Of a DNA stretch of 64,000 nt, positions 1 through 64,000 are shown one piece after another; positions within the stretch are counted from its first letter, which is position 1, and each line of letters opens with the position of its first letter. This DNA comes from an uncultured virus (IMG/VR IMGVR_UViG_3300000304_000066) (Duplodnaviria; Heunggongvirae; Uroviricota; Caudoviricetes). Below the pieces are notes generated by a model. It worked only from the letters and a program-made list of their open reading frames with translations, was not told the origin of the DNA and made no database searches. A program made the position numbers and the translations under genes. The stretch lies in IMG/VR virus record IMGVR_UViG_3300000304_000066. The stretch is one strand, 5' to 3'.

Positions 1-2020
1 AAATTCTTTGACTTTATTCAATCACTTGCTACTACGGGGGATTCTTATGTACCTGACAGATTTAAATTAAATGGTAGACTACCCGGTATGTCTAAAATGC
101 TATCAGAAAGATTAACTTCTACAGGTATTACTCAGAATATAATAGAAGGTATCAAAAAAGAATTCACTATACGTGCTGATGATACCGATAGAGGTTTACA
201 AATGACAGATGAATTGGATAGACCTATCAAGTTTGTACCTATATATTTTACCAATACTTTGGATAATAATGAACAATCATTAGATATTGCTACGATATAT
301 AAAGAATGGTTCAGATCAGTTAATAATTATAAATATATAAATGATATATTACCACAGTTAGAATATACTAAACATGTAATTGAGAATAGAAAGACTATTC
401 AAACTGATGACTTCGGCAATCCTATTAAAAACGTATTATCAAAAATAATGCACAATGGTGACAGTGATATAGATCCTACCACTAATGCATTAATTACCGA
501 TGAGAACTTAATAGCTCAAGTAAATATATGGTTTGACCAAGTGGTATATGGTATATCTACTAGGGATTTAGGTTCATATAGGGGTATAGATTATGCTAAA
601 TTATTAGATTTGTTTTCAAAGTATACCTCGTTAAAGGTAATGGCAGTAAACACCGTAAGTATGGTCAATAACGCATTAGTAGCAGAAATTCAACAAGCAG
701 AAGAGGCTTTTGCCGGTCAATATGTATCAGCTAAATCTTATTCTGAAGCATCTGCTGAATACTTTAGGGATATGCCAAATATATTAGCTGATGTAGGTTC
801 TAGAAAAATAACTAGTCTTACTAATTTATTAAATGAACATTTTGGTGTATTTGTAGAATTTAATGCTGGTTCTATGTTGGATAATACTAAAGCTAAGAAA
901 TTATCCAGAGTATCTACAATGTATTTTACTACTAATTTAGGTGAACATGAAGCACAATCTAGATTCCTTATCGCATGTTTAAAGGAAAAGAGAGCTTTAG
1001 ATAAAGATGGTAATGATATAGGCTCAATGTACGATTACTTTACTGTGGAAAATGACGAATTAGTATTTGATAAGGAACACAAAGTAGCTAATTTTAGTAG
1101 AGAGGATCAAATAGCATTTGGTCAACAAGTTACGGCGATACTTAGGAAAATGCACGGTAACTATGCTCCATATAGTAAAGTAGCATTACAACAATATGGA
1201 TTTGGTCGCTTAGCATTGATGTTTCGTAAGTGGATATTTACTTCCTTTAAACGAAGGATGGGTAGTAAATACTATGATGAATATGGTCAGACATTTAGTA
1301 AAGGATTTTATAGAGATGGTGGTGCATTTTACTATAATAAAGTAAGAAGTTTCTTTGAGCGTTTTAAAGATGAAGCAAAGGCATTAGAATTCGCAGAAAA
1401 AGCTGATTGGAATACTATGACTGAGTCCGNNNNNNNNNNNNNNNNNNNNNNNNNNNNNNNNNNNNNNNNNNNNNNNNNNNNNNNNNNNNNNNNNNNNNNN
1501 NNNNNNNNNNNNNNNNNNNNNNNNNNNNNNNNNNNNNATTTACTACTGAAATGTCTGTATTGATTAGTAGTATTGCTCTTCAGGCAATAGTTGGAGCTGC
1601 GTTGGATGCTGATGATGATGACGATGATTTGTCAACATTAGCATTAATGCATTTGGATTATCAACTTTATCGACTTTCCACAGATATAAGTTTCTATTTC
1701 AATCCTGCTTCGTTTATGAAGATAGTACAATCACCTATACCTTCTAGTAGNNNNNNNNNNNNNNNNNNNNNNNNNNNNNNNNNNNNNNNNNNNNNNNNNN
1801 NNNNNNNNNNNNNNNNNNNNNNNNNNNNNNNNNNNNNNNNNNNNNNNNNNNATCTAATTTCTTAAAATCTTGTTTACAGCCATTTGAGAAGTTTGAAAAA
1901 GGTGATTGGAAAGGTGAATATAAGATTAAAAAACGTGCACTAGATTTATTGCCTATAGTAAGACAAATTTACAGATTACGTAATATTGAGGATGAGAAAC
2001 AATTATTAAGTATTATATAA
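1..2020 (+). CDS. 3' end of a very large virion (cargo/ejection, RNAP-associated-type) protein; one gene broken by two N-gaps
   Basis: Frame is open from base 1. ORF pieces 88-1563, 1551-1865 and a final piece ending TAA at 2018-2020 are separated only by N-gaps. It converges on a terminator. The product is inferred from position in crAss-like genomes. Confidence 0.55.
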
Positions 2021-2067
2021 TTAAACACTTCATTGCCCGGTTTTAGAAACCGAACATATACAAAAAC

Positions 2068-2100
2068 AAAAGGGGAATGCATTAACATTCCCCTTTTTCA
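2068..2100. terminator. bidirectional rho-independent terminator
   Basis: aaaAGGGGAATG-cattaa-CATTCCCCTtttt hairpin with A and T tails between convergent genes. Confidence 0.85.
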
Positions 2101-2116
2101 TTTTGTTGTTGTTCAT

Positions 2117-2590
2117 TTAAAAATTTATTATGTCTCTATCATCAAAACGATATAATAAATTCCTTTTATTTGGTAGTATATTTAAATTTGGTGATTGCAT
2201 TAATACACTACTATAAAATGTAGGATTATTAGATTTAGATATTATTCTAAATCTTGCTTCACTACTTATATCTTTGAACTTTCCTCTTAACATTAATTCT
2301 CTATCATATTTAAATTTATCCGGTATATCCAGAGTAAGTAACAAAAACATATTGTCGTCTTTATTTATGAATTCATGAGAACTCTGCATAGGAAAGTTTA
2401 TATTTTCTAATTTGTGTTTATTTAATACTTTATATAATACATATGTTTTATCAGTTACATTTGTATTATTGTGCCATATGAAACACCCTAAATGTTCTAC
2501 GGTATCATTACTTGTGGTAAAATCATAATCGTATAATGGCATTAAATACTTGTATGTATTATTATAAATCTTCTGATCCGTCAGTTTCAT
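2117..2590 (-). CDS. hypothetical protein
   Basis: 157-aa ORF, co-oriented with and overlapping the upstream gene. Confidence 0.7.
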   Translation of the reverse strand: MKLTDQKIYNNTYKYLMPLYDYDFTTSNDTVEHLGCFIWHNNTNVTDKTYVLYKVLNKHKLENINFPMQSSHEFINKDDNMFLLLTLDIPDKFKYDRELMLRGKFKDISSEARFRIISKSNNPTFYSSVLMQSPNLNILPNKRNLLYRFDDRDIINF

Positions 2591-3557
2591 AGTATTCTTT
2601 CATATGGTCCCATAGGCTATTATTTTTATGCCATGCTATTCTTTTAATAGCATAATCAATAGTATTTAATCTGTTTTCTATTGATTCTAAATCCATTTTA
2701 AATACTCTAACCTCGTAACCATCGTGGTTTTGTATAGCAATTATATATGTTTCATATGTATAATCTTCGAAATCTATATCTCTTTCATGTTTAAGATACC
2801 AATGAATAGCTAACCAATAGTAAGCTAATTGTCTATAGTAATCGAATTCTTCTACAGAATGTTTGAAATCATATACATTTGCTGTTGTCTTAATATCAAT
2901 TAAGATTATCTTCTTATTTTTAGTGTCAATCATTATTCTATCTAATAACGATTTACAAGATAAGTCTCCAAACTCTGAAGCATTAGGATATTCCCAATTA
3001 ATGTGAAATTCATTATGTACTTCAAATGATTTATCATAATCGAATAACAATTCGTTTGCTTTTTTGTGTTCTTGTAGATTTTGCTTTATTTGTTTAAGCA
3101 TTTGTAAATTAGCAAAAGATATTACTTTTTTAGAATCTTTATTTTTATAATATTCTAAATAATTATTATATTTTTCAACTATCTTTTTAGCTTCTTGTAT
3201 CTTTCTCTCTTTAGATTTATTACTAACATACACAAGTTCATAACACATAAGTAATAAATCTTCTTCTGAAGATAGTGGATTTTCTAATTTTGCTCTTGAA
3301 TAATATTTTAATAATTCTTTTTGTTGTTGTGTTTTAGGAGTTTCAAAATCAAGAATTATATAATCTTTCCAGAATTCATCTGGTTGTAATATGTATTCAT
3401 GAATCATACTTCCTTTTTCTAGTTGAGGTAATTTTAATCCCTCTTCTTTTCCGTCTAACATATCTTTCAAATATCGGGGTCCCTTTTTAAGGAACCACCC
3501 GATATTTGAGTTAGAAATACGACTGTTATCTTCGTAATATGGTATTTCTATGTTCAT
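2562..3557 (-). CDS. PD-(D/E)XK exonuclease (RecE/ExoVIII-like)
   Basis: GSMIHEYIL, CKSLLDRI, IDIKTT and YYRQLAYY motifs. Confidence 0.85.
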   Translation of the reverse strand: MNIEIPYYEDNSRISNSNIGWFLKKGPRYLKDMLDGKEEGLKLPQLEKGSMIHEYILQPDEFWKDYIILDFETPKTQQQKELLKYYSRAKLENPLSSEEDLLLMCYELVYVSNKSKERKIQEAKKIVEKYNNYLEYYKNKDSKKVISFANLQMLKQIKQNLQEHKKANELLFDYDKSFEVHNEFHINWEYPNASEFGDLSCKSLLDRIMIDTKNKKIILIDIKTTANVYDFKHSVEEFDYYRQLAYYWLAIHWYLKHERDIDFEDYTYETYIIAIQNHDGYEVRVFKMDLESIENRLNTIDYAIKRIAWHKNNSLWDHMKEYYETDGSEDL

Positions 3558-3560
3558 AGC

Positions 3561-3707
3561 TTAAATATTTACTGTATCGTCCTCTGGATATATAATAACG
3601 TCAACCGTATCATCTTCCGATTTAGTTTCTACAATATTAATTGTATCTTCACTCTCGTTAGCCTTCCAAATTCTGAACATCTTCTCTTTAAGCGTTTCTT
3701 TCTTCAT
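3561..3707 (-). CDS. small acidic hypothetical protein (48 aa), not in ORF track
   Basis: MKKETLKEKMFRIWKANESEDT...VNI*; fills the intergenic gap exactly. Confidence 0.6.
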   Translation of the reverse strand: MKKETLKEKMFRIWKANESEDTINIVETKSEDDTVDVIIYPEDDTVNI

Positions 3708-3724
3708 AATTGTAATAATTTAAG

Positions 3725-4414
3725 TTATAATTCAATTGTTAAGGGTTGGTAAGCGATAGAATAAGATTCATCTAATATACTAACGTTAGCACATTTAATT
3801 CCTTCTATCTCTTTTAATTCATGGTCTCCTGAATGAATATGACCACATAATACATACTTAGGATTCTTTTTACGTATTTCTTTTCCTAACGTATAATTAT
3901 GTGCAGGTATCTTTAATTCACCATTATCTAACGGTTCATCATAATGTATATACCCTATTTCTCCTAAATCAGGAGCATCATGTAACATAAGAATATCTAC
4001 ATCTTCTGGTATATTTTCATAGTAATGATTTAATACACTATCTCCTGGCATATATGCCCAATTACCGAATGTTTTACATTGTGGAGTAGCATATATTTTA
4101 TACCATCTATTATCATTACTAGAATAGATATTAGCTTCACCGTCTATGAGAATAGTTAATTTATCCCATAAATACATTGTAGGTTCGTGAATAAATTTCT
4201 CAAACCAGAAGTCATGATTTCCTGGAGTCATAATTACTCTATCACAAGGAAGATTCATTATCCATTCATAAAACTCATTAAAGAACCATTTGGTCATTTG
4301 TATATAATCTTTTTGTATATCTAATGGTGAAACATCACCACATATCAAAAGTATGTCACATGGTTCTATATCAATAAGATTTCCATGAATATCACTTATT
4401 GCGGTTATTTTCAT
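3725..4414 (-). CDS. calcineurin-like metallophosphoesterase
   Basis: SDIHG, CGD, PGNHD and GHIH motifs. Confidence 0.9.
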   Translation of the reverse strand: MKITAISDIHGNLIDIEPCDILLICGDVSPLDIQKDYIQMTKWFFNEFYEWIMNLPCDRVIMTPGNHDFWFEKFIHEPTMYLWDKLTILIDGEANIYSSNDNRWYKIYATPQCKTFGNWAYMPGDSVLNHYYENIPEDVDILMLHDAPDLGEIGYIHYDEPLDNGELKIPAHNYTLGKEIRKKNPKYVLCGHIHSGDHELKEIEGIKCANVSILDESYSIAYQPLTIEL

Positions 4415-4682
4415 CTTTCTTTAATATTTTATTACATTCATCTCGTAATGCTTCTATAAACGCTATACAGTCATGTCCTTCAAATTGTTTTATAAATTGT
4501 TCTGCACTTGTTTTATAAGCATTGAACATATCTATTTCATAATTATCGTGATCAGATAAGATAATATCTTCTTCAAGTGGATAATTAATATCTTTAGTAA
4601 AAATATGAAGTAATATTGCTGTATTTCTATTTATTAGAATAAAGTCACGTTTATAGTTCTTGAATTCGTCTAATACATTCAT
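4392..4682 (-). CDS. hypothetical protein
   Basis: 96-aa ORF with overlapping, operon-like packing. Confidence 0.65.
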   Translation of the reverse strand: MNVLDEFKNYKRDFILINRNTAILLHIFTKDINYPLEEDIILSDHDNYEIDMFNAYKTSAEQFIKQFEGHDCIAFIEALRDECNKILKKDENNRNK

Positions 4683-6006
4683 CAGTTTCTTTATGATTGT
4701 GTACTACAAATAATTTATATTTTTCAGCTAGACCTTTATTTAATAATGACCACATAAACCATTTCCATTTATAAGGAACAATTTATCTGCAATTTCATTT
4801 TGTTATAGTTGCAGTTTGGACTATATCATCAATAACATATGTTATTGTCGGGCGCTAATGATTGATTATTGTTAAGCTCACAATCTAGTCTCTGAACCTT
4901 TATAGATCCCTTATCTTAATCTATACTTGGCTGCTGATTGACCTCTTCAGGTTTTTCCAGCAATTCACCCGATTTTAAATGTGCTTCCTTTAAAATACAC
5001 CATTTCCAACCTCTATATATTTTATCTTTATGAGATAATGCATAATATGCTCCATTTTTGTTAGAATTATAATTACCATTTGTAAATTTAATAGCATCTG
5101 CAATAGAGAAAAATAAATGTTTTTCTGTATCATTGTATAAACACACTTGAATTTTATTTTTAGGTAAAGGCGGTTTCCAGTTTTTTCCTGGATTTTTTAA
5201 ATAAATATAATATTCTTTACATTCCATTTTACTATGGATTGCTTTGTTTATATTATCTATAGAAGTATTCAGAAATTTTGCAACTTCTCTTGTAGATTCA
5301 AAATGAAATATATTTCTAGAATATTTATTTATTATCCAAATATCTCTAAATTTACAAATTTTTTCTGTAACTTTAAATTTATTTAAAAGTTTATTACCTT
5401 TTTCTAAAAAATAATTAATCCAATATTGTTCTCTTTCATTTGCTTTGTTATTTGTTACAATTTCTATTTCTTCAATAATAGGAATTAATTCTAAATTATA
5501 TAATTCTATTATCCATTCACATTTTGGTAAATTATATCGCATATAAATTGCATCTTGTATATGAGACGATAATCTTCCTCTTAAATTACATTTAGTTTGA
5601 CCTACGTATTTAATAGAATTGTCTCTTGGATCTTTTAGTACATAAATTTTTTTCATATTATATTTTTTGTACTAAAACGTAGAGGTTGATAAAATGTTAT
5701 ATAAATTGTATAAAACACATCATTAGGTTTTCCTTTAGCTTCGATAATGAAGTTATCTCCAACAAAATCTGGAGTATACGTCATAGCACGTATTTTCTTA
5801 CCACAAAAAGTAAATGCCGGTATTAATTCAAATTTAATAGGCTCATATTCTGCTTTAAGATTATGAGCCTTTAATTGTTTATAAACATAAGTTTCTAACT
5901 TACTTTTAAATGTTATACCGTCATATACATTTTCTGTAGCATTACGTACTTTCTTATTTTCCTTCTTTTTTCTGGTTATTCTTTTTTTCACTGATCCATT
6001 TATCAA
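4651..6006 (-). CDS. intron-split PD-(D/E)XK endonuclease (DUF1064/T7 endonuclease I-like); exon 1 6006-5715, exon 2 4778-4651
   Basis: FKSKLE, YTPDF and IIEAKG in exon 1. Splicing gives ...GKPNDVF-PYKWKWFMWSLLN...CIRRIQEL*. Confidence 0.85.
4779..5714 (-). mobile_element. group I intron with homing endonuclease gene in the P1 loop
   Basis: P AAUUGCUGGAAA, Q AAUCAGCAGCC, R GUUCAGAGACUAG, S GAUAUAGUCC. The 5' exon ends in U and the intron ends in G. IGS is AAGGAAGCACAU at 4990-4979. Confidence 0.92.
4916..5656 (-). CDS. GIY-YIG homing endonuclease with NUMOD-like C-terminal repeats
   Basis: KIYVLKDPRDNSIKYVGQT...RLSSH...EREQYWI; lies inside a group I intron. Confidence 0.88.
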   Translation of the reverse strand: MKKIYVLKDPRDNSIKYVGQTKCNLRGRLSSHIQDAIYMRYNLPKCEWIIELYNLELIPIIEEIEIVTNNKANEREQYWINYFLEKGNKLLNKFKVTEKICKFRDIWIINKYSRNIFHFESTREVAKFLNTSIDNINKAIHSKMECKEYYIYLKNPGKNWKPPLPKNKIQVCLYNDTEKHLFFSIADAIKFTNGNYNSNKNGAYYALSHKDKIYRGWKWCILKEAHLKSGELLEKPEEVNQQPSID

Positions 6007-6106
6007 TATCGTTAATAATAAAGTCAGTTATTCTTCCCAATAAATACCCTGTATAAACAATCAATACAAGATACATTGTATCATACGTTGTTAAATTTTC
6101 TAGCAT
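5954..6106 (-). CDS. small membrane protein (50 aa), not in ORF track
   Basis: MLENLTTYDTMYLVLIVYTGYLLGRITD...; one hydrophobic helix and a basic tail. Confidence 0.5.
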   Translation of the reverse strand: MLENLTTYDTMYLVLIVYTGYLLGRITDFIINDIDKWISEKKNNQKKEGK

Positions 6107-6665
6107 CTTCTTTCTGTTTTATATGTTTTGCTAACTTTTCTAATGAAACAAGATTATAATTTGCTAATTCAGAATCTATACCAACATCAAATCTTAAATC
6201 ATTGGATTCTTTATTAATCTCATCAACTTTTCCATGACAGTGCCCGTGTACCATAATAGATCCTTTGTGCGCATGTTCCCAAGTAAGCATTGGAAAATGA
6301 CACATAATTACTTCAAGATCTCTATGTAAGAAATTGTATATTGATTTCTTAAAAGTTATATTTTTTATCTGAGTGATATGATTAAAATAACATTTTAAAT
6401 GATCTGGTATTTTATCATGATTACCTAAGATAAGAACTTTATTACCATTTAATCTTTGAAATAATTTTCGTTTATCTTCAACAGTACCAAACGATAGATC
6501 TCCTAGAATATATACTGTATCTTTCTTATCTACTCTAGAATTCCATAATTCTATCATTTTTTCTTTAGCTTTTTCAACAGTATCTCCAAATATCTCTTTA
6601 CGTTTTGGATGAAACTCTAATATTCTGTCATGAAAGAAATGTAAATCTGAAGTAAACCAAATCAT
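6081..6665 (-). CDS. metallophosphoesterase
   Basis: TSDLHFFH, LGD, LGNHD, CHFP and HGHCH motifs. Confidence 0.9.
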   Translation of the reverse strand: MIWFTSDLHFFHDRILEFHPKRKEIFGDTVEKAKEKMIELWNSRVDKKDTVYILGDLSFGTVEDKRKLFQRLNGNKVLILGNHDKIPDHLKCYFNHITQIKNITFKKSIYNFLHRDLEVIMCHFPMLTWEHAHKGSIMVHGHCHGKVDEINKESNDLRFDVGIDSELANYNLVSLEKLAKHIKQKEDARKFNNV

Positions 6666-7631
6666 TTATATTGTTTTATTTAACCATTGTTTTACTGTTT
6701 TAAATCCATTATTCTTTACTGCATCAGAAATATCCTTACTATTGAATTTCTTATGCACCAGAAACCCTTTTAAGCCTGTTTTTTGGCTTATTTTACGCAT
6801 ATTTCTTACTCCACTGGAATCTCTATCAAAACATATTAAAATACGCTTAAAACGAGTTTTTAGCAGGTCTAATACCTCTGGAGATATGAATGTACTTTCT
6901 GATGATGGAGATATTGCACTATAACCCATTTCATATAAGCACATAACATCTTTTAAAGATTTAGTTATGATCAATAATTCACCTTTTTCTGGTAATTGCT
7001 CATAACCTTGTATATCATATGACTCTAAATTATTTCTCCATTTTGTATACTTATCTGCTAAAGGTCTATAAATCTTAAAATGTTCATAAACCTTATATGC
7101 GTACATAGGATTTGTATCTTTATATATTCCTTTTACAATTCCGTTACATAAGTAATACTTTATACTAGATACTTTAAATTTTTCTAAAGTCTTTAGAGTA
7201 ATCCCAAATTGAGACCAGTATTGTTTGTCAATATCAGTCCAACTTTGTCTAACAACACCTATTACTGTTTCACTAGGTCTTTGTATTTCTTTTGTACTAT
7301 GCAATACAGTATTATTTGTAATTTGCATATCTTTTATTATTTGATTTAAAAGATCATTATAATTTGTAATACCAGTGTATAATTCAACAAATTTAATTAG
7401 ATCACCACATTCACCAGTACCATGATCTTTAAACAATAATTTATTACTCTTTTTACTATAGAAAATTCCAAAAGAGGGATTCTTGTCTTTTCTAAATGGA
7501 CTATTATAAATAGCACCAACTTTGAATTGACCTAAATACCTAGCATAAATATCATATTCTGTAACTTTAGATAGAATATATTCTAAAGTAATAGGATTAT
7601 TCTGTTTTTTAATTCTCTTTGAGTCATACAT
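6666..7631 (-). CDS. DNA primase (TOPRIM)
   Basis: SPFRKDKNPSF N-terminal motif; TKSLKDVM, CFDRD and KDISD TOPRIM motifs. Confidence 0.85.
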   Translation of the reverse strand: MYDSKRIKKQNNPITLEYILSKVTEYDIYARYLGQFKVGAIYNSPFRKDKNPSFGIFYSKKSNKLLFKDHGTGECGDLIKFVELYTGITNYNDLLNQIIKDMQITNNTVLHSTKEIQRPSETVIGVVRQSWTDIDKQYWSQFGITLKTLEKFKVSSIKYYLCNGIVKGIYKDTNPMYAYKVYEHFKIYRPLADKYTKWRNNLESYDIQGYEQLPEKGELLIITKSLKDVMCLYEMGYSAISPSSESTFISPEVLDLLKTRFKRILICFDRDSSGVRNMRKISQKTGLKGFLVHKKFNSKDISDAVKNNGFKTVKQWLNKTI

Positions 7632-7653
7632 ATGATATAGATTTGTAATAAGT

Positions 7654-7692
7654 GCGATTAGGGGAATCGAACCCCTAGATAACCATTATCGC
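7654..7692 (-). ncRNA. tRNA-like minihelix (T-arm plus closing stem)
   Basis: GCGAU...UAGGGG-UUCGAUU-CCCCUA-AUCGC; no D or anticodon arm. Confidence 0.5.
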
Positions 7693-7807
7693 TCCACCTT
7701 TACAATACCCCCTGTGTGGTCAGTGCTGGCCTACGTTCCAGTTCCTTAGTATGCTTGTATCAGAGGCCTAGGAAGTCTTCGTTCTATCGATCGAATAGCT
7801 CATATTT

Positions 7808-8428
7808 TTAAAATGGCAAATCACTAGGATTGTCATTTACTGTATTATCCAGTGTACCATTCATTACTGTAAATGGATTTGGATTCGATTGTTCAGTATC
7901 TGCAATGATAGGTTTCTCAAACTTGTCAATACCTAATTGAACAATTACTGATTTACCCTCTTCAACTACTGACATCGGTTCAATAAATCTATATTTTGCA
8001 TACTTAGGTAATGTAACATATCCATTGTTATTATAAACAGCTTTAATACGCAATAATTTAGATTTATCTGCTTTGTTAAGCATCTCAGCAACCCAATTGA
8101 TAAAGTCTCTAAAGCTTTCGCCATTAAAGGTTCTATCTTCAGGATTAGGATAATAACATTCTAGAATTTGATCAATTCTAGAGAATTGATTATCACATTT
8201 GTTTTGTAAATCTTCATCTGTCATTGTAGGAGTCTTAGATGGTTCCCATTCTGTATGGGTCATAAATTTACCATCTTTAGCTATAAACTTAAATTCGATA
8301 AAATTATTACCATTGATAGACTTATCAACTCTGACAGAATCTAATACTACATTGTTATGAATACCTGCTCCTAAATATGCTACATCTTTCTTTTGGATAG
8401 CTTGTGCTCTTTGTGAACTGTAAATCAT
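7808..8428 (-). CDS. single-stranded DNA-binding protein
   Basis: Acidic tail ending DLPF; adjacent to a Sak4-like ATPase. Confidence 0.7.
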   Translation of the reverse strand: MIYSSQRAQAIQKKDVAYLGAGIHNNVVLDSVRVDKSINGNNFIEFKFIAKDGKFMTHTEWEPSKTPTMTDEDLQNKCDNQFSRIDQILECYYPNPEDRTFNGESFRDFINWVAEMLNKADKSKLLRIKAVYNNNGYVTLPKYAKYRFIEPMSVVEEGKSVIVQLGIDKFEKPIIADTEQSNPNPFTVMNGTLDNTVNDNPSDLPF

Positions 8429-8450
8429 CTTCTTCTATTTTTGGTTAAAA

Positions 8451-9191
8451 TTAATTTGGCAAATATATCTTATCCCAATGAAATGTGAGATTTTTATTCT
8501 CATCACTCTCTGCTAAAACAATTCTTTGTTCTCTTAAATGAGGTGCTCTAGCTCCTTTGGTAGTATCATCACCACTATCGAAATTAACAATAGTTTGGTT
8601 TCCTTTACGATACATAAAACCAACAGCATCTGCTTCACCACAAATAATATCTCCTAGTTTACCTACTAAATCTAAAGACATTTCAGTCATGTCCTCTCCG
8701 TTCTTATTAATTAATTTATCTTTAGTATGACCAATTAAAATAAGATTTTCAGTAAGTTCTTTGAACATATCTATCACTTTCCTTACGGCTAAGCGAATAT
8801 ATTGATATCCTGCTCCTTGAGGCAATAATCTAACATCATTACCTTGCCAGGATTTACCTTGTGGTTGCTGCTTATATAATGTAGCTGCATAAGGTAAACA
8901 AATTTCTTCTAATCGTGTAGCATTATCCAAAGTAATATACTTATACGGATTTACTCCGGTTTCTTTAATCTTAGTTCTAATTGCATTAGCTATATCAGCT
9001 AAGTCATTTACTGATCTAGCTTGAATAGATAAACAATCTAAGAACTCAGAACCGCCTTCTAAATCAATAATTAAATTATTGTCTAGAGCTGCTACACAAC
9101 TTGTTTTACCAGTTTTGGGACGTCCGTAGATTATTAAAAATCTAGGATTATTTACTTTTGCCTTTACTTTTTCAGTAGGTAATACTATCAT
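8451..9191 (-). CDS. Sak4-like AAA ATPase / recombinase
   Basis: YGRPKTGKT Walker A, IDLEGGS, ITLDN, LIGH. Confidence 0.85.
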   Translation of the reverse strand: MIVLPTEKVKAKVNNPRFLIIYGRPKTGKTSCVAALDNNLIIDLEGGSEFLDCLSIQARSVNDLADIANAIRTKIKETGVNPYKYITLDNATRLEEICLPYAATLYKQQPQGKSWQGNDVRLLPQGAGYQYIRLAVRKVIDMFKELTENLILIGHTKDKLINKNGEDMTEMSLDLVGKLGDIICGEADAVGFMYRKGNQTIVNFDSGDDTTKGARAPHLREQRIVLAESDENKNLTFHWDKIYLPN

Positions 9192-9278
9192 AATTTCTAA
9201 TTTTACTTACTTTCCAGAAATATGAAAGAATTTGGCACAGTTCGATAATATCTGATAGATTCTGAAAAGATTGGTTAA

Positions 9279-9773
9279 TTACGCTGCAATTTCAATTGAA
9301 TTAATATTCATAGAAATATTATACAGAATAATACGCTCTTTCTTGGAAAGACTATCGAAAAACTTCGAAGTCGTAAACTTCGGAATAATCTTAGATCCTA
9401 CCTGAATATAATTACCATGAATCTTTACCGGAATACCACCAATCTTAAAGTCATAAGACGGATGATCTGTATAATAAATATAATCATACAATCGAGAAGC
9501 TGCTTTATTCCACTCTAGATTTAATGCTTCTGAAGTAATATTTAAAAGCATATAAGAATCGATTGGTAAATTATCAATAGTAATTACATCATTATTCTCT
9601 TTCTTTGTCCACGGGAAGATAGAGCGGATCTTACTCAGAATAGATGAAGTATAATCTGTACTCTTACTAGAGTTATTCGTAAAATACTTACTCAAATTAA
9701 TTACATAATCAAGATTTTTGTTAGTTGCCGTATTATTATTTGTACTATTGAATTTATATGTCATATTCGCCAA
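9279..9773 (-). CDS. hypothetical protein, C-terminus ...EIAA
   Basis: 164-aa ORF. Confidence 0.65.
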   Translation of the reverse strand: MANMTYKFNSTNNNTATNKNLDYVINLSKYFTNNSSKSTDYTSSILSKIRSIFPWTKKENNDVITIDNLPIDSYMLLNITSEALNLEWNKAASRLYDYIYYTDHPSYDFKIGGIPVKIHGNYIQVGSKIIPKFTTSKFFDSLSKKERIILYNISMNINSIEIAA

Positions 9774-9803
9774 ATTTTAACCGTTAAAATAATAATCCTT
9801 ATC

Positions 9804-11040
9804 TTATACTTCAATTAGGTTGTTATATTTTAGGTCGTTTTCAAATTCAAGTATCGCTAACTCTCCTTCTCTTACTTTAAGAAAATGAAGATATATACGA
9901 TTTTGTACAGGTAGTCTTTGTGGACCATATGCAGTAATACCCAAAATTTCAGGTCGAGATAATACCACTATAACATCACTTCCTTGAAATACAGAATCAG
10001 ACGATGATAAATCACTTCGCATCGGGTAGTGACTCGATGGATTATTAATCCTATCAATACTTTCAATATTACGATTCATTTGAGATAATTGTATGATACT
10101 TGTAGTACCAACTTTTTTAAGTTTAATAAATACTTTTTCAAGTTCAGATATAATCATTCTTTCATCTTTATAATTATCACTACTAACTAATAAAGTATGA
10201 TCTAGAATAACTATTAACCATTTATCTTTAGCAATCGTTTCTTGAAAATAAACAATGGTATCTTCAATTCTTTGTACACTAGCTGCATTATCTACATAGT
10301 AGATAGGATAATCTTCGAAAGACTTTGCAGTTTTCTCAATAAGATTGAAATTATCTTTAGATATATCCTGTGATGCAGAGTATAATTGAGTAGTTGTTTG
10401 ATGCAACTTATTAGATAACTTTCTTCCTATTTGTGCACGGCTGAGCATTTCAAATGAGAAAGATAGTATAACCAATTGTCTGTTAGGATTAAGTTCAATT
10501 AAATCAGTTTCAAGCGTATTTACAAACGAAGATTTCGATTTTGTTATCGTTAGATTTTTTATTCTAACTTCTATAGATTTTATTCTCTATAGTCCTGCGT
10601 ACATTTTTATCCACTTATTTCAGTTGGGATATCGAACACTCTTGGAGATATTATATTTATTCAATCTCTACGCGATACGGTGATTATTAGCCTTTCGTAA
10701 TCTAATAATTTACCACGGGATTATCATTTCAGACTTCCCCGTTTTTGCTCGATTATAATTTATATTATTCCTAATATAAACGGCAATATTCTTTACGTAC
10801 TTTTTAATAAAAGTTTTAAGAATTGTAAATTTAATTACACTTACCTGTTCCTGATGCACCTGCAACAGTATAAACACAACCTGGTTCAATTCCACCACAA
10901 CACATATCATTGAATTTATTCCATCTTGTTTTAAGTGGTTCAATTTCATGAGTCATTCGTTTATAAATGTATTCTACAGCTTCATCAGTAGCTATAGAAA
11001 TATGTTTAAACGGTAGTGGATTAACGTAATTGAGTTCCAT
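9804..11040 (-). CDS. dnaB: DnaB-like replicative helicase, intron-split (exon 1 11040-10843, exon 2 10535-9804)
   Basis: Spliced Walker A GASGTG|KSSF; FSFEM, ILDH, LSQMNR and KVREG motifs. Confidence 0.9.
10536..10842 (-). mobile_element. ORF-less group I intron (307 nt)
   Basis: Exon ends GGU and intron ends G. IGS UUGCCGU at 10786-10780; P3 UCGAGCA/UGUUCGA; P4 ACGGG/CCCGU; P7 GCGUA (10673-10669)/UACGC (10601-10597). Confidence 0.9.
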
Positions 11041-11584
11041 ATATTGGTAGCATATCAGTTTGGTTATTCATTTGCTCTTCAATTAATTCCCATTCATGTG
11101 AAGTAAGCCATTTCCACATAGTTTTCATATAACTTAATTTACCAGTTATAGTCTTATCCGAAATTTCATAATTTAATGCCGATATAATTCTATCATGAAG
11201 TTGAGGATTTCCTTTTACTAGTTTGTTATAATACTCTCTACATTTCTTTATATTACTTCTAAGAAAACCTTTAGTACCATCTGGTCTAATAACCATAGTA
11301 GGATATAACATATAGAATTGCTCAAAAAGTGTATTTTTAGGAGTTATCTTTTCTGTTAATTCCTTAGTTGGTTTATAAATAACCTTAGTATTATCGGTAA
11401 TCTTTTGAATAAGATTTCTGTCGATTAAATCTTGTATCTCATTATCACTGACCAGGCGAATAATGGTGGTGATACCTTGATTGAATTTTTGATTTTTATC
11501 TAATACAAGACTTAAAAATACTAGCTGATTAATTGATAATTTACCTATTGTTTTAAGTAGGTTTGTATCAATTTCAATAATCAT
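11021..11584 (-). CDS. putative replication initiator / helicase-loader-associated protein
   Basis: wHTH-like N-terminus and FEQFYMLYP motif; lies directly upstream of DnaB. Confidence 0.5.
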   Translation of the reverse strand: MIIEIDTNLLKTIGKLSINQLVFLSLVLDKNQKFNQGITTIIRLVSDNEIQDLIDRNLIQKITDNTKVIYKPTKELTEKITPKNTLFEQFYMLYPTMVIRPDGTKGFLRSNIKKCREYYNKLVKGNPQLHDRIISALNYEISDKTITGKLSYMKTMWKWLTSHEWELIEEQMNNQTDMLPIYGTQLR

Positions 11585-11637
11585 GCTCTATTTATTTTAG
11601 AACCTGATAATGATATGATAGAATCTGTAAGAATTTG

Positions 11638-13545
11638 TTAAAAATCAAACAGGTTTAGTTGTCTTGGTTTTAATTGTTCAATTATCTTTGTACATTGGAT
11701 TATATAATATTGATAATTAATATCATATATACTTTGGAATGTTTCTCCTTGAGAATATTTCCATTGTAAATCCTCATCAGAATAAAGTCTATTGTGTAAT
11801 TTTACACCATATCCTTTTAACATATTCTGATATTGTTTTTTTCCTGTCTCATCAGTTTTCCATTTCCATAGATAATATCCATTATTACTAACGTAAAATC
11901 TATTAGTTCTTTGCTGAATTTGTTCGTTATACTCAACTGTCCATTGCTTTCCAGTCTTTTCAGCTTGTAAGAATTTACGAATATCTCTACAAGATTCTAT
12001 AGTTTCTTTAACAGGAATACCATCTACAAAGTAATTGATAATTGCTTCAGGTATAATTTTAGGAGTTAAACCTTTACCTAATTCAATATTAGTTAGGAAA
12101 AATCCTTTCTTTTTTATTTTATTGTTTGGTTCTACTCCGAAATAATCATTAATTGCCAATTGATAAAACTGAGTAAATTCCTCAGTTTCCAGAGTAAGCA
12201 TAGTAAGTTCTTCCCATTCCTTTAATACTTGTTGTAATTCTTTATATTTAGCCTTTTTAAGCTTATATAAGATACCATCAGTATTAATCTGATATAACTT
12301 ACATCCTAATTTTAAAAGTCTTTCAGCAAGCATTAAAAGCAACAATTGACCATTAATTCTTACTTGCATTACAGTAAACGGTGAATATAACCAAGATGTT
12401 TCATCTTGCATTTTACCCGATACACCATTTAACATGTATTTATATGTTTCGTTTTTGTTCTTCTGGCCAGTTCTCTTAAATTCTAATCGATCATCAATAA
12501 TTTGTGGAAATATTTGTTCTAATACATCCTTTAATTTAGGTGGGTAAAGATGATACATTCTCATAAGAGATGGGTATAGTGAATTAACATCACTATCTAA
12601 TAATAATTCATCTTCATCTGGTTTAATAATACAAGTACCATTATCACCATGAATACCACCTACTCCAATAGTTACTTCCATTTCACCAAATATAAAAGTA
12701 TTTATATATCCTTTTCTACCTGGTGATATATGATGCTGATTTTTCATATCAGCAAGTTTACTTTGTAATATTGGAGATTCAAATTTTATCCAAGGAAATA
12801 TTACTTTTTCAAGATCTACGTAATCAGCTGGAGATTTCATATTCTCTAATTGCTTCTTACTTAATCCTGTTTTTTCCATTACTTTTAATTGAAGTAATTT
12901 ATCTCCTAAATTTACTCGATCTAAACTTAAGCAAGGTAATCCAAAATCTTTTTCGGTTTCTACACGTAATTCTAGTAGATCTTTACATCTATATAATAAT
13001 TCTTCAGTAGATTCTACATCATTAATATTATAAGATATTAATTTATCCATATCTTTTTCTGGAAGATCTTGGTGCCAATCTACTATAAATTCTTCTACAT
13101 TCTTATATTGCATTGTTACTTGCATCTCTTTTAAAGATACTCGTAATGCTTTAGAATATAGCATAGTTAATAGGTCTATTGATAAGAAATTTTTAGTATA
13201 CTTATATTCTTTCCATAAGTCAAAATTAGAATCTTTATCAATTACTATCTGACTCATTCTAAATACAGATTCAGTTATTTGTCTAGTATTAAAATATTCA
13301 AAATATCTTTTAGTAAATAGAGAAAATAAATAATTTAATACGGGATTATCATAATGATGGTTATTATATCCAACAAAATAACAATCTTGTTTAAAATATT
13401 CATACAATTTTTCAATATCTACTTTTCTTGAAGATATTTCAAATATATTAATAATATTTGTATCTGTATTTTTACAAGTACAAGTAAATATATTTTTTAA
13501 AACTTCAATATCAAAGACTATACAGGTTTTGTCTTTTATTTTCAT
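11638..13545 (-). CDS. family B DNA polymerase
   Basis: FDIE exonuclease motif, DVNSLYP, KYMLNGVSG, INTDG. Start moved to ATG 13545 because the track start lies inside the tRNA. Confidence 0.92.
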   Translation of the reverse strand: MKIKDKTCIVFDIEVLKNIFTCTCKNTDTNIINIFEISSRKVDIEKLYEYFKQDCYFVGYNNHHYDNPVLNYLFSLFTKRYFEYFNTRQITESVFRMSQIVIDKDSNFDLWKEYKYTKNFLSIDLLTMLYSKALRVSLKEMQVTMQYKNVEEFIVDWHQDLPEKDMDKLISYNINDVESTEELLYRCKDLLELRVETEKDFGLPCLSLDRVNLGDKLLQLKVMEKTGLSKKQLENMKSPADYVDLEKVIFPWIKFESPILQSKLADMKNQHHISPGRKGYINTFIFGEMEVTIGVGGIHGDNGTCIIKPDEDELLLDSDVNSLYPSLMRMYHLYPPKLKDVLEQIFPQIIDDRLEFKRTGQKNKNETYKYMLNGVSGKMQDETSWLYSPFTVMQVRINGQLLLLMLAERLLKLGCKLYQINTDGILYKLKKAKYKELQQVLKEWEELTMLTLETEEFTQFYQLAINDYFGVEPNNKIKKKGFFLTNIELGKGLTPKIIPEAIINYFVDGIPVKETIESCRDIRKFLQAEKTGKQWTVEYNEQIQQRTNRFYVSNNGYYLWKWKTDETGKKQYQNMLKGYGVKLHNRLYSDEDLQWKYSQGETFQSIYDINYQYYIIQCTKIIEQLKPRQLNLFDF

Positions 13546-13560
13546 ATACTGTACTATTAG

Positions 13561-13633
13561 TTGCAAGAGAAAGACTCGAACTTTCAACCTTTGGCTTGTG
13601 AGACCAACGCGCTACCAATTGCGCCATCTTGCG
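13561..13633 (-). tRNA. tRNA with CAC anticodon (nominally Val) and an initiator-fMet-like body
   Basis: 73-nt cloverleaf CGCAAGA..GCGC/GCGC..UUGGU-CUCACAA-GCCAA..GAAAG-UUCGAGU-CUUUC-UCUUGCA-A; C1xA72 mismatch. Confidence 0.85.
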
Positions 13634-13671
13634 ATATTGTGCGATTATACAGACGCACCCCTGTTGTAAAA

Positions 13672-14898
13672 TTAAGCTGCTTTTTGCTTAGAGTTTTCTT
13701 CTTTTTTCTTAAATGCTTCTTCCTTCGCTTTTTGTGCGACAATTTTTTGCCAATTATCAGAAACGAAGTACATTACAGCTTTTTCTACATTTGCTACTTT
13801 AGCTTCGATTTTTGCATATTTCTTATCCTTCTTTGCGAAGCATTTGTTTCTGGAAGTTAAGAAGTTTAATAAATCTCCTGGGAAGATTTTCATCTCCCTT
13901 GTTTCCGATAAGAACAATTCATTATTGTCATTAATCTTATAAATATTAATGAAATAATCTTTTACTTTTGGATTATCAACTCTTTTTACAAGTTGATCTG
14001 CATTAAATGGTCGAGCAACGACCTTGATCTTTACTTTGGGAACTTTAATTCCACCCTTAGTAAGATACATAGCTCGTTTATCTTCTTGTTTCTTATTACG
14101 AGCTAGCTGTGCTTTCTTGAACGCTTCTAAATCTTTAGCTGCTTTTTGTTTTTGAGTTAATTCAACGATTTGAAGTTTTTCCATTCGTTTAACCCGTTTT
14201 GCAACTAACATCTCTAAGCGTTCCGTTTCATTCTTTTTACGTTTCTCTTGACGAGACTTAAATCCTTCAGGATCAGCTTGTTTCTCAGATTTTTGACGTC
14301 TCATTTCTGCCATATAATTTTCATAGGCAATACGACGTTTTTCCTCCTCAGAAATTGTACGCTCTTCCTTAGTAGTGCGTTTCGTATCAAGTTTCTTTTC
14401 TTTGCGATCTTTGTGTTTATGAAGTTCATTTAAAGCTTTATTTATTGCTTTTTCTTTACGAGTTTCTTTTATTTTAGCTCTCTCTTCATCAGTTATATGA
14501 ATTTTTTCCATTTTCTCTGCATGTTTGACCTCTATAATTTTTGCATTTTCTTCTTGTTTTTTTCTAACTATTTTAATATAATCTTCATAAACTTTTTTAT
14601 CTTCTTCCTTAGCCCATTTACCTACGTGATAAAAAGGAATAGTTTTATTTAACTCAATACGAGCTGTATTTTTTCTTTCACGTTTAGCTTGTGCAGCTTC
14701 TTTACGTTTCTTAGTAGCTTCTGCTATAAGTTCTTCTTTTCTACTAATCCAAGCTTTTTCAATTTCTTCTTTCTTAATTGCAGCATTAAGAATACGATCT
14801 GCAAGCTCATTTGCATTATTAATAATAGTACTTGTTAAATTTTTAGCTTTATCTATAATAGAACTATTATTTGTTGATTTGATATCATTTGTTTTCAT
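13672..14898 (-). CDS. K/E/R-rich coiled-coil protein, C-terminus ...QKAA
   Basis: Long charged helical ORF; start moved to ATG 14898 (MKTNDIK). Confidence 0.7.
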   Translation of the reverse strand: MKTNDIKSTNNSSIIDKAKNLTSTIINNANELADRILNAAIKKEEIEKAWISRKEELIAEATKKRKEAAQAKRERKNTARIELNKTIPFYHVGKWAKEEDKKVYEDYIKIVRKKQEENAKIIEVKHAEKMEKIHITDEERAKIKETRKEKAINKALNELHKHKDRKEKKLDTKRTTKEERTISEEEKRRIAYENYMAEMRRQKSEKQADPEGFKSRQEKRKKNETERLEMLVAKRVKRMEKLQIVELTQKQKAAKDLEAFKKAQLARNKKQEDKRAMYLTKGGIKVPKVKIKVVARPFNADQLVKRVDNPKVKDYFINIYKINDNNELFLSETREMKIFPGDLLNFLTSRNKCFAKKDKKYAKIEAKVANVEKAVMYFVSDNWQKIVAQKAKEEAFKKKEENSKQKAA

Positions 14899-14944
14899 AA
14901 ATTTTGATAATTTAAAATTGTTTAAAATAATTTTCGGAACTTGA

Positions 14945-15009
14945 GGTTTGCCTGGGATTCGAACCCAACTTGCCAGATTACTATTCCAACCAAATGGTAA
15001 CGACAAACC
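14945..15009 (-). ncRNA. tRNA-like structure lacking a D-arm
   Basis: GGUUUGU/GCAAACC acceptor-like stem, UUGGG-UUCGAAU-CCCAG T-arm and one internal stem UUACCA/UGGCAA. Confidence 0.55.
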
Positions 15010-15016
15010 ATTAATT

Positions 15017-15526
15017 TTATGCTGCTAAATACATATAAGTTTTATCTGTATCTAACTCGGCATTACTGTTAAAATCCTCTAATTTCTTTTTCAGTTCGAT
15101 TATTTCTAGTTGTAAATTATTTCGCATCTTAGTTAAGAAATCACGAGTTAACTCCTCTTCCTCGTTCAACTTCTTTTTACCTTTTTTCATTTTAAAGATA
15201 GGATCGATAGTTGCTTTCTCAATAAGAATACCAATCTGAACAAACTGCTCATTAATTTCAGATAACTTAAAGATAGTAGGATAAATACATTCTTTAGGTA
15301 AATCTGTACGAGATTTAAATCCCATATTAATACACAACTGATCTAATTTACACTGAATTCGGTCATTAGCTTTACTTTGGATATCATATAGCAATGATTT
15401 CATATCATAATGACGTTTGTATCCTTTTTTTACTTTATTCTCATTACGAATAATATTCCACTGCCAAGTAATATCTTTGTGTAACTTCTCCAATTTTGCC
15501 TTAATATCTGTTGATTTCATACTCAT
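15017..15526 (-). CDS. hypothetical helical protein, C-terminus ...YMYLAA
   Basis: 169-aa ORF. Confidence 0.75.
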   Translation of the reverse strand: MSMKSTDIKAKLEKLHKDITWQWNIIRNENKVKKGYKRHYDMKSLLYDIQSKANDRIQCKLDQLCINMGFKSRTDLPKECIYPTIFKLSEINEQFVQIGILIEKATIDPIFKMKKGKKKLNEEEELTRDFLTKMRNNLQLEIIELKKKLEDFNSNAELDTDKTYMYLAA

Positions 15527-15804
15527 ATATAAATTGATTTTAAATTAATAACTCATTTTAATAAATCTCTTTATACTTGAATTTGACTCAACTACCTGTG
15601 AAGGCACGCTCACCCTTGATGTGATATCTTCTTCTTATTCTCGAAGCTAGCCACCTACTTAGTATCCATTACAAATACATTATCGTGCCCATATATAATG
15701 TAGGGAATACACTCACCAATTTCCCTACATTAATGAAAAATATCTTGAGTAAGATAAAATAATTTAACTCATCTGTATTATTTTTCTTACTTATGGTATT
15801 CTAT

Positions 15805-16332
15805 TTATGGACGACGGAATAGAACTTGAGTAGGATTACTCAAATCTACTACAACAGCTTGGCCTGAACCATCTTTTATAACAACACCATTTACTAATAC
15901 ATTTGACTTATTTTTCTTCCCTCTCTCAACTACAGGAGAATCTTCAGTCATTGTTTTAATATCAGGCGCTAATACAAAGCGATAAGCTACAAATATGGCG
16001 GAAATAGCCAAGCTATAATTTCCGTCTTTATAATATTCAGTAAAACGTCGACATAGATCTTCATATGCGGCGTCATTACGACCACTACCGAAACCGGTTA
16101 TTATCTTAATTAGTCTAAGACAAATCATCTCAGGACTAAGCGTTTTTTCAGCTCCAAATAAACGATTAATCCATTTATTTGAAGTTTTACCAATCGTTAT
16201 AGATCCATCTTTGTTTACTGTAATGTATTTTGCTAGATCTTTCTCATCTGTTTCTAGCAAAGTCATTACAAGTTCTTTATCAGATATCATGTAAGATAGA
16301 TCTCTAAATGCCCACGCACTTAAGGCATCCAT
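15805..16332 (-). CDS. hypothetical protein
   Basis: 175-aa ORF. Confidence 0.75.
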   Translation of the reverse strand: MDALSAWAFRDLSYMISDKELVMTLLETDEKDLAKYITVNKDGSITIGKTSNKWINRLFGAEKTLSPEMICLRLIKIITGFGSGRNDAAYEDLCRRFTEYYKDGNYSLAISAIFVAYRFVLAPDIKTMTEDSPVVERGKKNKSNVLVNGVVIKDGSGQAVVVDLSNPTQVLFRRP

Positions 16333-16337
16333 AAGAA

Positions 16338-16874
16338 TCAGATATTAATGTCAATACCAAACTCTTTCATTGCGACTTTACAAGCTGCAATCTCTGTCTC
16401 ATTAGCCTCTGCCAATGTACCACAGAATTTCATCTGCTGATTCAAGAAGTTCTGCAATGTTTTCTTCTCATCCAAATTCAATGCAATAACTTCCCGTAAC
16501 AATTTTTCATAATCAGTAAAGATAGTAATATCTTCCCGATTAGACCGTTCATACTTCTCAATAGCTGCTTTTACTGTAGCTGCCGATGGAATAGGAATAA
16601 CCTTATTAATATCATCAATATTGGCTATATCAAGCCGTAATTGAGGATTATGGTTAAACTCAACTTTAGATTCGTTATTCATAGTAGTAATAATCTCTAC
16701 TGATGTAACCTCAATTGGTTTAATCGAATAGAGATGAATTGCCCGACTAAGCCGTAACAAATCATTCTTAACTGCATCAGAATATCCAGGATCTACTGGA
16801 TTCCGTTCTACAACCAAAATCTTTTTACCCAATGTTGCGCCACATTGTGCAGCATTAATTCGCATATGATTCAT
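16338..16874 (-). CDS. hypothetical protein directly downstream of the large non-coding tract
   Basis: 178-aa ORF preceded by a hairpin and AAGGAGG. Confidence 0.75.
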   Translation of the reverse strand: MNHMRINAAQCGATLGKKILVVERNPVDPGYSDAVKNDLLRLSRAIHLYSIKPIEVTSVEIITTMNNESKVEFNHNPQLRLDIANIDDINKVIPIPSAATVKAAIEKYERSNREDITIFTDYEKLLREVIALNLDEKKTLQNFLNQQMKFCGTLAEANETEIAACKVAMKEFGIDINI

Positions 16875-16959
16875 AATTCATTTCCTCCTTGATTTCGTGG
16901 TTGATTCCACCAACGAAATGTTTTAATGTTAAACTATTAATTCTTAAGTTAAAAGTAAA

Positions 16960-19370
16960 TAAACTCATTTCTAATACTGGAGTGTTGTTCATACAGGGGC
17001 TTGTTGCTCGGCAGCCTGTTGCGTAACTCAATCGCTACTCCAAGTTTCTTCTATATACTTGATAAGATAGAGTAGATTCTATTTCACTATGTAATCACGC
17101 TATTGACTATTACTCTAGCTACCTACATAGACATACTTAAGTAGATACTTCCTCTTCTTAAGCACTACGTTATCATTTGTAGATTGTAGGACTAGTCTTA
17201 CTTTAGAATCATTCTTTACTTTTCACACTTTTGATGAAGGTTACGTATTAAAGATCTAAGTGTCTTTTACGATTGTCCTAACATCAGACTAATGAGATCC
17301 TACGACATCAAAGTGAGTCACAAGATCAACATATTAAATACTATCTTCTACCGCTGTATATTGATAGGGATGTGTATATGCTAATAATTTAAATCATTTC
17401 TAGGCTTCTCTAGCAAATGTTATATACATTGTCAATACAAATATACTATAAAGTATGCACACTTTAGATTGGCCTAAGTATGCTGACTAGATATAATAAA
17501 TTATATAGGACTACATTATCGAATGCTCCACACATACGGTCGTTTTAAGAACGTTACCAAACTCAACTCTACCAGTCATTTCACCCTGAAGTGGTTGCCA
17601 CTTGTTCTTTCACATGCAGTATACTGCCCATGTGACCCTTACGAGGATTTTTCTATTTTACAAGCACGAATATTGAGGACTTTCACCTACTTTCCATTTA
17701 CTCTTACTTACGACAGGTCTAAAGGTCTATAAGTTTTAATGAAACGCTTTCTATTGAACATTATATCATTGCGGTAATATAACTCTAATAGTTTTAATTT
17801 AGCAATAACGGTTGGCTTGCTAAGGTCGCATTCATCCTAAGTAATTATCTATCTTTACAACAGTAGTTTATTACTATTATAAGACCAGCGAGGACTTCCT
17901 TAGAATTTTGGTTATTCGGGATTTTGGCCCCTACGTTGTTAAACAATAATGATATTCTTTATTTAAGAGGAAATATGACTCTCGGGCCAGTGATGAATCG
18001 TTAGATTCAGAGCAATATTTATATATTTCGAAACAACCTATGGTATATAATATTACTTTTATTCTAGTTTTCTAGACTTGAATTTAGCCCATTGATTCTA
18101 TACAAACCCTACTTTCGCTGTATATCTTAAGGAAAGCTTAAACTGAACTTTAACACATTTTTCAGACTACCCTACTGACAGTTGTGTTGACTGGTCGTTA
18201 AATATCTTTTATCGGGAGGATCAGTTCCCATTATAAGCGAATACTATTTTTTATTCGTATGCCAATGTTGCCAGCATTGTCTTATAATATGAATTAGTGA
18301 TGTGGTTCACTTTTTCAAACCTCTACGTTTCCATCTATTATCGTGATACAACTCAATTGTAGAAAATACGATCACGGTTGATATAATAGTTCTATAAAGT
18401 ATAGGTTTGGCACCTAATCCGGATAATCTGTCATATATACTATAATAATAAGTTCCGATTTATTTTATTTATATATATGGATCATAGCCACTCAGCCATA
18501 TGCTCTAAAGTAATAACACAGACTGTTGTCCTTTACTTCCACGAGTAAAAAACTGCAGAATTGTACTGCTTTACTTTATTACGTAGCACTCTATAGCACC
18601 CTCTATTATACCTAATCCCCTTTATAACTACATTACCTTACATTTTAATGTAAGTGTTCCAGCACTACTGTAGTAAACACTAGGATAGCAAATTTATTTA
18701 ACTTATTCATCCAACTTACGATAGAATGAATTCAGTAAGGTAGCTTTGGACACTACCTGGAACTTAGTCAGTTCTTTGTTGAGTATTCTATTACCCTTTG
18801 TAATAGTTGCAGCTGCCGTTTTAAGTCCCTTCTTGATTTCGAGATTGGTTTCTCCCACGGACTCTTTACGAAGTTTATTATTGTCTTACTCTAGACGTAT
18901 AATTATATCTGTCACTAATATAATTATAATAATTACTGAGGCATACTCCGTACATCGTTTATCTTAGTGGTTCCCTACTTTATCGGTAAGCACATCGAAG
19001 TGTCTTTTAATTTCTCCACCAGACGGTTCTCGAGATTTATGGGTTGATGCTAACACTTTCCCATTTTCTTACTAACGTTTCCGAAGTAAAGGAATAAAAC
19101 TTCATAGTAAGTTATCATGCTCTTGGCTCAATATATACATTTGGAGAATGTATATTATTCCTACGGCATCCTGTATTCCTTGTCCATATCATACGATCTG
19201 CTTGGCCTTTGCTCGTCCTAATATAATATGCGCTGTCTTATTGCATTTTAAGTCTTACAGCTACAATACGACTGTTCTTCTTATTATAGGGGAGAACTTG
19301 TTTTCCCTATGGGCATTCTTTGTAACCCTGTATTACTTACTCGATCTGTCTAAAGATCATAAAATGTGAA
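16960..19370 (-). ncRNA. candidate giant structured non-coding RNA (~2.4 kb); boundaries approximate
   Basis: No minus-strand ORF of 60 aa or more; dense hairpins and junctions; embedded in a minus-strand gene run. Confidence 0.6.
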
Positions 19371-19440
19371 AACAAACAAAATAATAGTAATAAAATTATT
19401 CCTATAAGTGATAATATTTCTAATATTTATTTCTTTGTCT

Positions 19441-19842
19441 TCATCTCCTCACCGTTTTAGGTAACTCAATACTTGGTACGTGAAGATGAGGTTCCGGTAA
19501 GGAAAATAACACTACCTTCTCCAAGTATTCAGTTTTTGTTTCATATTTTACCTCCTTTTTTATAACGGGTTTCTCTACTACCTTTTCCACGATTTTCGTG
19601 GGGTGATTTACGGTAACATCAACATCAGTGATCGGCATATCACTTTTTACGTTGGAAATACCTTTTTCTAGATCAATCTCTAAGGACAAATTGTCCTTAG
19701 GATTGAATTTTAATGTAGGTAAGTCTATTGGTTTCGAACTTGCCTGAACTTCTCCAATATTGGAAAAATTCGTATTGTAAGCTAATAATATACCTACAAT
19801 AGCAAATGCAATGTATGTAAGTAAATTGCCATCTTTATTCAT
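19441..19842 (-). CDS. membrane-anchored hypothetical protein
   Basis: N-terminal TM segment LLTYIAFAIVGILLAY. Confidence 0.7.
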   Translation of the reverse strand: MNKDGNLLTYIAFAIVGILLAYNTNFSNIGEVQASSKPIDLPTLKFNPKDNLSLEIDLEKGISNVKSDMPITDVDVTVNHPTKIVEKVVEKPVIKKEVKYETKTEYLEKVVLFSLPEPHLHVPSIELPKTVRR

Positions 19843-19864
19843 TTTGATAATGTTTATAAGATTA

Positions 19865-21226
19865 TTATTGAGCTAATGCTTTAGGATATTCATCCTCTTT
19901 ATAGAGATCAAATGCGGCATCTTTATCAACATAAAGATTGCGAATTTCAATCATCTTATTTGTAACTTTTAGATGAAATTGAGGATCAGCAAGATGGAAC
20001 TCGCTTTTATAAGCTTCTTTGAACTTATTCATGATTTTCTTTGCTGTAGCAATTTGAGTTGCATTTTCAGCAGAATAATCAATTCTTGGAACTTCACTAT
20101 CAATCGGAACATGTAGGAAGAATTCCCGAGTAGGTTCAAGAATGCCGTTCTTTACAGCTAGAGATTCATCAATTGGTTTACTAGGATCATCTTGTCGAAT
20201 CTTAATAAACGATTTTAATAGATCAGCAACTTCCTCTTCACTCAATACCGGTAAATTATATTTAATTGTCGAATGAGCAAATATAGGATTATGATCTACA
20301 ATTAACGAAGAAACTGTACCTTGACACAAACCTCGTACAAGTGCAGTTGACTTATTTCCTAATAAGGATACTGCATCTTCAAATAAAGCACCAAGACCTA
20401 TTTTATCCCAAGTAGCTTTCTTTTCAGTATCTGTCTCTTGATTTTGACGATATTGTCTTACTTTCATAAGACATTCGTTAAATCTATTCGGAAATGGTGT
20501 ATTTGGCTGTACCAAAACATAACTTAATCCTTTCTTTGCTTCTTCATCAGAAGTCCATTTCGTAGGATTAAGCTCCGGAGTTACTTTTTTTTCTTCTTTA
20601 ATCTCTTCTTTAGCTGCTTTTTCAGTCTCAGGAGAAATCTCCTTAAACTGTAATGTCATTTGTCCATCATTACTAGTATGAGGTGCTAATGCTACACCTA
20701 AACTATTAAATGTATCAATAACATCTTGAACAACTACATCATCATTAGGAACCGCAATACCTAATTCCAACTTCTCTTCACGAGCCTGAATAGTAGCTTT
20801 GGTTAATCCCCAAGCTAGATTATAAGTAAATGCTTGTTCCATCTTGATTGTAGCCGGCTCACCTGGTTTCATATTTGCTATATGCCGCTGAGCAACATCT
20901 AACAAACGTGCATAACCATCACCAGACATTCGTTGTTCTGGTTTTAGCTTAATATTATCTAAACTAACTGTAGAAGGAATAGTTTCTTGCTTTTGTGGTT
21001 TAACCTCTTCTACTTTAACTTCCTCTACAGAAGGATCTTCTGCAGGTGGTGGAGTAGGATCGGTCTTCTTATCTTCCTTCTTAGGCTTAGGATCTGCTTT
21101 AGGCTTAGTATCCTCTGCCTTCTTTGCAGGATTGGTTACTTGTGCAGTAGTTGCACTTATATTCTTATCCTCTTTCTTCTCAGTCGTCTTTGGCTGAGAG
21201 TTATTTTTATTATTCTTCTTAGACAT
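19865..21226 (-). CDS. hypothetical protein with disordered K/E/P-rich N-terminus
   Basis: 453-aa ORF. Confidence 0.8.
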   Translation of the reverse strand: MSKKNNKNNSQPKTTEKKEDKNISATTAQVTNPAKKAEDTKPKADPKPKKEDKKTDPTPPPAEDPSVEEVKVEEVKPQKQETIPSTVSLDNIKLKPEQRMSGDGYARLLDVAQRHIANMKPGEPATIKMEQAFTYNLAWGLTKATIQAREEKLELGIAVPNDDVVVQDVIDTFNSLGVALAPHTSNDGQMTLQFKEISPETEKAAKEEIKEEKKVTPELNPTKWTSDEEAKKGLSYVLVQPNTPFPNRFNECLMKVRQYRQNQETDTEKKATWDKIGLGALFEDAVSLLGNKSTALVRGLCQGTVSSLIVDHNPIFAHSTIKYNLPVLSEEEVADLLKSFIKIRQDDPSKPIDESLAVKNGILEPTREFFLHVPIDSEVPRIDYSAENATQIATAKKIMNKFKEAYKSEFHLADPQFHLKVTNKMIEIRNLYVDKDAAFDLYKEDEYPKALAQ

Positions 21227-21315
21227 AATAATTGATTTATTTACTGTCCTTTACAGTTTTAAAAATTAATAAACTAGATGTAATTATTTTTATAATGATC
21301 CCGATTCTTTTCTCT

Positions 21316-21705
21316 CTATCCTGAATCCTCGTATGGTGGACTTATTGTAACCGTACGATAATTAAAAGGAATTTTTGGTTGTTGTAGGTCTCCATTATCC
21401 TCATTTTGTAAGTTAATTACCTTACCTACAAGCTTATTTGTTGCTACAATTATAGGTGTCACTCCCATAATCTGCAAAACTTGTATGGGTACATAACTAA
21501 CATGAGAGACTTTTTCGATCTTAGTATCATTTTTAAAGGACTTACAACTGTCCTTCTTATTATTGATTCCTAAGCCTACAACAACACCAAACGCTAGTGC
21601 AATCAAAAGATTAACACCAATCTTCGGGCTACCTTGAATTCTACCTATTGCAATAATAAGCAGAATTAAGGCAATTAACATAAAGATGAAAGATGTTGTT
21701 GTCAT
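21316..21705 (-). CDS. two-TM membrane protein downstream of the ECF sigma (possible anti-sigma)
   Basis: Two hydrophobic helices; 6 nt after the sigma stop codon. Confidence 0.6.
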   Translation of the reverse strand: MTTTSFIFMLIALILLIIAIGRIQGSPKIGVNLLIALAFGVVVGLGINNKKDSCKSFKNDTKIEKVSHVSYVPIQVLQIMGVTPIIVATNKLVGKVINLQNEDNGDLQQPKIPFNYRTVTISPPYEDSG

Positions 21706-21711
21706 GTTTTG

Positions 21712-22272
21712 TTAAATTTTTGAAAGTTTTTGAAATATTACTCTCAACTTACGTTTTGCCTTATTTAGGTCGGATTTAATTGTACCGACTGGAATTCCAA
21801 GCTCAACGCTAAGTTGTTCATAACTAAGATCTTTAAAGTATCTCAACTCGAGTAAATTACGATACTTAGATCTTAGACGAGATAGTGCAATCTTCAATAG
21901 ATCAATATCTTCCGTTTTAATCATATCTGACTCGGGATCTGGAGATATTTCTCTAATTTGAAAATTGCTTTCTTCATCATCAATACTAATATTCTTTTGT
22001 AAATCCTTTGATGCTCTGATATAATCAATTGTAGTATTAACTGCAATTGTTTTTAACCAAGCTTCGAAACTTAATGGATTTATATAAGAATCTAATTTAT
22101 TAAAAGCTTTTATGAATGTATTACTTACTAAATCTTTAGTAAGATCATCATCTTTAACTATATCGTATATAATATAGCGTATCAATTTATGATACCGATC
22201 ATATAATTGAGTAAAAGCTTTCTTTTCGCCACGTTTAGCTTGTTCTACGAGAGTATTTGTATCTATTTTCAT
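21712..22272 (-). CDS. ECF-family RNA polymerase sigma factor
   Basis: AFTQLYDRY, FEAWLKTIAVNTTIDYIR (region 2); LSYEQLSVELGIPVGTIKSDLNKAK (region 4). Confidence 0.93.
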   Translation of the reverse strand: MKIDTNTLVEQAKRGEKKAFTQLYDRYHKLIRYIIYDIVKDDDLTKDLVSNTFIKAFNKLDSYINPLSFEAWLKTIAVNTTIDYIRASKDLQKNISIDDEESNFQIREISPDPESDMIKTEDIDLLKIALSRLRSKYRNLLELRYFKDLSYEQLSVELGIPVGTIKSDLNKAKRKLRVIFQKLSKI

Positions 22273-22318
22273 AAAGCAAGCAATTTAGTAAATGTAGGGA
22301 AGTCGAACTCCTACATTC

Positions 22319-22877
22319 TTAAAATGGAATACCTAATATTTGTTGATAATAATAATTTAAGTATACTCTTTTTCTAGAGTAATAACAAAAAATCATATTA
22401 TCAAACATTATATCTTTATAATGCCTAGATAATTCTANNNNNNNNNNNNNNNNNNNNNNNNNNNNNNNNNNNNNNNNNNNNNNNNNNNNNNNNNNNNNNN
22501 NNNNNNNNNNNNNNNNNNNNNNNNNNNNNNNNNNNNNNTGCTGAAGCTATTCTTAAAAATATAAAATCTGTAGCATGTGTTCTTAATAACATTTTACTAG
22601 GATAAAATACATTAAGAGAAATCCATACTACCCATCTTCTTACTTGAGGAATAGCTTTTTGCCATTCCTTAAATAATAAATTATCTGGTTTAATAGGTAG
22701 ATTCCATCCAAAATATTTTTCAAATTCTGAACCAATTATTCGCCAATCAATTCTATATCCTTGATCTGTAAGCCTAGGAATAAATTCTTTATCACAGTCT
22801 CTTTGAAAATATTCCATTAATTTATCACAGAGTTCCCCTTGCTTATTGAAGATGAATTCTTTTTTAATTTTTTCCAT
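22319..22877 (-). CDS. hypothetical protein spanning an N-gap, ending ...QILGIPF
   Basis: A frame continues after the gap to TAA at 22321-22319. Confidence 0.55.
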
Positions 22878-23305
22878 TTGTCTTCGTTATTAAAGCGGTT
22901 ATTAACTCTTTCAAATATTTCTTTTGCTTCATCCCAAGTAATATGATAATTGACTTGAATATCGGCTACAGTATTTATTAATATCAAGTTTCCACAATCA
23001 TCAATATTTTCTTCTCTTGTGAATCTAAGATATTCTTCATCAGTAAATAGAATAGGTTCACGTTTAATAGGTTCTTTTACTTTATCTTCTTTTTCAATTT
23101 CATTTGATAAATATACAAATGTAAATTGATCAGGAGATTTCGTAATGTTGTCTATTACTTCATGATTTTTCTCTATTTTAGAATTAGTAAAGTCTGTAAG
23201 ATCAATAGCATTAGTAATTCTTATAAATGGTTCAATACCATTTAAAGCAACTAAATATTTTCTTTCAGATACATTGTTCTTAACTACGTATATACCAGCT
23301 TTCAT
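22817..23305 (-). CDS. hypothetical protein
   Basis: 162-aa ORF. Confidence 0.7.
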   Translation of the reverse strand: MKAGIYVVKNNVSERKYLVALNGIEPFIRITNAIDLTDFTNSKIEKNHEVIDNITKSPDQFTFVYLSNEIEKEDKVKEPIKREPILFTDEEYLRFTREENIDDCGNLILINTVADIQVNYHITWDEAKEIFERVNNRFNNEDKWKKLKKNSSSISKGNSVIN

Positions 23306-23493
23306 TTTCTTATTTCTTTATTATATGTTTCAATAACTCTTGATGCAGTAAGCATATCTAAATTAAACTCTTTTTGAATCATTTCAAGTTGTTTATATTC
23401 CTCGAAATTATCATTCATTATTTGAATAAGCTTTTGTTTCTCACCTGGCTTTTCAAAATAAATCCAATAGCCTAATCTCATATTATTCTGCAA
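23302..23493 (-). CDS. hypothetical protein
   Basis: 63-aa ORF overlapping both neighbours. Confidence 0.6.
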   Translation of the reverse strand: MQNNMRLGYWIYFEKPGEKQKLIQIMNDNFEEYKQLEMIQKEFNLDMLTASRVIETYNKEIRK

Positions 23494-23842
23494 TTAAAGT
23501 TGGTATTTCTTTAGTAATAAGAAGTTTTTCAGCTTCTTTCCATTGTCTTGGTAGATTAATCGTACGTATTACTTTACGATATTTATTTACTTTCTTATTA
23601 TGATAGTAATTCCACCAAGTCCAATTAAGAACTTTTACTACTCCAAATTTACTATTTATTCCTTCATTTGTACAAAGAATTACAAATGGATTACCAGAAC
23701 TAAGAATAACTTCATTAGCCGATTTATCCTTAGCACAAGCTCCCATACGAATTAACTTTAAATAAAATCCTTTTAAATGTCTTCGTACACCGGCAGCAAT
23801 AAATTCATTTTTAAACTTTACTAAATTTCTATTCTCATCCAT
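23483..23842 (-). CDS. hypothetical protein
   Basis: 119-aa ORF. Confidence 0.65.
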   Translation of the reverse strand: MDENRNLVKFKNEFIAAGVRRHLKGFYLKLIRMGACAKDKSANEVILSSGNPFVILCTNEGINSKFGVVKVLNWTWWNYYHNKKVNKYRKVIRTINLPRQWKEAEKLLITKEIPTLIAE

Positions 23843-23873
23843 AAAATTTATTATTTATTGATTAAACAATATT

Positions 23874-23947
23874 GTTATCTGTGTGGGATTCGAACCCACA
23901 AACCTCCTGGTAAAATCCAGGGCTCTAGCCATTTGAGCTACAGATAC
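23874..23947 (-). tRNA. pseudo-tRNA (Lys-like) with a 6-nt anticodon loop
   Basis: UAUCUG/CAGAUA, GCUC/GAGC D-arm, CCUGG-AUUUUA-CCAGG, GUGGG-UUCGAAU-CCCAC. Confidence 0.7.
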
Positions 23948-23949
23948 CC

Positions 23950-24160
23950 TCACTTTCGTAGCTAGCACGTTAGATTACGCTGCTATCGCAGTATAATCTG
24001 TGACAAATATATTGCCATTTAAATTTAATTATGAACCTATTTTATCTTCTATATGCAATCAAAAACCCGTTAGCCCCTTGTAAAATATAAATAGTGGAGC
24101 TAGGTGAAGTCGAATCACCGTCTTACATATTTCCAATAAACCTAGTAAGACATCATACAG
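23950..24160 (-). ncRNA. ssrA: circularly permuted (two-piece) tmRNA
   Basis: The 3' acceptor piece GAC-GGUGA-UUCGACU-UCACC-UAGCUCC-A (ends 24095) precedes the 5' piece GGGGCUA (starts 24077). G3.U70 pair; tag GNIFVTDYTAIAA* at 24016-23975. Confidence 0.88.
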
Positions 24161-24186
24161 TTCTTATATGATGAATTTTAATACGT

Positions 24187-24522
24187 TTACTTTGAATTCT
24201 TGTCTTTTAACTTTTTCAAAGTTTTTGTATATTCTTCATTGAACATGTCTTTGAATCTTTCACATTGTTTCGGATAAATTCTAACAAATTCTTCATCTGA
24301 AAGGTCTGTGAATGATTTAGCAATTCTTTTGTTTTTAGTAGTTTTCAGATTTTTGTTGAACTCAACAAAATATCTAGTACTCTCTTTACAGTTAGAACCA
24401 CAAATGACTCTTACTTTAATCATTTGTCTTTCTACTTTACCAAATTTCTTTGTGTATTTGGTTTCTGATTTTACTGCAAGCATACGATCGCATACAGTTA
24501 AGTCTTTTATGAATTTTAACAT
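24187..24522 (-). CDS. hypothetical basic protein
   Basis: 111-aa ORF. Confidence 0.65.
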   Translation of the reverse strand: MLKFIKDLTVCDRMLAVKSETKYTKKFGKVERQMIKVRVICGSNCKESTRYFVEFNKNLKTTKNKRIAKSFTDLSDEEFVRIYPKQCERFKDMFNEEYTKTLKKLKDKNSK

Positions 24523-24559
24523 AATTCTTTATTTGTCGTATTTATAAATGTTAAAATAA

Positions 24560-25110
24560 AATCTAAAGTAATAGTAAATAGGGGATTATTACGTGAACTG
24601 TCAATTATCGGACTTATAGATCTCTTCGGATAATGCCATTTGAGTCACATATTTAGAATAATACTATTTAGGCTTATAGCTCTCTATTACTTTAGTAATT
24701 CGCCTTTGATAGATCATATAGAACTTGAACAGGTTTAATAAATCTAGAACTAAATATACGGATTTACTATATGTTCGGCTTAAAGCTCTAGTTCTATTTG
24801 TGATTTGATATCATTACTATTACAAACTCTATTTCTAGAGCCTATTACTATAGGTCATGGGTTAAACCTCTAGTGATACAACTTGCCGTCTTTATCTACT
24901 GTCGCAATTTATAGTAATAGTAATGATCTTAGGCACATGATCAGTGGCTCAAATCTTCCACTCTGGTTCAAAGACTCTTGAGTTCCTGTTAATTCAGGAT
25001 TTTTTACCTACTACCTTTCGGATTAGAATCGTGGCATTAGTCTCTTTCTAAGAGATAATATAAAATTGTCTAATAGAAGAGACTGAGAGGCCTCTCGGAC
25101 ACTCTCAGCT
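24560..25110 (-). ncRNA. candidate structured RNA with a repeated AGAG..U(A/G)A(G/A)CC motif
   Basis: No ORF; long inverted repeats and about six degenerate motif copies. Confidence 0.5.
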
Positions 25111-25138
25111 CTGATTTTGGAATTGTTAACGATAGAGA

Positions 25139-25519
25139 TTAATATCTCCAAGCGTCATTACCGAAGATGTTTTTCTTAGCTTCGTTAATAGCTTTGTCAC
25201 GCTCATCTTCTGCGGTTTCAACGGCTTTATCATACGTTTGATAATCACCGGATGCTTCAAAGGCAGTCTTTGCTGCTGAAATAGCGGTCAGATATTTCTT
25301 CTGTGCTTCTTCTTTCTTACGAGCAAGACGTAAGGATTTCAGTGCTTCTGTCTCAGTATTTTCAGCTTGAGATAAACGACGTTCTACCTCACGAGCTTGT
25401 TGTTCCAACTTCCGCTGTGCAATATTCTCTTTTGCTTTTGTTACTGCATCGCTTGCTACTCTACCTTGATTTGCCTCTTGCTCTTGCAATTTTGCCTCTA
25501 AATTAAAATCGTTTGCCAT
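25139..25519 (-). CDS. alanine-rich coiled-coil hypothetical protein
   Basis: 126-aa ORF. Confidence 0.75.
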   Translation of the reverse strand: MANDFNLEAKLQEQEANQGRVASDAVTKAKENIAQRKLEQQAREVERRLSQAENTETEALKSLRLARKKEEAQKKYLTAISAAKTAFEASGDYQTYDKAVETAEDERDKAINEAKKNIFGNDAWRY

Positions 25520-25566
25520 AATTTTGATAATTTTAAAAAGTTAATAAAATAATTGATTTATTTAGT

Positions 25567-25979
25567 TTAATCTAATCGTTTATTTATTGAGAAACTTTCG
25601 TAAATATCATTCCAATAAGTATTACCTTCTTTAGTGCTATTCCAATAAAGAGTAGTAAATATTATTGATGAAGGTTTACTCTTACTGGTAATAATACATA
25701 CAATGTTTCTTAATTCTGANNNNNNNNNNNNNNNNNNNNNNNNNNNNNNNNNNNNNNNNNNNNNNNNNNNNNNNNNNNNNNNNNNNNNNNNNNNNNNNNN
25801 NNNNNNNNNNNNNNACAATCACTATTCATAATGTATTGTGTTACATTACGAATATATTTTCCTTCTATTCCACGTTCGTTAAGCTTTTTTTTAAAATCTG
25901 TATTTTGTTTAATAGCTTCTCTTATTTGTTTTTTTATTTCTCTTTTGAATTCTGAATCTGGATCTCCTCGTATATTCAT
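25567..25979 (-). CDS. hypothetical protein spanning an N-gap
   Basis: Two track ORFs join across the gap (MNIRGDP... to ...WNSTKEGNTYW). Confidence 0.55.
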
Positions 25980-26428
25980 ATTAATTAATTTTTATTGCCA
26001 AATCATAGCAGGTAATTTACCTACTGTTTTTTGCTTAGTATAAGGATGCATAAATTCATATATTACTTTATCCTTATTCTTAGAGAGTCCTACTAATGTA
26101 GCATTAACTTTAGTAGGTACAAGTTCATACACATCTTTATTTTTAGCTTTTTCAGCTAACTTTTTAAGATACNNNNNNNNNNNNNNNNNNNNNNNNNNNN
26201 NNNNNNNNNNNNNNNNNNNNNNNNNNNNNNNNNNNNNNNNNNNNNNNNNNNNNNNNNNNNGTTAATGTTTTTGTTGCGTTCATATTTTTGAAAATAAAAG
26301 TCATGGTACATTCTTCTTTATCTTATCTTGTACTAACCCCTTTACTTTTTCAGTAACTCGTACTTTAGGACTTTGGTTATAACATGACTTGGGGTGACCA
26401 CCTATGAATATTAATAACTGGCGAGAAA

Positions 26429-26542
26429 TTAATATTCATCTTTTATTTTCTTAGTACTCTTTTTATAAGGATCCATTTTTGGTTTCTTATTAGGAGTACG
26501 TTCTTGCTTAGATTTTCGAGAATCTTTAAATGTTTTGCCCAT
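26429..26542 (-). CDS. small basic protein (37 aa), not in ORF track
   Basis: MGKTFKDSRKSKQERTPNKKPKMDPYKKSTKKIKDEY*. Confidence 0.55.
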   Translation of the reverse strand: MGKTFKDSRKSKQERTPNKKPKMDPYKKSTKKIKDEY

Positions 26543-26547
26543 AATGA

Positions 26548-26979
26548 TTACAAATTAGCAAGTGCTTTTACAATTGCCGGTAATGTATCAATATAGTTTA
26601 CACGTAGAAATGTTAATTCTTCATCAGTTAATTGATGATTGAATGATTTAACAATTCTATTTGCAAAATCCGGATGTTTTAGTAAATATTGTTGTACTCG
26701 GAACTGCCATACAATACCACCTGCACCATTTACCGGACTACCTACCTCTCTAATGATAATTTCACAACATTTAATTACTTCTGAATCCATATGAGGATAT
26801 CTCTCATTAAGTTCATTTTCATTTAACGCTGTTAGAAATTCACCATCTTTCTTTTGTTTCTCAAACTCTAAAAGAGTTTGTTCTAGCATAGTTTTTGCTT
26901 CTTCAAGAGACCAATTAGTTGGAATTTGAATAGTAAGTAAATTATTACCTACTGTACCAATAAGAATTAACTGTTTCAT
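26548..26979 (-). CDS. hypothetical protein
   Basis: 143-aa ORF. Confidence 0.7.
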   Translation of the reverse strand: MKQLILIGTVGNNLLTIQIPTNWSLEEAKTMLEQTLLEFEKQKKDGEFLTALNENELNERYPHMDSEVIKCCEIIIREVGSPVNGAGGIVWQFRVQQYLLKHPDFANRIVKSFNHQLTDEELTFLRVNYIDTLPAIVKALANL

Positions 26980-27166
26980 TTTTGATAAATTTGAAGTTAA
27001 TAATAGTGACGTGCCAATATATACAGCTATTGGCTAATAAAGTAACTAAATAACGAAGTTGTTTTACAACCATCTATATCTGTATCTATAGATTTATTTA
27101 ATAAAATTGACTATTTTCATATTTAACGTTATAGCAGATTGTAGCGTCAATACAACCTTATTAACG

Positions 27167-27256
27167 ACATGATTTTAACGTCCGCACGATCAATTTATAA
27201 TATAATTTTTTATTATGAATCTTACGCCCCACATGTTTGCCATTTTCTGGTGAGTA
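27167..27256 (-). ncRNA. hatchet self-cleaving ribozyme
   Basis: CAGAAAAUGGCAAACAUGUGGGGCGUAAG-[AU-rich P4]-UGAUCGUGCGGACGUUAAAAUCAUGU matches the hatchet core as I recall it; P2 ACAUG/CAUGU. Confidence 0.85.
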
Positions 27257-27297
27257 CACACTACCTTCACAGGCAATGTGTACAAAAATAAGAGAAA

Positions 27298-27759
27298 TCA
27301 TTTAACAGAATCTGTAACGGTTATAGGTATTTTAACCGCTTCCTCTCCAGTAGCTCTATTTATTTCTGTCTTTATTTCTACATCTTTGATATTCTTTGCA
27401 TCAGGACCTATTATAGCTGGTATACTTTCCTTGATTTGTGTACTAATGTAATAACTCGTATTACGTAAGTATTCTTCTGCAATCTCAATATAGTTAGCAT
27501 TTGTACCTATTCTTTTAAGAATGGTACTAACTATTTGATCAGGTAGTTCCATACAAAGATTATACAATTCATTATTGTATTTCTCTGTACTCCAGTTATT
27601 CATAGCTTCCTCTAATGTAGGAATATCTACAGATGTAGATGTAGAACTTGGTAATGAATCTTGGTTTTTACTATGATTTTTGTCATATCCATACCATAGT
27701 AATTCTACTAATAGTACTGCCAATAGTCCTCCAAGGACTCCATAAAAGAACTCTTTCAT
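27298..27759 (-). CDS. membrane-anchored hypothetical protein
   Basis: N-terminal TM segment. Confidence 0.7.
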   Translation of the reverse strand: MKEFFYGVLGGLLAVLLVELLWYGYDKNHSKNQDSLPSSTSTSVDIPTLEEAMNNWSTEKYNNELYNLCMELPDQIVSTILKRIGTNANYIEIAEEYLRNTSYYISTQIKESIPAIIGPDAKNIKDVEIKTEINRATGEEAVKIPITVTDSVK

Positions 27760-27797
27760 AAAATAATTGATTTATTTAGTTGGTTTGCAATATTGCC

Positions 27798-28022
27798 TTA
27801 TTTATGTTCTTTTTCTTGTAGGTATTTTTCAATTTTCTTTGCCTCTATATTTACTAATTTGTAAAATATTAATAATATAACAGCCATACCTAAACATACA
27901 TTAATTAATTCGTGTGTTTCTATAATGGTATAAATACCAATAATAAAAAATAACACTATTAATAATATGTAGATCAAACATCTAAATGTTATTTTATTTA
28001 TTACATCTGTTTCTTGTTTCAT
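27798..28022 (-). CDS. small two-TM membrane protein
   Basis: Start moved to MKQETD; two hydrophobic helices. Confidence 0.6.
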   Translation of the reverse strand: MKQETDVINKITFRCLIYILLIVLFFIIGIYTIIETHELINVCLGMAVILLIFYKLVNIEAKKIEKYLQEKEHK

Positions 28023-28185
28023 ATTGATTATGTTTAAATTAATATTTAAGAGAATAATCCTAAGTAAGCCATAAGCCACTGGCGCCGTCAAGCCGTTACA
28101 TGTACTTACTCAGGATAAATTAAAATTTGCTTGATATGGGTTTCGCAACAGATATCAAGCTGAGTCTTTGAGATATATAATGTCT

Positions 28186-28554
28186 TTACGGAAATATACT
28201 TAATCTACTATCAATAAATCCAGGTGTCAATGATATATATACTTTTAACATATCAAAAGTATATAAGTATTTATATTTATCATTAGGTACAATTGTTTGT
28301 GGACCATTAATAGAGTCTCTCCATACAGTATGGAAATATTTAAATAATTTAGAATGAAGTATATCCATTTCATCAATTATATATTGAGTCTCATTGTTAA
28401 TAATAGGTTGTATTACTAACCCATAATTTTTCCTCATTTTATTGAGGATTTTAAATGCATTCCACCAATTTAAATGTAAAGCATCATGTAAACACCGCAA
28501 TCTCTTAAAATAAGATATTGGAGTTAAATCTGTTTGTACTATAATCCGGATCAT
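28186..28554 (-). CDS. hypothetical protein
   Basis: 122-aa ORF. Confidence 0.6.
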   Translation of the reverse strand: MIRIIVQTDLTPISYFKRLRCLHDALHLNWWNAFKILNKMRKNYGLVIQPIINNETQYIIDEMDILHSKLFKYFHTVWRDSINGPQTIVPNDKYKYLYTFDMLKVYISLTPGFIDSRLSIFP

Positions 28555-28794
28555 AATATATATATTTATTTAATAATGATCACGATAAAAGACTATTAGC
28601 TTCGGTCGCTACCTACTAGACTCTAGAACCCGTATCATGTTGCATGGACTTGACTTTAAAAAGAAAATGAGTTATAAACTAAATTTAATTTTGATACTTC
28701 GATGAGGTTGTCTTTTACTCTAGAGAATAATAATTTAAAATAATACGCACGTATTTCACAATAGATGCGTATTCCAAAGAGTTAAACTTAAATA

Positions 28795-28968
28795 TCAATC
28801 TTTGTTGATATGGCCTTCAGATTTGTCATCTTCTGTTTTTTTCAGCATTACTAGTACATATAAGAATGCAAGTATAATAACACTTGTATAACTTTCTGTA
28901 AAAAATATTAGTAATACAAATATCCCTGCTAACAAGGATTCCATTGTTTGTTTTATTTTTTCTTTCAT
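28795..28968 (-). CDS. small membrane protein (57 aa), not in ORF track
   Basis: MKEKIKQTMESLLAGIFVLLIF... Confidence 0.5.
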   Translation of the reverse strand: MKEKIKQTMESLLAGIFVLLIFFTESYTSVIILAFLYVLVMLKKTEDDKSEGHINKD

Positions 28969-28983
28969 AATCGTAAAATTTTG

Positions 28984-29056
28984 GTTCCTAAGTAGGATTT
29001 GAACCTACGACCTTCCAAAGGTTATGGATGCTCTTCCTGGCTGAGCTATTAGGAAC
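28984..29056 (-). tRNA. pseudo-tRNA with 8-bp acceptor stem and aberrant anticodon arm
   Basis: GUUCCUAA/UUAGGAAC, GCUC/GAGC, UCCA-UAACCUU-UGGA, GUAGG-UUCAAAU-CCUAC; no U33. Confidence 0.7.
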
Positions 29057-29251
29057 TGTGTTAAAAAAAGATAGAAAAAATTAAAGAAACTTGACTCTGT
29101 ATTTACATAGGCTTGTCACTATTACTAAATATACATTTAGTAGCTACATTACAAATTCTTAATAGAATAAATACTGCTATTCTCACGAACCACAGTATTA
29201 CACCATGAATGAACAATTAAAAAACACTAAACACTAACCGATTACTTTTAC

Positions 29252-29461
29252 TTATTTGCCTAAGCGTTTGTTAAATTCAGATTTTGCTTGTATTCGAGAA
29301 GAAAAAGAAATAATCTTAATATTATTCTCTTCTTCTATTACTACTTCCCACTCATAAGCGTGTTTACCTACAAGTGTGATTTTCATTCCAAACACATCAA
29401 TTTGTGTACTAGTTCTAACTGAAGTAGTACAATTGTTCCTATTGTACTTCTTTCTTCCCAT
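29252..29461 (-). CDS. hypothetical protein
   Basis: 69-aa ORF. Confidence 0.6.
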   Translation of the reverse strand: MGRKKYNRNNCTTSVRTSTQIDVFGMKITLVGKHAYEWEVVIEEENNIKIISFSSRIQAKSEFNKRLGK

Positions 29462-29633
29462 TTTTCTTGTTTTTTATGTAATCAATTATGATTACTATTA
29501 AAAATGAGATCATTACTAATAAGAACACTCCCAAGAAATATAGCGATAGCTGATTCGGGGTATCAATTTGAGACATTCCTGCTAGTATTACTAGTATGAA
29601 TGCTATTGCTAATGTTTTGATAACAATATTCAT
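29439..29633 (-). CDS. small two-TM membrane protein
   Basis: Hydrophobic helices. Confidence 0.6.
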   Translation of the reverse strand: MNIVIKTLAIAFILVILAGMSQIDTPNQLSLYFLGVFLLVMISFLIVIIIDYIKNKKNGKKEVQ

Positions 29634-29638
29634 ATATT

Positions 29639-29827
29639 TTATTTTTTAGTTTTAGTAATTATTTTAGTATTTTCAGATTGAATAATACTGTCTTCAGATA
29701 CTTCTACAAGATTACATGGTAATACTCCCCATTTATTTTTAATTGCAAAAGACGATGCTTCATATATATTATAGCATCCCTTAATATAATGAGGTAATCC
29801 TGTTAATTGAAATACTTTTGTTGCCAT
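29639..29827 (-). CDS. hypothetical protein
   Basis: 62-aa ORF. Confidence 0.55.
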   Translation of the reverse strand: MATKVFQLTGLPHYIKGCYNIYEASSFAIKNKWGVLPCNLVEVSEDSIIQSENTKIITKTKK

Positions 29828-29838
29828 ACGCTTTTACT

Positions 29839-30385
29839 CTAGACTATTTTTACATTAGCTCCCTCTTTAATAAGAAGGTTGTATAAATTATTAGCTTCTG
29901 ATTCACTTATGTTATAATCCTTTAAACGAATTTCTACTGGAGTATTATCGACTATATCTTTTGCTTCTTTTAAATTAAGATGTAGATGATCTTTTATTAT
30001 TTTTACAACTGCTATCTTATTAATTCCAGAGTTTACGAGCAGAATTGATTTAGGATTAATATAACCTATAATATCTTCAAGGTCTTCATCGATTATTTCT
30101 NNNNNNNNNNNNNNNNNNNNNNNNNNNNNNNNNNNNNNNNNNNNNNNNNNNNNNNNNNNNNNNNNNNNNNNNNNNNNNNNNNNNNNNNNNNNNNAAGATC
30201 TTATAGATAACTTCAGAAACTTTTGGTTGAATACTGATACTTAGCGTATCTTCAACGTTTAACTTAACCGATTTGTCTGTTTTTATGGACGCGTTGAGTA
30301 TTTCAACTATAGGTAACAAAGCTACTTTCTCTTTAAAAGAGAGAATATTAGCATTTACTTCTACTGTTTGTTTTATCTTTTTCAT
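29839..30385 (-). CDS. protein with a C-terminal ribosomal protein bL12 (L7/L12) CTD; spans an N-gap
   Basis: Post-gap frame reads LVNSGINKIAVVKIIKDHLHLNLKEAKDIVDNTP...SESEANNLYNLLIKEGANVKIV*. Confidence 0.8.
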
Positions 30386-30584
30386 ATTGATTATGATTTA
30401 ATTGTTTCTATTAAAATGCCTGTCTATTCCAGGCTGTCAAATACTTTTCTTTTTTCGTATTAAAGCCCAACACTGTCTGTTTCGTCGTAGCATACGTATT
30501 CACTATGGGTTGGATATTATTGGGTTTCTCCGATCCGATAGTATTGAATAATATATAAACGTGATGCATATTATAACGCACCCG

Positions 30585-30758
30585 TTATTTTATTTGCATC
30601 CAACAATTTGCTTTCCATACGAATTCTGCATCTGCATATGTCATATGCCACTCGTTACCATCGTCTGTATAGACTTCTTTACTTCTTAAGAAAGCTTCTT
30701 CTGATGCCATAGTACTGGTATGTCCATCTAACCAAATGATTCTGTCTACTTTGTTCAT
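30585..30758 (-). CDS. small hypothetical protein (57 aa), not in ORF track
   Basis: MNKVDRIIWLDGHTS...CWMQIK*. Confidence 0.55.
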   Translation of the reverse strand: MNKVDRIIWLDGHTSTMASEEAFLRSKEVYTDDGNEWHMTYADAEFVWKANCWMQIK

Positions 30759-30905
30759 GATTGTATTTATTTATTGATATTGTCAAAGAACTTTAAGTAT
30801 GCTAATATCCATATTAGAAGGTAAACAATTGCATATTCCATAAGCGCTATATATTAAGTATGGTATATGTTTATTGTCGATGCCGAAAAGGAAAAAAGGA
30901 GAGGG

Positions 30906-31352
30906 TTAACTCTCCTTATCTTTCTCCTCTTCCTCAACCCAACAATCATCAGGAACATTGGACAGATATCTGTCCATTTGTTCCTGAAATGTTTGTCCTC
31001 CTTGAATTTCAACCATCTTGGCATATTTTACCACACGCTCAGGTGTGGCTTTAACATACTGTCCCTTCTTATTTCTTTCAAAACGGTAAAAAGGTCTAGG
31101 AACCGCTATACGTTTAGCTTCACCACTGACTATAATACAGTCAGTGAAATTATCGTTAGCCTCCCATTCATCATTATCTTTTAGTTTACGCTCTAATCGA
31201 GCGTAAAGCAAAGCTAATGAGTTTTTAAACACCACGGTTTGGTACGCAACAGTAGCATCTTCAGGATCTTCACCCTGAAATAGCTCAACACGAAGAGCAT
31301 CGGTATTATCAATACCAGCATCTTCAATTTTGAAGATTGATAACTTTGACAT
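30906..31352 (-). CDS. hypothetical protein
   Basis: Likely start MSKLSIFK; acidic tail. Confidence 0.65.
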   Translation of the reverse strand: MSKLSIFKIEDAGIDNTDALRVELFQGEDPEDATVAYQTVVFKNSLALLYARLERKLKDNDEWEANDNFTDCIIVSGEAKRIAVPRPFYRFERNKKGQYVKATPERVVKYAKMVEIQGGQTFQEQMDRYLSNVPDDCWVEEEEKDKES

Positions 31353-31475
31353 AAAACTGAAATTTAAAAATAAAACAACAACTGGGAAGAGAGACACCGG
31401 GGCCTCTCCCCCGAAGGGGTATGAGGGGGGCTTGGAGTGTGGTAGTCAACGCATTCAATACTATACATAAAATTT

Positions 31476-31820
31476 TTATTTCAAAATTTTTTTTTCAGAA
31501 TTTTCTAAACACTCTACTAGCTTTTCATTATTTAGAATAAATGATGTTTCTTCCCTAATAGGATAATTCATTAATCTAAGTAAGTCATAAAAATCTTTTA
31601 TTTTTCTATAGTAGAGAGAATACGCGAATAACACATGACACGTGCCTTCTTCCATAGGATTAGCTATACGTAAATTAGATATTTTTAATGCTTTGGTACC
31701 ATCTGCACAATCATGTTCATACACATCAGCACGTAATTCTTCAAAATCACTATAGTCATAATACAGTTTATTACCACTCAAAGTAAAGCCTGTAGATCTT
31801 AATTCATCTTCGTATATCAT
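31476..31820 (-). CDS. hypothetical protein
   Basis: 114-aa ORF. Confidence 0.6.
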   Translation of the reverse strand: MIYEDELRSTGFTLSGNKLYYDYSDFEELRADVYEHDCADGTKALKISNLRIANPMEEGTCHVLFAYSLYYRKIKDFYDLLRLMNYPIREETSFILNNEKLVECLENSEKKILK

Positions 31821-31845
31821 AATATTGGGGTTTAATTACCGCTAT

Positions 31846-31870
31846 TAACGCATATTAGTTTATTTAGTTG
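31846..31870 (-). promoter_or_regulatory. ECF-type promoter
   Basis: CAAC-N16-CGTTA upstream of the ATG at 31820. Confidence 0.55.
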
Positions 31871-31919
31871 TATTTATTTAGTTAAATTATGTTAATAATA
31901 TTTTTATTTACACAAAAAT

Positions 31920-31946
31920 GGAACAAAATTAAGTATTATTACGTTA
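31920..31946 (+). promoter_or_regulatory. ECF-type promoter
   Basis: GGAAC-N17-CGTTA at the start of the plus-strand arm. Confidence 0.55.
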
Positions 31947-32320
31947 CTACTACATCCAAAGTAGGTAGTAATAGTTATAAATGCAGTTAAATAGTAATAT
32001 AAACCACTACTCCTACTCTAGAATAATAGTATATATAAATATATGGGGTTATATAATATTAAAGATAAAGACTATTTTACAGTTATATTACCATTTTATG
32101 GGGTATTTGATCATTCACAATTAGAAGCTTTAGATAGACCAAAGATATACTCTACTACTGATGGTATTAAATACGTTTACAAAGTTAGGATTAAAAAGCC
32201 ATAGTGTATTACTCTAGAAAATTAACTATTATGGATGATGATTTTTTCTTCTATAATGAATTAGAAGACGATATTCCAGAAGAATATGAGAGCGAGGAAT
32301 TCAATTTGTGATTAATTTTT

Positions 32321-32515
32321 ATGGGTGAACCAGAAGCAATACAAGCAATTAATAAAGGATACGTTGAAATAGAAAATAAAATATACAACATTATAAAACA
32401 TCCTAAAGGTTGGTGTGACGGGTGTTGTTTTTATGCAGGGAGTGGATGTTGCCCTGCTTTAGCACGTAAAATATGCTGTACAGGTGGGGTTATATTTAGT
32501 CCTGCGGAAAAGTAA
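32321..32515 (+). CDS. small Cys-rich protein
   Basis: WCDGCCF...CC...CC. Confidence 0.6.
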   Translation: MGEPEAIQAINKGYVEIENKIYNIIKHPKGWCDGCCFYAGSGCCPALARKICCTGGVIFSPAEK

Positions 32516-32538
32516 CATTTTAAATTATATTCGTTAAT

Positions 32539-32931
32539 ATGGATAATTACACAAAATTATTAAATTCAGTTATTGAAGGGTTAGATTTCCTCCCCACGAA
32601 GGAGATGATAGTTAAACCTTTAGAGGATGAATATGTAGAAAAAGAAATTATTAAACCAGTTACTACTGGGGAAAAAGATGAGAATGGTTACGAAATAAAT
32701 GATTCAGAAACAATTACTGAGAAGGTATTAACTACCTTTAGGAAAGGTATTGTATTACGCTTGCCAAATGGGTATCAATGGCCTGATAATGACAATCATC
32801 CTGAAGTAGGTGATGTTGTAGCTTACTCTAGGAAACACGCTATAGATTTTGATTTGTTTAAAGATAGTCAATTAATAAATCCTTACAATGTAGTAGCTTA
32901 TATTAAAGGAAATGTGTATTTTAAAGACTAG
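32539..32931 (+). CDS. GroES-like beta-barrel protein
   Basis: MIVKP...KGIVL...VGDVVAY pattern. Confidence 0.5.
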   Translation: MDNYTKLLNSVIEGLDFLPTKEMIVKPLEDEYVEKEIIKPVTTGEKDENGYEINDSETITEKVLTTFRKGIVLRLPNGYQWPDNDNHPEVGDVVAYSRKHAIDFDLFKDSQLINPYNVVAYIKGNVYFKD

Positions 32932-32969
32932 GCGTAGTCTTAATTAATCGTGGTTGTAGTTGAATGTAC

Positions 32970-33000
32970 TAGGGGTTAACTAATGTTAACCCCTTTTTAT
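32970..33000 (+). terminator. rho-independent terminator
   Basis: AGGGGTTAAC-taat-GTTAACCCCTTTTT. Confidence 0.85.
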
Positions 33001-33023
33001 TTAAAATAAATTGTATAAAATAT

Positions 33024-33049
33024 GCAACCTTTTTCAGATATATCCGTTA
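33024..33049 (+). promoter_or_regulatory. ECF-type promoter
   Basis: GCAAC-N16-CGTTA just after the terminator. Confidence 0.6.
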
Positions 33050-33071
33050 TATAGGCATAAATGAAATTTAT

Positions 33072-33266
33072 ATGTTAGATTACAAAGTAACAATTACCCA
33101 TGTTAGGGATGCATGCCCATTCGATCGTAAACGAAAAAGTGCAAGCTATTGCAAAGTATGCAAAGCTCATAATGATCCGTGTACAGGAATCGGTGTTGAA
33201 ACTGTTATTTCAACCAAAAAGATTGGGCAAGATAAAATGAAACAAATTTTAAATGTTATTAAATAA
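33072..33266 (+). CDS. small Cys-containing protein
   Basis: CPF...CKVC...C. Confidence 0.6.
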   Translation: MLDYKVTITHVRDACPFDRKRKSASYCKVCKAHNDPCTGIGVETVISTKKIGQDKMKQILNVIK

Positions 33267-33663
33267 TATGGTTACAGAATACGAAGTAATTAAACCGTTT
33301 GACTCTTTAAAGAAAGGTGATAAATTGGTATACAATAATGGTGTTTATGAATTTGAATCTCATCGTTCTGGTGATAATTTTAGCTCTTATACTAGAGTTG
33401 CTATGAACAAGAACGTTGTAGATGAGTATGCTAAAGCTGGTTTGTTACAGTCAACTGATCATTCTTCTAATAAAGAAGACAAACTGAATAAAATATCTAC
33501 TTTAATTACACAATTAAAAAATACTTATAATCAACGCAAAAACAGCATTGAGAAAAAGTATAATGATGGTAAGATTCAAACGTGTGTTAAAGTAGAGCAT
33601 GATACAGTATACTTCAATTTAATGAAATTATTAAATAAAATCGAAGATATTATAAATGAATAA
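33253..33663 (+). CDS. hypothetical protein
   Basis: 136-aa ORF. Confidence 0.7.
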   Translation: MLLNNMVTEYEVIKPFDSLKKGDKLVYNNGVYEFESHRSGDNFSSYTRVAMNKNVVDEYAKAGLLQSTDHSSNKEDKLNKISTLITQLKNTYNQRKNSIEKKYNDGKIQTCVKVEHDTVYFNLMKLLNKIEDIINE

Positions 33664-34021
33664 ACTCGTAAAACAAGTATCTAGTGATGAGTTGATACCA
33701 GAGTTTTTACGAGCACTTAATGGAATACTTAGGTTAACCGATAGAGAACTTGAATTAATGACTACACTTGTTAAATTAGATATGAATTATGTTAAAGAAC
33801 CTAATACTAACAAGAATGTAGCTAATAAAACTAATAGAAAGTACATTATTGATAATTTGGGTATTACTAAGGATAACCTAAGTAGGTACATTAAGTCCTT
33901 TAAAGAAAAAGGTATTTTAATATCTGGACCTGCAGAAGATGAGTTAAGTGTAAATAAAGCTCTGATACCAGTAGTCATTGGTGATAGACTTCAATTGACA
34001 ATTATATTGAAAATAAAATAA
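33656..34021 (+). CDS. winged-helix DNA-binding protein
   Basis: LTDRELEL...LGITKDNLSRYIKSFKEKGIL HTH pattern. Confidence 0.7.
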   Translation: MNKLVKQVSSDELIPEFLRALNGILRLTDRELELMTTLVKLDMNYVKEPNTNKNVANKTNRKYIIDNLGITKDNLSRYIKSFKEKGILISGPAEDELSVNKALIPVVIGDRLQLTIILKIK

Positions 34022-34022
34022 A

Positions 34023-34433
34023 ATGAAATGTTTAGATATTAAAGCAGGTTCTATTTGTATCTTTAAAAACCATAGTAAGTTACAAAGATTTTGGCATTGG
34101 TTCCTTAGAAAGGAAACACCATATAACAATTATATAATTTACTTTGGTGATAGTACAATGTTTGTAGAAACACCTAATGTAGAAGTACCATCTAAAGATA
34201 GATACATAATACTAGAACCTATAAAACCCTATAGTAAGAAAGAAAAGAAAGTATTAAAAGAACAAGTAGAAAATGTAATATCTACTAATTTGGTTTTAAA
34301 CAATGAAAAGATAGCGTTATCTACTATTAATACAGTAAGGCCAAATACAATTGATATGAATGATTCTATTTCTGACTTACTCAAGAACAAATACTATAGA
34401 GTATTGTATGATTCAAAGAAAGAAAACTTCTAG
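34023..34433 (+). CDS. hypothetical protein
   Basis: 136-aa ORF. Confidence 0.65.
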   Translation: MKCLDIKAGSICIFKNHSKLQRFWHWFLRKETPYNNYIIYFGDSTMFVETPNVEVPSKDRYIILEPIKPYSKKEKKVLKEQVENVISTNLVLNNEKIALSTINTVRPNTIDMNDSISDLLKNKYYRVLYDSKKENF

Positions 34434-34644
34434 TATTTATATACAATTAGCTAATAAATACAATCTGCCTTATCAAGTAATAGAAGTTATATGTAATCAT
34501 CCTTTCAAGTTCGCAAATAGGGTTATCTCTGACGATAATGATCTTAGATCTATAATGTTTGGTTATCTGTTTAAAATTAAACCTAAACGCAAAGTAATAG
34601 AAGAATATGAAGCTAATAAAACCCAAAGTAGAGATTCTCGATAA
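34408..34644 (+). CDS. IHF/HU-like DNA-binding protein
   Basis: IYIQLANKYNLPYQVIEVIC...IMFGYLFKIKPK. Confidence 0.55.
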   Translation: MIQRKKTSSIYIQLANKYNLPYQVIEVICNHPFKFANRVISDDNDLRSIMFGYLFKIKPKRKVIEEYEANKTQSRDSR

Positions 34645-35263
34645 TATCAATGGTGAAGAAGTAATAAACAAGATTGCTAAAGTAGCCAGAACTTGTTACA
34701 AATCAGAAAATGCTTCTACTCCGGAAAAAGATAAAAAATTAGTAGAGAATCTAGTTAAATCTGGTCATGAAGCAATGATTGAGTTCTTTGACATTACTGT
34801 TAAGTTTACTTGTGATAGAGCAATAGCTAATGAGATTGTAAGACACAGAATAGCTTCATATGCTCAAGAGTCGACAAGATACTGCAACTACTCTAAAGAT
34901 AAGTTCAACAACGAGCTTACTTTTATAAAGCCAATTTGGTACGATAGTCTAGGTATTACTCACAAGCAAGATTTTGAAATAGCGTTAGAACGATGTGAAG
35001 ATGATTATTTAGAATTTATAAAACAAGGCTGGACACCACAACAAGCTCGTGCAGTACTTCCACTAGCGTTAAAGACTGAGCTTAATATGAAAACTAATTT
35101 ACGTGAATGGAGGCACTTCTTTAAACTTAGATGCTCTACTGCAGCTCATCCTGATATAAGAGCATTAGCATTAGATTTACTTGAACAGATGCATAATCAG
35201 ATACCAATTATATTTGATGATATTTATGAAAAGTACGGAAAGGGTGGTAAGAGTGAAGAATAA
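34607..35263 (+). CDS. thyX: flavin-dependent thymidylate synthase
   Basis: RHRIASYAQESTRY signature. Confidence 0.95.
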   Translation: MKLIKPKVEILDNINGEEVINKIAKVARTCYKSENASTPEKDKKLVENLVKSGHEAMIEFFDITVKFTCDRAIANEIVRHRIASYAQESTRYCNYSKDKFNNELTFIKPIWYDSLGITHKQDFEIALERCEDDYLEFIKQGWTPQQARAVLPLALKTELNMKTNLREWRHFFKLRCSTAAHPDIRALALDLLEQMHNQIPIIFDDIYEKYGKGGKSEE

Positions 35264-35702
35264 ATCAACTAAAGCATTTCTATATAAGAATTTATATCCA
35301 ATAAACTTATACGTATCTACTATGAATAATTGGGAGGATATTACAGATTTCTTTGACTTCTTTGCAAATATAAAAGACTTAAGAAATGATGATCCAGGTA
35401 ATCCTACGAAAGCTAATCAAATATCTGCTGCTACTTACTTGGTAAGGGAAAAGAATACTAGAACTGTAGGAATATTAATTCTACTAGAAGATTTTAGTTG
35501 TTCTACTTTAGCTCACGAATCAGTACATTACGCAGATGCAGTATATGATTACTTAAATATGTATTCAGTAGGATACGATGAAGGAAATGAACAATATGCT
35601 TATTTAATTACTTGGTGTGTAGATTGTCTTGTAGATTTCATAGAATGTATAAAGAAGGAAAGAAAAACGACAGGAAAGACGACAAAACGAGGTGGGAATT
35701 AA
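35253..35702 (+). CDS. zincin-like metallopeptidase-domain protein
   Basis: AHESVH...NEQYAY; start uncertain. Confidence 0.65.
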   Translation: MKNKSTKAFLYKNLYPINLYVSTMNNWEDITDFFDFFANIKDLRNDDPGNPTKANQISAATYLVREKNTRTVGILILLEDFSCSTLAHESVHYADAVYDYLNMYSVGYDEGNEQYAYLITWCVDCLVDFIECIKKERKTTGKTTKRGGN

Positions 35703-36010
35703 TTCCACTAGATTGTCTTGAAGATGTAGCCAGAGTATATACAGAAGGTGCTAAGAAATACGGTGATAATAACTGGCAGAATCTTGAAAATGGTTATGAA
35801 CGTTATAAAGGGGCTTTACTTAGACATTTGTATGCTGCTGAAACAAATGAGTTTGATGAGGAAACAGGTTGTAGACATTTGGCACAAGTAGTCTGGAATT
35901 CATTATCACTTTTGTGGATAAGTAAACATGGAAGAGAAATTAGATTAAATTCTAAGAAATCAGGAAATAATTCTGCAATGTCTAGGACAGATATATCAGG
36001 AAGTAAGTAA
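35646..36010 (+). CDS. dATP/dGTP diphosphohydrolase-like (DUF5664-type) protein
   Basis: KTRWELIP...GAKKYGDNNW...LLRHL...DEETGCRHLA. Confidence 0.8.
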
Positions 36011-36095
36011 AGATCATTTCTTAGAAGACTACACAGCAAATTTAGCTGCACAATTAACAGAAATAATGTTAGGACACAATATAGTAAGACAATAA
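35928..36095 (+). pseudogene. small ORF with an in-frame TAA at codon 7
   Basis: MEEKLD*ILRNQEIILQCLGQIY...IVRQ*; ends 1 nt before the dUTPase ATG. Confidence 0.5.
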
Positions 36096-36096
36096 T

Positions 36097-36606
36097 ATGG
36101 AAGTAAAAATTAAGAAATTGAAAGAAGATGCTGTAGTACCTAGTTATGCACATGCTACAGATGCAGGATTAGATTTAACAGCCATATCCTTTACTCAGGA
36201 ATTTGATAAAAGCGGTAAGTTAGTAATTGTTTATCATACTGGTTTATCAATAGAAATTCCTGAAGGGTATGTAGGATTACTTTTCATGAGATTTTCTGTA
36301 TCTCAGAAATCAATATCATTAACAAATGCGGTAGGTGTTATAGGTTCTGATCATAGAGGAGAAATACTTTGTAAGTTTAAGATTACAACAGATGCGCTTC
36401 CTACAATTTATCAACCTGGTGAAAAGATTGCTCGATTAGTTATTTTACCTTGCCCCACTATTGAACCTGTAGTAGTTGAAGAATTAGAAAAGACAGAAAG
36501 AGGTGATAATGGATTTGGTTCAACAGACAATACTATGGAGAATGATACATCGGAATCAGGACGAAATAGCGGAGAGATTGAGGGAGATAATCAATCAGTA
36601 CAGTAA
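36097..36606 (+). CDS. dut: trimeric dUTPase with degenerate active-site motifs
   Basis: DAGLDL and ERGDNGFGST are intact; motifs II-IV are altered (RFS, GVIGSDHRG, IARL). Confidence 0.85.
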   Translation: MEVKIKKLKEDAVVPSYAHATDAGLDLTAISFTQEFDKSGKLVIVYHTGLSIEIPEGYVGLLFMRFSVSQKSISLTNAVGVIGSDHRGEILCKFKITTDALPTIYQPGEKIARLVILPCPTIEPVVVEELEKTERGDNGFGSTDNTMENDTSESGRNSGEIEGDNQSVQ

Positions 36607-36707
36607 AAATCCAGAGTATGTAAATAATGCATACACTAAGCAAGAAGCAATAGATGCTTTAAATAAGCATTACAAAGACACATACATTAAAATAAATTTA
36701 GACTAAT

Positions 36708-37055
36708 ATGAAGAAATATATTTATACAAAAGGCAGCAATTTGTTAGTAGTAAACAATGATAACTTTACTGATTTAGATACTATGGAGAATAGTTATCTG
36801 AATGTAGATTGGTGTTGGTTGATTCGTGAAGACGGTGTATTTATTTTCAAGGGGAAAGAGTACGAGGTTAAAAGAGGAGATATTGTATACATATTGTACA
36901 CTGTTGATAGAAAAGGCGATAGAGAAGTAGCAATTGTAAATTCTCCTGAAATTCTTAAGAATGCTGAGGAAAGAGAAGCATACATAGAAAAAGAAAGAGG
37001 TAAGGAGTGTGAATCTTGTCCTTGCTGCGATAATTGTAAAGTATGTGAAGGATAA
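36708..37055 (+). CDS. hypothetical protein with Cys-rich tail
   Basis: 115-aa ORF. Confidence 0.7.
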   Translation: MKKYIYTKGSNLLVVNNDNFTDLDTMENSYLNVDWCWLIREDGVFIFKGKEYEVKRGDIVYILYTVDRKGDREVAIVNSPEILKNAEEREAYIEKERGKECESCPCCDNCKVCEG

Positions 37056-37591
37056 TGAATTTAGCTGATATAGTTGCTGGGGAAGTGGTCATACATCCTG
37101 ATATGTTGACCATCCCAGCATTTAAAAAAGTATGGGATTCTTTCAAAGATAAGAATTTAGCAACTAAATATCTATGGTACATAGTTTTAAAGAACAAATA
37201 TGATTCCCCATATGTAGAGACTATGGAAAGAGATTTAATAGAACCTACATTAAAAAAGGAATTATTTAATGATGAAAATTATCAACTACCAGATATAGTA
37301 TTAGAAGCAGAGAAAGTATGGATAGCTAGATCTTACTCATTACTTGAGTATATGCTAGATGGATTACTTTTGAAACTTGAAGGAGCTGCTAAATACTACC
37401 ACTTATCCAAAGATGAGGAAATGGATCTAGATTCTATTAAAAAACTTACAGATGGTGCTAAGAATATGGCAGGGGTAATAGAATCAATAGTTAAACTTAA
37501 ATCTCAAGTAAGAGCAGAGGAGATTAAGAATAATAGAGTAAGAGGTGGTGGTGAAATGAATCCTTTTGAATTAGTTAACAAGAAGTTGTAA
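37055..37591 (+). CDS. conserved crAss-like protein upstream of TerL (possible small terminase)
   Basis: Position and helical C-terminus ending RVRGGGE. Confidence 0.5.
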   Translation: MNLADIVAGEVVIHPDMLTIPAFKKVWDSFKDKNLATKYLWYIVLKNKYDSPYVETMERDLIEPTLKKELFNDENYQLPDIVLEAEKVWIARSYSLLEYMLDGLLLKLEGAAKYYHLSKDEEMDLDSIKKLTDGAKNMAGVIESIVKLKSQVRAEEIKNNRVRGGGEMNPFELVNKKL

Positions 37592-37654
37592 ATAAAACAA
37601 CACAATAAAATACATTACAAAAACATACCCGTTGTGGGTTTAAAGATATTAATT

Positions 37655-37867
37655 ATGGCTAAGACTAGTAAGAAAAACGTAAAGAATACTGTTATTTTTG
37701 ATTTTACTGAGTATTATAATAATTTGAGAGACCAAGAGGAAAGAGATAGGGCTGAGGCTCTTGCTTATTTAACAAATACAGATGACTCAGAATCAAATGA
37801 GACCCCGTCGAATAATAAACTTACGTTTTGGCAGAAGGTCAAGAATCTGTTTAGACGAAAGAAGTAA
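37655..37867 (+). CDS. small hypothetical protein
   Basis: MAKTSKK...FWQKVKNLFRRKK. Confidence 0.6.
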   Translation: MAKTSKKNVKNTVIFDFTEYYNNLRDQEERDRAEALAYLTNTDDSESNETPSNNKLTFWQKVKNLFRRKK

Positions 37868-37869
37868 AT

Positions 37870-40018
37870 ATGATTGATTTTAATAAAAAGATCAAAAATT
37901 CAGACAAATTCAGGACTCCGTCGCTTACTTTTATAGCGTCGGGGTCTTATTGTACCTACCCAAAAGGAACTACAGAATATTACAATTTCTGGGAAACAGA
38001 AATGGATAGATGTATTAATGGTTATACTGCGGATGATGGTGACTTCATCACGGGGTATAACTATTTCTATTTAAATTATTGTCCTATTACTAGAATTGTA
38101 TACAAACAAAAGAAGAATAAACAAGGTGTAGAAGAATTAACCAAAGTAAGAGAACTAGCATTTCCTGATTTCTATGACTATGATTACTATTATTTTCAAG
38201 CTATAGAACAAGCACAAGAGGAAGGTAAACACTTATGTGTAGCAAAAGCTAGACGTAAAGGCTATTCATACAAAGGTGGTGCTATGTTATGTCGCAATTT
38301 CTTTTTAATACCTAATTCAAAGTCTTATGTATATGCATCTAATAAGCAATATCTAACTGATGATGGTATCCTTACTAAAGCGTGGGATTACATGGACTTT
38401 ATAGACGAAAATACAGCATGGGGCAAGAAAAGGCAAGTAGCTAATACCGCAATGCGTCGTAGAGCATCTATGCTTGTAACTGATAATTACGGTAATAAGA
38501 TAGAAGTAGGTTATAAATCAGAAATAATCGGTGTATCATTGAAAGATAATCCTGATGCGGTTCGTGGTAAAGCCGGTATGCTCATACTTTGGGAAGAGGC
38601 AGGNNNNNNNNNNNNNNNNNNNNNNNNNNNNNNNNNNNNNNNNNNNNNNNNNNNNNNNNNNNNNNNNNNNNNNNNNNNNNNNNNNNNNNNNNNNNNNNGA
38701 ACTAGAAGCAGCATGGCAAGTAGCAAGACCATCTGTAGAACAAGATGGTATAGCTTTTGGTACAATGGTTATGTTTGGTACTGGTGGAGATGAAGGACCA
38801 GCAGTGATGACTTTACGTAAAGCTTTCTATAATCCTGAATCTTTTAACTGTATAGAGTTTGAAAATATATGGGATGAAGGAGTCCAAAGTAAACCATGCG
38901 GATTCTTTGTACCTCAACATACTAATCTTGATATACGTGACAAAGATGGTAAGCGTCTTTATATGGATAAAGATGGTAATACTTTACATGAGAAAGCGAA
39001 GGAATTTATATTAGGTTTAAGGGAGAAAGAGTTAAAAGATGCTACTAGTTCTCAGCAAATAGATAGATATATAGCAGAGCATTCTGAATCACCAGCAGAA
39101 GCATTTACAGAATTATCTGGTAATATATTTCCTAAGAAAGAATTACAAAAGCAATTAGGTCTTATTAGAACAAATAAGAAGTTACAAAACCATAAGCAAG
39201 TAGGTACACTTACTTTGGCTAATGGTGAATTAATATGGAATATTAAAAAGAGTGGGGATATTACTGAGTTTCCTTTACCCAAGAATTCAGATCCTACAGG
39301 TTCCATAGTAATATGGGAGCATCCTGTAAAAGATGCTCCTTTTGGTTTATACATAGCAGGTTGTGACCCATACGATCATGATCAATCTGGTACTAACTCA
39401 CTCGGTTCTTGTTTTATATATAAACGATTTCAAGACTTTGAATCATACTCTGATATTATTGTAGCAGAATATACAGGTAGACCTAATACTGCAGAAGAAT
39501 TCTATGAGAATGTTCGTAAATTATTAATGTATTACAATGCTAGGTTAATGTGTGAGAACCAAAATACAGGTATTTTTACGTACTTTAACAATAAACATTG
39601 TAGTCATTTACTAGCAGATCAACCAGATATTATTAAAGATATTGTAAGTAATTCCACAGTAAATAGAAGAAAAGGATGTCATATGTCAAAAGAAATAAAA
39701 TTGTGGTGTGAAGGTAGATTAAAAGAATGGTTAGAAGAATTAAGAGGTGAAAAACAACTAGGTCTTAACACAATCTTATCTGAACCATTACTTGAGGAAT
39801 TAATACAATATAATGATAAGGGTAATTTTGACAGAGTCATGAGCATGTTTCAGCTAATGATCTATAGAGAACAATTATATAATACACAAGTAAAAAAGAA
39901 AGAAGAAATTGAAAAGAAAATGACATTATTTGATAGACCTTTATTTAAATCAAATAATGATTCATACATATTTATGCCTTTGAACAACAATACAACCACA
40001 TATATGTTTACAAATTAA
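37870..40018 (+). CDS. terL: terminase large subunit (frame broken by N-gap)
   Basis: KARRKGYS Walker A, WEEAG Walker B, FGTGG, AGCDPYD nuclease motif, NFDRV. Confidence 0.93.
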
Positions 40019-40019
40019 T

Positions 40020-42593
40020 ATGGAAAGAACAGTTAATACATTTCCAATTCAAAGACTACCACTTAGCAAAAAGAATGAAGAATGGCGTAAGGATTGTGTA
40101 GATTATATTATTGGAATATCTGGAATAGCCTCATCTAGTAGTATTCCAGATGAAGAAGAAATGCAAAGCTATTATGATCTATATAATAGCATATACAATG
40201 AAAAAGATTTAAAGTATGTAACTAATCCTTTTAATCAGGATGATGGTTTCCCAGCAATGGCTCAAGATTACAATATAATCAGACCAAAGATTGATTTATT
40301 ACTTGGGGAAGAAACTAAACGTCCTTTTAACTTCAAGGTATGTCGTACTAGCGATATAGCAAGTAGTGAGATACAAGATAAAGCTAAACAAATGTTGCTT
40401 AGTTATATTCAAGCTGCTATTATGGCTAGAATGAGTCCTGAAGATCAAGCTAGATTTCAAGAAGGATTACAAACAGGTGAGATACAAACCCCTGAAGAAA
40501 TTCAGAGATACCTTACTAAGGAATATAAGGATACAGCTGAGATTACAGCATATCAAAGCCTGATGTATTTACTCAAGAAAGAGAATATAACTCATGAGTT
40601 TGTAAAAGGATTTAAAGACGGATTAGTTGCAGGACTAGAAGAATATTATATTGGTATAAGAAATGGAGAACCTGTAGTAGAGAAAGTTAATCCTAAAGAC
40701 TTTAAATACTCCATTGAAGAAGGGGTTGAATTTATTCATGATTCATCTTGGTGTTGTCGTAAAATGTTAATGTCATGGAGTCAGATATATGATCAATTCT
40801 ATGACAAGATGAATGAAAAGCAACAAAATGAATTATTGGAAATAGTTAATCAAAAACCTTCATCAGGTTATGGTCCAGATAAAAGTCCCGTAGATGATTT
40901 TGTACATTATAAATTAAGATCTTATACTTCATTACCATATGATAATCCATACAATGATTTAGACAATATAATAGTATATCATGTATGTTGGAAATCATTG
41001 AAGAAGATAGGTTTTGTAACATTTATTGATCCTGAAACTGGTTTACCAGAAGAGATACAAGTAGATGAATTCTACAAACCTACTGGTGATGAAATTAATT
41101 TAGAATGGAAATGGATTATTGAAGTATGGGAAGGATATAGAGCAGGCGATGATCTTTACTTTGGTATGGGGCCACTAGAATATCAATTCCGTAGAGGCGA
41201 TAATTTGAATAGTGCAAGATTACCATACACAGGTGCAGCTTATAGTAATACCAACAGTAAAGCTAAATCTCTCGTAGCTATAATGAAACCATTGCAATAC
41301 ATGTATATCATACTTTGGTACCGATTGGAATTAGCTATAGCAAGAGATAAAGGTAAAATACCAGTTATTGATGTCACACAAATACCTAAGAGTATGGGTA
41401 TAGATATTGATAAATGGATGCACTACTTAAGTGCTTTAGGTGTAGCATTTGTTAATCCTTACGATGAAGGATGGGATATACCTGGTAGAGAAGGCGGTAA
41501 ACCATCTCCATATAATCAATGGGCATCTATTGATGCAAGTATGTCTAATACTATTAATACTTACATTGGGTTACTTGACAAGATAGAGGAAATGGTATCC
41601 GAATTATCCGGAGTAAGTAAACAAAGACAAGGTGCTATATCAAGCAATGAGTTAGTAGGAAATGTTGAACGTTCTGTAGTTCAATCTGCACATATTACTG
41701 AACCTTGGTTCTGGTTACATAATCAGATAAAAAAACATGTATTGAGCATGTTATTAGATACTGCTAAGTACGCTTGGAAAGATACTAAAACTTATTTAAA
41801 TTATATATTTGATGAAGGTACTAGAACATTCTTACAAATAGATGAGAACTTCGCATATGAAGACTATGATATATTTGTAAGCGATAGTACTAAGGAAAAT
41901 CAAATGATTGAACAATTACAATCCCTTATTCAACCTGCTATGCAGAATGGTGCTTCATTATTAGACGCTGCTGAGATCCTTACTATGGATAACCTGAGTA
42001 TGATCAAGAATAAACTACGCGAAATTGAAAATGCTAGATTAGAACAACAGCAAGCTATGCAACAGCAAGAGGCTCAACAACAGCAACAACTTGTACAGAT
42101 GCAGAATGAAGTTAAGGAAGAAGAGCTTATGCTTAAAGAAGCCGAACTTGGTTTACAGAAATATAAGATTGATCAAGATAATGCTACTAAGATTACTGTT
42201 GCCCAATTAAATGCATATCGAAATGCAGAGAATATGGATCAGGATATGAATGGTATACCTGATGTTCAAGAGATAGCACAAACTGCATTGCAACAACAGA
42301 AAATTGCTTCTGATGCAGCAGCTAAGCAAATGGATTTAAATAATAAAGCTAGAGCTGAGGAAAATAAGAAAGAAATTGAAAAACGTAAGATAGAAGCTCA
42401 AAAAGAATCAGAAAAGATTAAAGCTACTATTGAACGTGAAAAATTAGCTTTAGAAAAGCGTAAACTCGAAGAAGCTAGAAAGTTGCAGAAACAGAAGGAT
42501 GACGCAGCTTATAAACGAGAACAATTAAAAGCCAAAACTGCTCTTAGAAATAAGACCAATGCAGAAGCGGCAAGATCTAAAACTAAAAAATAG
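40020..42593 (+). CDS. portal protein
   Basis: 857 aa directly after TerL; YNIIRPKIDLLLGEE; Q-rich coiled-coil C-terminus. Confidence 0.88.
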   Translation: MERTVNTFPIQRLPLSKKNEEWRKDCVDYIIGISGIASSSSIPDEEEMQSYYDLYNSIYNEKDLKYVTNPFNQDDGFPAMAQDYNIIRPKIDLLLGEETKRPFNFKVCRTSDIASSEIQDKAKQMLLSYIQAAIMARMSPEDQARFQEGLQTGEIQTPEEIQRYLTKEYKDTAEITAYQSLMYLLKKENITHEFVKGFKDGLVAGLEEYYIGIRNGEPVVEKVNPKDFKYSIEEGVEFIHDSSWCCRKMLMSWSQIYDQFYDKMNEKQQNELLEIVNQKPSSGYGPDKSPVDDFVHYKLRSYTSLPYDNPYNDLDNIIVYHVCWKSLKKIGFVTFIDPETGLPEEIQVDEFYKPTGDEINLEWKWIIEVWEGYRAGDDLYFGMGPLEYQFRRGDNLNSARLPYTGAAYSNTNSKAKSLVAIMKPLQYMYIILWYRLELAIARDKGKIPVIDVTQIPKSMGIDIDKWMHYLSALGVAFVNPYDEGWDIPGREGGKPSPYNQWASIDASMSNTINTYIGLLDKIEEMVSELSGVSKQRQGAISSNELVGNVERSVVQSAHITEPWFWLHNQIKKHVLSMLLDTAKYAWKDTKTYLNYIFDEGTRTFLQIDENFAYEDYDIFVSDSTKENQMIEQLQSLIQPAMQNGASLLDAAEILTMDNLSMIKNKLREIENARLEQQQAMQQQEAQQQQQLVQMQNEVKEEELMLKEAELGLQKYKIDQDNATKITVAQLNAYRNAENMDQDMNGIPDVQEIAQTALQQQKIASDAAAKQMDLNNKARAEENKKEIEKRKIEAQKESEKIKATIEREKLALEKRKLEEARKLQKQKDDAAYKREQLKAKTALRNKTNAEAARSKTKK

Positions 42594-42605
42594 GAGAACA
42601 TAATT

Positions 42606-42680
42606 ATGGCATGTAAAGGTGGAAGCAAAAAGTCTGGAAAGTCTGGTAAGACTGGAAAGTCTGGTAAAGGTGGTAAGTAA
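42606..42680 (+). CDS. 24-aa G/K/S micro-protein, not in ORF track
   Basis: MACKGGSKKSGKSGKTGKSGKGGK*; abuts the next ATG at 42682. Confidence 0.6.
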   Translation: MACKGGSKKSGKSGKTGKSGKGGK

Positions 42681-42681
42681 T

Positions 42682-44331
42682 ATGAAATGGAATGATCTAA
42701 CTCTTAAAGAGAGAAAGAAGATATATGATAGTGTCAGGGCTCAAAACCCTGATACTACATATCTTGATATTAAACAACAGTTTGATTCTATTCCTGAGTA
42801 TGAGGATGGTAGTAAAGTAATTAATTTAGTAAATAAAAGTAATGCAGATTTTGTTGAAAGATTAAAATCTCCTACTAGACAAGTTATAGATGATTGGGAA
42901 ACTCAGTACATAAGTCCTTATTTTCCTAAAACGGATAAAAATTTTCAATTAAATCATCATAGTATAGCTACTCATAAAATGAGTGCATGGGAAGGAGAAA
43001 ATGGCACAGGATTGATTGTTCCAACTGTACAAAGAAAAAATAACGAACTTGTTGATTTTTCACGTCCTCCATATAATGATAGAGCTGCATTATACAATGC
43101 TTTAAAAACTGGAGATTTTGTAGAAACCCCCACATACAAAGATGCTGAATGGTTTACTCAAAATTATAAAAAATATTATCCAAGCTTTGAAGATGGTGGT
43201 AAGAAATTAAAGAAAGAAGATTTACCACCTGAATATAGAGTAGGTACTCCGGAATATTTTGAAAGACAACGTCGTATTTCTGGTAGAGCTGAGGTAGTTC
43301 AACCTGAAGCATATGTTACTCCAGCAGGTTATTTAAAAGATGCTATAACTACTGCTGAAGAATTAGAGCAAGGCAATTACGGTAATGCTACAGTAAGTGC
43401 ACTAATGAACGCAATACCGTGGGGAGTAGGTAAAGCTATAAAAAGAATTAAATCTGCATTAAATGCTCCTACTACTGTTAAATACAGTATGTTTGATGAA
43501 TACCCATCAGTTGCTGTTAAAACTAAAAGTAAGAAGAAAACTAAAAACGAAAGTGATTATGATTCTGAGTTTTCTGAAGTAATCAGAAGGGATAGAAATA
43601 TACAAAAATATAGTAAAGAAATAAATAAAACTATTGAGGACGCTATATTACCAGATGCATCTACTAAGGATTTAATAAAAAGAATAGATAAACAATACAA
43701 TACCGATTATGAAGATGCTTATAAAAGGATTGCCATTCGAGATATGACGAATCGTGGTAAATATATAAAATATCAAGAATTACCGGAAGGTAAAAATGCA
43801 AATATTAGTAGAGTAAGATCTGTAGAAGATTATGGCCCTGTAGTGAATGATTATGTGATTACTATAGATCCTTTACAATATGTACCTGGTACGGCGAATC
43901 ATGAATTAGGTCACTTGGCAGATCAACTAGCAAGTAATCCAGAAACTAATAATTATTTACTATATTTATTAGATGAAGGAAATGTAATGGGTCCTGGCGA
44001 ATTACGCGCTAGAGGAATTAATATATCTCCTAATACTCAGGCATATTTGTTAGATCCTAGTGAAGCTAAATCACACATGTTACATTTGAAAAGAGCATTA
44101 GTAAATGAAGGTAAAATACATGATTGGGGGAGTACTGTGGATCAAAATACAATAGAAAACTTCTTATTCGATCCCAGAAATTCTGGAGTAGTAAACAAAA
44201 TGAATCAAAATCAGTACAATATGTATAGAGACAAATCTAGATTTGTACAGAGAATTAACCAACTTACTCCGATGGATTATCTTACTCCAATGGCTTTACC
44301 ATTTGTGGGATATGAATTAAATGAAGAATAA
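42682..44331 (+). CDS. virion-associated modular protein with zincin HExxH motif
   Basis: ANHELGHLAD; YEDG/FEDGG linkers; start moved to MKWNDL. Confidence 0.7.
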   Translation: MKWNDLTLKERKKIYDSVRAQNPDTTYLDIKQQFDSIPEYEDGSKVINLVNKSNADFVERLKSPTRQVIDDWETQYISPYFPKTDKNFQLNHHSIATHKMSAWEGENGTGLIVPTVQRKNNELVDFSRPPYNDRAALYNALKTGDFVETPTYKDAEWFTQNYKKYYPSFEDGGKKLKKEDLPPEYRVGTPEYFERQRRISGRAEVVQPEAYVTPAGYLKDAITTAEELEQGNYGNATVSALMNAIPWGVGKAIKRIKSALNAPTTVKYSMFDEYPSVAVKTKSKKKTKNESDYDSEFSEVIRRDRNIQKYSKEINKTIEDAILPDASTKDLIKRIDKQYNTDYEDAYKRIAIRDMTNRGKYIKYQELPEGKNANISRVRSVEDYGPVVNDYVITIDPLQYVPGTANHELGHLADQLASNPETNNYLLYLLDEGNVMGPGELRARGINISPNTQAYLLDPSEAKSHMLHLKRALVNEGKIHDWGSTVDQNTIENFLFDPRNSGVVNKMNQNQYNMYRDKSRFVQRINQLTPMDYLTPMALPFVGYELNEE

Positions 44332-44539
44332 TATGGAAAGTATATATCCAATATACCCAATTCCATCTTATAAAGATGGTGGTATACACATCAAGAAAAA
44401 GAATAGAGGTAAATTCAATGCTTTAAAGAAAAGAACAGGAAAAACTACCGAAGAATTAACTCATAGTAAGAATCCACTTACAAGGAAGCGCGCAATCTTT
44501 GCTCAGAACGCCGCACGTTGGAATAAAAGAAAGAAATAA
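44321..44539 (+). CDS. small basic virion-core-like protein
   Basis: YKDGGIHIKKKNRGKF...RKRAIFAQNA. Confidence 0.65.
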   Translation: MKNNMESIYPIYPIPSYKDGGIHIKKKNRGKFNALKKRTGKTTEELTHSKNPLTRKRAIFAQNAARWNKRKK

Positions 44540-44559
44540 CAATATCTAATTATATAATT

Positions 44560-45726
44560 ATGGATAACAATAGTAAAGATACACTATTTGGATTTACGGC
44601 AATAACCGATATGTTTACGGAGCAAGGTCAGGAATATATTCCCGATAATGAAGAAATTGATGACGAGGAGTTAGAGAGACTTAAACAAGAGTCTGCTAAA
44701 GCTAGACCTAAGACTCCAGGAGCTAAGAAAAAAGAAGAGGAAGAGCAAGAGATCGAAGAAGAGGAAAAGGAAGAAGAGGAAGTAGAAGAGAAAACTACTA
44801 AGAAGAAGAAAGATATTGAAACTGAATCTGAAGAGGAGGAAGTAGAAATCGAAGAAATTAAAGAAGAGGAAAAAAGTGAAGAAGATGAACTTGAATCCAA
44901 ACAAGTAACTGCCTTATTCGATGCAATTGCTGAAGAATTAGATTGGGAATTCGATGATGATGAAAAAGAAGAGAAACCTAAGACTGTAGAGGATTTGGTT
45001 AAATACTTCAAAGAAGTTATCGAAGAGCAATCTGTACCCGAATTTGCTAGTGAAGAAGTTGCAAAGTTAGATGAGTTTGTACGCAATGGTGGTAAACTCG
45101 AAGATTATTTCTCCATTACTCCAGATATTGACTTCGATAATATTGATATGGAAGATGAGAATAACCAGAAGCTAGTACTTAAGGAATTATTGGCTAGAAA
45201 AGGTTATAGTGATAAACAAATCAATAAGAAAATTGAAAGATTTGAAGACGCGGGAGTATTAGAGGATGAAGCTAAAGATGCTATTGAAGAACTTCAAGAG
45301 ATCGATAGTAAGGAAAAAGAACAGCTATTAGAGCAACAGAGAATAAAGAAACAGGAACTAGTAGAGCGTCAACAAAAGTTTTTTGATGACGTTGTCGGTG
45401 AAATAAAATCCTTGGACAACATACGTGGTATTAAAATACCAGCTAAGGATAAGAAAGAATTATTAACTTATATATTTAAAGTTGACGCTAACGGTAAAAC
45501 ACAATATCAGAAAGATTATTCCAAAAGTGTCAAGAATTTAATAGAGTCAGCTTACTTTACAATGCGAGGAGATACTTTATTAGATGCCGCCAAGAAACAG
45601 GGCACCAGTTCTGCTATTAAGAATCTAAAGAATAGCCTCAGATCAACGAGCGTTAGTAAAGGTACTAAACGAATTAATACAAGTTCGTCTAACTCTATTT
45701 TTAGTCGTGCAGTACAACTACTTTAA
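44560..45726 (+). CDS. acidic scaffold-like protein upstream of MCP
   Basis: Glu-rich 388-aa ORF; position. Confidence 0.7.
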   Translation: MDNNSKDTLFGFTAITDMFTEQGQEYIPDNEEIDDEELERLKQESAKARPKTPGAKKKEEEEQEIEEEEKEEEEVEEKTTKKKKDIETESEEEEVEIEEIKEEEKSEEDELESKQVTALFDAIAEELDWEFDDDEKEEKPKTVEDLVKYFKEVIEEQSVPEFASEEVAKLDEFVRNGGKLEDYFSITPDIDFDNIDMEDENNQKLVLKELLARKGYSDKQINKKIERFEDAGVLEDEAKDAIEELQEIDSKEKEQLLEQQRIKKQELVERQQKFFDDVVGEIKSLDNIRGIKIPAKDKKELLTYIFKVDANGKTQYQKDYSKSVKNLIESAYFTMRGDTLLDAAKKQGTSSAIKNLKNSLRSTSVSKGTKRINTSSSNSIFSRAVQLL

Positions 45727-45748
45727 TTAAAACTAATTACTACATTAT

Positions 45749-47322
45749 ATGGATAACGGAATTTTGAATAATCTCCAGATCGGTCGTGGTAAATGGTTCT
45801 CTGACTTGGTTGATGAGAATATGATCAGCAATGCTATGCTGACTAGACCATATGAGGTTACGCGTGTTATCTCCTATGTATTTGGTACTAAGGATGATGG
45901 CTATAGTACTTCTTTGGATGCTATTACTGGTGGTCTGGGGAATGTGATGACAATTGATCAAAGAGATTATGAATGGTCTGTAATGATCGATGCTGACAGA
46001 GCTGTAACTATTCGCTCTGCAAAATGGCAAGGAACAGAAATTACTTCTGGTAACGCAGATACAATTTTAGCCGGAATTGGTAATACTCCGATTCAATTGT
46101 GGCTCGAAGATAAATGGTTTGGTCCAGGCGCCATCTTGGAATTTGATGATAGAGAGTATCAAGTACGTGTATCTGGTGCTCCTTATCAAGATGGTAATGA
46201 GTGGGTTTATACCTGCTTTGTAGCTGATGGACAATCCAACTCTTATATTCCTGGTAAGTATTTGTTAGCCGGTCGTCAAGTTTCTCGCTTGGCATCAGCT
46301 TATGAGGAATACAGTGAAGAGGGGGATATCCTGAACTACAACACTCACTTCAAGATGAGAAACTTCTTGTTTACTACTCGTCTTGATTATGATATCACGG
46401 GTACGGCTTATTCTACTGTACTGTGGATCGCTTTGAAAGATCCTAAGACTGGTAAGACTTCTTATTTGTGGTCTGATTATCAGGAGTGGAAGGCTTTACG
46501 TGAGTGGTCTAAGAGATGTGAGAGAATGATGGTTTACTCTAAATCTAATGTAAACAAAGATGGTTCTACGTCTTTGATGGGTACAAATGGTAGACCTGTT
46601 TATATTCCTGCAGGTTTGTTGCAACAGATCGCCCCGTCTAACAGACGTTATTACACAGAACTTACTCCAGAATTGTTGGAAGACTTCTTGTTTGACTTGT
46701 CTTACAATATTTTGGGTACGAATGAGCGTAAGTTCATCGCCTTGACTGGTGAGATGGGTATGCGTGAGTTTGATCGTGTATTGAAAGCTAAAGCAGCTAC
46801 TATGAACTTGATTGATACGAAGTTTATCTCTGGTTCTGGTCAGTCTTTAGTTTTGGGTGGACAGTTCATTACTTATAAAATGACGAACGGTATCGAGTTG
46901 ACGTTAAAGCATTTCCCGTTGTATGATGATACTACTTACAATCGTCTGTTGCACCCGATNNNNNNNNNNNNNNNNNNNNNNNNNNNNNNNNNNNNNNNNN
47001 NNNNNNNNNNNNNNNNNNNNNNNNNNNNNNNNNNNNNNNNNNNNNNNNNNNNNNNNNNNNNNNNNNNNNNNNNNNNNNNNNNNNNNNNNNNNNNNNNNNN
47101 NNNNNNNNNNNNNNCATCGTAAAGGTTGTTCGTAAAGACCGTGAGATGGTTATCTGGAATACTTCAGGTTCTGTAGCTCCGGGTACTGGTTATGGAAAGA
47201 ATAAATCTACAGTACGTTCGAATGCTAAGGATGGATATTCTGTCCACATGCTTGGGGAAATGGGTATTATGCTCCGTGATCCCAGGGCTTGTGGGGAGCT
47301 CATCATGGAAGTAGATGAATAA
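45749..47322 (+). CDS. major capsid protein (contains N-gap)
   Basis: Position, size and biased codon use; GLLQQI, TGEMG, MGIMLRDP; stop at 47320-47322 after the gap. Confidence 0.88.
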
Positions 47323-47425
47323 TCGGTTGCTTGCGGTGCATTCATTTAAATAATATAATTCTTGTTGTTGGGTATACAAAAGTGTACCCATACAATAAGG
47401 ATATTTTAATACAATAAGATATACT

Positions 47426-48178
47426 ATGGAAGTAATATTAAGATTCGCCCGAAAGAATCCTTGGGCTGGAATAGCTAAGTATAAGAATTGTAAAGACTAT
47501 ATTAGTACATATTGGACCAGATCTGGTAACAGATATACTGGTTTAACTCCAGAAGATGCAAGAAGATTGGAGAAAGAAATTGGTTATGAAGAGGGTCACT
47601 TAGCTCCGCAAAGTGCATTCTGGAAGAGATACGCAATCGCATTGGGTACTAAAGATGTAGTATTACATACTGAAAGACCCGAAGACGAATTAGCGTATTT
47701 ATTTTTGAAAAACCATAGAAGAGTAGCTAACGGCATTGCTAATATTAGACCAGTACATGATTATGTACTTGTTAATAAGGAAGTAGAAGCCGAAGAAGCT
47801 AATAGAAGAAATAAAGTTAAACGTGAAGCATTTGCTGAATTCAATAAGATGTCTATCGAAGAAATGCGTAAATGTTTGCGTTTATACGGTCGTAAGACAG
47901 ATAACATTAGTAATGAGCTTATTGAAAGTAGCTTATTTGAATTAATTGAAAGTGATCCTAATAAGTTCTTCTTAATTTGGGTAAATAACAAAGTAAGAGA
48001 TACACAGTATATCATTGAAACTGCTATCTCTAAGAACATTATTCGTAAATCCAAGAATGTTTATTACTATGGCACAGATGTTATTGGTAGAAGTTTGGAA
48101 GATGCTATTTCTAACTTAGATGATAAGAAGAACCAAGATTTGAAATTAACGATCTTACAAGAGATAGAATCTAAATAA
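47426..48178 (+). CDS. conserved crAss-like protein downstream of MCP
   Basis: 250-aa ORF; position. Confidence 0.7.
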   Translation: MEVILRFARKNPWAGIAKYKNCKDYISTYWTRSGNRYTGLTPEDARRLEKEIGYEEGHLAPQSAFWKRYAIALGTKDVVLHTERPEDELAYLFLKNHRRVANGIANIRPVHDYVLVNKEVEAEEANRRNKVKREAFAEFNKMSIEEMRKCLRLYGRKTDNISNELIESSLFELIESDPNKFFLIWVNNKVRDTQYIIETAISKNIIRKSKNVYYYGTDVIGRSLEDAISNLDDKKNQDLKLTILQEIESK

Positions 48179-48179
48179 T

Positions 48180-48893
48180 ATGACAGTATCAGAAGCACAT
48201 ATCGCATTTAAAATAGAAACAGACAAAAATGCAGTAAATATTGGTATGTCTGGTTGTCCTTCTTTCTTGCCAGAAGAAATTGACTATTGGTTATATACTG
48301 CGTATCTTATTAAGATTGCTACTAAGTTTACTGGTAATAATAATCTACAAGCTCCTTTTGAAGGTAATATCAAAAGGGTTGCAGATTTAGAGGGATTGGT
48401 TAGAACTGATAAAAGTCTAACTTTAATGAGTGAATCCATCAGTAATAGATTAACATTAAATGATTTTAAATCTTCTATTACTTATGGTAGTATTACTCAG
48501 GACAAGCGTATGTACTTCATACAAGGTATTTTACATTTTGGTAGTAGTAATCAAATAGCAACTATAAAACCTATTAGTCATGAGCAATCTCAAAGATTCT
48601 TAGAAACTTACAACAACAGACCTTGGATAGAAGAGCCAGTAGCTGTACTTGAAGATAATAAAATAATTATATTTGTAGATAGAGATTTAATGGTAGGTCC
48701 TTATACTTTAGATCTTACTTACCTAGCTTATCCTAGAAAAATAAATAACCAAGATATTACTTCTACTCTAGATGAAGTTCCTGAGTACATACAATATGAA
48801 GTGGTTAAATTAGCTGCTGATATGGCAATAGAGAATATTGAATCACAAAGGTCTCAAACTCATCCACCATACGTAACACAATTATCAGAATAA
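48180..48893 (+). CDS. tail ring / adaptor protein (paralog 1)
   Basis: EEIDYWL...YLAYPRKI...EVVKLAA. Confidence 0.7.
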   Translation: MTVSEAHIAFKIETDKNAVNIGMSGCPSFLPEEIDYWLYTAYLIKIATKFTGNNNLQAPFEGNIKRVADLEGLVRTDKSLTLMSESISNRLTLNDFKSSITYGSITQDKRMYFIQGILHFGSSNQIATIKPISHEQSQRFLETYNNRPWIEEPVAVLEDNKIIIFVDRDLMVGPYTLDLTYLAYPRKINNQDITSTLDEVPEYIQYEVVKLAADMAIENIESQRSQTHPPYVTQLSE

Positions 48894-48895
48894 TC

Positions 48896-49591
48896 ATGAG
48901 TAGTAAAGAAATGCAAATGGAATTTGAGCGCAGGATACAATTAATAGATCCTCAGCTCATTATAAATGAGAAACCAAATTCAGATCTCATTTTCTCTATA
49001 TTGAATGAAGCTCAAGATAGATATGTAATGATGAATTATGTTGGTGATGATCAAATGGAAGCTGAAACAAATACTCATACAAAGAATACAGATTCTATTA
49101 AGAGTTTATTAGTTGAAAAAGAATTAACATCTACAGGTGTAACAGCTAATGGTTTTACTAGATATAGATTACCTAATTCAGTTAGCGATGAATACTTCTT
49201 ATATGTACATTCCTTCAGTAAGGTAAAAGGTACATATAAGCAATATAAAGATTACGTTAAAGTAGATAATCAATTAGTTAAATATAGGGATTTAGGTAAG
49301 TTTATTAAAACTGCATATAATACACCGATAATTAGACAACCGGCAGTAGCATTAGTATCTGATCCTACAACTAAATATATGTATTTAGAAGTAGCAGTTG
49401 ATGCTTATACCACATTAGGTAATGTAGTACTTACTTACTATAGAAAACCCTTAAGATTCAATACCATTAATGGAACTACTAAATGTGAATTACCTGAGTC
49501 AATACACAGTGAGATTGTAGATCTTGCGGTAGATATGTTTATTAATGAAGGTAGATATAGATTACAAACTAAACCAAATAACAATCAATAA
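48896..49591 (+). CDS. tail ring / adaptor protein (paralog 2)
   Basis: LNEAQD...YYRKP...ELPESIHSEIVDLAV. Confidence 0.7.
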   Translation: MSSKEMQMEFERRIQLIDPQLIINEKPNSDLIFSILNEAQDRYVMMNYVGDDQMEAETNTHTKNTDSIKSLLVEKELTSTGVTANGFTRYRLPNSVSDEYFLYVHSFSKVKGTYKQYKDYVKVDNQLVKYRDLGKFIKTAYNTPIIRQPAVALVSDPTTKYMYLEVAVDAYTTLGNVVLTYYRKPLRFNTINGTTKCELPESIHSEIVDLAVDMFINEGRYRLQTKPNNNQ

Positions 49592-50292
49592 TGACATACA
49601 ATGAACTTCAGGTCGCTTTTGAATTAGAAATAGACCAAATAGATAGTAACTTAACTAAGCCTACTACTTCGGATATGGAATATTGGTTGATGGCAGGTTT
49701 AGATAAATTCATTAAGACAAGATACTCTGGTATTAACTTTAAACGTACTGGATTTGAACAAGACCAAAAACGTATAGATGATTTACGTACTTTGGTAACT
49801 AGGAAAAGTTATTCGTTTACTACATATCCAGAAGAGTATACAGTTACATTACCAAGTGATTATATGCTTACTCTAGGTGAAACCGCTGTAATATTTAGCT
49901 ATGATATTTGTTGGCCTGTGGGGCCCAGCGGACAACCTAGAACAAAAAATACAGATGTGTTAGAAGCCACAGTAGAGAACATAGACAGACAGAGAGAGAA
50001 TAGTTTGTCTGAATATAGATTACATGGTAGATCTGCAAGACCATTGAGATTATATCAAGGAAATGAGGTCCATCTGTATACTGATGGTAACTATCACATT
50101 AAAAACTATATTCTCACTTACTTGAGAACACCTAAAAAGATTAGTCTTACTGATGCACCATTTACAGAATATACTGATATGCCTGCAGCTACACATCAAG
50201 AAATAGTTAAAATGGCAGTTCAATTGTATTTGGAAAATCAAGCTAATCCTAGATATCAATCGTATGTTAACGAAACATCTACGATGGAATAA
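49591..50292 (+). CDS. tail ring / adaptor protein (paralog 3)
   Basis: FEQDQKRIDDLRTLV...YLRTP...HQEIVKMAV. Confidence 0.7.
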   Translation: MTYNELQVAFELEIDQIDSNLTKPTTSDMEYWLMAGLDKFIKTRYSGINFKRTGFEQDQKRIDDLRTLVTRKSYSFTTYPEEYTVTLPSDYMLTLGETAVIFSYDICWPVGPSGQPRTKNTDVLEATVENIDRQRENSLSEYRLHGRSARPLRLYQGNEVHLYTDGNYHIKNYILTYLRTPKKISLTDAPFTEYTDMPAATHQEIVKMAVQLYLENQANPRYQSYVNETSTME

Positions 50293-50420
50293 TCCCGCTT
50301 TATTGTGAAAATAAAGCCTGTTTTAGTTTGACGAGGAAAGGCTGAAATAAGCTGAGTAGAAGAACTAAATTCATAGTTAAACTAAAGCGCTTAATAGTTT
50401 AATTAAAATAATAATAGAAT

Positions 50421-51398
50421 ATGCTTAATCATGTAAATACGGTACTGATTGGTACCGATGCACCTGCTTCTTACACGACTGCAGATGCTTTGACCGAGGG
50501 TCAGATTGCGTTGTTCGATGAGAATCGTGCAATTGTAAAAGATGCTACTGGAGCAAAAGCAGCTTCTATGCTGTATATTGGTGTTTGCGAAGGTAAAGAA
50601 GATGTTTATAATGAGGCTGGTACGAAAACTACGAAAGCTATTATCCATTATTCTATGCCGATTATGAAGGGTTCTCATCCTCATATGGTATTTACGGAAT
50701 ATTCTGCACCAGCTGAAGATAAGATTGTAATCACAGCTACTAGCGTTACTCCGGAAGTAGGACATCGTTATGTATTGCGTTTGGTTTACAATGACATCTA
50801 TGAGCATCCGGGACAGTTTACTCATACTTATGAAGTAATTGCTAAGACTACTAGCGCTACGGATCTTATTACTTCTTTCAAGAACAAGATTAACAAACAT
50901 AATAACGCCAGAGTAGTTGCAGAAAGTTCTGCTGCTGTCTTGACTCTGACTGCTAAAGAGATGCCGTATGATGAGGGTATTATGATTGATACTCCTTATT
51001 CACAGGTTTCTGTAGAAGCTTTTATGTGGACTACAATTCCTTCTGGTATTTTGAGTAATGCAATGTATCCAATTTCTAATTTGACTATTGCTAAGACTCA
51101 GGGTACTCCGGGTAAGGGTAATCCGAAGATTGTTCGCGATCGTGAAGAAGCCGCTTTTGGTTACAGAGGTATTACTCATCGTGAAAATGGTATTTATCCA
51201 TATATTGCTCCTAAATTGAGAACAGATTTAAGTGCTACGTATGATACCTTGACAGTTGAATGGGATAACAAATACCTTAGCGATGACAACCAGTACATCA
51301 AAACTACTCCTTTGGCTTGTGAGCTATATGTAAATGCTGGTGAAATTGAAGGCTCTGCATTTAAAACAGCTTTAGATGCATTTATTGCAGAAGCTTAA
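50421..51398 (+). CDS. abundant structural protein (auxiliary capsid-like)
   Basis: 325 aa with MCP-like codon bias, followed by a terminator. Confidence 0.6.
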   Translation: MLNHVNTVLIGTDAPASYTTADALTEGQIALFDENRAIVKDATGAKAASMLYIGVCEGKEDVYNEAGTKTTKAIIHYSMPIMKGSHPHMVFTEYSAPAEDKIVITATSVTPEVGHRYVLRLVYNDIYEHPGQFTHTYEVIAKTTSATDLITSFKNKINKHNNARVVAESSAAVLTLTAKEMPYDEGIMIDTPYSQVSVEAFMWTTIPSGILSNAMYPISNLTIAKTQGTPGKGNPKIVRDREEAAFGYRGITHRENGIYPYIAPKLRTDLSATYDTLTVEWDNKYLSDDNQYIKTTPLACELYVNAGEIEGSAFKTALDAFIAEA

Positions 51399-51422
51399 CA
51401 TAAATATATTTCTAAAACCAAT

Positions 51423-51458
51423 AAGGGGATTGGGAGTAATATCCCTTTCCCCTTTTTT
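51423..51458 (+). terminator. rho-independent terminator
   Basis: AAGGGGAttGGGA...TCCCtttCCCCTTTTTT. Confidence 0.75.
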
Positions 51459-51472
51459 ATTATACGATTGAT

Positions 51473-51739
51473 ATGGAAGAAAAAGAATCATTATATTATG
51501 CAGAAATAAAGTTACTTACAACATACTGTCATAATTGTTTAGATAACAAAATGAAAGATAAAATAATGATGTTCTTACTCAAGAAAACATTGTATGATAA
51601 TGCAACTGAATTAAGTTTAACTGAAGATGCAGAGCAATATTATAACGAAATGTTAAACTTACTTGATTTAAGAACATGTAATTGTACTATTAACGATTGT
51701 AAAAATTGTAAAGATGGATACTGTCAATTATGTAAATAA
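51473..51739 (+). CDS. small Cys-rich tail (hub-like) protein
   Basis: CHNC and CKNCKDGYCQLC. Confidence 0.6.
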   Translation: MEEKESLYYAEIKLLTTYCHNCLDNKMKDKIMMFLLKKTLYDNATELSLTEDAEQYYNEMLNLLDLRTCNCTINDCKNCKDGYCQLCK

Positions 51740-52010
51740 AGTAGGAAAACAAGTAAATGATTCCACCAAGCATAATACAAAATTAGATAGGACGTCTATT
51801 GAAAATTTAGTACTAATATCTCATTTTGATAAATTACTGGATCAGGTAAACGCTGATGATAATTTGGAGGAAGAAGATAAAACAAAAATAATCAACAAGA
51901 TAAATAAATATATTCTTTGTTTAAAGAAAGAAATGAATTTCTATCCAGAAAAAGCAATTGATCCAGATTGTATTTTAACAGAAGTAGAAGAACATATAAT
52001 CCAAGAGTAA
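51714..52010 (+). CDS. hypothetical tail-region protein
   Basis: 98-aa ORF. Confidence 0.6.
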   Translation: MDTVNYVNKVGKQVNDSTKHNTKLDRTSIENLVLISHFDKLLDQVNADDNLEEEDKTKIINKINKYILCLKKEMNFYPEKAIDPDCILTEVEEHIIQE

Positions 52011-52011
52011 T

Positions 52012-55000
52012 ATGAATAAAAAAATATCACAATTTGAACTAACCAATGAGTTACAAGAGCAAGATCTTATTACCCTTGTACAAAATGGCGAGAATAGAAA
52101 TATTACTGGTGGGGACTTCACTACATCTNNNNNNNNNNNNNNNNNNNNNNNNNNNNNNNNNNNNNNNNNNNNNNNNNNNNNNNNNNNNNNNNNNNNNNNN
52201 NNNNNNNNNNNNNNNNNNNNNNNNNNNNNNNNNNNNNNAATGAAAGAGTAGATGGTGTAGAAGAAGATATTGATGCTTTAGAAACTAAAGTAGATAACAA
52301 TTATACAGATTTAAGTAACAAAATTGTTGAAGGTGATCAATCGGTTACTAATAATCTTACAAGTACTATAACTAGTTACTATGATGTATTAAATAATCAG
52401 CTTATTACTTTAGAAGATAAGCATGATAAGGATATGTCCGAAGTAAATGGTACTGTACAAGAATGGATTGATGATATTGATAATAGATCTACTTTGGATC
52501 AATTGCAAGATGCTCTTAACAGGTTGACAGAAGCTGAAAATACTATAACAGCGTTGGCAGAAGTAATTGCAAATGGGGGAGGAACAGGCACTGTACCAGG
52601 TTATCATACTCAAAGTACAGCTACAATATTCCCATTATCTGGTTATTATAAAGGCAGTAATGCTGCTCCTTTAGCTACTACAGATACATTAAATCAAGCT
52701 CTTTCTAAATTAGAAAATCAAATAGAAGCAGTATCTAGTAGTTCAGGTTCACTACCAGTTATTAAATATGGAGAAAGTACTCCTCCTTCAGATAATCATT
52801 TATATACATCCTTAAAAGTAGCTGAAGATTATTTAAATAAGCATGGAGACACTGCTGATGGAAGAATAATATTTCGTTCAGGATTACAAGGAGGAGATTC
52901 TTTTAGATCTGGTTGGGATGGTGTAGGTGCGAGTCTATATCCATTAGGTTCCAAATGGAATATGGAATTAGATAACCTCTTTGTAAGAGGAAATATGACA
53001 ATAAATGAACTTACAGTAAATGAAATAAAAGCTGTAGGTGGGGATATATTGGTAACTTTAGCAGATATGGAATGTACCGAAGTACAAGAATTATCTGATT
53101 CTTATCAGTGTTTCTTCGATACTCAAGACGGTACCAAGTATAATCAATTTATAGCAAATGATTTAGCAATATGCCAAAAATTTGATGGTAAAAATGTAAA
53201 AAGATATTGGCGAAAAGTAAATGCTACTGGAGAGGATTGCATCTATTTATCAAAAGACGTATGTGAACCAGGTAGTAGTAAACCTGAAGCAGGTGATACT
53301 ATTCTTCAATTAGGACACATGTATGAATCTGATGAAGATTATAATTTGCAAATGGATGAACGCAGAAATGCAATATTTATTAGTGCCAAAGGAGAAAACG
53401 CCCCCCGTATATCTTACTATAAGAATATTGATACTTTTTCATTAGCTGATGAAGATGGCGTAGTACGAGAAAGAGTAGTAATAGGTGGGGATGTTACAAA
53501 ATTTGTAGGTACTATTTATCAAACATCAGATACGGGAATTGTTAGAGTACCAGTATACAGAGGATTGTGGGTAGAAGGAAACACGTATTATTATTATGAT
53601 CAAGTATCTTATAATGGTAGTTTGTGGATATGTATGGATCCTAATGGTACAACAGATAAACCTAGTGAAGATGATGATCAATGGCAAAAACAAGTATCAA
53701 AAGGAGACGATGGTAAAGCTAGTGATGATGTAGCTAAATGGGTAGAAATTACAGGAGATAGATTGTTTTTATTTGATTCTCCTGATTATACAGGAGTACC
53801 TAATCCGTCCAGCTTGCATTTAACAGCAAATGCATATGGAATGACAAATCCTTCATATGAATGGAAAATGATGAATTCAGAAGGTACTGTTATTTCTATT
53901 CAGAATTCTATAGATTTTCCATATACTTCTATGCCTTCAGATTCTCGTACATTGCTTATTCGCTGTACGGTAACAAATTCAGATGGTGCTACTTATTATG
54001 ATGAAACACAATTAGCTAAATTAGCTAATGGTGCAGAAGGATTAGATGCTTACTATATTGATTTAACTAATGGTACTGTAACTTTACCGTGTGATCCAGA
54101 AGGTACTCCGCAAGTAGATTTAAATTCTATTAGTACGCAAGTATATGCTTATCACGGAATAAATCCCATAAGTATTACTAATATAACATATACAGTATCT
54201 GCTGGAAATGCAACAGTTACAATAACTGGAAATGATACAGTTACATTACAATCCCTTTCTTCAAAAAGTGCCAATATTGATTTAAATGTAACATTGGAAG
54301 ATGGAGTGACGGTTACAAAAACATGGTATGTTTCTAAAACGTATGATGGAGAAAATGGATTTAATGGAGAAGATGCAGCATATGTATATATGTCTGGAGA
54401 TCAATTCTTCCATTATGCTACAGGTAAATCTATACCAACTCCAACAATTATAACTTTAACCGCAGATTCTTTTAATATTCAAAATCCTACATATGCTTGG
54501 TATTGGTCAATAGCCGGTGCATATGACTGGCAATTATTGCCAAATGAGACAAATAATACATTAGTAGTATCGTATAATGGTATATATTTTACTAGTACAG
54601 ATGCAGATGAAATATCATTTAGATGTGTAGTAACTGGAGATGGTAATTCATTTTTTGATGTAATGACAATCAATAAAGTATATGACGGAGAAAATGTATA
54701 CCGAGGTATTCTTACTAATGAAAATGCCGGCGTAGCTGCAGATTCTAATGGAAATGTAACCGATTATTCTACTACTAAGACTACCGCAAGATTAAAATAT
54801 GGAACACAAGAAATAAAAGATTTTAAATTAACTTACAATATTGAAACAGGAACTGGTACTGTATCGTATGTACAAAGTACGCAGACTTTACAATGTACGT
54901 CATTAAGTAGTGATTCTGCTTTATGGAAAGTTAATTTTGTATCTCCTGCAAATAGTAGTACAATAGTAGATACCGTAGATTATGTAGTTACTAAATCAAA

Positions 55001-56445
55001 AGCTGGATCAGATGGAGCTGCTGGAGACGGGGCAGTACAAATATTTACAAATAGTACAGGTTCAACTCCTCCTAGACCTACATTTAATTATAGACCTTCA
55101 TCTGGTGGAGCACAAAGTGGTGGTTATGTTTGGAGATTGGATCCAACATATAGTAGTTCATATACTACTTGGATAAGTACTGGATATTATGATCCAAATA
55201 CTGGAACTATGAAATATGATTCTAATATAGGTGGGTATTGGACAACTCCTGTTAAACATTCTGGTAAAGACGGTGCAAAAGGGGACAAAGGAGAGCAAGG
55301 AGAAAAAGGCGATCCCGGAGCAGATGGAAATGATGGATATAATGGTCCATCTTTAAGTTTTCGAGGAACTTACAGTTCTAGTAAGTATTATGGTTGGACA
55401 GTAAATCCAGATGTAAGAGATGTAGTGAAACATGGAAGTGTATACTACATGGTCGCAGAAAATAGGAGGAACTTGGGTACGTTTAGCGGTAAAACTCCTG
55501 GAAATACTTCATATTGGACTTCTTTTGGAACTTCTTTTGAATCTATAGCTACCGGCTTGTTGTTTGCAGAAAAGGCGACTATAGCAGGATTAGATTTTTA
55601 TAATAACATCATACAATCTCAAACTGGCACATTCTTTATAGATGGTAGTTGGGATCCTATGAATGACGATACTCCAGTAATGGCATTTGGAAATGGTGCA
55701 GCTAATGCAGGTACCCCAAGTTCTACTGCGGCTCTAAAGATTTATGGTGGTGGAACACTTACAGTAGGAGATGGTACTACTACATCAAATGCAGGAATAA
55801 GTGGTCAAGGAACTAGTTCTACATCTGTAAGATTCTGGGCAGGATCTACTTATAGTAATAGTAGTCGTGCTCCATTTAGAGTATTACAAAATGGTTCAAT
55901 GTACGCTAGTAATGCTACAGTTAGTGGTAATATAACAGCTACTACTGCTAATTTTACAGGTAGAGTTACTGTAGGTAATCTTGATGGATGGAAAATTCCT
56001 GGAGTATTAACTGTATCTCATTATGAAGCTGGTACTAGACGTACTCTTTATTCACAAGGAAATTATGAAATAACGAGCCTACAGCGACAAAGTGTTGGTG
56101 TATATAAATTGTATCATAATATACCTTGGTCATCAAATAGCAGCGAGAATGCTGGTTTTAGAAATCAGTTTGTATTTTTGTGGAACGGTATTTCTAGATA
56201 TGGAGCAAGTAATGAAGGTTTTAGAGGANNNNNNNNNNNNNNNNNNNNNNNNNNNNNNNNNNNNNNNNNNNNNNNNNNNNNNNNNNNNNNNNNNNNNNNN
56301 NNNNNNNNNNNNNNNNNNNNNNNNNNNNNNNNNNNNNNNNNNNNNNNNNNNNNNNNNNNNNNNNNNNNCTGAAGGTACATTACACGATATAGGAGACACT
56401 ACAACGGCTGTAGATTTAATAATATTAGGGTATGGAAACGAATAA
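52012..56445 (+). CDS. long tail fibre / receptor-binding protein (two N-gaps)
   Basis: MNKKISQF start, coiled coil, beta-rich repeats, short GXY collagen-like run; APFRVLQNG motif. Confidence 0.8.
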
Positions 56446-56830
56446 AACATATTTGATTTGTGTTGGTGGATTTATAGAACCACCTACGGATTGGTACAAT
56501 AGTTTAAAAAAAGAATATTTTACTGACACTTACGAAGGAATACTAGAAGGTAAATACTATAAACCATCTGAAGAACAGATAATTTTTAATTTAGCCAATC
56601 CGGGTTTAGATGCTTATGGTGCATTCTACATGATTGCCCCAACTACTGAGGAATTAAATGAAAAGATAAGAAAGCAGAGACAAAACTTGTATGTAGCCAA
56701 TACTGATAAATTATATATGGCATACATAAGATATAAAGAATTCGGTGAAGAAGAGAAAGCACAAAAAGCATACGAAGAGTGGAAATCTGCAGTTCAAAAT
56801 ATAGATAAAACAACCCCATATATAATATAG
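56432..56830 (+). CDS. tail fibre-associated (chaperone-like) protein
   Basis: Follows the fibre gene; IRKQRQNLY...EWKSAVQNI. Confidence 0.55.
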   Translation: METNKTYLICVGGFIEPPTDWYNSLKKEYFTDTYEGILEGKYYKPSEEQIIFNLANPGLDAYGAFYMIAPTTEELNEKIRKQRQNLYVANTDKLYMAYIRYKEFGEEEKAQKAYEEWKSAVQNIDKTTPYII

Positions 56831-56831
56831 T

Positions 56832-59800
56832 ATGATAAGAAATAATGCATATTATGAGTTGTTTGCAAGTTATACAGTACCTAATCCAGAACAGGTTGGG
56901 TACTGGATTGACTTGGGAGCTAATTCTAAAGGAAAAATAGTAAAGATATATAATGAGAATCTGCGTCAGTGGGTAAAAGTTTTGGATGCTTCTTCTGAAG
57001 ATGCTGTATCCCCAGTAATCGGTAGTAATGGCAACTGGTGGGTAGATAATCGAGATACAGGAATTCCTGCTGCAGGTAAGAATCCATATATAGGTGAAAA
57101 TGGTAACTGGTACATATTTGATTCTGTTGCTAATAAATATGTAGACTCTAACGTAGTAGCAAAAGGAAAGACTGCATACGATATTGCTGTAGAAAGTGGT
57201 TATACAGGAACATATGAAGAGTATGTTGAAATGCTTTCTAATGTAGCAAAGTATTTAGATCAGATGGAAGAATCAATAGATAAAGCAAATGCTGCTGCAG
57301 ATAGAAGTAATTTAATTGCTAGTAATCCACCAAAGATTGTTAATGAGACATGGTATATGTTTGATGAAGAAACTAACGACTACGTTAGTACAGACATAAA
57401 AGCGATTGGTGATGCTTTTACTATTGCTAAAACATATGCCTCTGTAGAAGCAATGCAAGCTGACTATAGTAATCCTGAAGTAGGTATAGGACAGTTTGTA
57501 ATGATTGATACGGGTGATGTAGATAATCCAGAAGATTCACAGTTATATTTAAAAGGTGATACTGAATGGAAATTTATATCAGATTTATCTGGTGCGCAAG
57601 GTATTCAAGGTTTATCTGCATATCAGATAGCTGTACAAGAAGGATTTGTTGGTTCTGAAGAAGATTGGATCGCTTCGCTTAAAGGAGAAAAAGGAGATAC
57701 TGGAGATAAAGGAGAAAAAGGAGATACTGGTGAAAAAGGTGATTCATTTGTGTATAGTGACTTTACTCCAGAACAATTAGAATCTTTAAAAGGACAGAAA
57801 GGTGATCCTGGAAATGCGGCTACTGTTACTGTAGGTGAGACCGTAACTCTTGAACCTGGCTCAGATGCTTTAGTAGAAAATACAGGAAATGAAAACGAAG
57901 CTGTATTAAAGTTTAGTATACCAAAAGGTGAAAAGGGTGACAAAGGAGATAAGGGAGATACTGGAGAAGGTGTAAACATTAAAGGAGAATTGTTAAGTGA
58001 ATCAGAGCTTCCTGAAGAAGGACAACCTGGTGATGCATACGTTATTGACGGTAATCTATATGTATACGTAGGAGAAGGGGGATCTGTAGTATCTAATCCA
58101 AAATGGTCAAATGTTGGTAACATTAAAGGACCACAAGGTGAAACAGGTCCACAGGGAGACCCTGGACCTCAAGGTGAACCTGGAGCAGATGGAGCTGCTG
58201 CTACTATAGAAATAGGTACAGTAAGTAGTTCAGAACCTGGTACAGAACCCACAATAACTAATAGTGGAGATTCTACTAATGCTGTATTTAATTTCACAAT
58301 ACCTAAAGGTGAGAAAGGTGATCAAGGTATACAAGGAGAAAAGGGAGAGCCAGGAGAATCTTATACTCTACCAACAGCTTCAGCAGATACTTTAGGTGGT
58401 ATTAAAGTTGGTGCTGGACTAGAAATAAATCCTGGTACTGGAGTATTGTCAGCTACTGGTGGTGGTACTGCAGATGCTGTAGATTGGGCAAACATTACTA
58501 GTAAACCTGATTTTAAAACTGTAGCTACTACAGGTAGTTATGATGATTTAACTGATAAACCCACAATTCCTACTCTGGATGGTTATGCTACAGAATCCTG
58601 GGTAACCGAACAGGGTTATCTGACAGAGCATCAGGATATTAGTAATCTAGCAACGAAATCTGAAGTAGCAACAAAAGCAAACTCTGCAGATGTTTATACT
58701 AAGTCTCAAACATACACACAAGATGAAATAGATAGTGCTATAAAACAAGCATCAGCTACAGTGTTTAAATACAAAGGAACAGTAGCAAATTATTCATCCT
58801 TACCTACTGAGAGAGTGTATGTTGGTGACGTATATACTTTACAGGATACAAACGAAGAGTATGTGGCTACAGCAGATTCACCTAGTGCTACGTGGGAATA
58901 TCTTGGAGTAAAAGTAGATTTGTCTGATTATAGTACTACTGAGCAGAATAATGCTAAATATCAACTTAAAGGAGATTATGCTACAAATGAAGCTCTTACA
59001 CAAGGTTTAGAAGTCAAAGCCGATGCTACTGCAATTCCTACAAATATATCACAACTTACTAACGATAGTGGTTATCTTACTGATGCACCTTCAGACGGCA
59101 AGCAATATATAAGACAAGATAGTTCGTGGAAAGATGTTAGCATAGTAGACCAAGAACAAATAGATCAGCAATGGACTGCTTTTTGTCAAGTTGTTAATAA
59201 AATATTAACAACTGGTTCTGATCAAGGATATGCTTCTGCTATTACAGTTTCGCCAGAAGATATAAATGCATTAAAAGCTCCATTAGAAGGTAAAACTGGC
59301 TTCCAACATTTTACTCCTTATATGATATTTGAATTTATGGGAGGATTTCCAGCTAAATATGCTTTTTCTAGTTATTTAGAAATAGATAAAAAAATAATAA
59401 TCTTTTGTGAAGTTTTTTATTCTATATACGAATATGTTTTTACCATAGAAGTTAGTGAGGAAATTATGAAGGCTTCTGTATCTGCGTATTTCCAAGTTAT
59501 AATGGCTTCTGATAGCGAAATTTCAATTGATTCTACGATTATAGACGATAGTGGAACTAGGTCTGGAAATAAAATTACATTAAAAACCGGTGGAGATGGT
59601 ACAAAAGTTCTTTCTGATAATGGAAAGTATGTAGAATTTGCTACTAAAGATTTAGTTGGAACAAAAGGATCTGTTGGATTAATTAAAAATGGTTCTTCTG
59701 TTACTTCGTTTGGTGGATACACAGCGTGTCCAATAATAGACGGCGTTCCTTATTATAAGGAATTAGATACGATTGAAAAAAATAAATTAGACGTAATAGG

Positions 59801-60101
59801 TGTTGACTATTCTCAATCAACTGTAACTGGTATTTCTATTAAGAACAGAATTACGTACATAGAATTGAATAGTAGTAAAACTCTTGAAATAACATCTTAT
59901 CCAGGAGGAGCAGATGAAATGCTCATAATAATAAAAAATACAGGAAGTCGTGATATCACTATTACAATGTTTCCAACATATATTTGTATGAATGGAAATA
60001 GTATTACAATTCCATCTGGTAAATTTGGAGAAATAAGCGTAATACCTGTAGAAATAGAGGGTTTTGATAAATGTTTAATCACATTACATGTGCAAGAATA
60101 A
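56832..60101 (+). CDS. collagen-repeat tail fibre protein
   Basis: Multiple GEKGDT/GPQG repeats, IGENGNW, LGGIKVG, DAPSDGKQY. Confidence 0.85.
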   Translation: MIRNNAYYELFASYTVPNPEQVGYWIDLGANSKGKIVKIYNENLRQWVKVLDASSEDAVSPVIGSNGNWWVDNRDTGIPAAGKNPYIGENGNWYIFDSVANKYVDSNVVAKGKTAYDIAVESGYTGTYEEYVEMLSNVAKYLDQMEESIDKANAAADRSNLIASNPPKIVNETWYMFDEETNDYVSTDIKAIGDAFTIAKTYASVEAMQADYSNPEVGIGQFVMIDTGDVDNPEDSQLYLKGDTEWKFISDLSGAQGIQGLSAYQIAVQEGFVGSEEDWIASLKGEKGDTGDKGEKGDTGEKGDSFVYSDFTPEQLESLKGQKGDPGNAATVTVGETVTLEPGSDALVENTGNENEAVLKFSIPKGEKGDKGDKGDTGEGVNIKGELLSESELPEEGQPGDAYVIDGNLYVYVGEGGSVVSNPKWSNVGNIKGPQGETGPQGDPGPQGEPGADGAAATIEIGTVSSSEPGTEPTITNSGDSTNAVFNFTIPKGEKGDQGIQGEKGEPGESYTLPTASADTLGGIKVGAGLEINPGTGVLSATGGGTADAVDWANITSKPDFKTVATTGSYDDLTDKPTIPTLDGYATESWVTEQGYLTEHQDISNLATKSEVATKANSADVYTKSQTYTQDEIDSAIKQASATVFKYKGTVANYSSLPTERVYVGDVYTLQDTNEEYVATADSPSATWEYLGVKVDLSDYSTTEQNNAKYQLKGDYATNEALTQGLEVKADATAIPTNISQLTNDSGYLTDAPSDGKQYIRQDSSWKDVSIVDQEQIDQQWTAFCQVVNKILTTGSDQGYASAITVSPEDINALKAPLEGKTGFQHFTPYMIFEFMGGFPAKYAFSSYLEIDKKIIIFCEVFYSIYEYVFTIEVSEEIMKASVSAYFQVIMASDSEISIDSTIIDDSGTRSGNKITLKTGGDGTKVLSDNGKYVEFATKDLVGTKGSVGLIKNGSSVTSFGGYTACPIIDGVPYYKELDTIEKNKLDVIGVDYSQSTVTGISIKNRITYIELNSSKTLEITSYPGGADEMLIIIKNTGSRDITITMFPTYICMNGNSITIPSGKFGEISVIPVEIEGFDKCLITLHVQE

Positions 60102-60106
60102 ATAAT

Positions 60107-60555
60107 ATGTTTAGAAGAAGATTAATGATGGCTACTTCAAGCTATAATATAAAATGGGAAACGCAAACTGGTACATGGATAAAATCTAGTTTAATACCTA
60201 ACCCACCTTCTGGCATAAGTCCTTTAGATGGTAATTATTATACATGTGTTAGTCCTGGTAGCGGTGGTAGTACTAGATTGAGATGTACATTTTCTGGAGT
60301 ATCTAGTATTACGTTTTATTGTATCTCTCAAGGAGAAGCTTCATATGATTATTTAACAATCGGTGAGTTAGATTCCATCTGCGAAAGAAGTAGTTTTGCA
60401 TACACTTTGAATGGTGATCCAAATTCATGGAATAAATATACATATGCTGTACCAGATTCAGGTACACATTATATAGAGTTTGTTATTCAAAAGATTCTTC
60501 AGTAGATAATGATCCTGATAACGCTATCGTGTTTGTAAGTGCGATTAAAAAATAG
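60107..60555 (+). pseudogene. beta-sandwich fibre-associated protein with an apparent frameshift near 60480
   Basis: ...HYIEF continues as CYSKDSSVDNDPDNAIVFV in another frame. Confidence 0.6.
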
Positions 60556-60684
60556 TAATAATGTTTGTAAAAAGTATATAAAATAACCGCTATTATATAT
60601 TATAATACTTCTCATCATTAAGAAACATTTAAACATGAAAACCGTTTAATATTTAAACGGTTTAAGAAATATCATATCTTTTTC

Positions 60685-60725
60685 AAAACGCTAGCTAATT
60701 ATATTTGATGATTGGTTAGCGTTTT
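60685..60725 (+). terminator. terminator-like hairpin
   Basis: AAAACGCTAGCTAATTA...TGATTGGTTAGCGTTTT. Confidence 0.6.
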
Positions 60726-60751
60726 CATTTTATTATCCAATTTTCTATGTA

Positions 60752-61297
60752 ATGTTAAATAAATTCAATCAAATAATATTAACTACTCAAAGTGTAGCTA
60801 CTGTGAATTACTTTAAGGAATTAGTGAATGATGGACCAACAAAATTAATAGCCTGCTTACTTACTGGTGCAGTAGGATGGTTATCCTCATTCTTTACTCC
60901 AATATGGTCAGTAATTCTAGTGGTATGTTTTTTCATTGTACTAGATGCAATATTTGGTACCAAGGTATCTATGTCCTATGGGTTCAAATTTGAATCTAGA
61001 AGGTTGTGGTCTACATTAAAGAAATTTGGGTATTGTTCAATGGTTATTGCTTGTTGTCATTTAATTGACACAGAAATTATTACATCATTAGATTTACATA
61101 TGGTAGAAGTATTTTCTGGCATAGTATGTGGTGTAGAATTATGGTCAATAATTGAGAATTTACAAGCATTAGATCCTACGGGTCCATGGAGGATATTTAG
61201 CAAGGTAATCCGTAGTAAAGGAGAAAAATATTTAGACATTACTATAGAAAAGAAAGACCTACCTAAGATAAAGAAATTAGTTAAGAAAATAAAATGA
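60752..61297 (+). CDS. holin
   Basis: Several TM helices; LDAIFG, ELWSIIENL. Confidence 0.8.
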   Translation: MLNKFNQIILTTQSVATVNYFKELVNDGPTKLIACLLTGAVGWLSSFFTPIWSVILVVCFFIVLDAIFGTKVSMSYGFKFESRRLWSTLKKFGYCSMVIACCHLIDTEIITSLDLHMVEVFSGIVCGVELWSIIENLQALDPTGPWRIFSKVIRSKGEKYLDITIEKKDLPKIKKLVKKIK

Positions 61298-61899
61298 TAT
61301 CCAAAGTAAAGATATTAATTGCAGTATTTATTGGTTTGTTATTATTTAATAATGTAAGGTTGCAAAAGAAAGTAAACACTTTAAATAAAGAAGTAGCAAC
61401 TGCTATGAATAATAGTCAAGCATGGATGGATATTGCTAATGAAAGAATTGAACAATCTAGAGTATTACAGTTTACTTTGGATGATTTCAAACATACAAAT
61501 GATAGTTTAATAAAATTAAGTAAAGATCAACAAAAAAAACTTAAAATCAAAGATAATCAACTACGTCAAGTAGCCTCTACTAAAACTATCATAAGAGATA
61601 CTATTACTAGAGTCATTCCATCAAAGAATAAAGATTTTAGTATAGAATTAAAACCTAATCAACTAACTACTATCACAGTAGCAAGAAAAGATAGTGTGTT
61701 AACTCATACTATGGAAATACTTAATCATCAAGATTTATTCGTATATGAAAATAAAGTCTACAGGAGACAATATAAAAATTGGTTTCAAAGACTTATTCAT
61801 TTCGACTTCAAAAAAGACAAAATCAGTAAATATCAAATAGTTAACTCTAACAACCTAATTCAAATATTAGATACTAGAGTAATAAACATTTCAGAATAA
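61294..61899 (+). CDS. spanin-like (Rz-like) protein
   Basis: N-terminal TM segment plus coiled coil; follows the holin. Confidence 0.55.
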   Translation: MISKVKILIAVFIGLLLFNNVRLQKKVNTLNKEVATAMNNSQAWMDIANERIEQSRVLQFTLDDFKHTNDSLIKLSKDQQKKLKIKDNQLRQVASTKTIIRDTITRVIPSKNKDFSIELKPNQLTTITVARKDSVLTHTMEILNHQDLFVYENKVYRRQYKNWFQRLIHFDFKKDKISKYQIVNSNNLIQILDTRVINISE

Positions 61900-61946
61900 T
61901 TGCAGTACATTTCAATTTAGTATTAATCAATAAATAAATTGAAACT

Positions 61947-62594
61947 ATGCATTTAAGTAAATTACATGAAAGGATAAACGGTCCTCATTTTAATGAGGAA
62001 TTTGCTCACTACGCGGTAGAGGGCATGGAAAACGAGGATGGTACTAAAGGTCCTCACTGGACGGTTGAAGAGACAACGTCCGTTGCCAATAAATTAGGCA
62101 TAGATTTGAAATCAGAGAAACATAATAAGTGGGACTGGTACGTTGCTATGAATATGGTTTATTCAGATTTTTATAAGGCAGTAGTAGCAATGACTGGTAG
62201 CGCTAATACCAAATACTTTGCAGAATTAGCTAAAGCTTGGCTTTGTGACAAAGATATTTCAGAAGGGAAGATGTGGCATTATTATATTTATATAATGTGT
62301 GACGAAGACGATCGTGAAGATTACGGACGCGTATACAGCATCCGTGGTGAAATCGGGAACTATGCTAGACGTTTTGATAGAAGTATGTACGATAGAGATG
62401 AGGATTACGGTATGTATCCTCATTATAGATATGGTCGTTATAGATACTACGAACCAGAACACGAGTATATGGAACGAGCTCGCATGAAAGGTCGTTATCG
62501 TATGGACAATGATAGAGATTATGACGATGACGATACCCGCAGTAAAGAGATGCGAGATAGAGAAAGTCGCAACACATCTGTTAGATATTTCTAA
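61947..62594 (+). CDS. conserved Bacteroidota-phage protein with R/D/Y-rich tail
   Basis: GPHWTVEE, WYVAMNMVYSD, AWLCDKD. Confidence 0.7.
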   Translation: MHLSKLHERINGPHFNEEFAHYAVEGMENEDGTKGPHWTVEETTSVANKLGIDLKSEKHNKWDWYVAMNMVYSDFYKAVVAMTGSANTKYFAELAKAWLCDKDISEGKMWHYYIYIMCDEDDREDYGRVYSIRGEIGNYARRFDRSMYDRDEDYGMYPHYRYGRYRYYEPEHEYMERARMKGRYRMDNDRDYDDDDTRSKEMRDRESRNTSVRYF

Positions 62595-62634
62595 TTTATC
62601 AAACTATTATAAATCAATTAAAATATAAAATATT

Positions 62635-63582
62635 ATGTTAGAAAACGAAAGAATAATTGTGCAAGACCGTGGTTATGATGCTGGTCTTGCTGCTTTGATA
62701 CAAAATGCCAACAGAGGAAACTGGGATCCAATGGCTATGATGGCAATGTTGAATAACAACGGTGGTTTCGGTGGAAACGGCGGTTGGTGGTGGATCTTCA
62801 TCATATTACTCTTCGGAATGTGGGGTGGATGGGGAGGTCGTGGTTTCGGCAATGGTGTTAACCAAGCTGAGACTAATGCTGACTTCGCTCGTTTAGCTGC
62901 TATGGGTAACCAAAATAACAACACCGATTTGTTGATGCAGGCTATCAATGGTAACAAAGATGCTATTAATTCTCTTGCTACTAATTTGAATTGTGACATC
63001 AAGTCTATTGATAATGCTTTGTGTTCTATTCAGAACGCAATTGGTAAAGTATGTGGTGAAGTAGGTTTCTCTGCAGAAAGAGTAATCAACGCGGTTAATG
63101 CTGGTGATTGTAACATTATCAAAGCTATTAGTGACTGTTGCTGCACAACCCAGCGTAGTATAGATTCAGTTAATCTGAACATTACTAAGATGGGTTATGA
63201 AAATCAATTGGCTAACTGTAACCAAACTAATACCTTGCAGAATGCTATTACTTCAGGATTTAATTCCTTGTTAGCAGATAATGCAACTAAGTTTAGTATT
63301 ATAGGTGATAAGATTGATGCTCAGACAGCAATTATCAATGACAAATTCTGTCAATTAGAGATGAGAGAAATGCAGAATAAGATTGATACTTTGCGTGAAG
63401 AGAAGAACGCATTACAATCTTCTGCATTGTTACAACAGCAAACACAAAATATCGTTAATCAAGTTAGACCGTGTCCGGTTCCTGCTTACTTGACTTGTAA
63501 TCCTTGGGGTTGTAATGCAGGTTTAGGTTACGGTTACGGATATGGCTACAATGGTTATAGCGACGGTTGTGGTTGCTGCTAA
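62635..63582 (+). CDS. conserved Gly-rich/TM/coiled-coil phage protein (CCC motif)
   Basis: GGWWWIFIILLF, DCCCTTQ, RPCPVPAY. Confidence 0.75.
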   Translation: MLENERIIVQDRGYDAGLAALIQNANRGNWDPMAMMAMLNNNGGFGGNGGWWWIFIILLFGMWGGWGGRGFGNGVNQAETNADFARLAAMGNQNNNTDLLMQAINGNKDAINSLATNLNCDIKSIDNALCSIQNAIGKVCGEVGFSAERVINAVNAGDCNIIKAISDCCCTTQRSIDSVNLNITKMGYENQLANCNQTNTLQNAITSGFNSLLADNATKFSIIGDKIDAQTAIINDKFCQLEMREMQNKIDTLREEKNALQSSALLQQQTQNIVNQVRPCPVPAYLTCNPWGCNAGLGYGYGYGYNGYSDGCGCC

Positions 63583-63594
63583 TAAAGAAAGGAG

Positions 63595-63990
63595 GTGAAT
63601 ATGTATCCTTTCTTTAATAGAGCTCTGGTTAAAAGATTAGACAGAGTTATTCCTAAATTGATAACTATCAGTATAAGTGAAAATACTACATCAGTAGCAT
63701 TAGGTATTTGTCCCAGAGTATGGTGTCAACTACCATGTGAAGGTGTAATAGTATTAGAAGTAAGACAAACTCCAACAACAGCCGCTGCTTCATTACCAGT
63801 ATTTATTTCTACTACAGGATCAGTTAGTCCTGCAGCAAATAATAATAATATCCCACTGGTAAATGCTTCTAGTGCACCAATTGTTGGGTCTCAAATAAGC
63901 GCAGGTAATAGATACATTGTTTACTACAATAAATGTGAACGTGTAATGCAGTTAATGAATTATACTCCGGCTGCTCCTGCTGCTGCTTAA
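63595..63990 (+). CDS. hypothetical beta-rich protein
   Basis: 131-aa ORF. Confidence 0.65.
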   Translation: MNMYPFFNRALVKRLDRVIPKLITISISENTTSVALGICPRVWCQLPCEGVIVLEVRQTPTTAAASLPVFISTTGSVSPAANNNNIPLVNASSAPIVGSQISAGNRYIVYYNKCERVMQLMNYTPAAPAAA

Positions 63991-64000
63991 GGCTGCTTTA

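What the first reader, a model, noticed from the sequence alone, without database searches (positions are those of the whole stretch)
16960..19370. Candidate giant (~2.4 kb) structured non-coding RNA inside the early arm
Seen: in a tightly packed genome, 2.4 kb has no credible ORF yet is non-repetitive and packed with helices. Examples: AAGTGG/CCACTT 17589-17603; nested CACATG/CATGTG with CAGT/ACTG 17611-17634; a three-way junction ATTATAAG/CTTATAAT enclosing CGAATA/TATTCG and CAATG/CATTG 18230-18288; CTTACATT/AATGTAAG 18637-18654; ATAATTATAT/ATATAATTAT ~18899-18928; ATATACATT/AATGTATAT 19133-19155; ATAGGG/CCCTAT 19286-19310. Purine-rich loop motifs such as GGUGAAAGUCC (17687-17677) read on the minus strand, the strand of the flanking genes. 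Knowledge: the large bacterial and phage ncRNAs I know (GOLLD, ROOL, OLE) are under ~1 kb. Inference: one giant RNA or a cluster of RNAs, possibly working with the flanking genes (ECF sigma, two membrane proteins and the 453-aa protein upstream; 178-aa and 175-aa proteins downstream).
Basis: partly seen in the sequence, partly recalled or inferred. Interest (0 to 1): 0.9.

Follow-up and report, generated by a model that had tools for sequence, protein, structure and literature searches.

The report
Giant structured RNA in crAss-like phages
A stretch of about 2.4 kb in this gut phage encodes no protein but keeps dozens of base-paired helices through evolution, and the same gap sits at the same place across a whole family of abundant gut phages, so it is very probably an unusually large, undescribed functional RNA.

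Summary
Window 16875-19440 has no ORF under any stop reassignment, no repeats, coding-like GC and no 3-nt substitution periodicity.

Single-sequence folding is no better than shuffles. The comparative evidence is very strong:
- In 24 representative homologues, consensus folding energy is -365 against -182 +/- 10 for column shuffles (z -19).
- There are 99 clean covarying pairs, against 15-33 in shuffles and 4-13 with slid partners.
- Adjacent coding DNA from the same genomes shows no excess.
- Two domains pass the session's pair-count controls (0 of 500 shuffles).

The gene (window minus) strand folds better, and G.U outnumbers A.C.

All five Suoliviridae subfamilies sampled have an unannotated 1.85-2.2 kb gap at the same syntenic place. 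A covariance model of one 165-nt domain (F2) hits inside 7 of 11 such gaps. The Loutivirinae and Oafivirinae gaps show conserved structure of their own.

No Rfam family matches, and no paper in the searched library describes the element.

Still open: whether it is one molecule or several (the long-range helices are not beyond chance), whether and how it is transcribed, and what it does. The first ~100 nt are a micro-ORF, not RNA structure.

Best reading: a new class of giant ornate phage RNA.

The parts
19441..19842 (-). Upstream flanking gene, 133 aa, with a hydrophobic N-terminus and no known family. It precedes the RNA locus in all relatives.
   Evidence: ORF list. No Pfam, PHROG, NCBIfam or PADLOC match. 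Synteny.
19337..19444 (-). Micro-ORF of about 30 codons for a hydrophobic peptide. Its ATG overlaps the upstream stop (ATGA). In the window the frame carries an in-frame TAA at codon 6. This stretch is not part of the structured RNA.
   Evidence: Frame translations in 12 lineages: the frame is open and similar in most Boorivirinae lineages, and absent in L172 and L189.
19040..19330 (-). 5' domain, helices H05-H20. It includes the ATAGGG/CCCTAT hairpin (19309-19287) and a multi-helix junction at 19266-19180. It is among the most conserved parts within Boorivirinae.
   Evidence: Helix table. Conservation 0.78-0.83. Alignment A5. Model R2 finds no convincing match outside Boorivirinae.
18701..19035 (-). 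Row of hairpins H21-H28 with variable tips. It includes a conserved hairpin plus an SD-like copy (18862-18825) that resembles the hairpin before the downstream gene.
   Evidence: (repeat D1).
18384..18682 (-). Domain D, closed by H30 (18682-18675 / 18392-18384) and holding H31-H36. A hairpin at 18637-18654 is lineage-specific, and one strain has 38 extra nt at its tip.
   Evidence: Insertion in run X7 at 18642-18644. Conservation peak at 18443-18324.
18140..18376 (-).
   Evidence: Helix table. No consensus pairs are predicted in the bins from 18264 to 18138.
17961..18141 (-). Domain E, helices H42-H47, holding the block CACTGGCCCGAGAGT that is nearly invariant across Boorivirinae lineages. The window has its own ~55-nt insert in it.
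   Evidence: Alignment A6. Pair counts: 98.4% of cells paired; 12 of 30 pairs changed on both sides, against 2-5 with slid partners; 0 of 500 shuffles reached the score. R3 gives no in-gap match in other subfamilies.
17820..17907 (-). Domain F1, helices H50/H51. H50 occurs as seven different complementary sequence variants.
17657..17823 (-). Domain F2, a four-way junction with the invariant hairpin loop UGAAAGU. It is the only part shown to be shared with other Suoliviridae subfamilies.
   Evidence: Alignment A3 and its fold. Pair counts: 97.1% paired; 17 of 40 pairs changed on both sides, against 2-3 with slid partners; 0 of 500 shuffles reached the score. Model R1 matches inside the syntenic gap in 7 of 11 loci of other subfamilies.
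16935..17656 (-). 3' part: hairpins H59-H63 (17646-17520), then a less conserved stretch, H64-H72, with weaker support (80-91% canonical, apart from the 4-bp H72).
   Evidence: Conservation about 0.6. blastn similarity to the distant groups ends near 17650, apart from one short block at 17563-17510.
16884..16917 (-). Conserved hairpin (16917-16894) and SD-like AAGGAGG (16890-16884) just before the start codon of the 178-aa gene.
   Evidence: Sequence. H73 is 100% canonical. Weak IMES-4 match, E 0.37, far below that family's threshold.
16338..16874 (-). Downstream flanking gene, 178 aa, of no known family. It follows the RNA locus in all relatives.
   Evidence: AF2 model pLDDT 78.9. No fold match, best Foldseek E 0.16.

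Best explanation
The interval is a gene, or gene block, for a very large, multi-domain, structured non-coding RNA. It spans about 2.3-2.4 kb in this phage (window ~19336 to ~16935, minus strand). It is made from the same strand as the flanking genes and kept by selection for its base-paired fold, not for a protein.

Shown:
- The region does not code for protein.
- Its sequence is at least as conserved as its coding neighbours.
- Dozens of local and medium-range helices are maintained by compensatory changes.
- The gene strand is the better-folding strand.
- A gap of similar size lies at the same place in all five Suoliviridae subfamilies sampled.
- One 165-nt four-way-junction domain (F2) is recognisably shared by four subfamilies.
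- Two other subfamilies show conserved structure of their own in the gap.

Inferred, not shown:
- The region is transcribed by read-through from the upstream sigma-factor operon.
- The product acts as one long molecule (about 55% by my estimate) and not as several processed pieces.
- It works as GOLLD, ROOL and OLE are thought to, as an abundant RNA scaffold or particle that binds or encloses other macromolecules during infection. It may be tied to the phage's take-over of translation, because a phage tmRNA and tRNA genes lie within a few kb in every relative. I give that specific mechanism about 25%.
For: Not coding:
- Stops of all three kinds fill all six frames, and no stop reassignment opens a frame.
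- Substitution power at period 3 is 1.8 times the median (0-1.2 in slices), against 32.1 and 15.4 in the flanking genes.

Homologues:
- 115 regions, 105 of them unique, all in the same synteny. They form about 13 clusters at 97% identity and 8 at 90%, in three deep groups that are 50-62% identical to one another.
- Mean pairwise identity is 66%, against 58% for the adjacent coding DNA.

Structure, on 24 representatives and 2458 columns:
- RNAalifold energy is -365.4, against -182.4 +/- 9.7 in 12 column shuffles (z -18.9).
- Of 350 pairs, 93% of cells are canonical and 158 pairs changed on both sides.
- 99 of those pairs are clean, against 15-33 in shuffles and 4-13 with partners slid by 1-3 columns.

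Negative control, 840 nt of downstream coding DNA from the same 24 genomes: z -2.1, and 6 clean pairs against 5-8 in the three shuffles printed.

Helices:
- 17 local helices have at least 5 bp, at least 3 covarying pairs and at least 90% canonical cells, against 0-2 in 6 shuffles.
- 28 of 73 helices meet a looser strict rule.
- Tool-level counts for two domains: F2 and E. In both, 0 of 500 shuffles reached the score and slid partners collapsed.

Strand:
- Energy is -365.4 against -325.6 with limited span, and -382.2 against -336.4 in the global fold.
- Among pairs predicted from both strands, G.U 140 against A.C 77.

Family-wide spread:
- Unannotated gaps of 1851-2223 nt sit at the same place in 11 of 11 further loci covering Loutivirinae, Uncouvirinae, Bearivirinae and Oafivirinae. 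Gap GC is within 0.04 of flank GC.
- R1 matches inside the gap on the gene strand in 7 of 11: E 1e-8 to 1e-4 in six and 0.014 in the seventh.
- The Loutivirinae gaps give z -13.4 with 87 clean pairs against 19-33. The Oafivirinae gaps give z -25.6 with 89 against 38-53. Their coding controls do not exceed shuffles in clean pairs.

One unit:
- No terminator-like site lies on the gene strand, and promoter-like sites occur at the chance rate.
- GC is even throughout the region, with no AT-rich spacer.
Against: No transcript has been seen. The four RNA-library runs are contigs that cover the flanking genes as well as the region, so they show neither expression, strand nor ends.

Single-sequence folding is not more stable than dinucleotide shuffles.

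Nothing ties the domains into one fold. The only good long-range helix (H29, span about 1.1 kb) is matched in quality by a helix in 3 of 6 shuffled alignments, and the other long-range candidates are weak.

Only one domain is recognisably shared beyond Boorivirinae:
- R2 (5' domain) gave no convincing in-gap match in 11 loci.
- R3 (domain E) gave none.
- R1 missed both Uncouvirinae loci and Bohxovirus, and reached only E 0.29 in cr273_1.

The strand asymmetry is moderate, its cells are not independent, and over the union of both strands' predictions G.U and A.C are nearly equal, 336 against 319.

The effective number of sequences is small (8-13), and raw mutual information was swamped by phylogeny.

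The proposed scaffold or translation role rests on analogy and neighbourhood only.
Confidence: 0.55

Rival explanations
1. The region is a cluster of several separate structured RNAs, or a precursor cut into separately acting pieces, placed side by side, rather than one giant functional molecule.
For: All well-supported helices are local or medium-range, 300 nt or less. Long-range helices are not beyond chance. Conservation is patchy, with peaks at 19301-19055, 18443-18324 and 18137-17612 separated by variable stretches. Only the F2 module is recognisably shared across subfamilies, while the 5' domain and domain E are not. That pattern fits modules evolving independently.
Against: No promoter-like or terminator-like signals above chance separate the modules on the gene strand. 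No AT-rich spacers of the kind seen between genes elsewhere in the window are present. Total length is held within 2262-2566 nt in Boorivirinae and 1851-2223 nt elsewhere. Domain order is colinear in all alignments. F2 lies at a similar relative place in cr53_1: about 1450-1660 nt into a 2125-nt gap, against about 1620-1780 nt of 2566 in the window.
Confidence: 0.3
2. The region is a very long structured leader or intercistronic region that acts in cis. It would control translation, stability or processing of the downstream 178-aa and 175-aa genes or of the whole operon, with no function as a free RNA.
For: It lies within a co-directional gene block and shows no terminator of its own. A conserved hairpin and an SD-like motif sit directly before the downstream start codon, and a diverged copy of that motif lies inside the region.
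Against: Two kilobases with dozens of conserved helices is far more than any cis-regulator I know of needs (from my own knowledge, not tested here). The SD-like motif is not conserved in the deeper groups (alignment A1). The best-conserved domains lie 800-2400 nt upstream of the downstream start.
Confidence: 0.08
3. The region is a DNA-level element, such as a replication origin, packaging site or other protein-binding region, whose inverted repeats matter as DNA.
For: It lies in the replication-gene arm a few kb from the DNA polymerase gene in relatives. The opposite strand also folds far better than shuffles, z -14.8, as expected for any set of inverted repeats.
Against: The gene strand folds better by about 40-46 kcal/mol in the consensus. 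G.U outnumbers A.C by 140 to 77 in pairs predicted from both strands. There are no iterons or repeats and no AT-rich unwinding stretch. Cumulative GC skew runs on without a turn through the region. Helices with bulges, junctions and invariant loops are kept by compensatory change over about 2 kb, which duplex DNA does not need.
Confidence: 0.04
4. The region is a decayed or unconventionally decoded protein gene: a pseudogene, an intron-riddled gene or one with unusual recoding.
For: crAss-like phages of this group are known for stop-codon reassignment and group I introns (passages of Yutin 2021, PMC7886860). Some records annotate short ORFs inside the gap.
Against: All three stop codons are frequent in all six frames. 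No reassignment helps. There is no 3-nt periodicity of substitution, unlike the flanks. The region is more conserved than the flanking genes, which a pseudogene would not be. No group I or II intron or any other Rfam family appears at E up to 5 in the window or up to 1 in eight other lineages. The short ORFs differ between lineages.
Confidence: 0.02

Closest known systems
[quoted passage not shown]
   Same: Both are large, ornate, covariation-supported non-coding RNAs of unknown function encoded in phages and prophages, often near tRNA genes. GOLLD also has a conserved part and a less conserved part (passages of Kretsch et al. 2025, PMC12286853). Here tRNA and tmRNA genes lie within a few kb, and a conserved core (F2) sits among variable domains.
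   Different: There is no sequence or structure match to the Rfam model. This element is about three times longer, roughly 2.3 kb against 'many members exceeding 800 nucleotides'. It lies in Bacteroidota-type crAss-like phages, inside an operon of protein genes. Multimer or nanocage formation is unknown here.
ROOL RNA (Rumen-Originating, Ornate, Large)
   Same: It is encoded in phages and prophages, often near tRNA islands, has a complex fold, has no known protein partner and has no known function.
   Different: No Rfam match. This element is several times longer (ROOL's size is from my recollection, not from a call). No pseudoknots or multimer contacts have been identified here.
OLE RNA (Ornate Large Extremophilic)
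   Same: It is a large structured bacterial ncRNA that sits within an operon and works with membrane-associated proteins; the protein partnership is recalled, not from a call. Here the immediate upstream neighbours are a hydrophobic 133-aa protein and a hydrophobic micro-ORF.
   Different: No Rfam match. OLE is cellular (Bacillota) and not phage-borne. No homologues of its partner proteins were found among the neighbours.
Self-splicing group I / group II introns of crAss-like phages
   Same: They are structured RNAs of hundreds to thousands of nucleotides and are frequent in this phage group (Yutin 2021 passages).
   Different: No intron family matched. The region lies between two complete genes, each with its own start and stop, not inside one. 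There is no intron-encoded endonuclease or reverse transcriptase ORF.

Membership tests
Any curated RNA family (Rfam 15: GOLLD, ROOL, OLE, rRNA, RNase P, tmRNA, group I/II introns, riboswitches and the rest) | A match to the family covariance model at or near its gathering score | tested here: not met
   Window at gathering scores: no match in the region. Region at E up to 5: only IMES-4 (25 bits against 48) and an S4 leader (21.5 against 48.8), both at the very 3' edge or beyond it. Eight other lineages at E up to 1: nothing in the RNA region.
Large ornate structured ncRNA (an operational class, not a homology family) | Non-coding | tested here: met
Large ornate structured ncRNA (an operational class, not a homology family) | Many helices supported by compensatory base changes, beyond controls | tested here: met
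Large ornate structured ncRNA (an operational class, not a homology family) | Made as a discrete, stable RNA | not testable with these tools
   Only contigs of RNA libraries were available. They cover the flanks equally and show no ends.
Large ornate structured ncRNA (an operational class, not a homology family) | A single fold that ties the domains together (long-range or tertiary contacts) | tested here: inconclusive
   There is one good long-range helix, and an equal one appears in 3 of 6 shuffles.
GOLLD/ROOL-type homo-oligomeric RNA nanocage | Self-assembly into closed multimers | not testable with these tools
   The property is known from cryo-EM. No computation here bears on it.
Protein-coding gene with stop-codon reassignment (crAss-like TAG=Q or TGA=W) | A long frame opens under the alternative code, and substitutions show 3-nt periodicity | tested here: not met
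Group I / group II intron | Interrupts a host gene, and has the conserved catalytic core (P3-P9, or domain V) | tested here: not met
   The flanking ORFs are complete. No intron model matched.

The most novel reading that the evidence does not exclude
A single ~2-2.4 kb RNA, the largest structured non-ribosomal RNA known from bacteria or their viruses and about three times the size of GOLLD. [quoted passage not shown] It would act as an RNA machine in its own right, for example a cage- or scaffold-forming particle or a ribozyme that engages the host translation apparatus together with the phage's own tmRNA and tRNAs.
Probability: 0.3. Interest if true: 0.95.

Novelty: new variant of a known kind. 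Interest (0 to 1): 0.87.

Why it matters
Large structured RNAs without a known function are rare, and each has repaid study: OLE, GOLLD and ROOL were recently found to form unexpected multimeric particles.

This element has no match in Rfam and no description in the searched literature. It is several times larger than any of them.

[quoted passage not shown] It also occurs in phage sequences from chicken and bird, pig, macaque and deer gut samples.

It gives a concrete target with defined domains and covariance models. Those can be used for transcript mapping, chemical probing, cryo-EM and genetics in crAss-like phages, whose biology is still largely unknown.

It also explains a 2-kb hole that current annotations either leave empty or fill with doubtful short ORFs.

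Tried and rejected
Single-sequence folding energy: tiles inside the region are no more stable than shuffles, so it is not usable as evidence. A first version of that script timed out.

Raw mutual information with APC over all column pairs: dominated by phylogeny at 8-13 effective sequences, and the top pairs were mostly not base pairs.

RNA libraries:
- Four runs labelled metatranscriptomic were laid on 9000-28500. They are contigs that cover the flanking genes as well as the region, so they say nothing on expression, strand or ends.
- Two runs of one study have contigs ending at 17685 and 17725. I draw nothing from that.

Other searches:
- Earlier notes of this scan: none for this genome.
- Whole genome of the window: not held.

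Flanking proteins:
- Pfam, PHROGs, NCBIfam and PADLOC name only the sigma factor. The rest were weak hits below cut-off: DUF373 at 19 bits against 28.3, and VakA at E 0.007.
- The 178-aa and 175-aa proteins are not detectably paralogous.
- The ESM Atlas gave no usable hit.
- The AF2 model of the 178-aa protein (pLDDT 78.9) found no fold in the PDB, best Foldseek E 0.16.
- The single-sequence model of the 453-aa protein was too poor to search, pLDDT 41.

Chance hits in the motif scans:
- 6 of 37 in viral contigs.
- 32 of 112 in metagenome contigs.
- 15 of 16 in prokaryote genomes.

Covariance models:
- R2 and R3 gave no convincing hits outside Boorivirinae.
- A weak R1 match at window 31027-31163 (21 bits, E 0.007) lies inside a 163-aa ORF, and I take it as chance.

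The GAAAGUCC motif recalled the RNase P P4 region to me. No RNase P model matches, and here the motif is a hairpin loop, so I dropped the idea.

Literature:
- Nine full-text searches found no description of the element.
- Term searches and passages read in Yutin 2021 and its four text supplements turned up none either.
- The same held for the 2023 Crassvirales review, Mestre 2022 and the VIROINF paper.
- Subscription journals and PDF supplements were not searchable.
Full report
WHAT IS THERE

The interval between the 133-aa ORF (19441-19842, minus strand) and the 178-aa ORF (16338-16874, minus strand) is 2566 nt long and has no credible ORF.
- Each of the six frames holds 48-75 stop codons per about 855 codons, of all three kinds. 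The longest open run is 97 codons.
- Reading TAG, TGA or TAA as sense opens nothing.
- There are no tandem repeats, and only short two-copy matches.
- GC is 0.32-0.36, the same as the flanking genes and unlike the AT-rich spacers elsewhere in the window, 0.19-0.23.
- On the single sequence they are not more than chance. MFE z-scores of 150-nt tiles inside the region range from -2.1 to +1.25 on the gene strand, about -0.3 by my reading, on both strands.

RELATIVES

- blastn against the phage collection found the region in four Boorivirinae species: cr50_1 at 76.7% identity over 94% of the query, then cr55_1, cr1_1 and cr10_1. Almost nothing is annotated under the matches, only one short hypothetical ORF in cr10_1, and the gene order is the same.
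- At the DNA level the region is as conserved as its coding flanks in cr50_1. In the more distant species it keeps more detectable blocks than most flanking genes do.
- Scans with the downstream protein, with a protein alignment and with invariant DNA blocks brought in more loci. Of 37 viral-contig motif hits, 31 are true. The protein-alignment scan gave 47 loci. Of 112 metagenome hits, 80 are true.
- Together these give 115 regions, 105 of them unique. All come from ~100-kb crAss-like contigs or their fragments, and gaps are 2262-2566 nt long.
- They fall into about 13 clusters at 97% identity and 8 at 90%, in three deep groups that are 50-62% identical to one another.
- The window's own lineage is not in those collections; its nearest relatives are 72-77% identical. 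It does occur in chicken, bird and manure runs.

IT IS NOT CODING

The variability of alignment columns has no period of three. Power at period 3 is 1.8 times the median for the whole region and 0-1.2 in slices. The downstream and upstream genes of the same genomes give 32.1 and 15.4.

IT IS STRUCTURED

By eye, the first alignment already showed compensatory changes in several hairpins.

Formal test on 24 representatives (98.5% clustering, 2458 columns):
- The RNAalifold consensus, with span up to 500, has energy -365.4, against -182.4 +/- 9.7 for 12 column-shuffled alignments (z -18.9).
- Its 350 pairs are canonical in 93% of cells, and 158 pairs show changes on both sides.
- 99 of those have at most one non-pairing sequence. 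Shuffles give 15-33, and partners slid by 1-3 columns give 4-13.

Negative control: 840 nt of the adjacent coding DNA from the same 24 genomes, which is more diverged (58% against 66% identity). It gives z -2.1 and 6 such pairs, the same as its shuffles, 5-8.

Further counts:
- The global fold has 73 helices. 28 of them have at least 3 bp, at least 2 covarying pairs and at least 90% canonical cells.
- By a stricter rule (at least 5 bp, at least 3 covarying pairs, at least 90% canonical) there are 17 local helices, against 0-2 in six shuffles.
- Domain F2 (17823-17657), counted with the session's own tools: 40 pairs, 97.1% of cells paired, 17 pairs changed on both sides against 2-3 with slid partners, and 0 of 500 shuffles reaching the score.
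- Domain E (18141-17961): 30 pairs, 98.4% paired, 12 pairs against 2-5, and 0 of 500 shuffles.
- Single helices are telling. H50 exists as seven different complementary sequence variants, and H52 flips three pairs at once between groups.
- Raw mutual information was not informative at this depth.

STRAND

- The gene strand (window minus) folds better than its complement: -365.4 against -325.6 with limited span, and -382.2 against -336.4 globally.
- Among the 199 pairs predicted from both strands, departures from Watson-Crick pairing are G.U in 140 cells and A.C in 77.
- This is moderate support, and the cells are not independent. Over the union of both strands' predictions G.U and A.C are nearly equal, 336 against 319.

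ANATOMY

- The first ~100 nt (19444-19337) are not RNA structure. They are a micro-ORF for a hydrophobic peptide of about 30 residues, whose ATG overlaps the upstream stop. It is conserved in most Boorivirinae lineages and missing in two. In the window it carries an in-frame TAA at codon 6.
- Supported helices run from 19330 to about 17025.
- Conservation peaks at 19301-19055, 18443-18324 and 18137-17612. The last ~600 nt are less conserved.
- Variable hairpin tips and lineage-specific inserts lie between the peaks.
- A conserved hairpin and an SD-like motif precede the downstream start codon, and a diverged copy of that motif lies at 18867-18821.
- No terminator-like site lies on the gene strand, and promoter-like sites occur at the chance rate: 15 found, 13.2 +/- 3.2 expected.

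SPREAD

The flanking 453-aa protein and the sigma factor led to further Suoliviridae. All 11 further loci fetched have the same gene order: tmRNA, two small genes, sigma factor, then genes of ~125, ~460-570 and ~130-160 aa, then the gap, then two genes of ~190 aa.
- The loci are four Loutivirinae-type, two Uncouvirinae, one Bearivirinae and four Oafivirinae.
- Each has an unannotated gap of 1851-2223 nt, with GC within 0.04 of the flanks.
- No long gene-strand frame is open under the standard code or with TAG read as sense. With TGA as sense, the longest runs on the gene strand are 106 and 99 codons, in two loci. Three Oafivirinae gaps have antisense open frames of 150-200 codons.
- Model R1, built from domain F2, matches inside the gap on the gene strand in 7 of 11: 46.9 to 21.3 bits, with E 1e-8 to 1e-4 in six and 0.014 in the seventh.
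- With filters off, cr273_1 gives a weak match carrying the same motifs (E 0.29). Both Uncouvirinae and Bohxovirus give none, although Bohxovirus has the two closing motifs about 290 nt apart.
- The Loutivirinae gaps (4 sequences) and the Oafivirinae gaps (4 sequences) carry conserved structure of their own: z -13.4 and -25.6, with 87 and 89 clean covarying pairs against 19-33 and 38-53 in shuffles. Their coding controls do not exceed shuffles in clean pairs.
- Models of the 5' domain (R2) and of domain E (R3) found nothing convincing outside Boorivirinae.
- So the locus is family-wide, but only one module is recognisably homologous across subfamilies.
- In prokaryote genomes, only one of 16 motif hits is real. 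It lies on an 82-kb contig binned into a deer-caecum MAG, most likely a phage contig.

ONE RNA OR SEVERAL

For one unit: constant length, colinear order, even GC without spacers, and no internal signals.

Against: every well-supported helix spans 300 nt or less. The one good long-range helix (H29, 18690-18683 with 17564-17555) is no better than what 3 of 6 shuffled alignments produce.

I put one molecule at about 55% and a cluster or processed pieces at about 30%.

WHAT IT DOES

Nothing here shows a function.
- The neighbours are unknown proteins apart from an ECF-type sigma factor.
- The 178-aa neighbour folds with fair confidence, but its model matches no solved structure.
- The RNA libraries available are contigs and cover the flanks equally.
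- By analogy with GOLLD and ROOL (phage-borne, near tRNA genes, abundant, forming RNA-only cages), and given the phage tmRNA and tRNAs nearby, I favour an abundant scaffold or particle RNA that engages the translation machinery. I give that about 25%.

KNOWN OR NEW

No Rfam family matches, in the window or in eight other lineages.

Nine full-text searches found no description. Neither did what I read:
- Yutin 2021: term searches and passages, and its four text supplements.
- The 2023 Crassvirales review: term search only, with 0 hits.
- Mestre 2022 and the VIROINF paper: passages.

Subscription-only papers and PDF supplements could not be searched.

I file it as a new class within the known kind 'giant ornate phage or bacterial ncRNA'. 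It is not a member of GOLLD, ROOL or OLE.

Noticed in passing
window 27167-27254 (-): A Hatchet ribozyme, 81.3 bits against a gathering score of 51, on the same strand as the genes.
   Followed up: no
window 23874-24184 (-): A permuted tmRNA (Rfam 48.5 bits against 47; ARAGORN gives a tag peptide) overlapping or abutting a tRNA-like gene. A tmRNA is annotated at the same place, upstream of the sigma factor, in five of the nine records fetched: cr52_1, cr125_1, cr130_1, cr7_1 and cr273_1.
   Followed up: partly
window 19337-19444 (-): A micro-ORF for a hydrophobic peptide of about 30 aa, whose ATG overlaps the stop of the 133-aa gene. It is conserved in most Boorivirinae lineages. In the window it carries an in-frame TAA at codon 6, which could mean a pseudogene, read-through or a sequencing error.
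   Followed up: partly
window 16200-16349 and 19650-19799: Two 150-nt tiles inside the flanking coding sequences fold far better than shuffles on both strands (z -5.2/-3.9 and -5.7/-5.8). That is much more than any tile inside the non-coding region.
   Followed up: no
window 18821-18867 and 16877-16923: A diverged internal copy (72% identical) of the hairpin plus SD-like motif that precedes the 178-aa gene. The internal copy is conserved across the groups but is not followed by a start codon.
   Followed up: partly
window 10533-10841, 22437-22539, 25719-25815, 26171-26261: Strain-level deletions or replacements of 88-307 nt, seen in contigs of up to three of the four RNA-library runs laid, which belong to two studies.
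   Followed up: no
L234 10991-13015, L236 10968-13156, L237 10985-13207: In Oafivirinae the gap holds antisense open frames of 150-200 codons under the standard code. An antisense CDS is annotated inside the gap in Bohxovirus (L236) and in cr7_1 (L235). Whether these are real genes opposite the RNA is open.
   Followed up: no
L239 (82-kb contig of a MAG from deer caecum): A crAss-like contig carrying the RNA (R1 137 bits) has been binned into a Lachnospiraceae MAG. This is probably a binning artefact and not a host link.
   Followed up: partly
window 31027-31163 (-): A weak match to the F2 model (21.3 bits, E 0.007) inside a 163-aa ORF. I take it as chance.
   Followed up: partly

Follow-up and report, generated by a model that had tools for sequence, protein, structure and literature searches.

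A compact, circularly permuted tmRNA gene in a crAss-like gut phage

Does a short minus-strand segment of phage DNA encode a tmRNA whose two halves have changed places, and if so, how would it work and where did it come from? The locus lies in a 64-kb stretch of DNA, hereafter the window, for which a preliminary description had proposed a phage-borne, circularly permuted two-piece tmRNA. The window is that of a crAss-like gut phage (Crassvirales): it carries a Crassvirus capsid domain (Crassvirales, 594 bits) together with portal, holin and replication genes, in line with the proposed phage setting. The gene itself is a genuine, back-to-front, half-sized tmRNA gene, and we consider it highly probable that the phage has here a functional ssrA gene in circularly permuted form. 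The analysis finds this in its sequence anatomy, conservation and covariation, in a tag conserved as coding sequence is, and in a likeness to the tmRNAs of Bacteroidales. ARAGORN and the Rfam permuted-tmRNA models had been named as checks, and both are positive: ARAGORN calls a permuted tmRNA on the minus strand, and RF04321 (tmRNA_permuted) scores 48.5 bits over 24154..23975 (E 1.7e-6 for 64 kb), a marginal score that barely clears the cut-off of 47 bits. The same model gives 60.3 bits in the related phage cr50_1 and 49.6 bits in cr10_1, and cr50_1 reaches only 23.2 bits with the standard one-piece model, RF00023.

As delimited here, the gene occupies 23947..24173 on the minus strand, with a provisional 5' limit, and comprises an acceptor piece, a spacer and a coding piece, i.e. 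the 3' half of the tRNA-like domain lies upstream of the 5' half and the tag. It opens with a 5' hairpin (24151..24173), recovered by RNAalifold without guidance, whose 7-bp stem CAUCAUA/UAUGAUG closes a loop, UAAGAACUG, that is nearly invariant in relatives and has a single copy at each tmRNA locus and in the window as a whole. There follow UCUUACU (24144..24150), which in the minimum-energy fold pairs with AGUGAGG (23954-23948) to form a candidate terminal helix; the P2b 5' strand UUUAUU (24135..24140), matched in the alignment of 29 genes with GAUAAA (24046-24041); and the P2a 5' strand AUAUGUAA (24130-24123), whose partner UUGCAUAU (24058-24051) is identified by RNAalifold and covariation. 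After GAC (24122-24120) come the T arm GGUGA-UUCGACU-UCACC (24103..24119), which has a loop of the UUCGANU type and aligns to the T arm of RF04321, and the acceptor 3' strand UAGCUCC with its discriminator A (24095..24102), where the 3' end would be trimmed and CCA added. A spacer of 17 nt (24078..24094), expected to be discarded, leads to the acceptor 5' strand GGGGCUA (24071..24077), recognised from the sequence and RF04321, whose G1 is the expected RNase P site; the two acceptor strands form seven pairs including G3.U70, followed by the discriminator. Beyond them lie the D-loop analogue ACGGGUUUUUGA (24059..24070), which lacks a D stem and is aligned to the matching RF04321 positions, the 3' strand of P2a, and the 3' strand of P2b with the invariant box AUAGGUUCA behind it (together 24032..24046). 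P2a and P2b make up the P2 helix, which connects the tRNA-like domain with the mRNA-like one. The tag frame, GGC...GCG UAA (24016-23975), is supported by translation and by relatives, and reads GNIFVTDYTAIAA before its stop. A P5-like hairpin (23972..23999), seen in folds of the relatives' versions, takes in the final codons of the tag together with its stop, and RNAalifold predicts a 3' hairpin, CGUG-CUAGC-UACG (23957..23969), on which covariation is mute either way, its sequence being invariant. Finally, a tRNA-like element (23875..23946; 38 bits with the Rfam tRNA model, 'tRNA-???' in ARAGORN) abuts the last base of the tmRNA. Every part that the preliminary description had listed is found on the minus strand in its place, by sequence and by computed coordinates, and CCA is, as it had noted, not encoded: CUA follows the discriminator, leaving only C74 of CCA.

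Does the RNA fold as its parts imply? An unconstrained fold of 24176..23947 recovers all of the helices of the preliminary description at -55.3 kcal/mol (z = -2.94), and none of 200 shuffles does as well. Covariation was assessed in a set of 29 distinct aligned genes, from which RNAalifold recovers the 5' hairpin, P2b, P2a, the T arm and the start of the acceptor stem, with compensatory changes in 15 of 41 pairs. When the structure set out above is scored, 97.9% of cells pair, against 91.8% in shuffled alignments (0/500 as high) and 36-47% with the partners slid; likewise, double changes fall at 18 pairs, against a shuffled mean of 10.3 (0/500 reach 18) and 1-2 on sliding. Pairs changed on both sides make up five of seven in the 5' hairpin, where 99.5% of cells pair, and six of eight in P2a, whilst the first pair of P2b is C-G in 15 genes and U-A in the other 14, with 100% of cells pairing. 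The T-stem variants GAGGG/CCCUC, GAGGC/GCCUC and GGGGC/GCCCC, and the window's own GGUGA/UCACC, all pair. Seven acceptor-stem variants occur in relatives, Watson-Crick at positions 5-7, a count of pairing stems that is partly true by construction since the partner was located through the complement of the 5' strand; the G3.U70 pair previously pointed out in the window is there, and is kept in all seven. The terminal helix, UCUUAYU/ARUGAGG, pairs in 95.6% of cells with zero double changes, a result not above shuffles, and nine of the 29 genes have one of its pairs broken; as a candidate, it would link the two pieces at their ends.

Neither RNAalifold on the alignment nor the fold of the window predicts a pseudoknot, be it PK1 or PK2-4. 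A coding piece of 131 nt leaves no room for PK2-4. For PK1, a loop-to-box pairing might stand in: GGUUC of the box AUAGGUUCA is complementary to GAACU of the 5' hairpin loop, with 5/5 pairs in the 29 genes and almost no variation. A further pseudoknot, between YUAG (24145-24142) and CUAR of the 3' hairpin loop, was dropped because L101 has C opposite A there. At these positions the window's C/G, set against the U/A of the others, had looked compensatory. Pseudoknots are typical of tmRNAs, not universal, and reduced forms are among those described in PMC11915505.

How might such an RNA be made and put to use? We infer its processing, alanylation and tagging from what is established for tmRNAs, two-piece tmRNAs included. 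A single minus-strand precursor would start upstream of 24173 and take in the whole tRNA-like element, which ends at 23875. Host RNase P would cut 5' of G24077 and, probably, a second time 5' of U23946, the first base of the tRNA-like element, to give a coding piece of ~131 nt; trimming of the 3' end after A24095 by the host, followed by its CCA-adding enzyme, would complete an acceptor piece of ~79 nt. The two pieces would be joined by the acceptor stem (7 bp), P2a (8 bp), P2b (6 bp) and perhaps the 7-bp terminal helix, charged with alanine by the host alanyl-tRNA synthetase via G3.U70, and delivered by host SmpB and EF-Tu to ribosomes that have stalled where a broken message ends. There, translation would resume at the GGC at 24016 and add (A)GNIFVTDYTAIAA, whereupon UAA would release the ribosome. 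Reliance on host SmpB had been anticipated and is supported: none of 3 complete relatives has the SmpB domain (PF01668), in a search whose control was positive in 10 of 10 bacterial genomes, nor does any of the 63 window ORFs scanned; the host must supply it. Our best guess is that the phage would benefit by keeping ribosomes free during the destruction of host messages, and by giving the products a phage-specific tag. Counts from a promoter and terminator scan of 23700-25300 were not above chance. Contigs from RNA libraries cover parts of the locus in three runs from two studies; being assembled, they are silent on the ends, and DNA carry-over is possible. Variant tRNA-like modules are carried by the RNA-library contigs at this locus.

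What, then, would set the 3' end of the coding piece? We propose that RNase P uses the downstream tRNA-like element as a handle. Though shaped like a tRNA-Lys, the element has an anticodon loop of six nucleotides, AUUUUA, in which ARAGORN reads a two-base anticodon, and it abuts the conserved ...GUGAGGG in every relative examined. Across relatives, the element retains its acceptor stem and T arm, whereas the anticodon arm is reduced to a loop of 6 nt or to a tetraloop, or is missing altogether; this retention of one end whilst the other decays suggests selection for shape, not for decoding. An acceptor stem with a T arm is the minimal substrate of RNase P. It is possible, if doubtful, that the tmRNA works and that the abutting element is simply a decaying, co-transcribed tRNA gene, with the 3' end set by other nucleases. 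Phage tRNA genes are often clustered, the neighbour is still called as tRNA-Lys(UUU) in cr55_1 and tRNA-Leu(UAA) in cr60_1, and no requirement for a tRNA is known at the 3' ends of established two-piece tmRNAs; however, a gene on its way out would have to abut ...GUGAGGG in one relative after another, and to hold on to its acceptor stem and T arm as the anticodon arm disappears. The handle that we favour recalls mascRNA, the tRNA-like 3'-end processing handle at the end of MALAT1, by analogy only: in each, RNase P would generate the 3' end of an RNA by acting on the tRNA shape directly downstream of it. The case at hand differs in its bacterial and phage setting, in a handle derived from a tRNA-Lys gene, and in being a prediction from sequence.

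Whatever makes its 3' end, is the RNA there to write a tag? All 61 unique loci preserve the frame. Between them they have 15 different tag ORFs, 13-15 codons in length, each of which closes with GCG UAA, with indels in threes. Within the core, FVTDY(T/S), four of the five sites that vary fall at third positions of codons; relatives share one and the same resume context, ...AAAUGGCAAUA, and the stop codon lies in the 3' strand of the hairpin in 12 of 12 distinct versions of this segment. The frame has no start codon and ends in small hydrophobic residues, its endings differing by lineage (AIAA, IGA, AVA, GAA, VAA, CVA). ARAGORN sets the resume codon of the window later than in relatives, which yields the tag VTDYTAIAA; in the 19 relatives that it calls, all 19 tags begin GN..., in agreement with the frame start first proposed for the window. 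The circular permutation is upheld in the same way, by both halves and a conserved tag frame as found by ARAGORN, RF04321 and 61 unique relatives, and the survey of relatives finds both the tag frame and G3.U70, on which the preliminary description had staked its claim, to be conserved. A different role can be imagined for such a molecule, namely that of a decoy or rescue-only RNA which enters stalled ribosomes or soaks up SmpB, blocking or replacing host trans-translation, and whose peptide has no part as a degradation tag. An RNA without recognisable pseudoknots would suit this role, as would last tag residues that vary between lineages. Yet a pure decoy needs neither a reading frame with in-frame indels and mostly third-position core changes, nor an invariant resume context, nor a stop codon inside a conserved hairpin, and we regard the idea as unlikely.

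The region around the gene is rich in mobile elements, among them an intron with an HNH endonuclease and insertions into the spacer. The flanks of the spacer are conserved in relatives, and the unrelated sequence that they enclose measures between 17 and about 600 nt, as would be expected for a discarded segment. ARAGORN calls a permuted tmRNA in 19 of 30 IMG/VR loci gathered by a 3' motif, and the 11 without a call still hold the gene, with a T-loop intron in eight and a long spacer insertion in three. Some relatives' genes are permuted and, in addition, interrupted by an intron, and are missed by ARAGORN and Rfam alike; such copies are a blind spot of the standard finders, and the combination is not among the five tmRNA forms of Table 3 in the 2025 tmRNA database paper. 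The spacer element of cr10_1 (roughly 100 nt) has no Rfam match, its best hit being 6.7 bits (E 4.3), and the 181-aa ORF of the long spacer insertion has none in Pfam. With mobile elements so plentiful, and with tmRNA genes being common integration sites and prophages carrying ssrA fragments according to the passages on these in PMC9004378 and PMC11915505, the gene might be dismissed as a functionless scrap of host ssrA or the remnant of an attachment site, which is most improbable given that both halves and the tag persist across at least two subfamilies of Suoliviridae, that base pairs show many compensatory changes where scrap would not covary, and that an integrase domain was not seen among the 63 window ORFs scanned.

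How new is this gene? The novelty implied by the preliminary description does not hold, since the family is already annotated in GenBank and RefSeq relatives. Annotated tmRNA (SsrA) genes are present in cr50_1 (MT774375, 39374-39869) and cr10_1 (MT774382, 26352-26737), both Suoliviridae/Boorivirinae, and in cr60_1 (NC_055891, Loutivirinae), where the flanking genes and the order of parts are like those of the window and the site is homologous, the records of cr50_1 and cr10_1 carrying the tmRNA feature at that very site. As in the window, a tRNA or tRNA-like element lies immediately downstream, and the tags GNNFVTDYTAIGA, GNNFVTDYTQLAVA and, in cr60_1, GNTSYVMDYTRLAA belong to one family with that of the window. 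The window stands apart in its spacer, which at 17 nt is shorter than any of these three (about 100-214 nt), and in its T stem GGUGA/UCACC, its acceptor stem GGGGCUA and a tag ending in AIAA; its DNA occurs in sequencing runs labelled bird, chicken gut and manure, and the named relatives are from human faeces. Table S1 of PMC9004378 (2022) lists 13 of 14 crAssphage tmRNAs as 'Permuted', including those of cr50_1, cr10_1 and cr60_1. Our literature search found no paper discussing tmRNA genes of crAss-like phages, the tmRNA passages in several of its hits only citing or using ARAGORN, and the supplement of the 2025 tmRNA database paper contains no phage or crAss names; the database has 79 phage entries. 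For the window itself, the outcome is mainly a sound annotation and not a new one, and the family is seemingly undescribed in print. At ~210 nt and without pseudoknots, it offers a natural minimal tmRNA that could reveal which parts are needed, and its conserved, phage-specific tag raises the question of how abundant gut phages use the ribosome rescue of their hosts.

As to its origin, the one-piece tmRNAs of Bacteroidales, sampled here from Prevotella, Bacteroides, Alistipes and one further member of the order (135-152 bits with RF00023), have much in common with the phage genes. Both have a canonical T loop and a resume context such as AUAAAUGGCAAUAAC, in both the tags start GNN or GEN and end A-A, and the resume codon is GGC (Gly) in all four hosts as well as all 61 phage loci. 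The four host genes end CUCCAC followed by two non-CA bases, and, as in the phage, do not encode CCA. As many as 32 of the 34 bases in the acceptor stem and T arm are identical (cr10_1 type against Prevotella), the tRNA-like domain of the window being the most divergent of the family with 19-21 of 34 shared with host tmRNAs. On the other hand, the Bacteroidales genes have the standard order, a length of 397-404 nt, a long pseudoknot-bearing 3' region and 9-residue tags (G..NYALAA), whereas the phage gene is permuted, lacks that region, and specifies 13-15 residues around an FVTDY core in about 210 nt; with pieces of ~79 and 131 nt, it is as compact as had been claimed. Identity outside the tRNA-like domain and the resume site is only about 60%. 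The phage gene apparently derives from the ordinary tmRNA gene of its Bacteroidales hosts. When bacterial genomes were searched with the phage-type box, none of the at least 121 matches listed was a phage-type tmRNA, all being chance matches.

Would the split then have arisen in the phages themselves? The order of acceptor piece, spacer and coding piece is that of the two-piece tmRNAs of Alphaproteobacteria, a betaproteobacterial lineage, cyanobacteria and marine phages, whose genes are presumed, in the accounts given by PMC11915505 and PMC9004378, to yield two base-paired RNAs through tRNA-processing enzymes. The likeness goes little further in the three alphaproteobacterial sequences that we compared directly (the betaproteobacterial and cyanobacterial forms being represented by their Rfam models): these score 124-130 bits with RF04321 against 48.5-60.3 in the phages, have reduced T loops, and match the phage acceptor end at no more than 20-22 of 34 bases. 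Of the clade models RF01849, RF01850 and RF01851, run on cr50_1, cr10_1 and cr55_1 (E <= 0.01), the alphaproteobacterial and cyanobacterial ones find no match and the betaproteobacterial one a partial match of 28.5 bits against a cut-off of 84; on the window, none of the three matches at its gathering threshold. A tRNA-like domain and GGC codon like those of Bacteroidales, set against the 20-22 of 34 bases shared with Alphaproteobacteria, support a separate origin of the split form, and with a canonical T loop and clade models that do not fit, the independent permutation that had been thought probable finds backing. Such an origin would show how easily permutation arises. The fuller scenario, to which we give even chances, is that a split tmRNA was born separately in Crassvirales from a one-piece gene of Bacteroidota, halved, and released by three cuts of tRNA enzymes, the last by way of an RNase P handle left by a decayed tRNA; the same reading would make the gene a landing pad for mobile elements, because its spacer and T loop are free or spliceable, and would take the intron of the split copies to be of group I. 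The marine phage Melnitz presents a different case, with a tmRNA described in PMC9004378 as being of alphaproteobacterial origin and as having a glutamine riboswitch, neither of which applies to the gene of the window.

On the minus strand of the window, the gene opens with a hairpin (24173-24151), followed by UCUUACUAGG, the 5' strand of P2b (UUUAUU) and that of P2a (AUAUGUAA, then GAC), from which the acceptor piece - the 3' half of the tRNA-like domain - continues into a T arm, GGUGA-UUCGACU-UCACC (24119-24103), and the acceptor 3' strand UAGCUCC with a final A at 24095. Between A24095 and the coding piece lie 17 nt of spacer; the coding piece starts at 24077 with the acceptor 5' strand GGGGCUA and runs through ACGGGUUUUUGA, the P2a 3' strand UUGCAUAU, GAUAAA, the box AUAGGUUCA and UUUAAAU into the tag frame GGC...UAA (GNIFVTDYTAIAA; 24016-23975). 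Two hairpins and GUGAGGG (ending at 23947) come next, and a tRNA-shaped element on the same strand (23946-23875) abuts GUGAGGG. The preliminary description had read a circularly permuted two-piece tmRNA at 23950..24160 from the sequence alone, and its coordinates are correct throughout. ARAGORN calls the gene a permuted tmRNA, and the Rfam model tmRNA_permuted (RF04321) scores 48.5 bits (E 1.7e-6), barely exceeding the cut-off of 47. The same helices emerge from an unconstrained fold of 24176..23947 (-55.3 kcal/mol, z = -2.94), which none of 200 shuffles equalled. The observation is confirmed, and its interpretation as a permuted phage tmRNA is supported.

A search with the 3' motif retrieved 30 IMG/VR loci, 19 of which ARAGORN calls permuted tmRNA, and a second, gapped pattern gave 101 stretches. 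Across all loci there were 135 pattern matches; 39 without GGGG within 90 upstream bases were set aside as chance, and the remaining 96 reduced to 64 unique regions, of which L086, L115 and L134 were dropped as having no tmRNA feature, leaving 61 loci. An exact upstream partner of the 5' acceptor strand, with G3.U70, is found in 55 of these 61, a count that is partly so by construction, as the complement was the search query; in the other six, the flank is too short or the parser register is wrong (L021). Where the flank sufficed (54 loci), 43 acceptor pieces are intact (38 distinct versions) and 11 have an interrupted T loop.

Covariation was assessed in an alignment of 29 distinct intron-free genes. 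An unguided RNAalifold run returned 41 pairs, which form the 5' hairpin, P2b, P2a, the T arm, the first three acceptor pairs, a hairpin spanning the resume codon and one more on the 3' side; compensatory changes are seen in 15 of the 41. When the full 52-pair structure is imposed, 97.9% of cells pair, as against 91.8% in shuffles (0/500 as high), and sliding the partners by 1-3 columns brings pairing down to 36-47%; two-sided changes occur in 18 pairs, compared with a shuffled mean of 10.3 (0/500) and 1-2 after sliding. The unpaired acceptor-stem cells arise because of a one-column MAFFT shift in seven sequences: in an anchored parse, all seven acceptor-stem variants (GGGGCUA, GGGGUUG, GGGGCUG, GGGGGAU, GGGGAAU, GGGGCAU and GGGGAUG) are fully paired.

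The tag frame, whose loss in relatives would have spoken against the preliminary description, is conserved: the 61 loci hold 15 distinct versions of 13, 14 or 15 codons, every one of which starts with GGC AAY and ends with GCG UAA, and within the FVTDY(T/S) core, third codon positions account for four of the five variable sites. The stop and last tag codons lie inside a hairpin in all 12 segment versions, which is the arrangement of the P5 helix in ordinary tmRNA. The 5' hairpin has a covarying 7-bp stem and a loop, UAAGAACUG, that is nearly invariant among relatives and occurs once per tmRNA locus, with no other copy in the window. GAACU of this loop could pair with GGUUC, an invariant stretch that precedes the tag, in a candidate pseudoknot-like tie, neither side of which varies. 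The more distant cr60_1 (Suoliviridae, Loutivirinae; NC_055891; 393-868 of locus L269, minus strand) has the same tmRNA build, with a different loop on the 5' hairpin, a spacer of ~170 nt and a tag, GNTSYVMDYTRLAA, with a UGA stop; here, UUGACU after the 5' hairpin is complementary to AGGUCAA before the tag.

Spacers range from 17 nt (the window and L007) to about 600 nt and belong to six or more families unrelated in sequence; in one family, an ORF of 181 aa runs along the opposite strand. Such variability fits a segment that would be discarded. The insertion with this ORF, ~590-600 nt long, is found in L061 (1035-1580, plus strand), L045, L046, L053, L067, L070, L073 and L078, in copies whose T loop, UAUCGUAU, is unusual in having 8 nt; Pfam gave no match to the ORF. 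A conserved spacer element of ~100 nt, beginning GGUCAGAAGC, lies at about 1390-1488 of locus L002 (cr10_1) and recurs in L001, L009 and L028. It contains two hairpins, one resembling a T arm and the other reading GCAGG/CCUGC in some copies and GUAGG/CCUAC in others; Rfam gave no match to it. In 11 of the 54 loci, the T loop is split by a group I intron (RF00028, 58.7-65.7 bits; cut-off 50). The gene of cr55_1 (MT774376; 2727-3680 of locus L003), with tag GNTMFVTDYSCVA, is both permuted and intron-split, with an HNH endonuclease ORF running the opposite way inside the intron; neither ARAGORN nor Rfam calls this gene, and the record has no tmRNA feature. The table of tmRNA forms in a 2025 database paper lists standard, permuted, intron and two CDS-less forms, and no permuted-plus-intron form (PMC11915505).

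The downstream tRNA-like element always adjoins the conserved GUGAGGG, and its anticodon arm varies. Over 30 loci, ARAGORN returned a two-base 'anticodon' in 12, tRNA-Lys in one and no call in 17; the loop has 7 nt in cr55_1 and 6 nt (AUUUUA) both in the window and in 26 of the 58 loci parsed, the cr10_1 and L014 types have tetraloop hairpins instead, and the arm is absent altogether from L101 and L133, which keep the acceptor stem and T arm. In cr60_1, a tRNA-Leu(UAA) lies closely downstream of the tmRNA gene. We somewhat favour a role for this element as a processing handle. SmpB was detected neither in three complete relatives (the control was positive in all 10 bacterial control genomes) nor among the 63 window ORFs, so the phage would have to draw on its host for SmpB, as proposed, and likewise for AlaRS, EF-Tu, RNase P, the CCA-adding enzyme and an enzyme that trims 3' ends. 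Maturation and action would most likely follow the established two-piece tmRNA, as outlined in passages of PMC11915505.

The window carries a Crassvirus major capsid domain (593.8 bits) along with portal, holin, primase, helicase, ThyX and dUTPase domains; by BLAST, its region is nearest to the Suoliviridae phages cr50_1, cr55_1, cr1_1 and cr10_1, and its DNA is present in runs labelled bird, chicken gut and manure metagenomes. The tmRNA belongs to a block of small unnamed ORFs on the minus strand. An ECF-type sigma factor ORF (21712-22272, minus strand) with Sigma70 regions 2 and 4 lies 1.7 kb downstream of it, and cr50_1 has an annotated sigma factor at the matching position. On the same strand lie a Hatchet self-cleaving ribozyme ~3 kb upstream of the tmRNA (27167-27254; RF02678, 81.3 bits, cut-off 51), a tRNA-Val(CAC) (13560-13633; ARAGORN and Rfam, 67.1 bits) and a tRNA-Gly(ACC) (28983-29055; ARAGORN only). 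A RAGATH-22-like RNA (24938-25108, minus strand) falls short of the cut-off, with 100.7 bits (E 3e-20) against 120.3; the 616 nt in which it lies contain no ORF of 50 aa or longer, and in cr50_1 (155.6 bits) and cr55_1 (127.5 bits) RAGATH-22 is found at the corresponding position upstream of the tmRNA.

GenBank already annotates a 'transfer-messenger RNA, SsrA' at the homologous position of cr50_1 and cr10_1, and RefSeq does the same for cr60_1; supplementary file 2 of PMC9004378 lists 14 crAssphage tmRNAs, 13 as 'Permuted', with cr10_1, cr50_1 and cr60_1 among them; in its main-text passages on two-piece tmRNA, discussion is confined to marine phages. A full-text literature search found no paper discussing crAss-like phage tmRNA genes, some matches merely citing or using ARAGORN. 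With its fairly divergent gene, the window adds a new member to a family already labelled in public records and one supplementary table, whose origin, minimal build, probable processing handle and tag purpose are undescribed in the searchable literature.

As to where the split form came from, clade-specific Rfam two-piece models do not fit the phage relatives. Four Bacteroidales genomes, reached via chance matches of the bacterial scan, all encode one-piece tmRNA (397-404 nt; RF00023, 135-152 bits) with the tags GDNQYALAA, GENNYALAA, GNNNYALAA and GNNNYRLAA; the native Bacteroides tag appears as GETNYALAA in one preprint passage. Part of the host likeness could come from swapping of the tRNA-like module between phage and host genes, which is conceivable because sequencing-run contigs near the window's flanks carry a different module. 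Contigs of run X15 have 178 other letters in place of window 24065-24118 (54 bases), and in runs X16 and X17 a common-type module follows at window 24130; close strains appear to swap the tRNA-like module and spacer. From a direct comparison that covered Bacteroidales one-piece genes and alphaproteobacterial and Magnetococcales two-piece genes, the split form would be best read as having a separate, Bacteroidota-derived origin. GGC is the resume codon in 4/4 hosts and 61/61 phage genes, and host genes end, as do those of the phages, in CUCCAC plus two bases other than CA. Over its final 34 bases, the acceptor piece of the cr10_1 type is identical to Prevotella tmRNA at 32 positions, whereas three alphaproteobacterial two-piece genes share only 20-22 and a Magnetococcales two-piece gene 14; the window's acceptor end, the most divergent copy, matches hosts at 19-21/34 and the alphaproteobacterial and Magnetococcales genes at 7-11/34. 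Outside the tRNA-like domain and resume site, however, likeness to the Bacteroidales one-piece tmRNA is ~60%.
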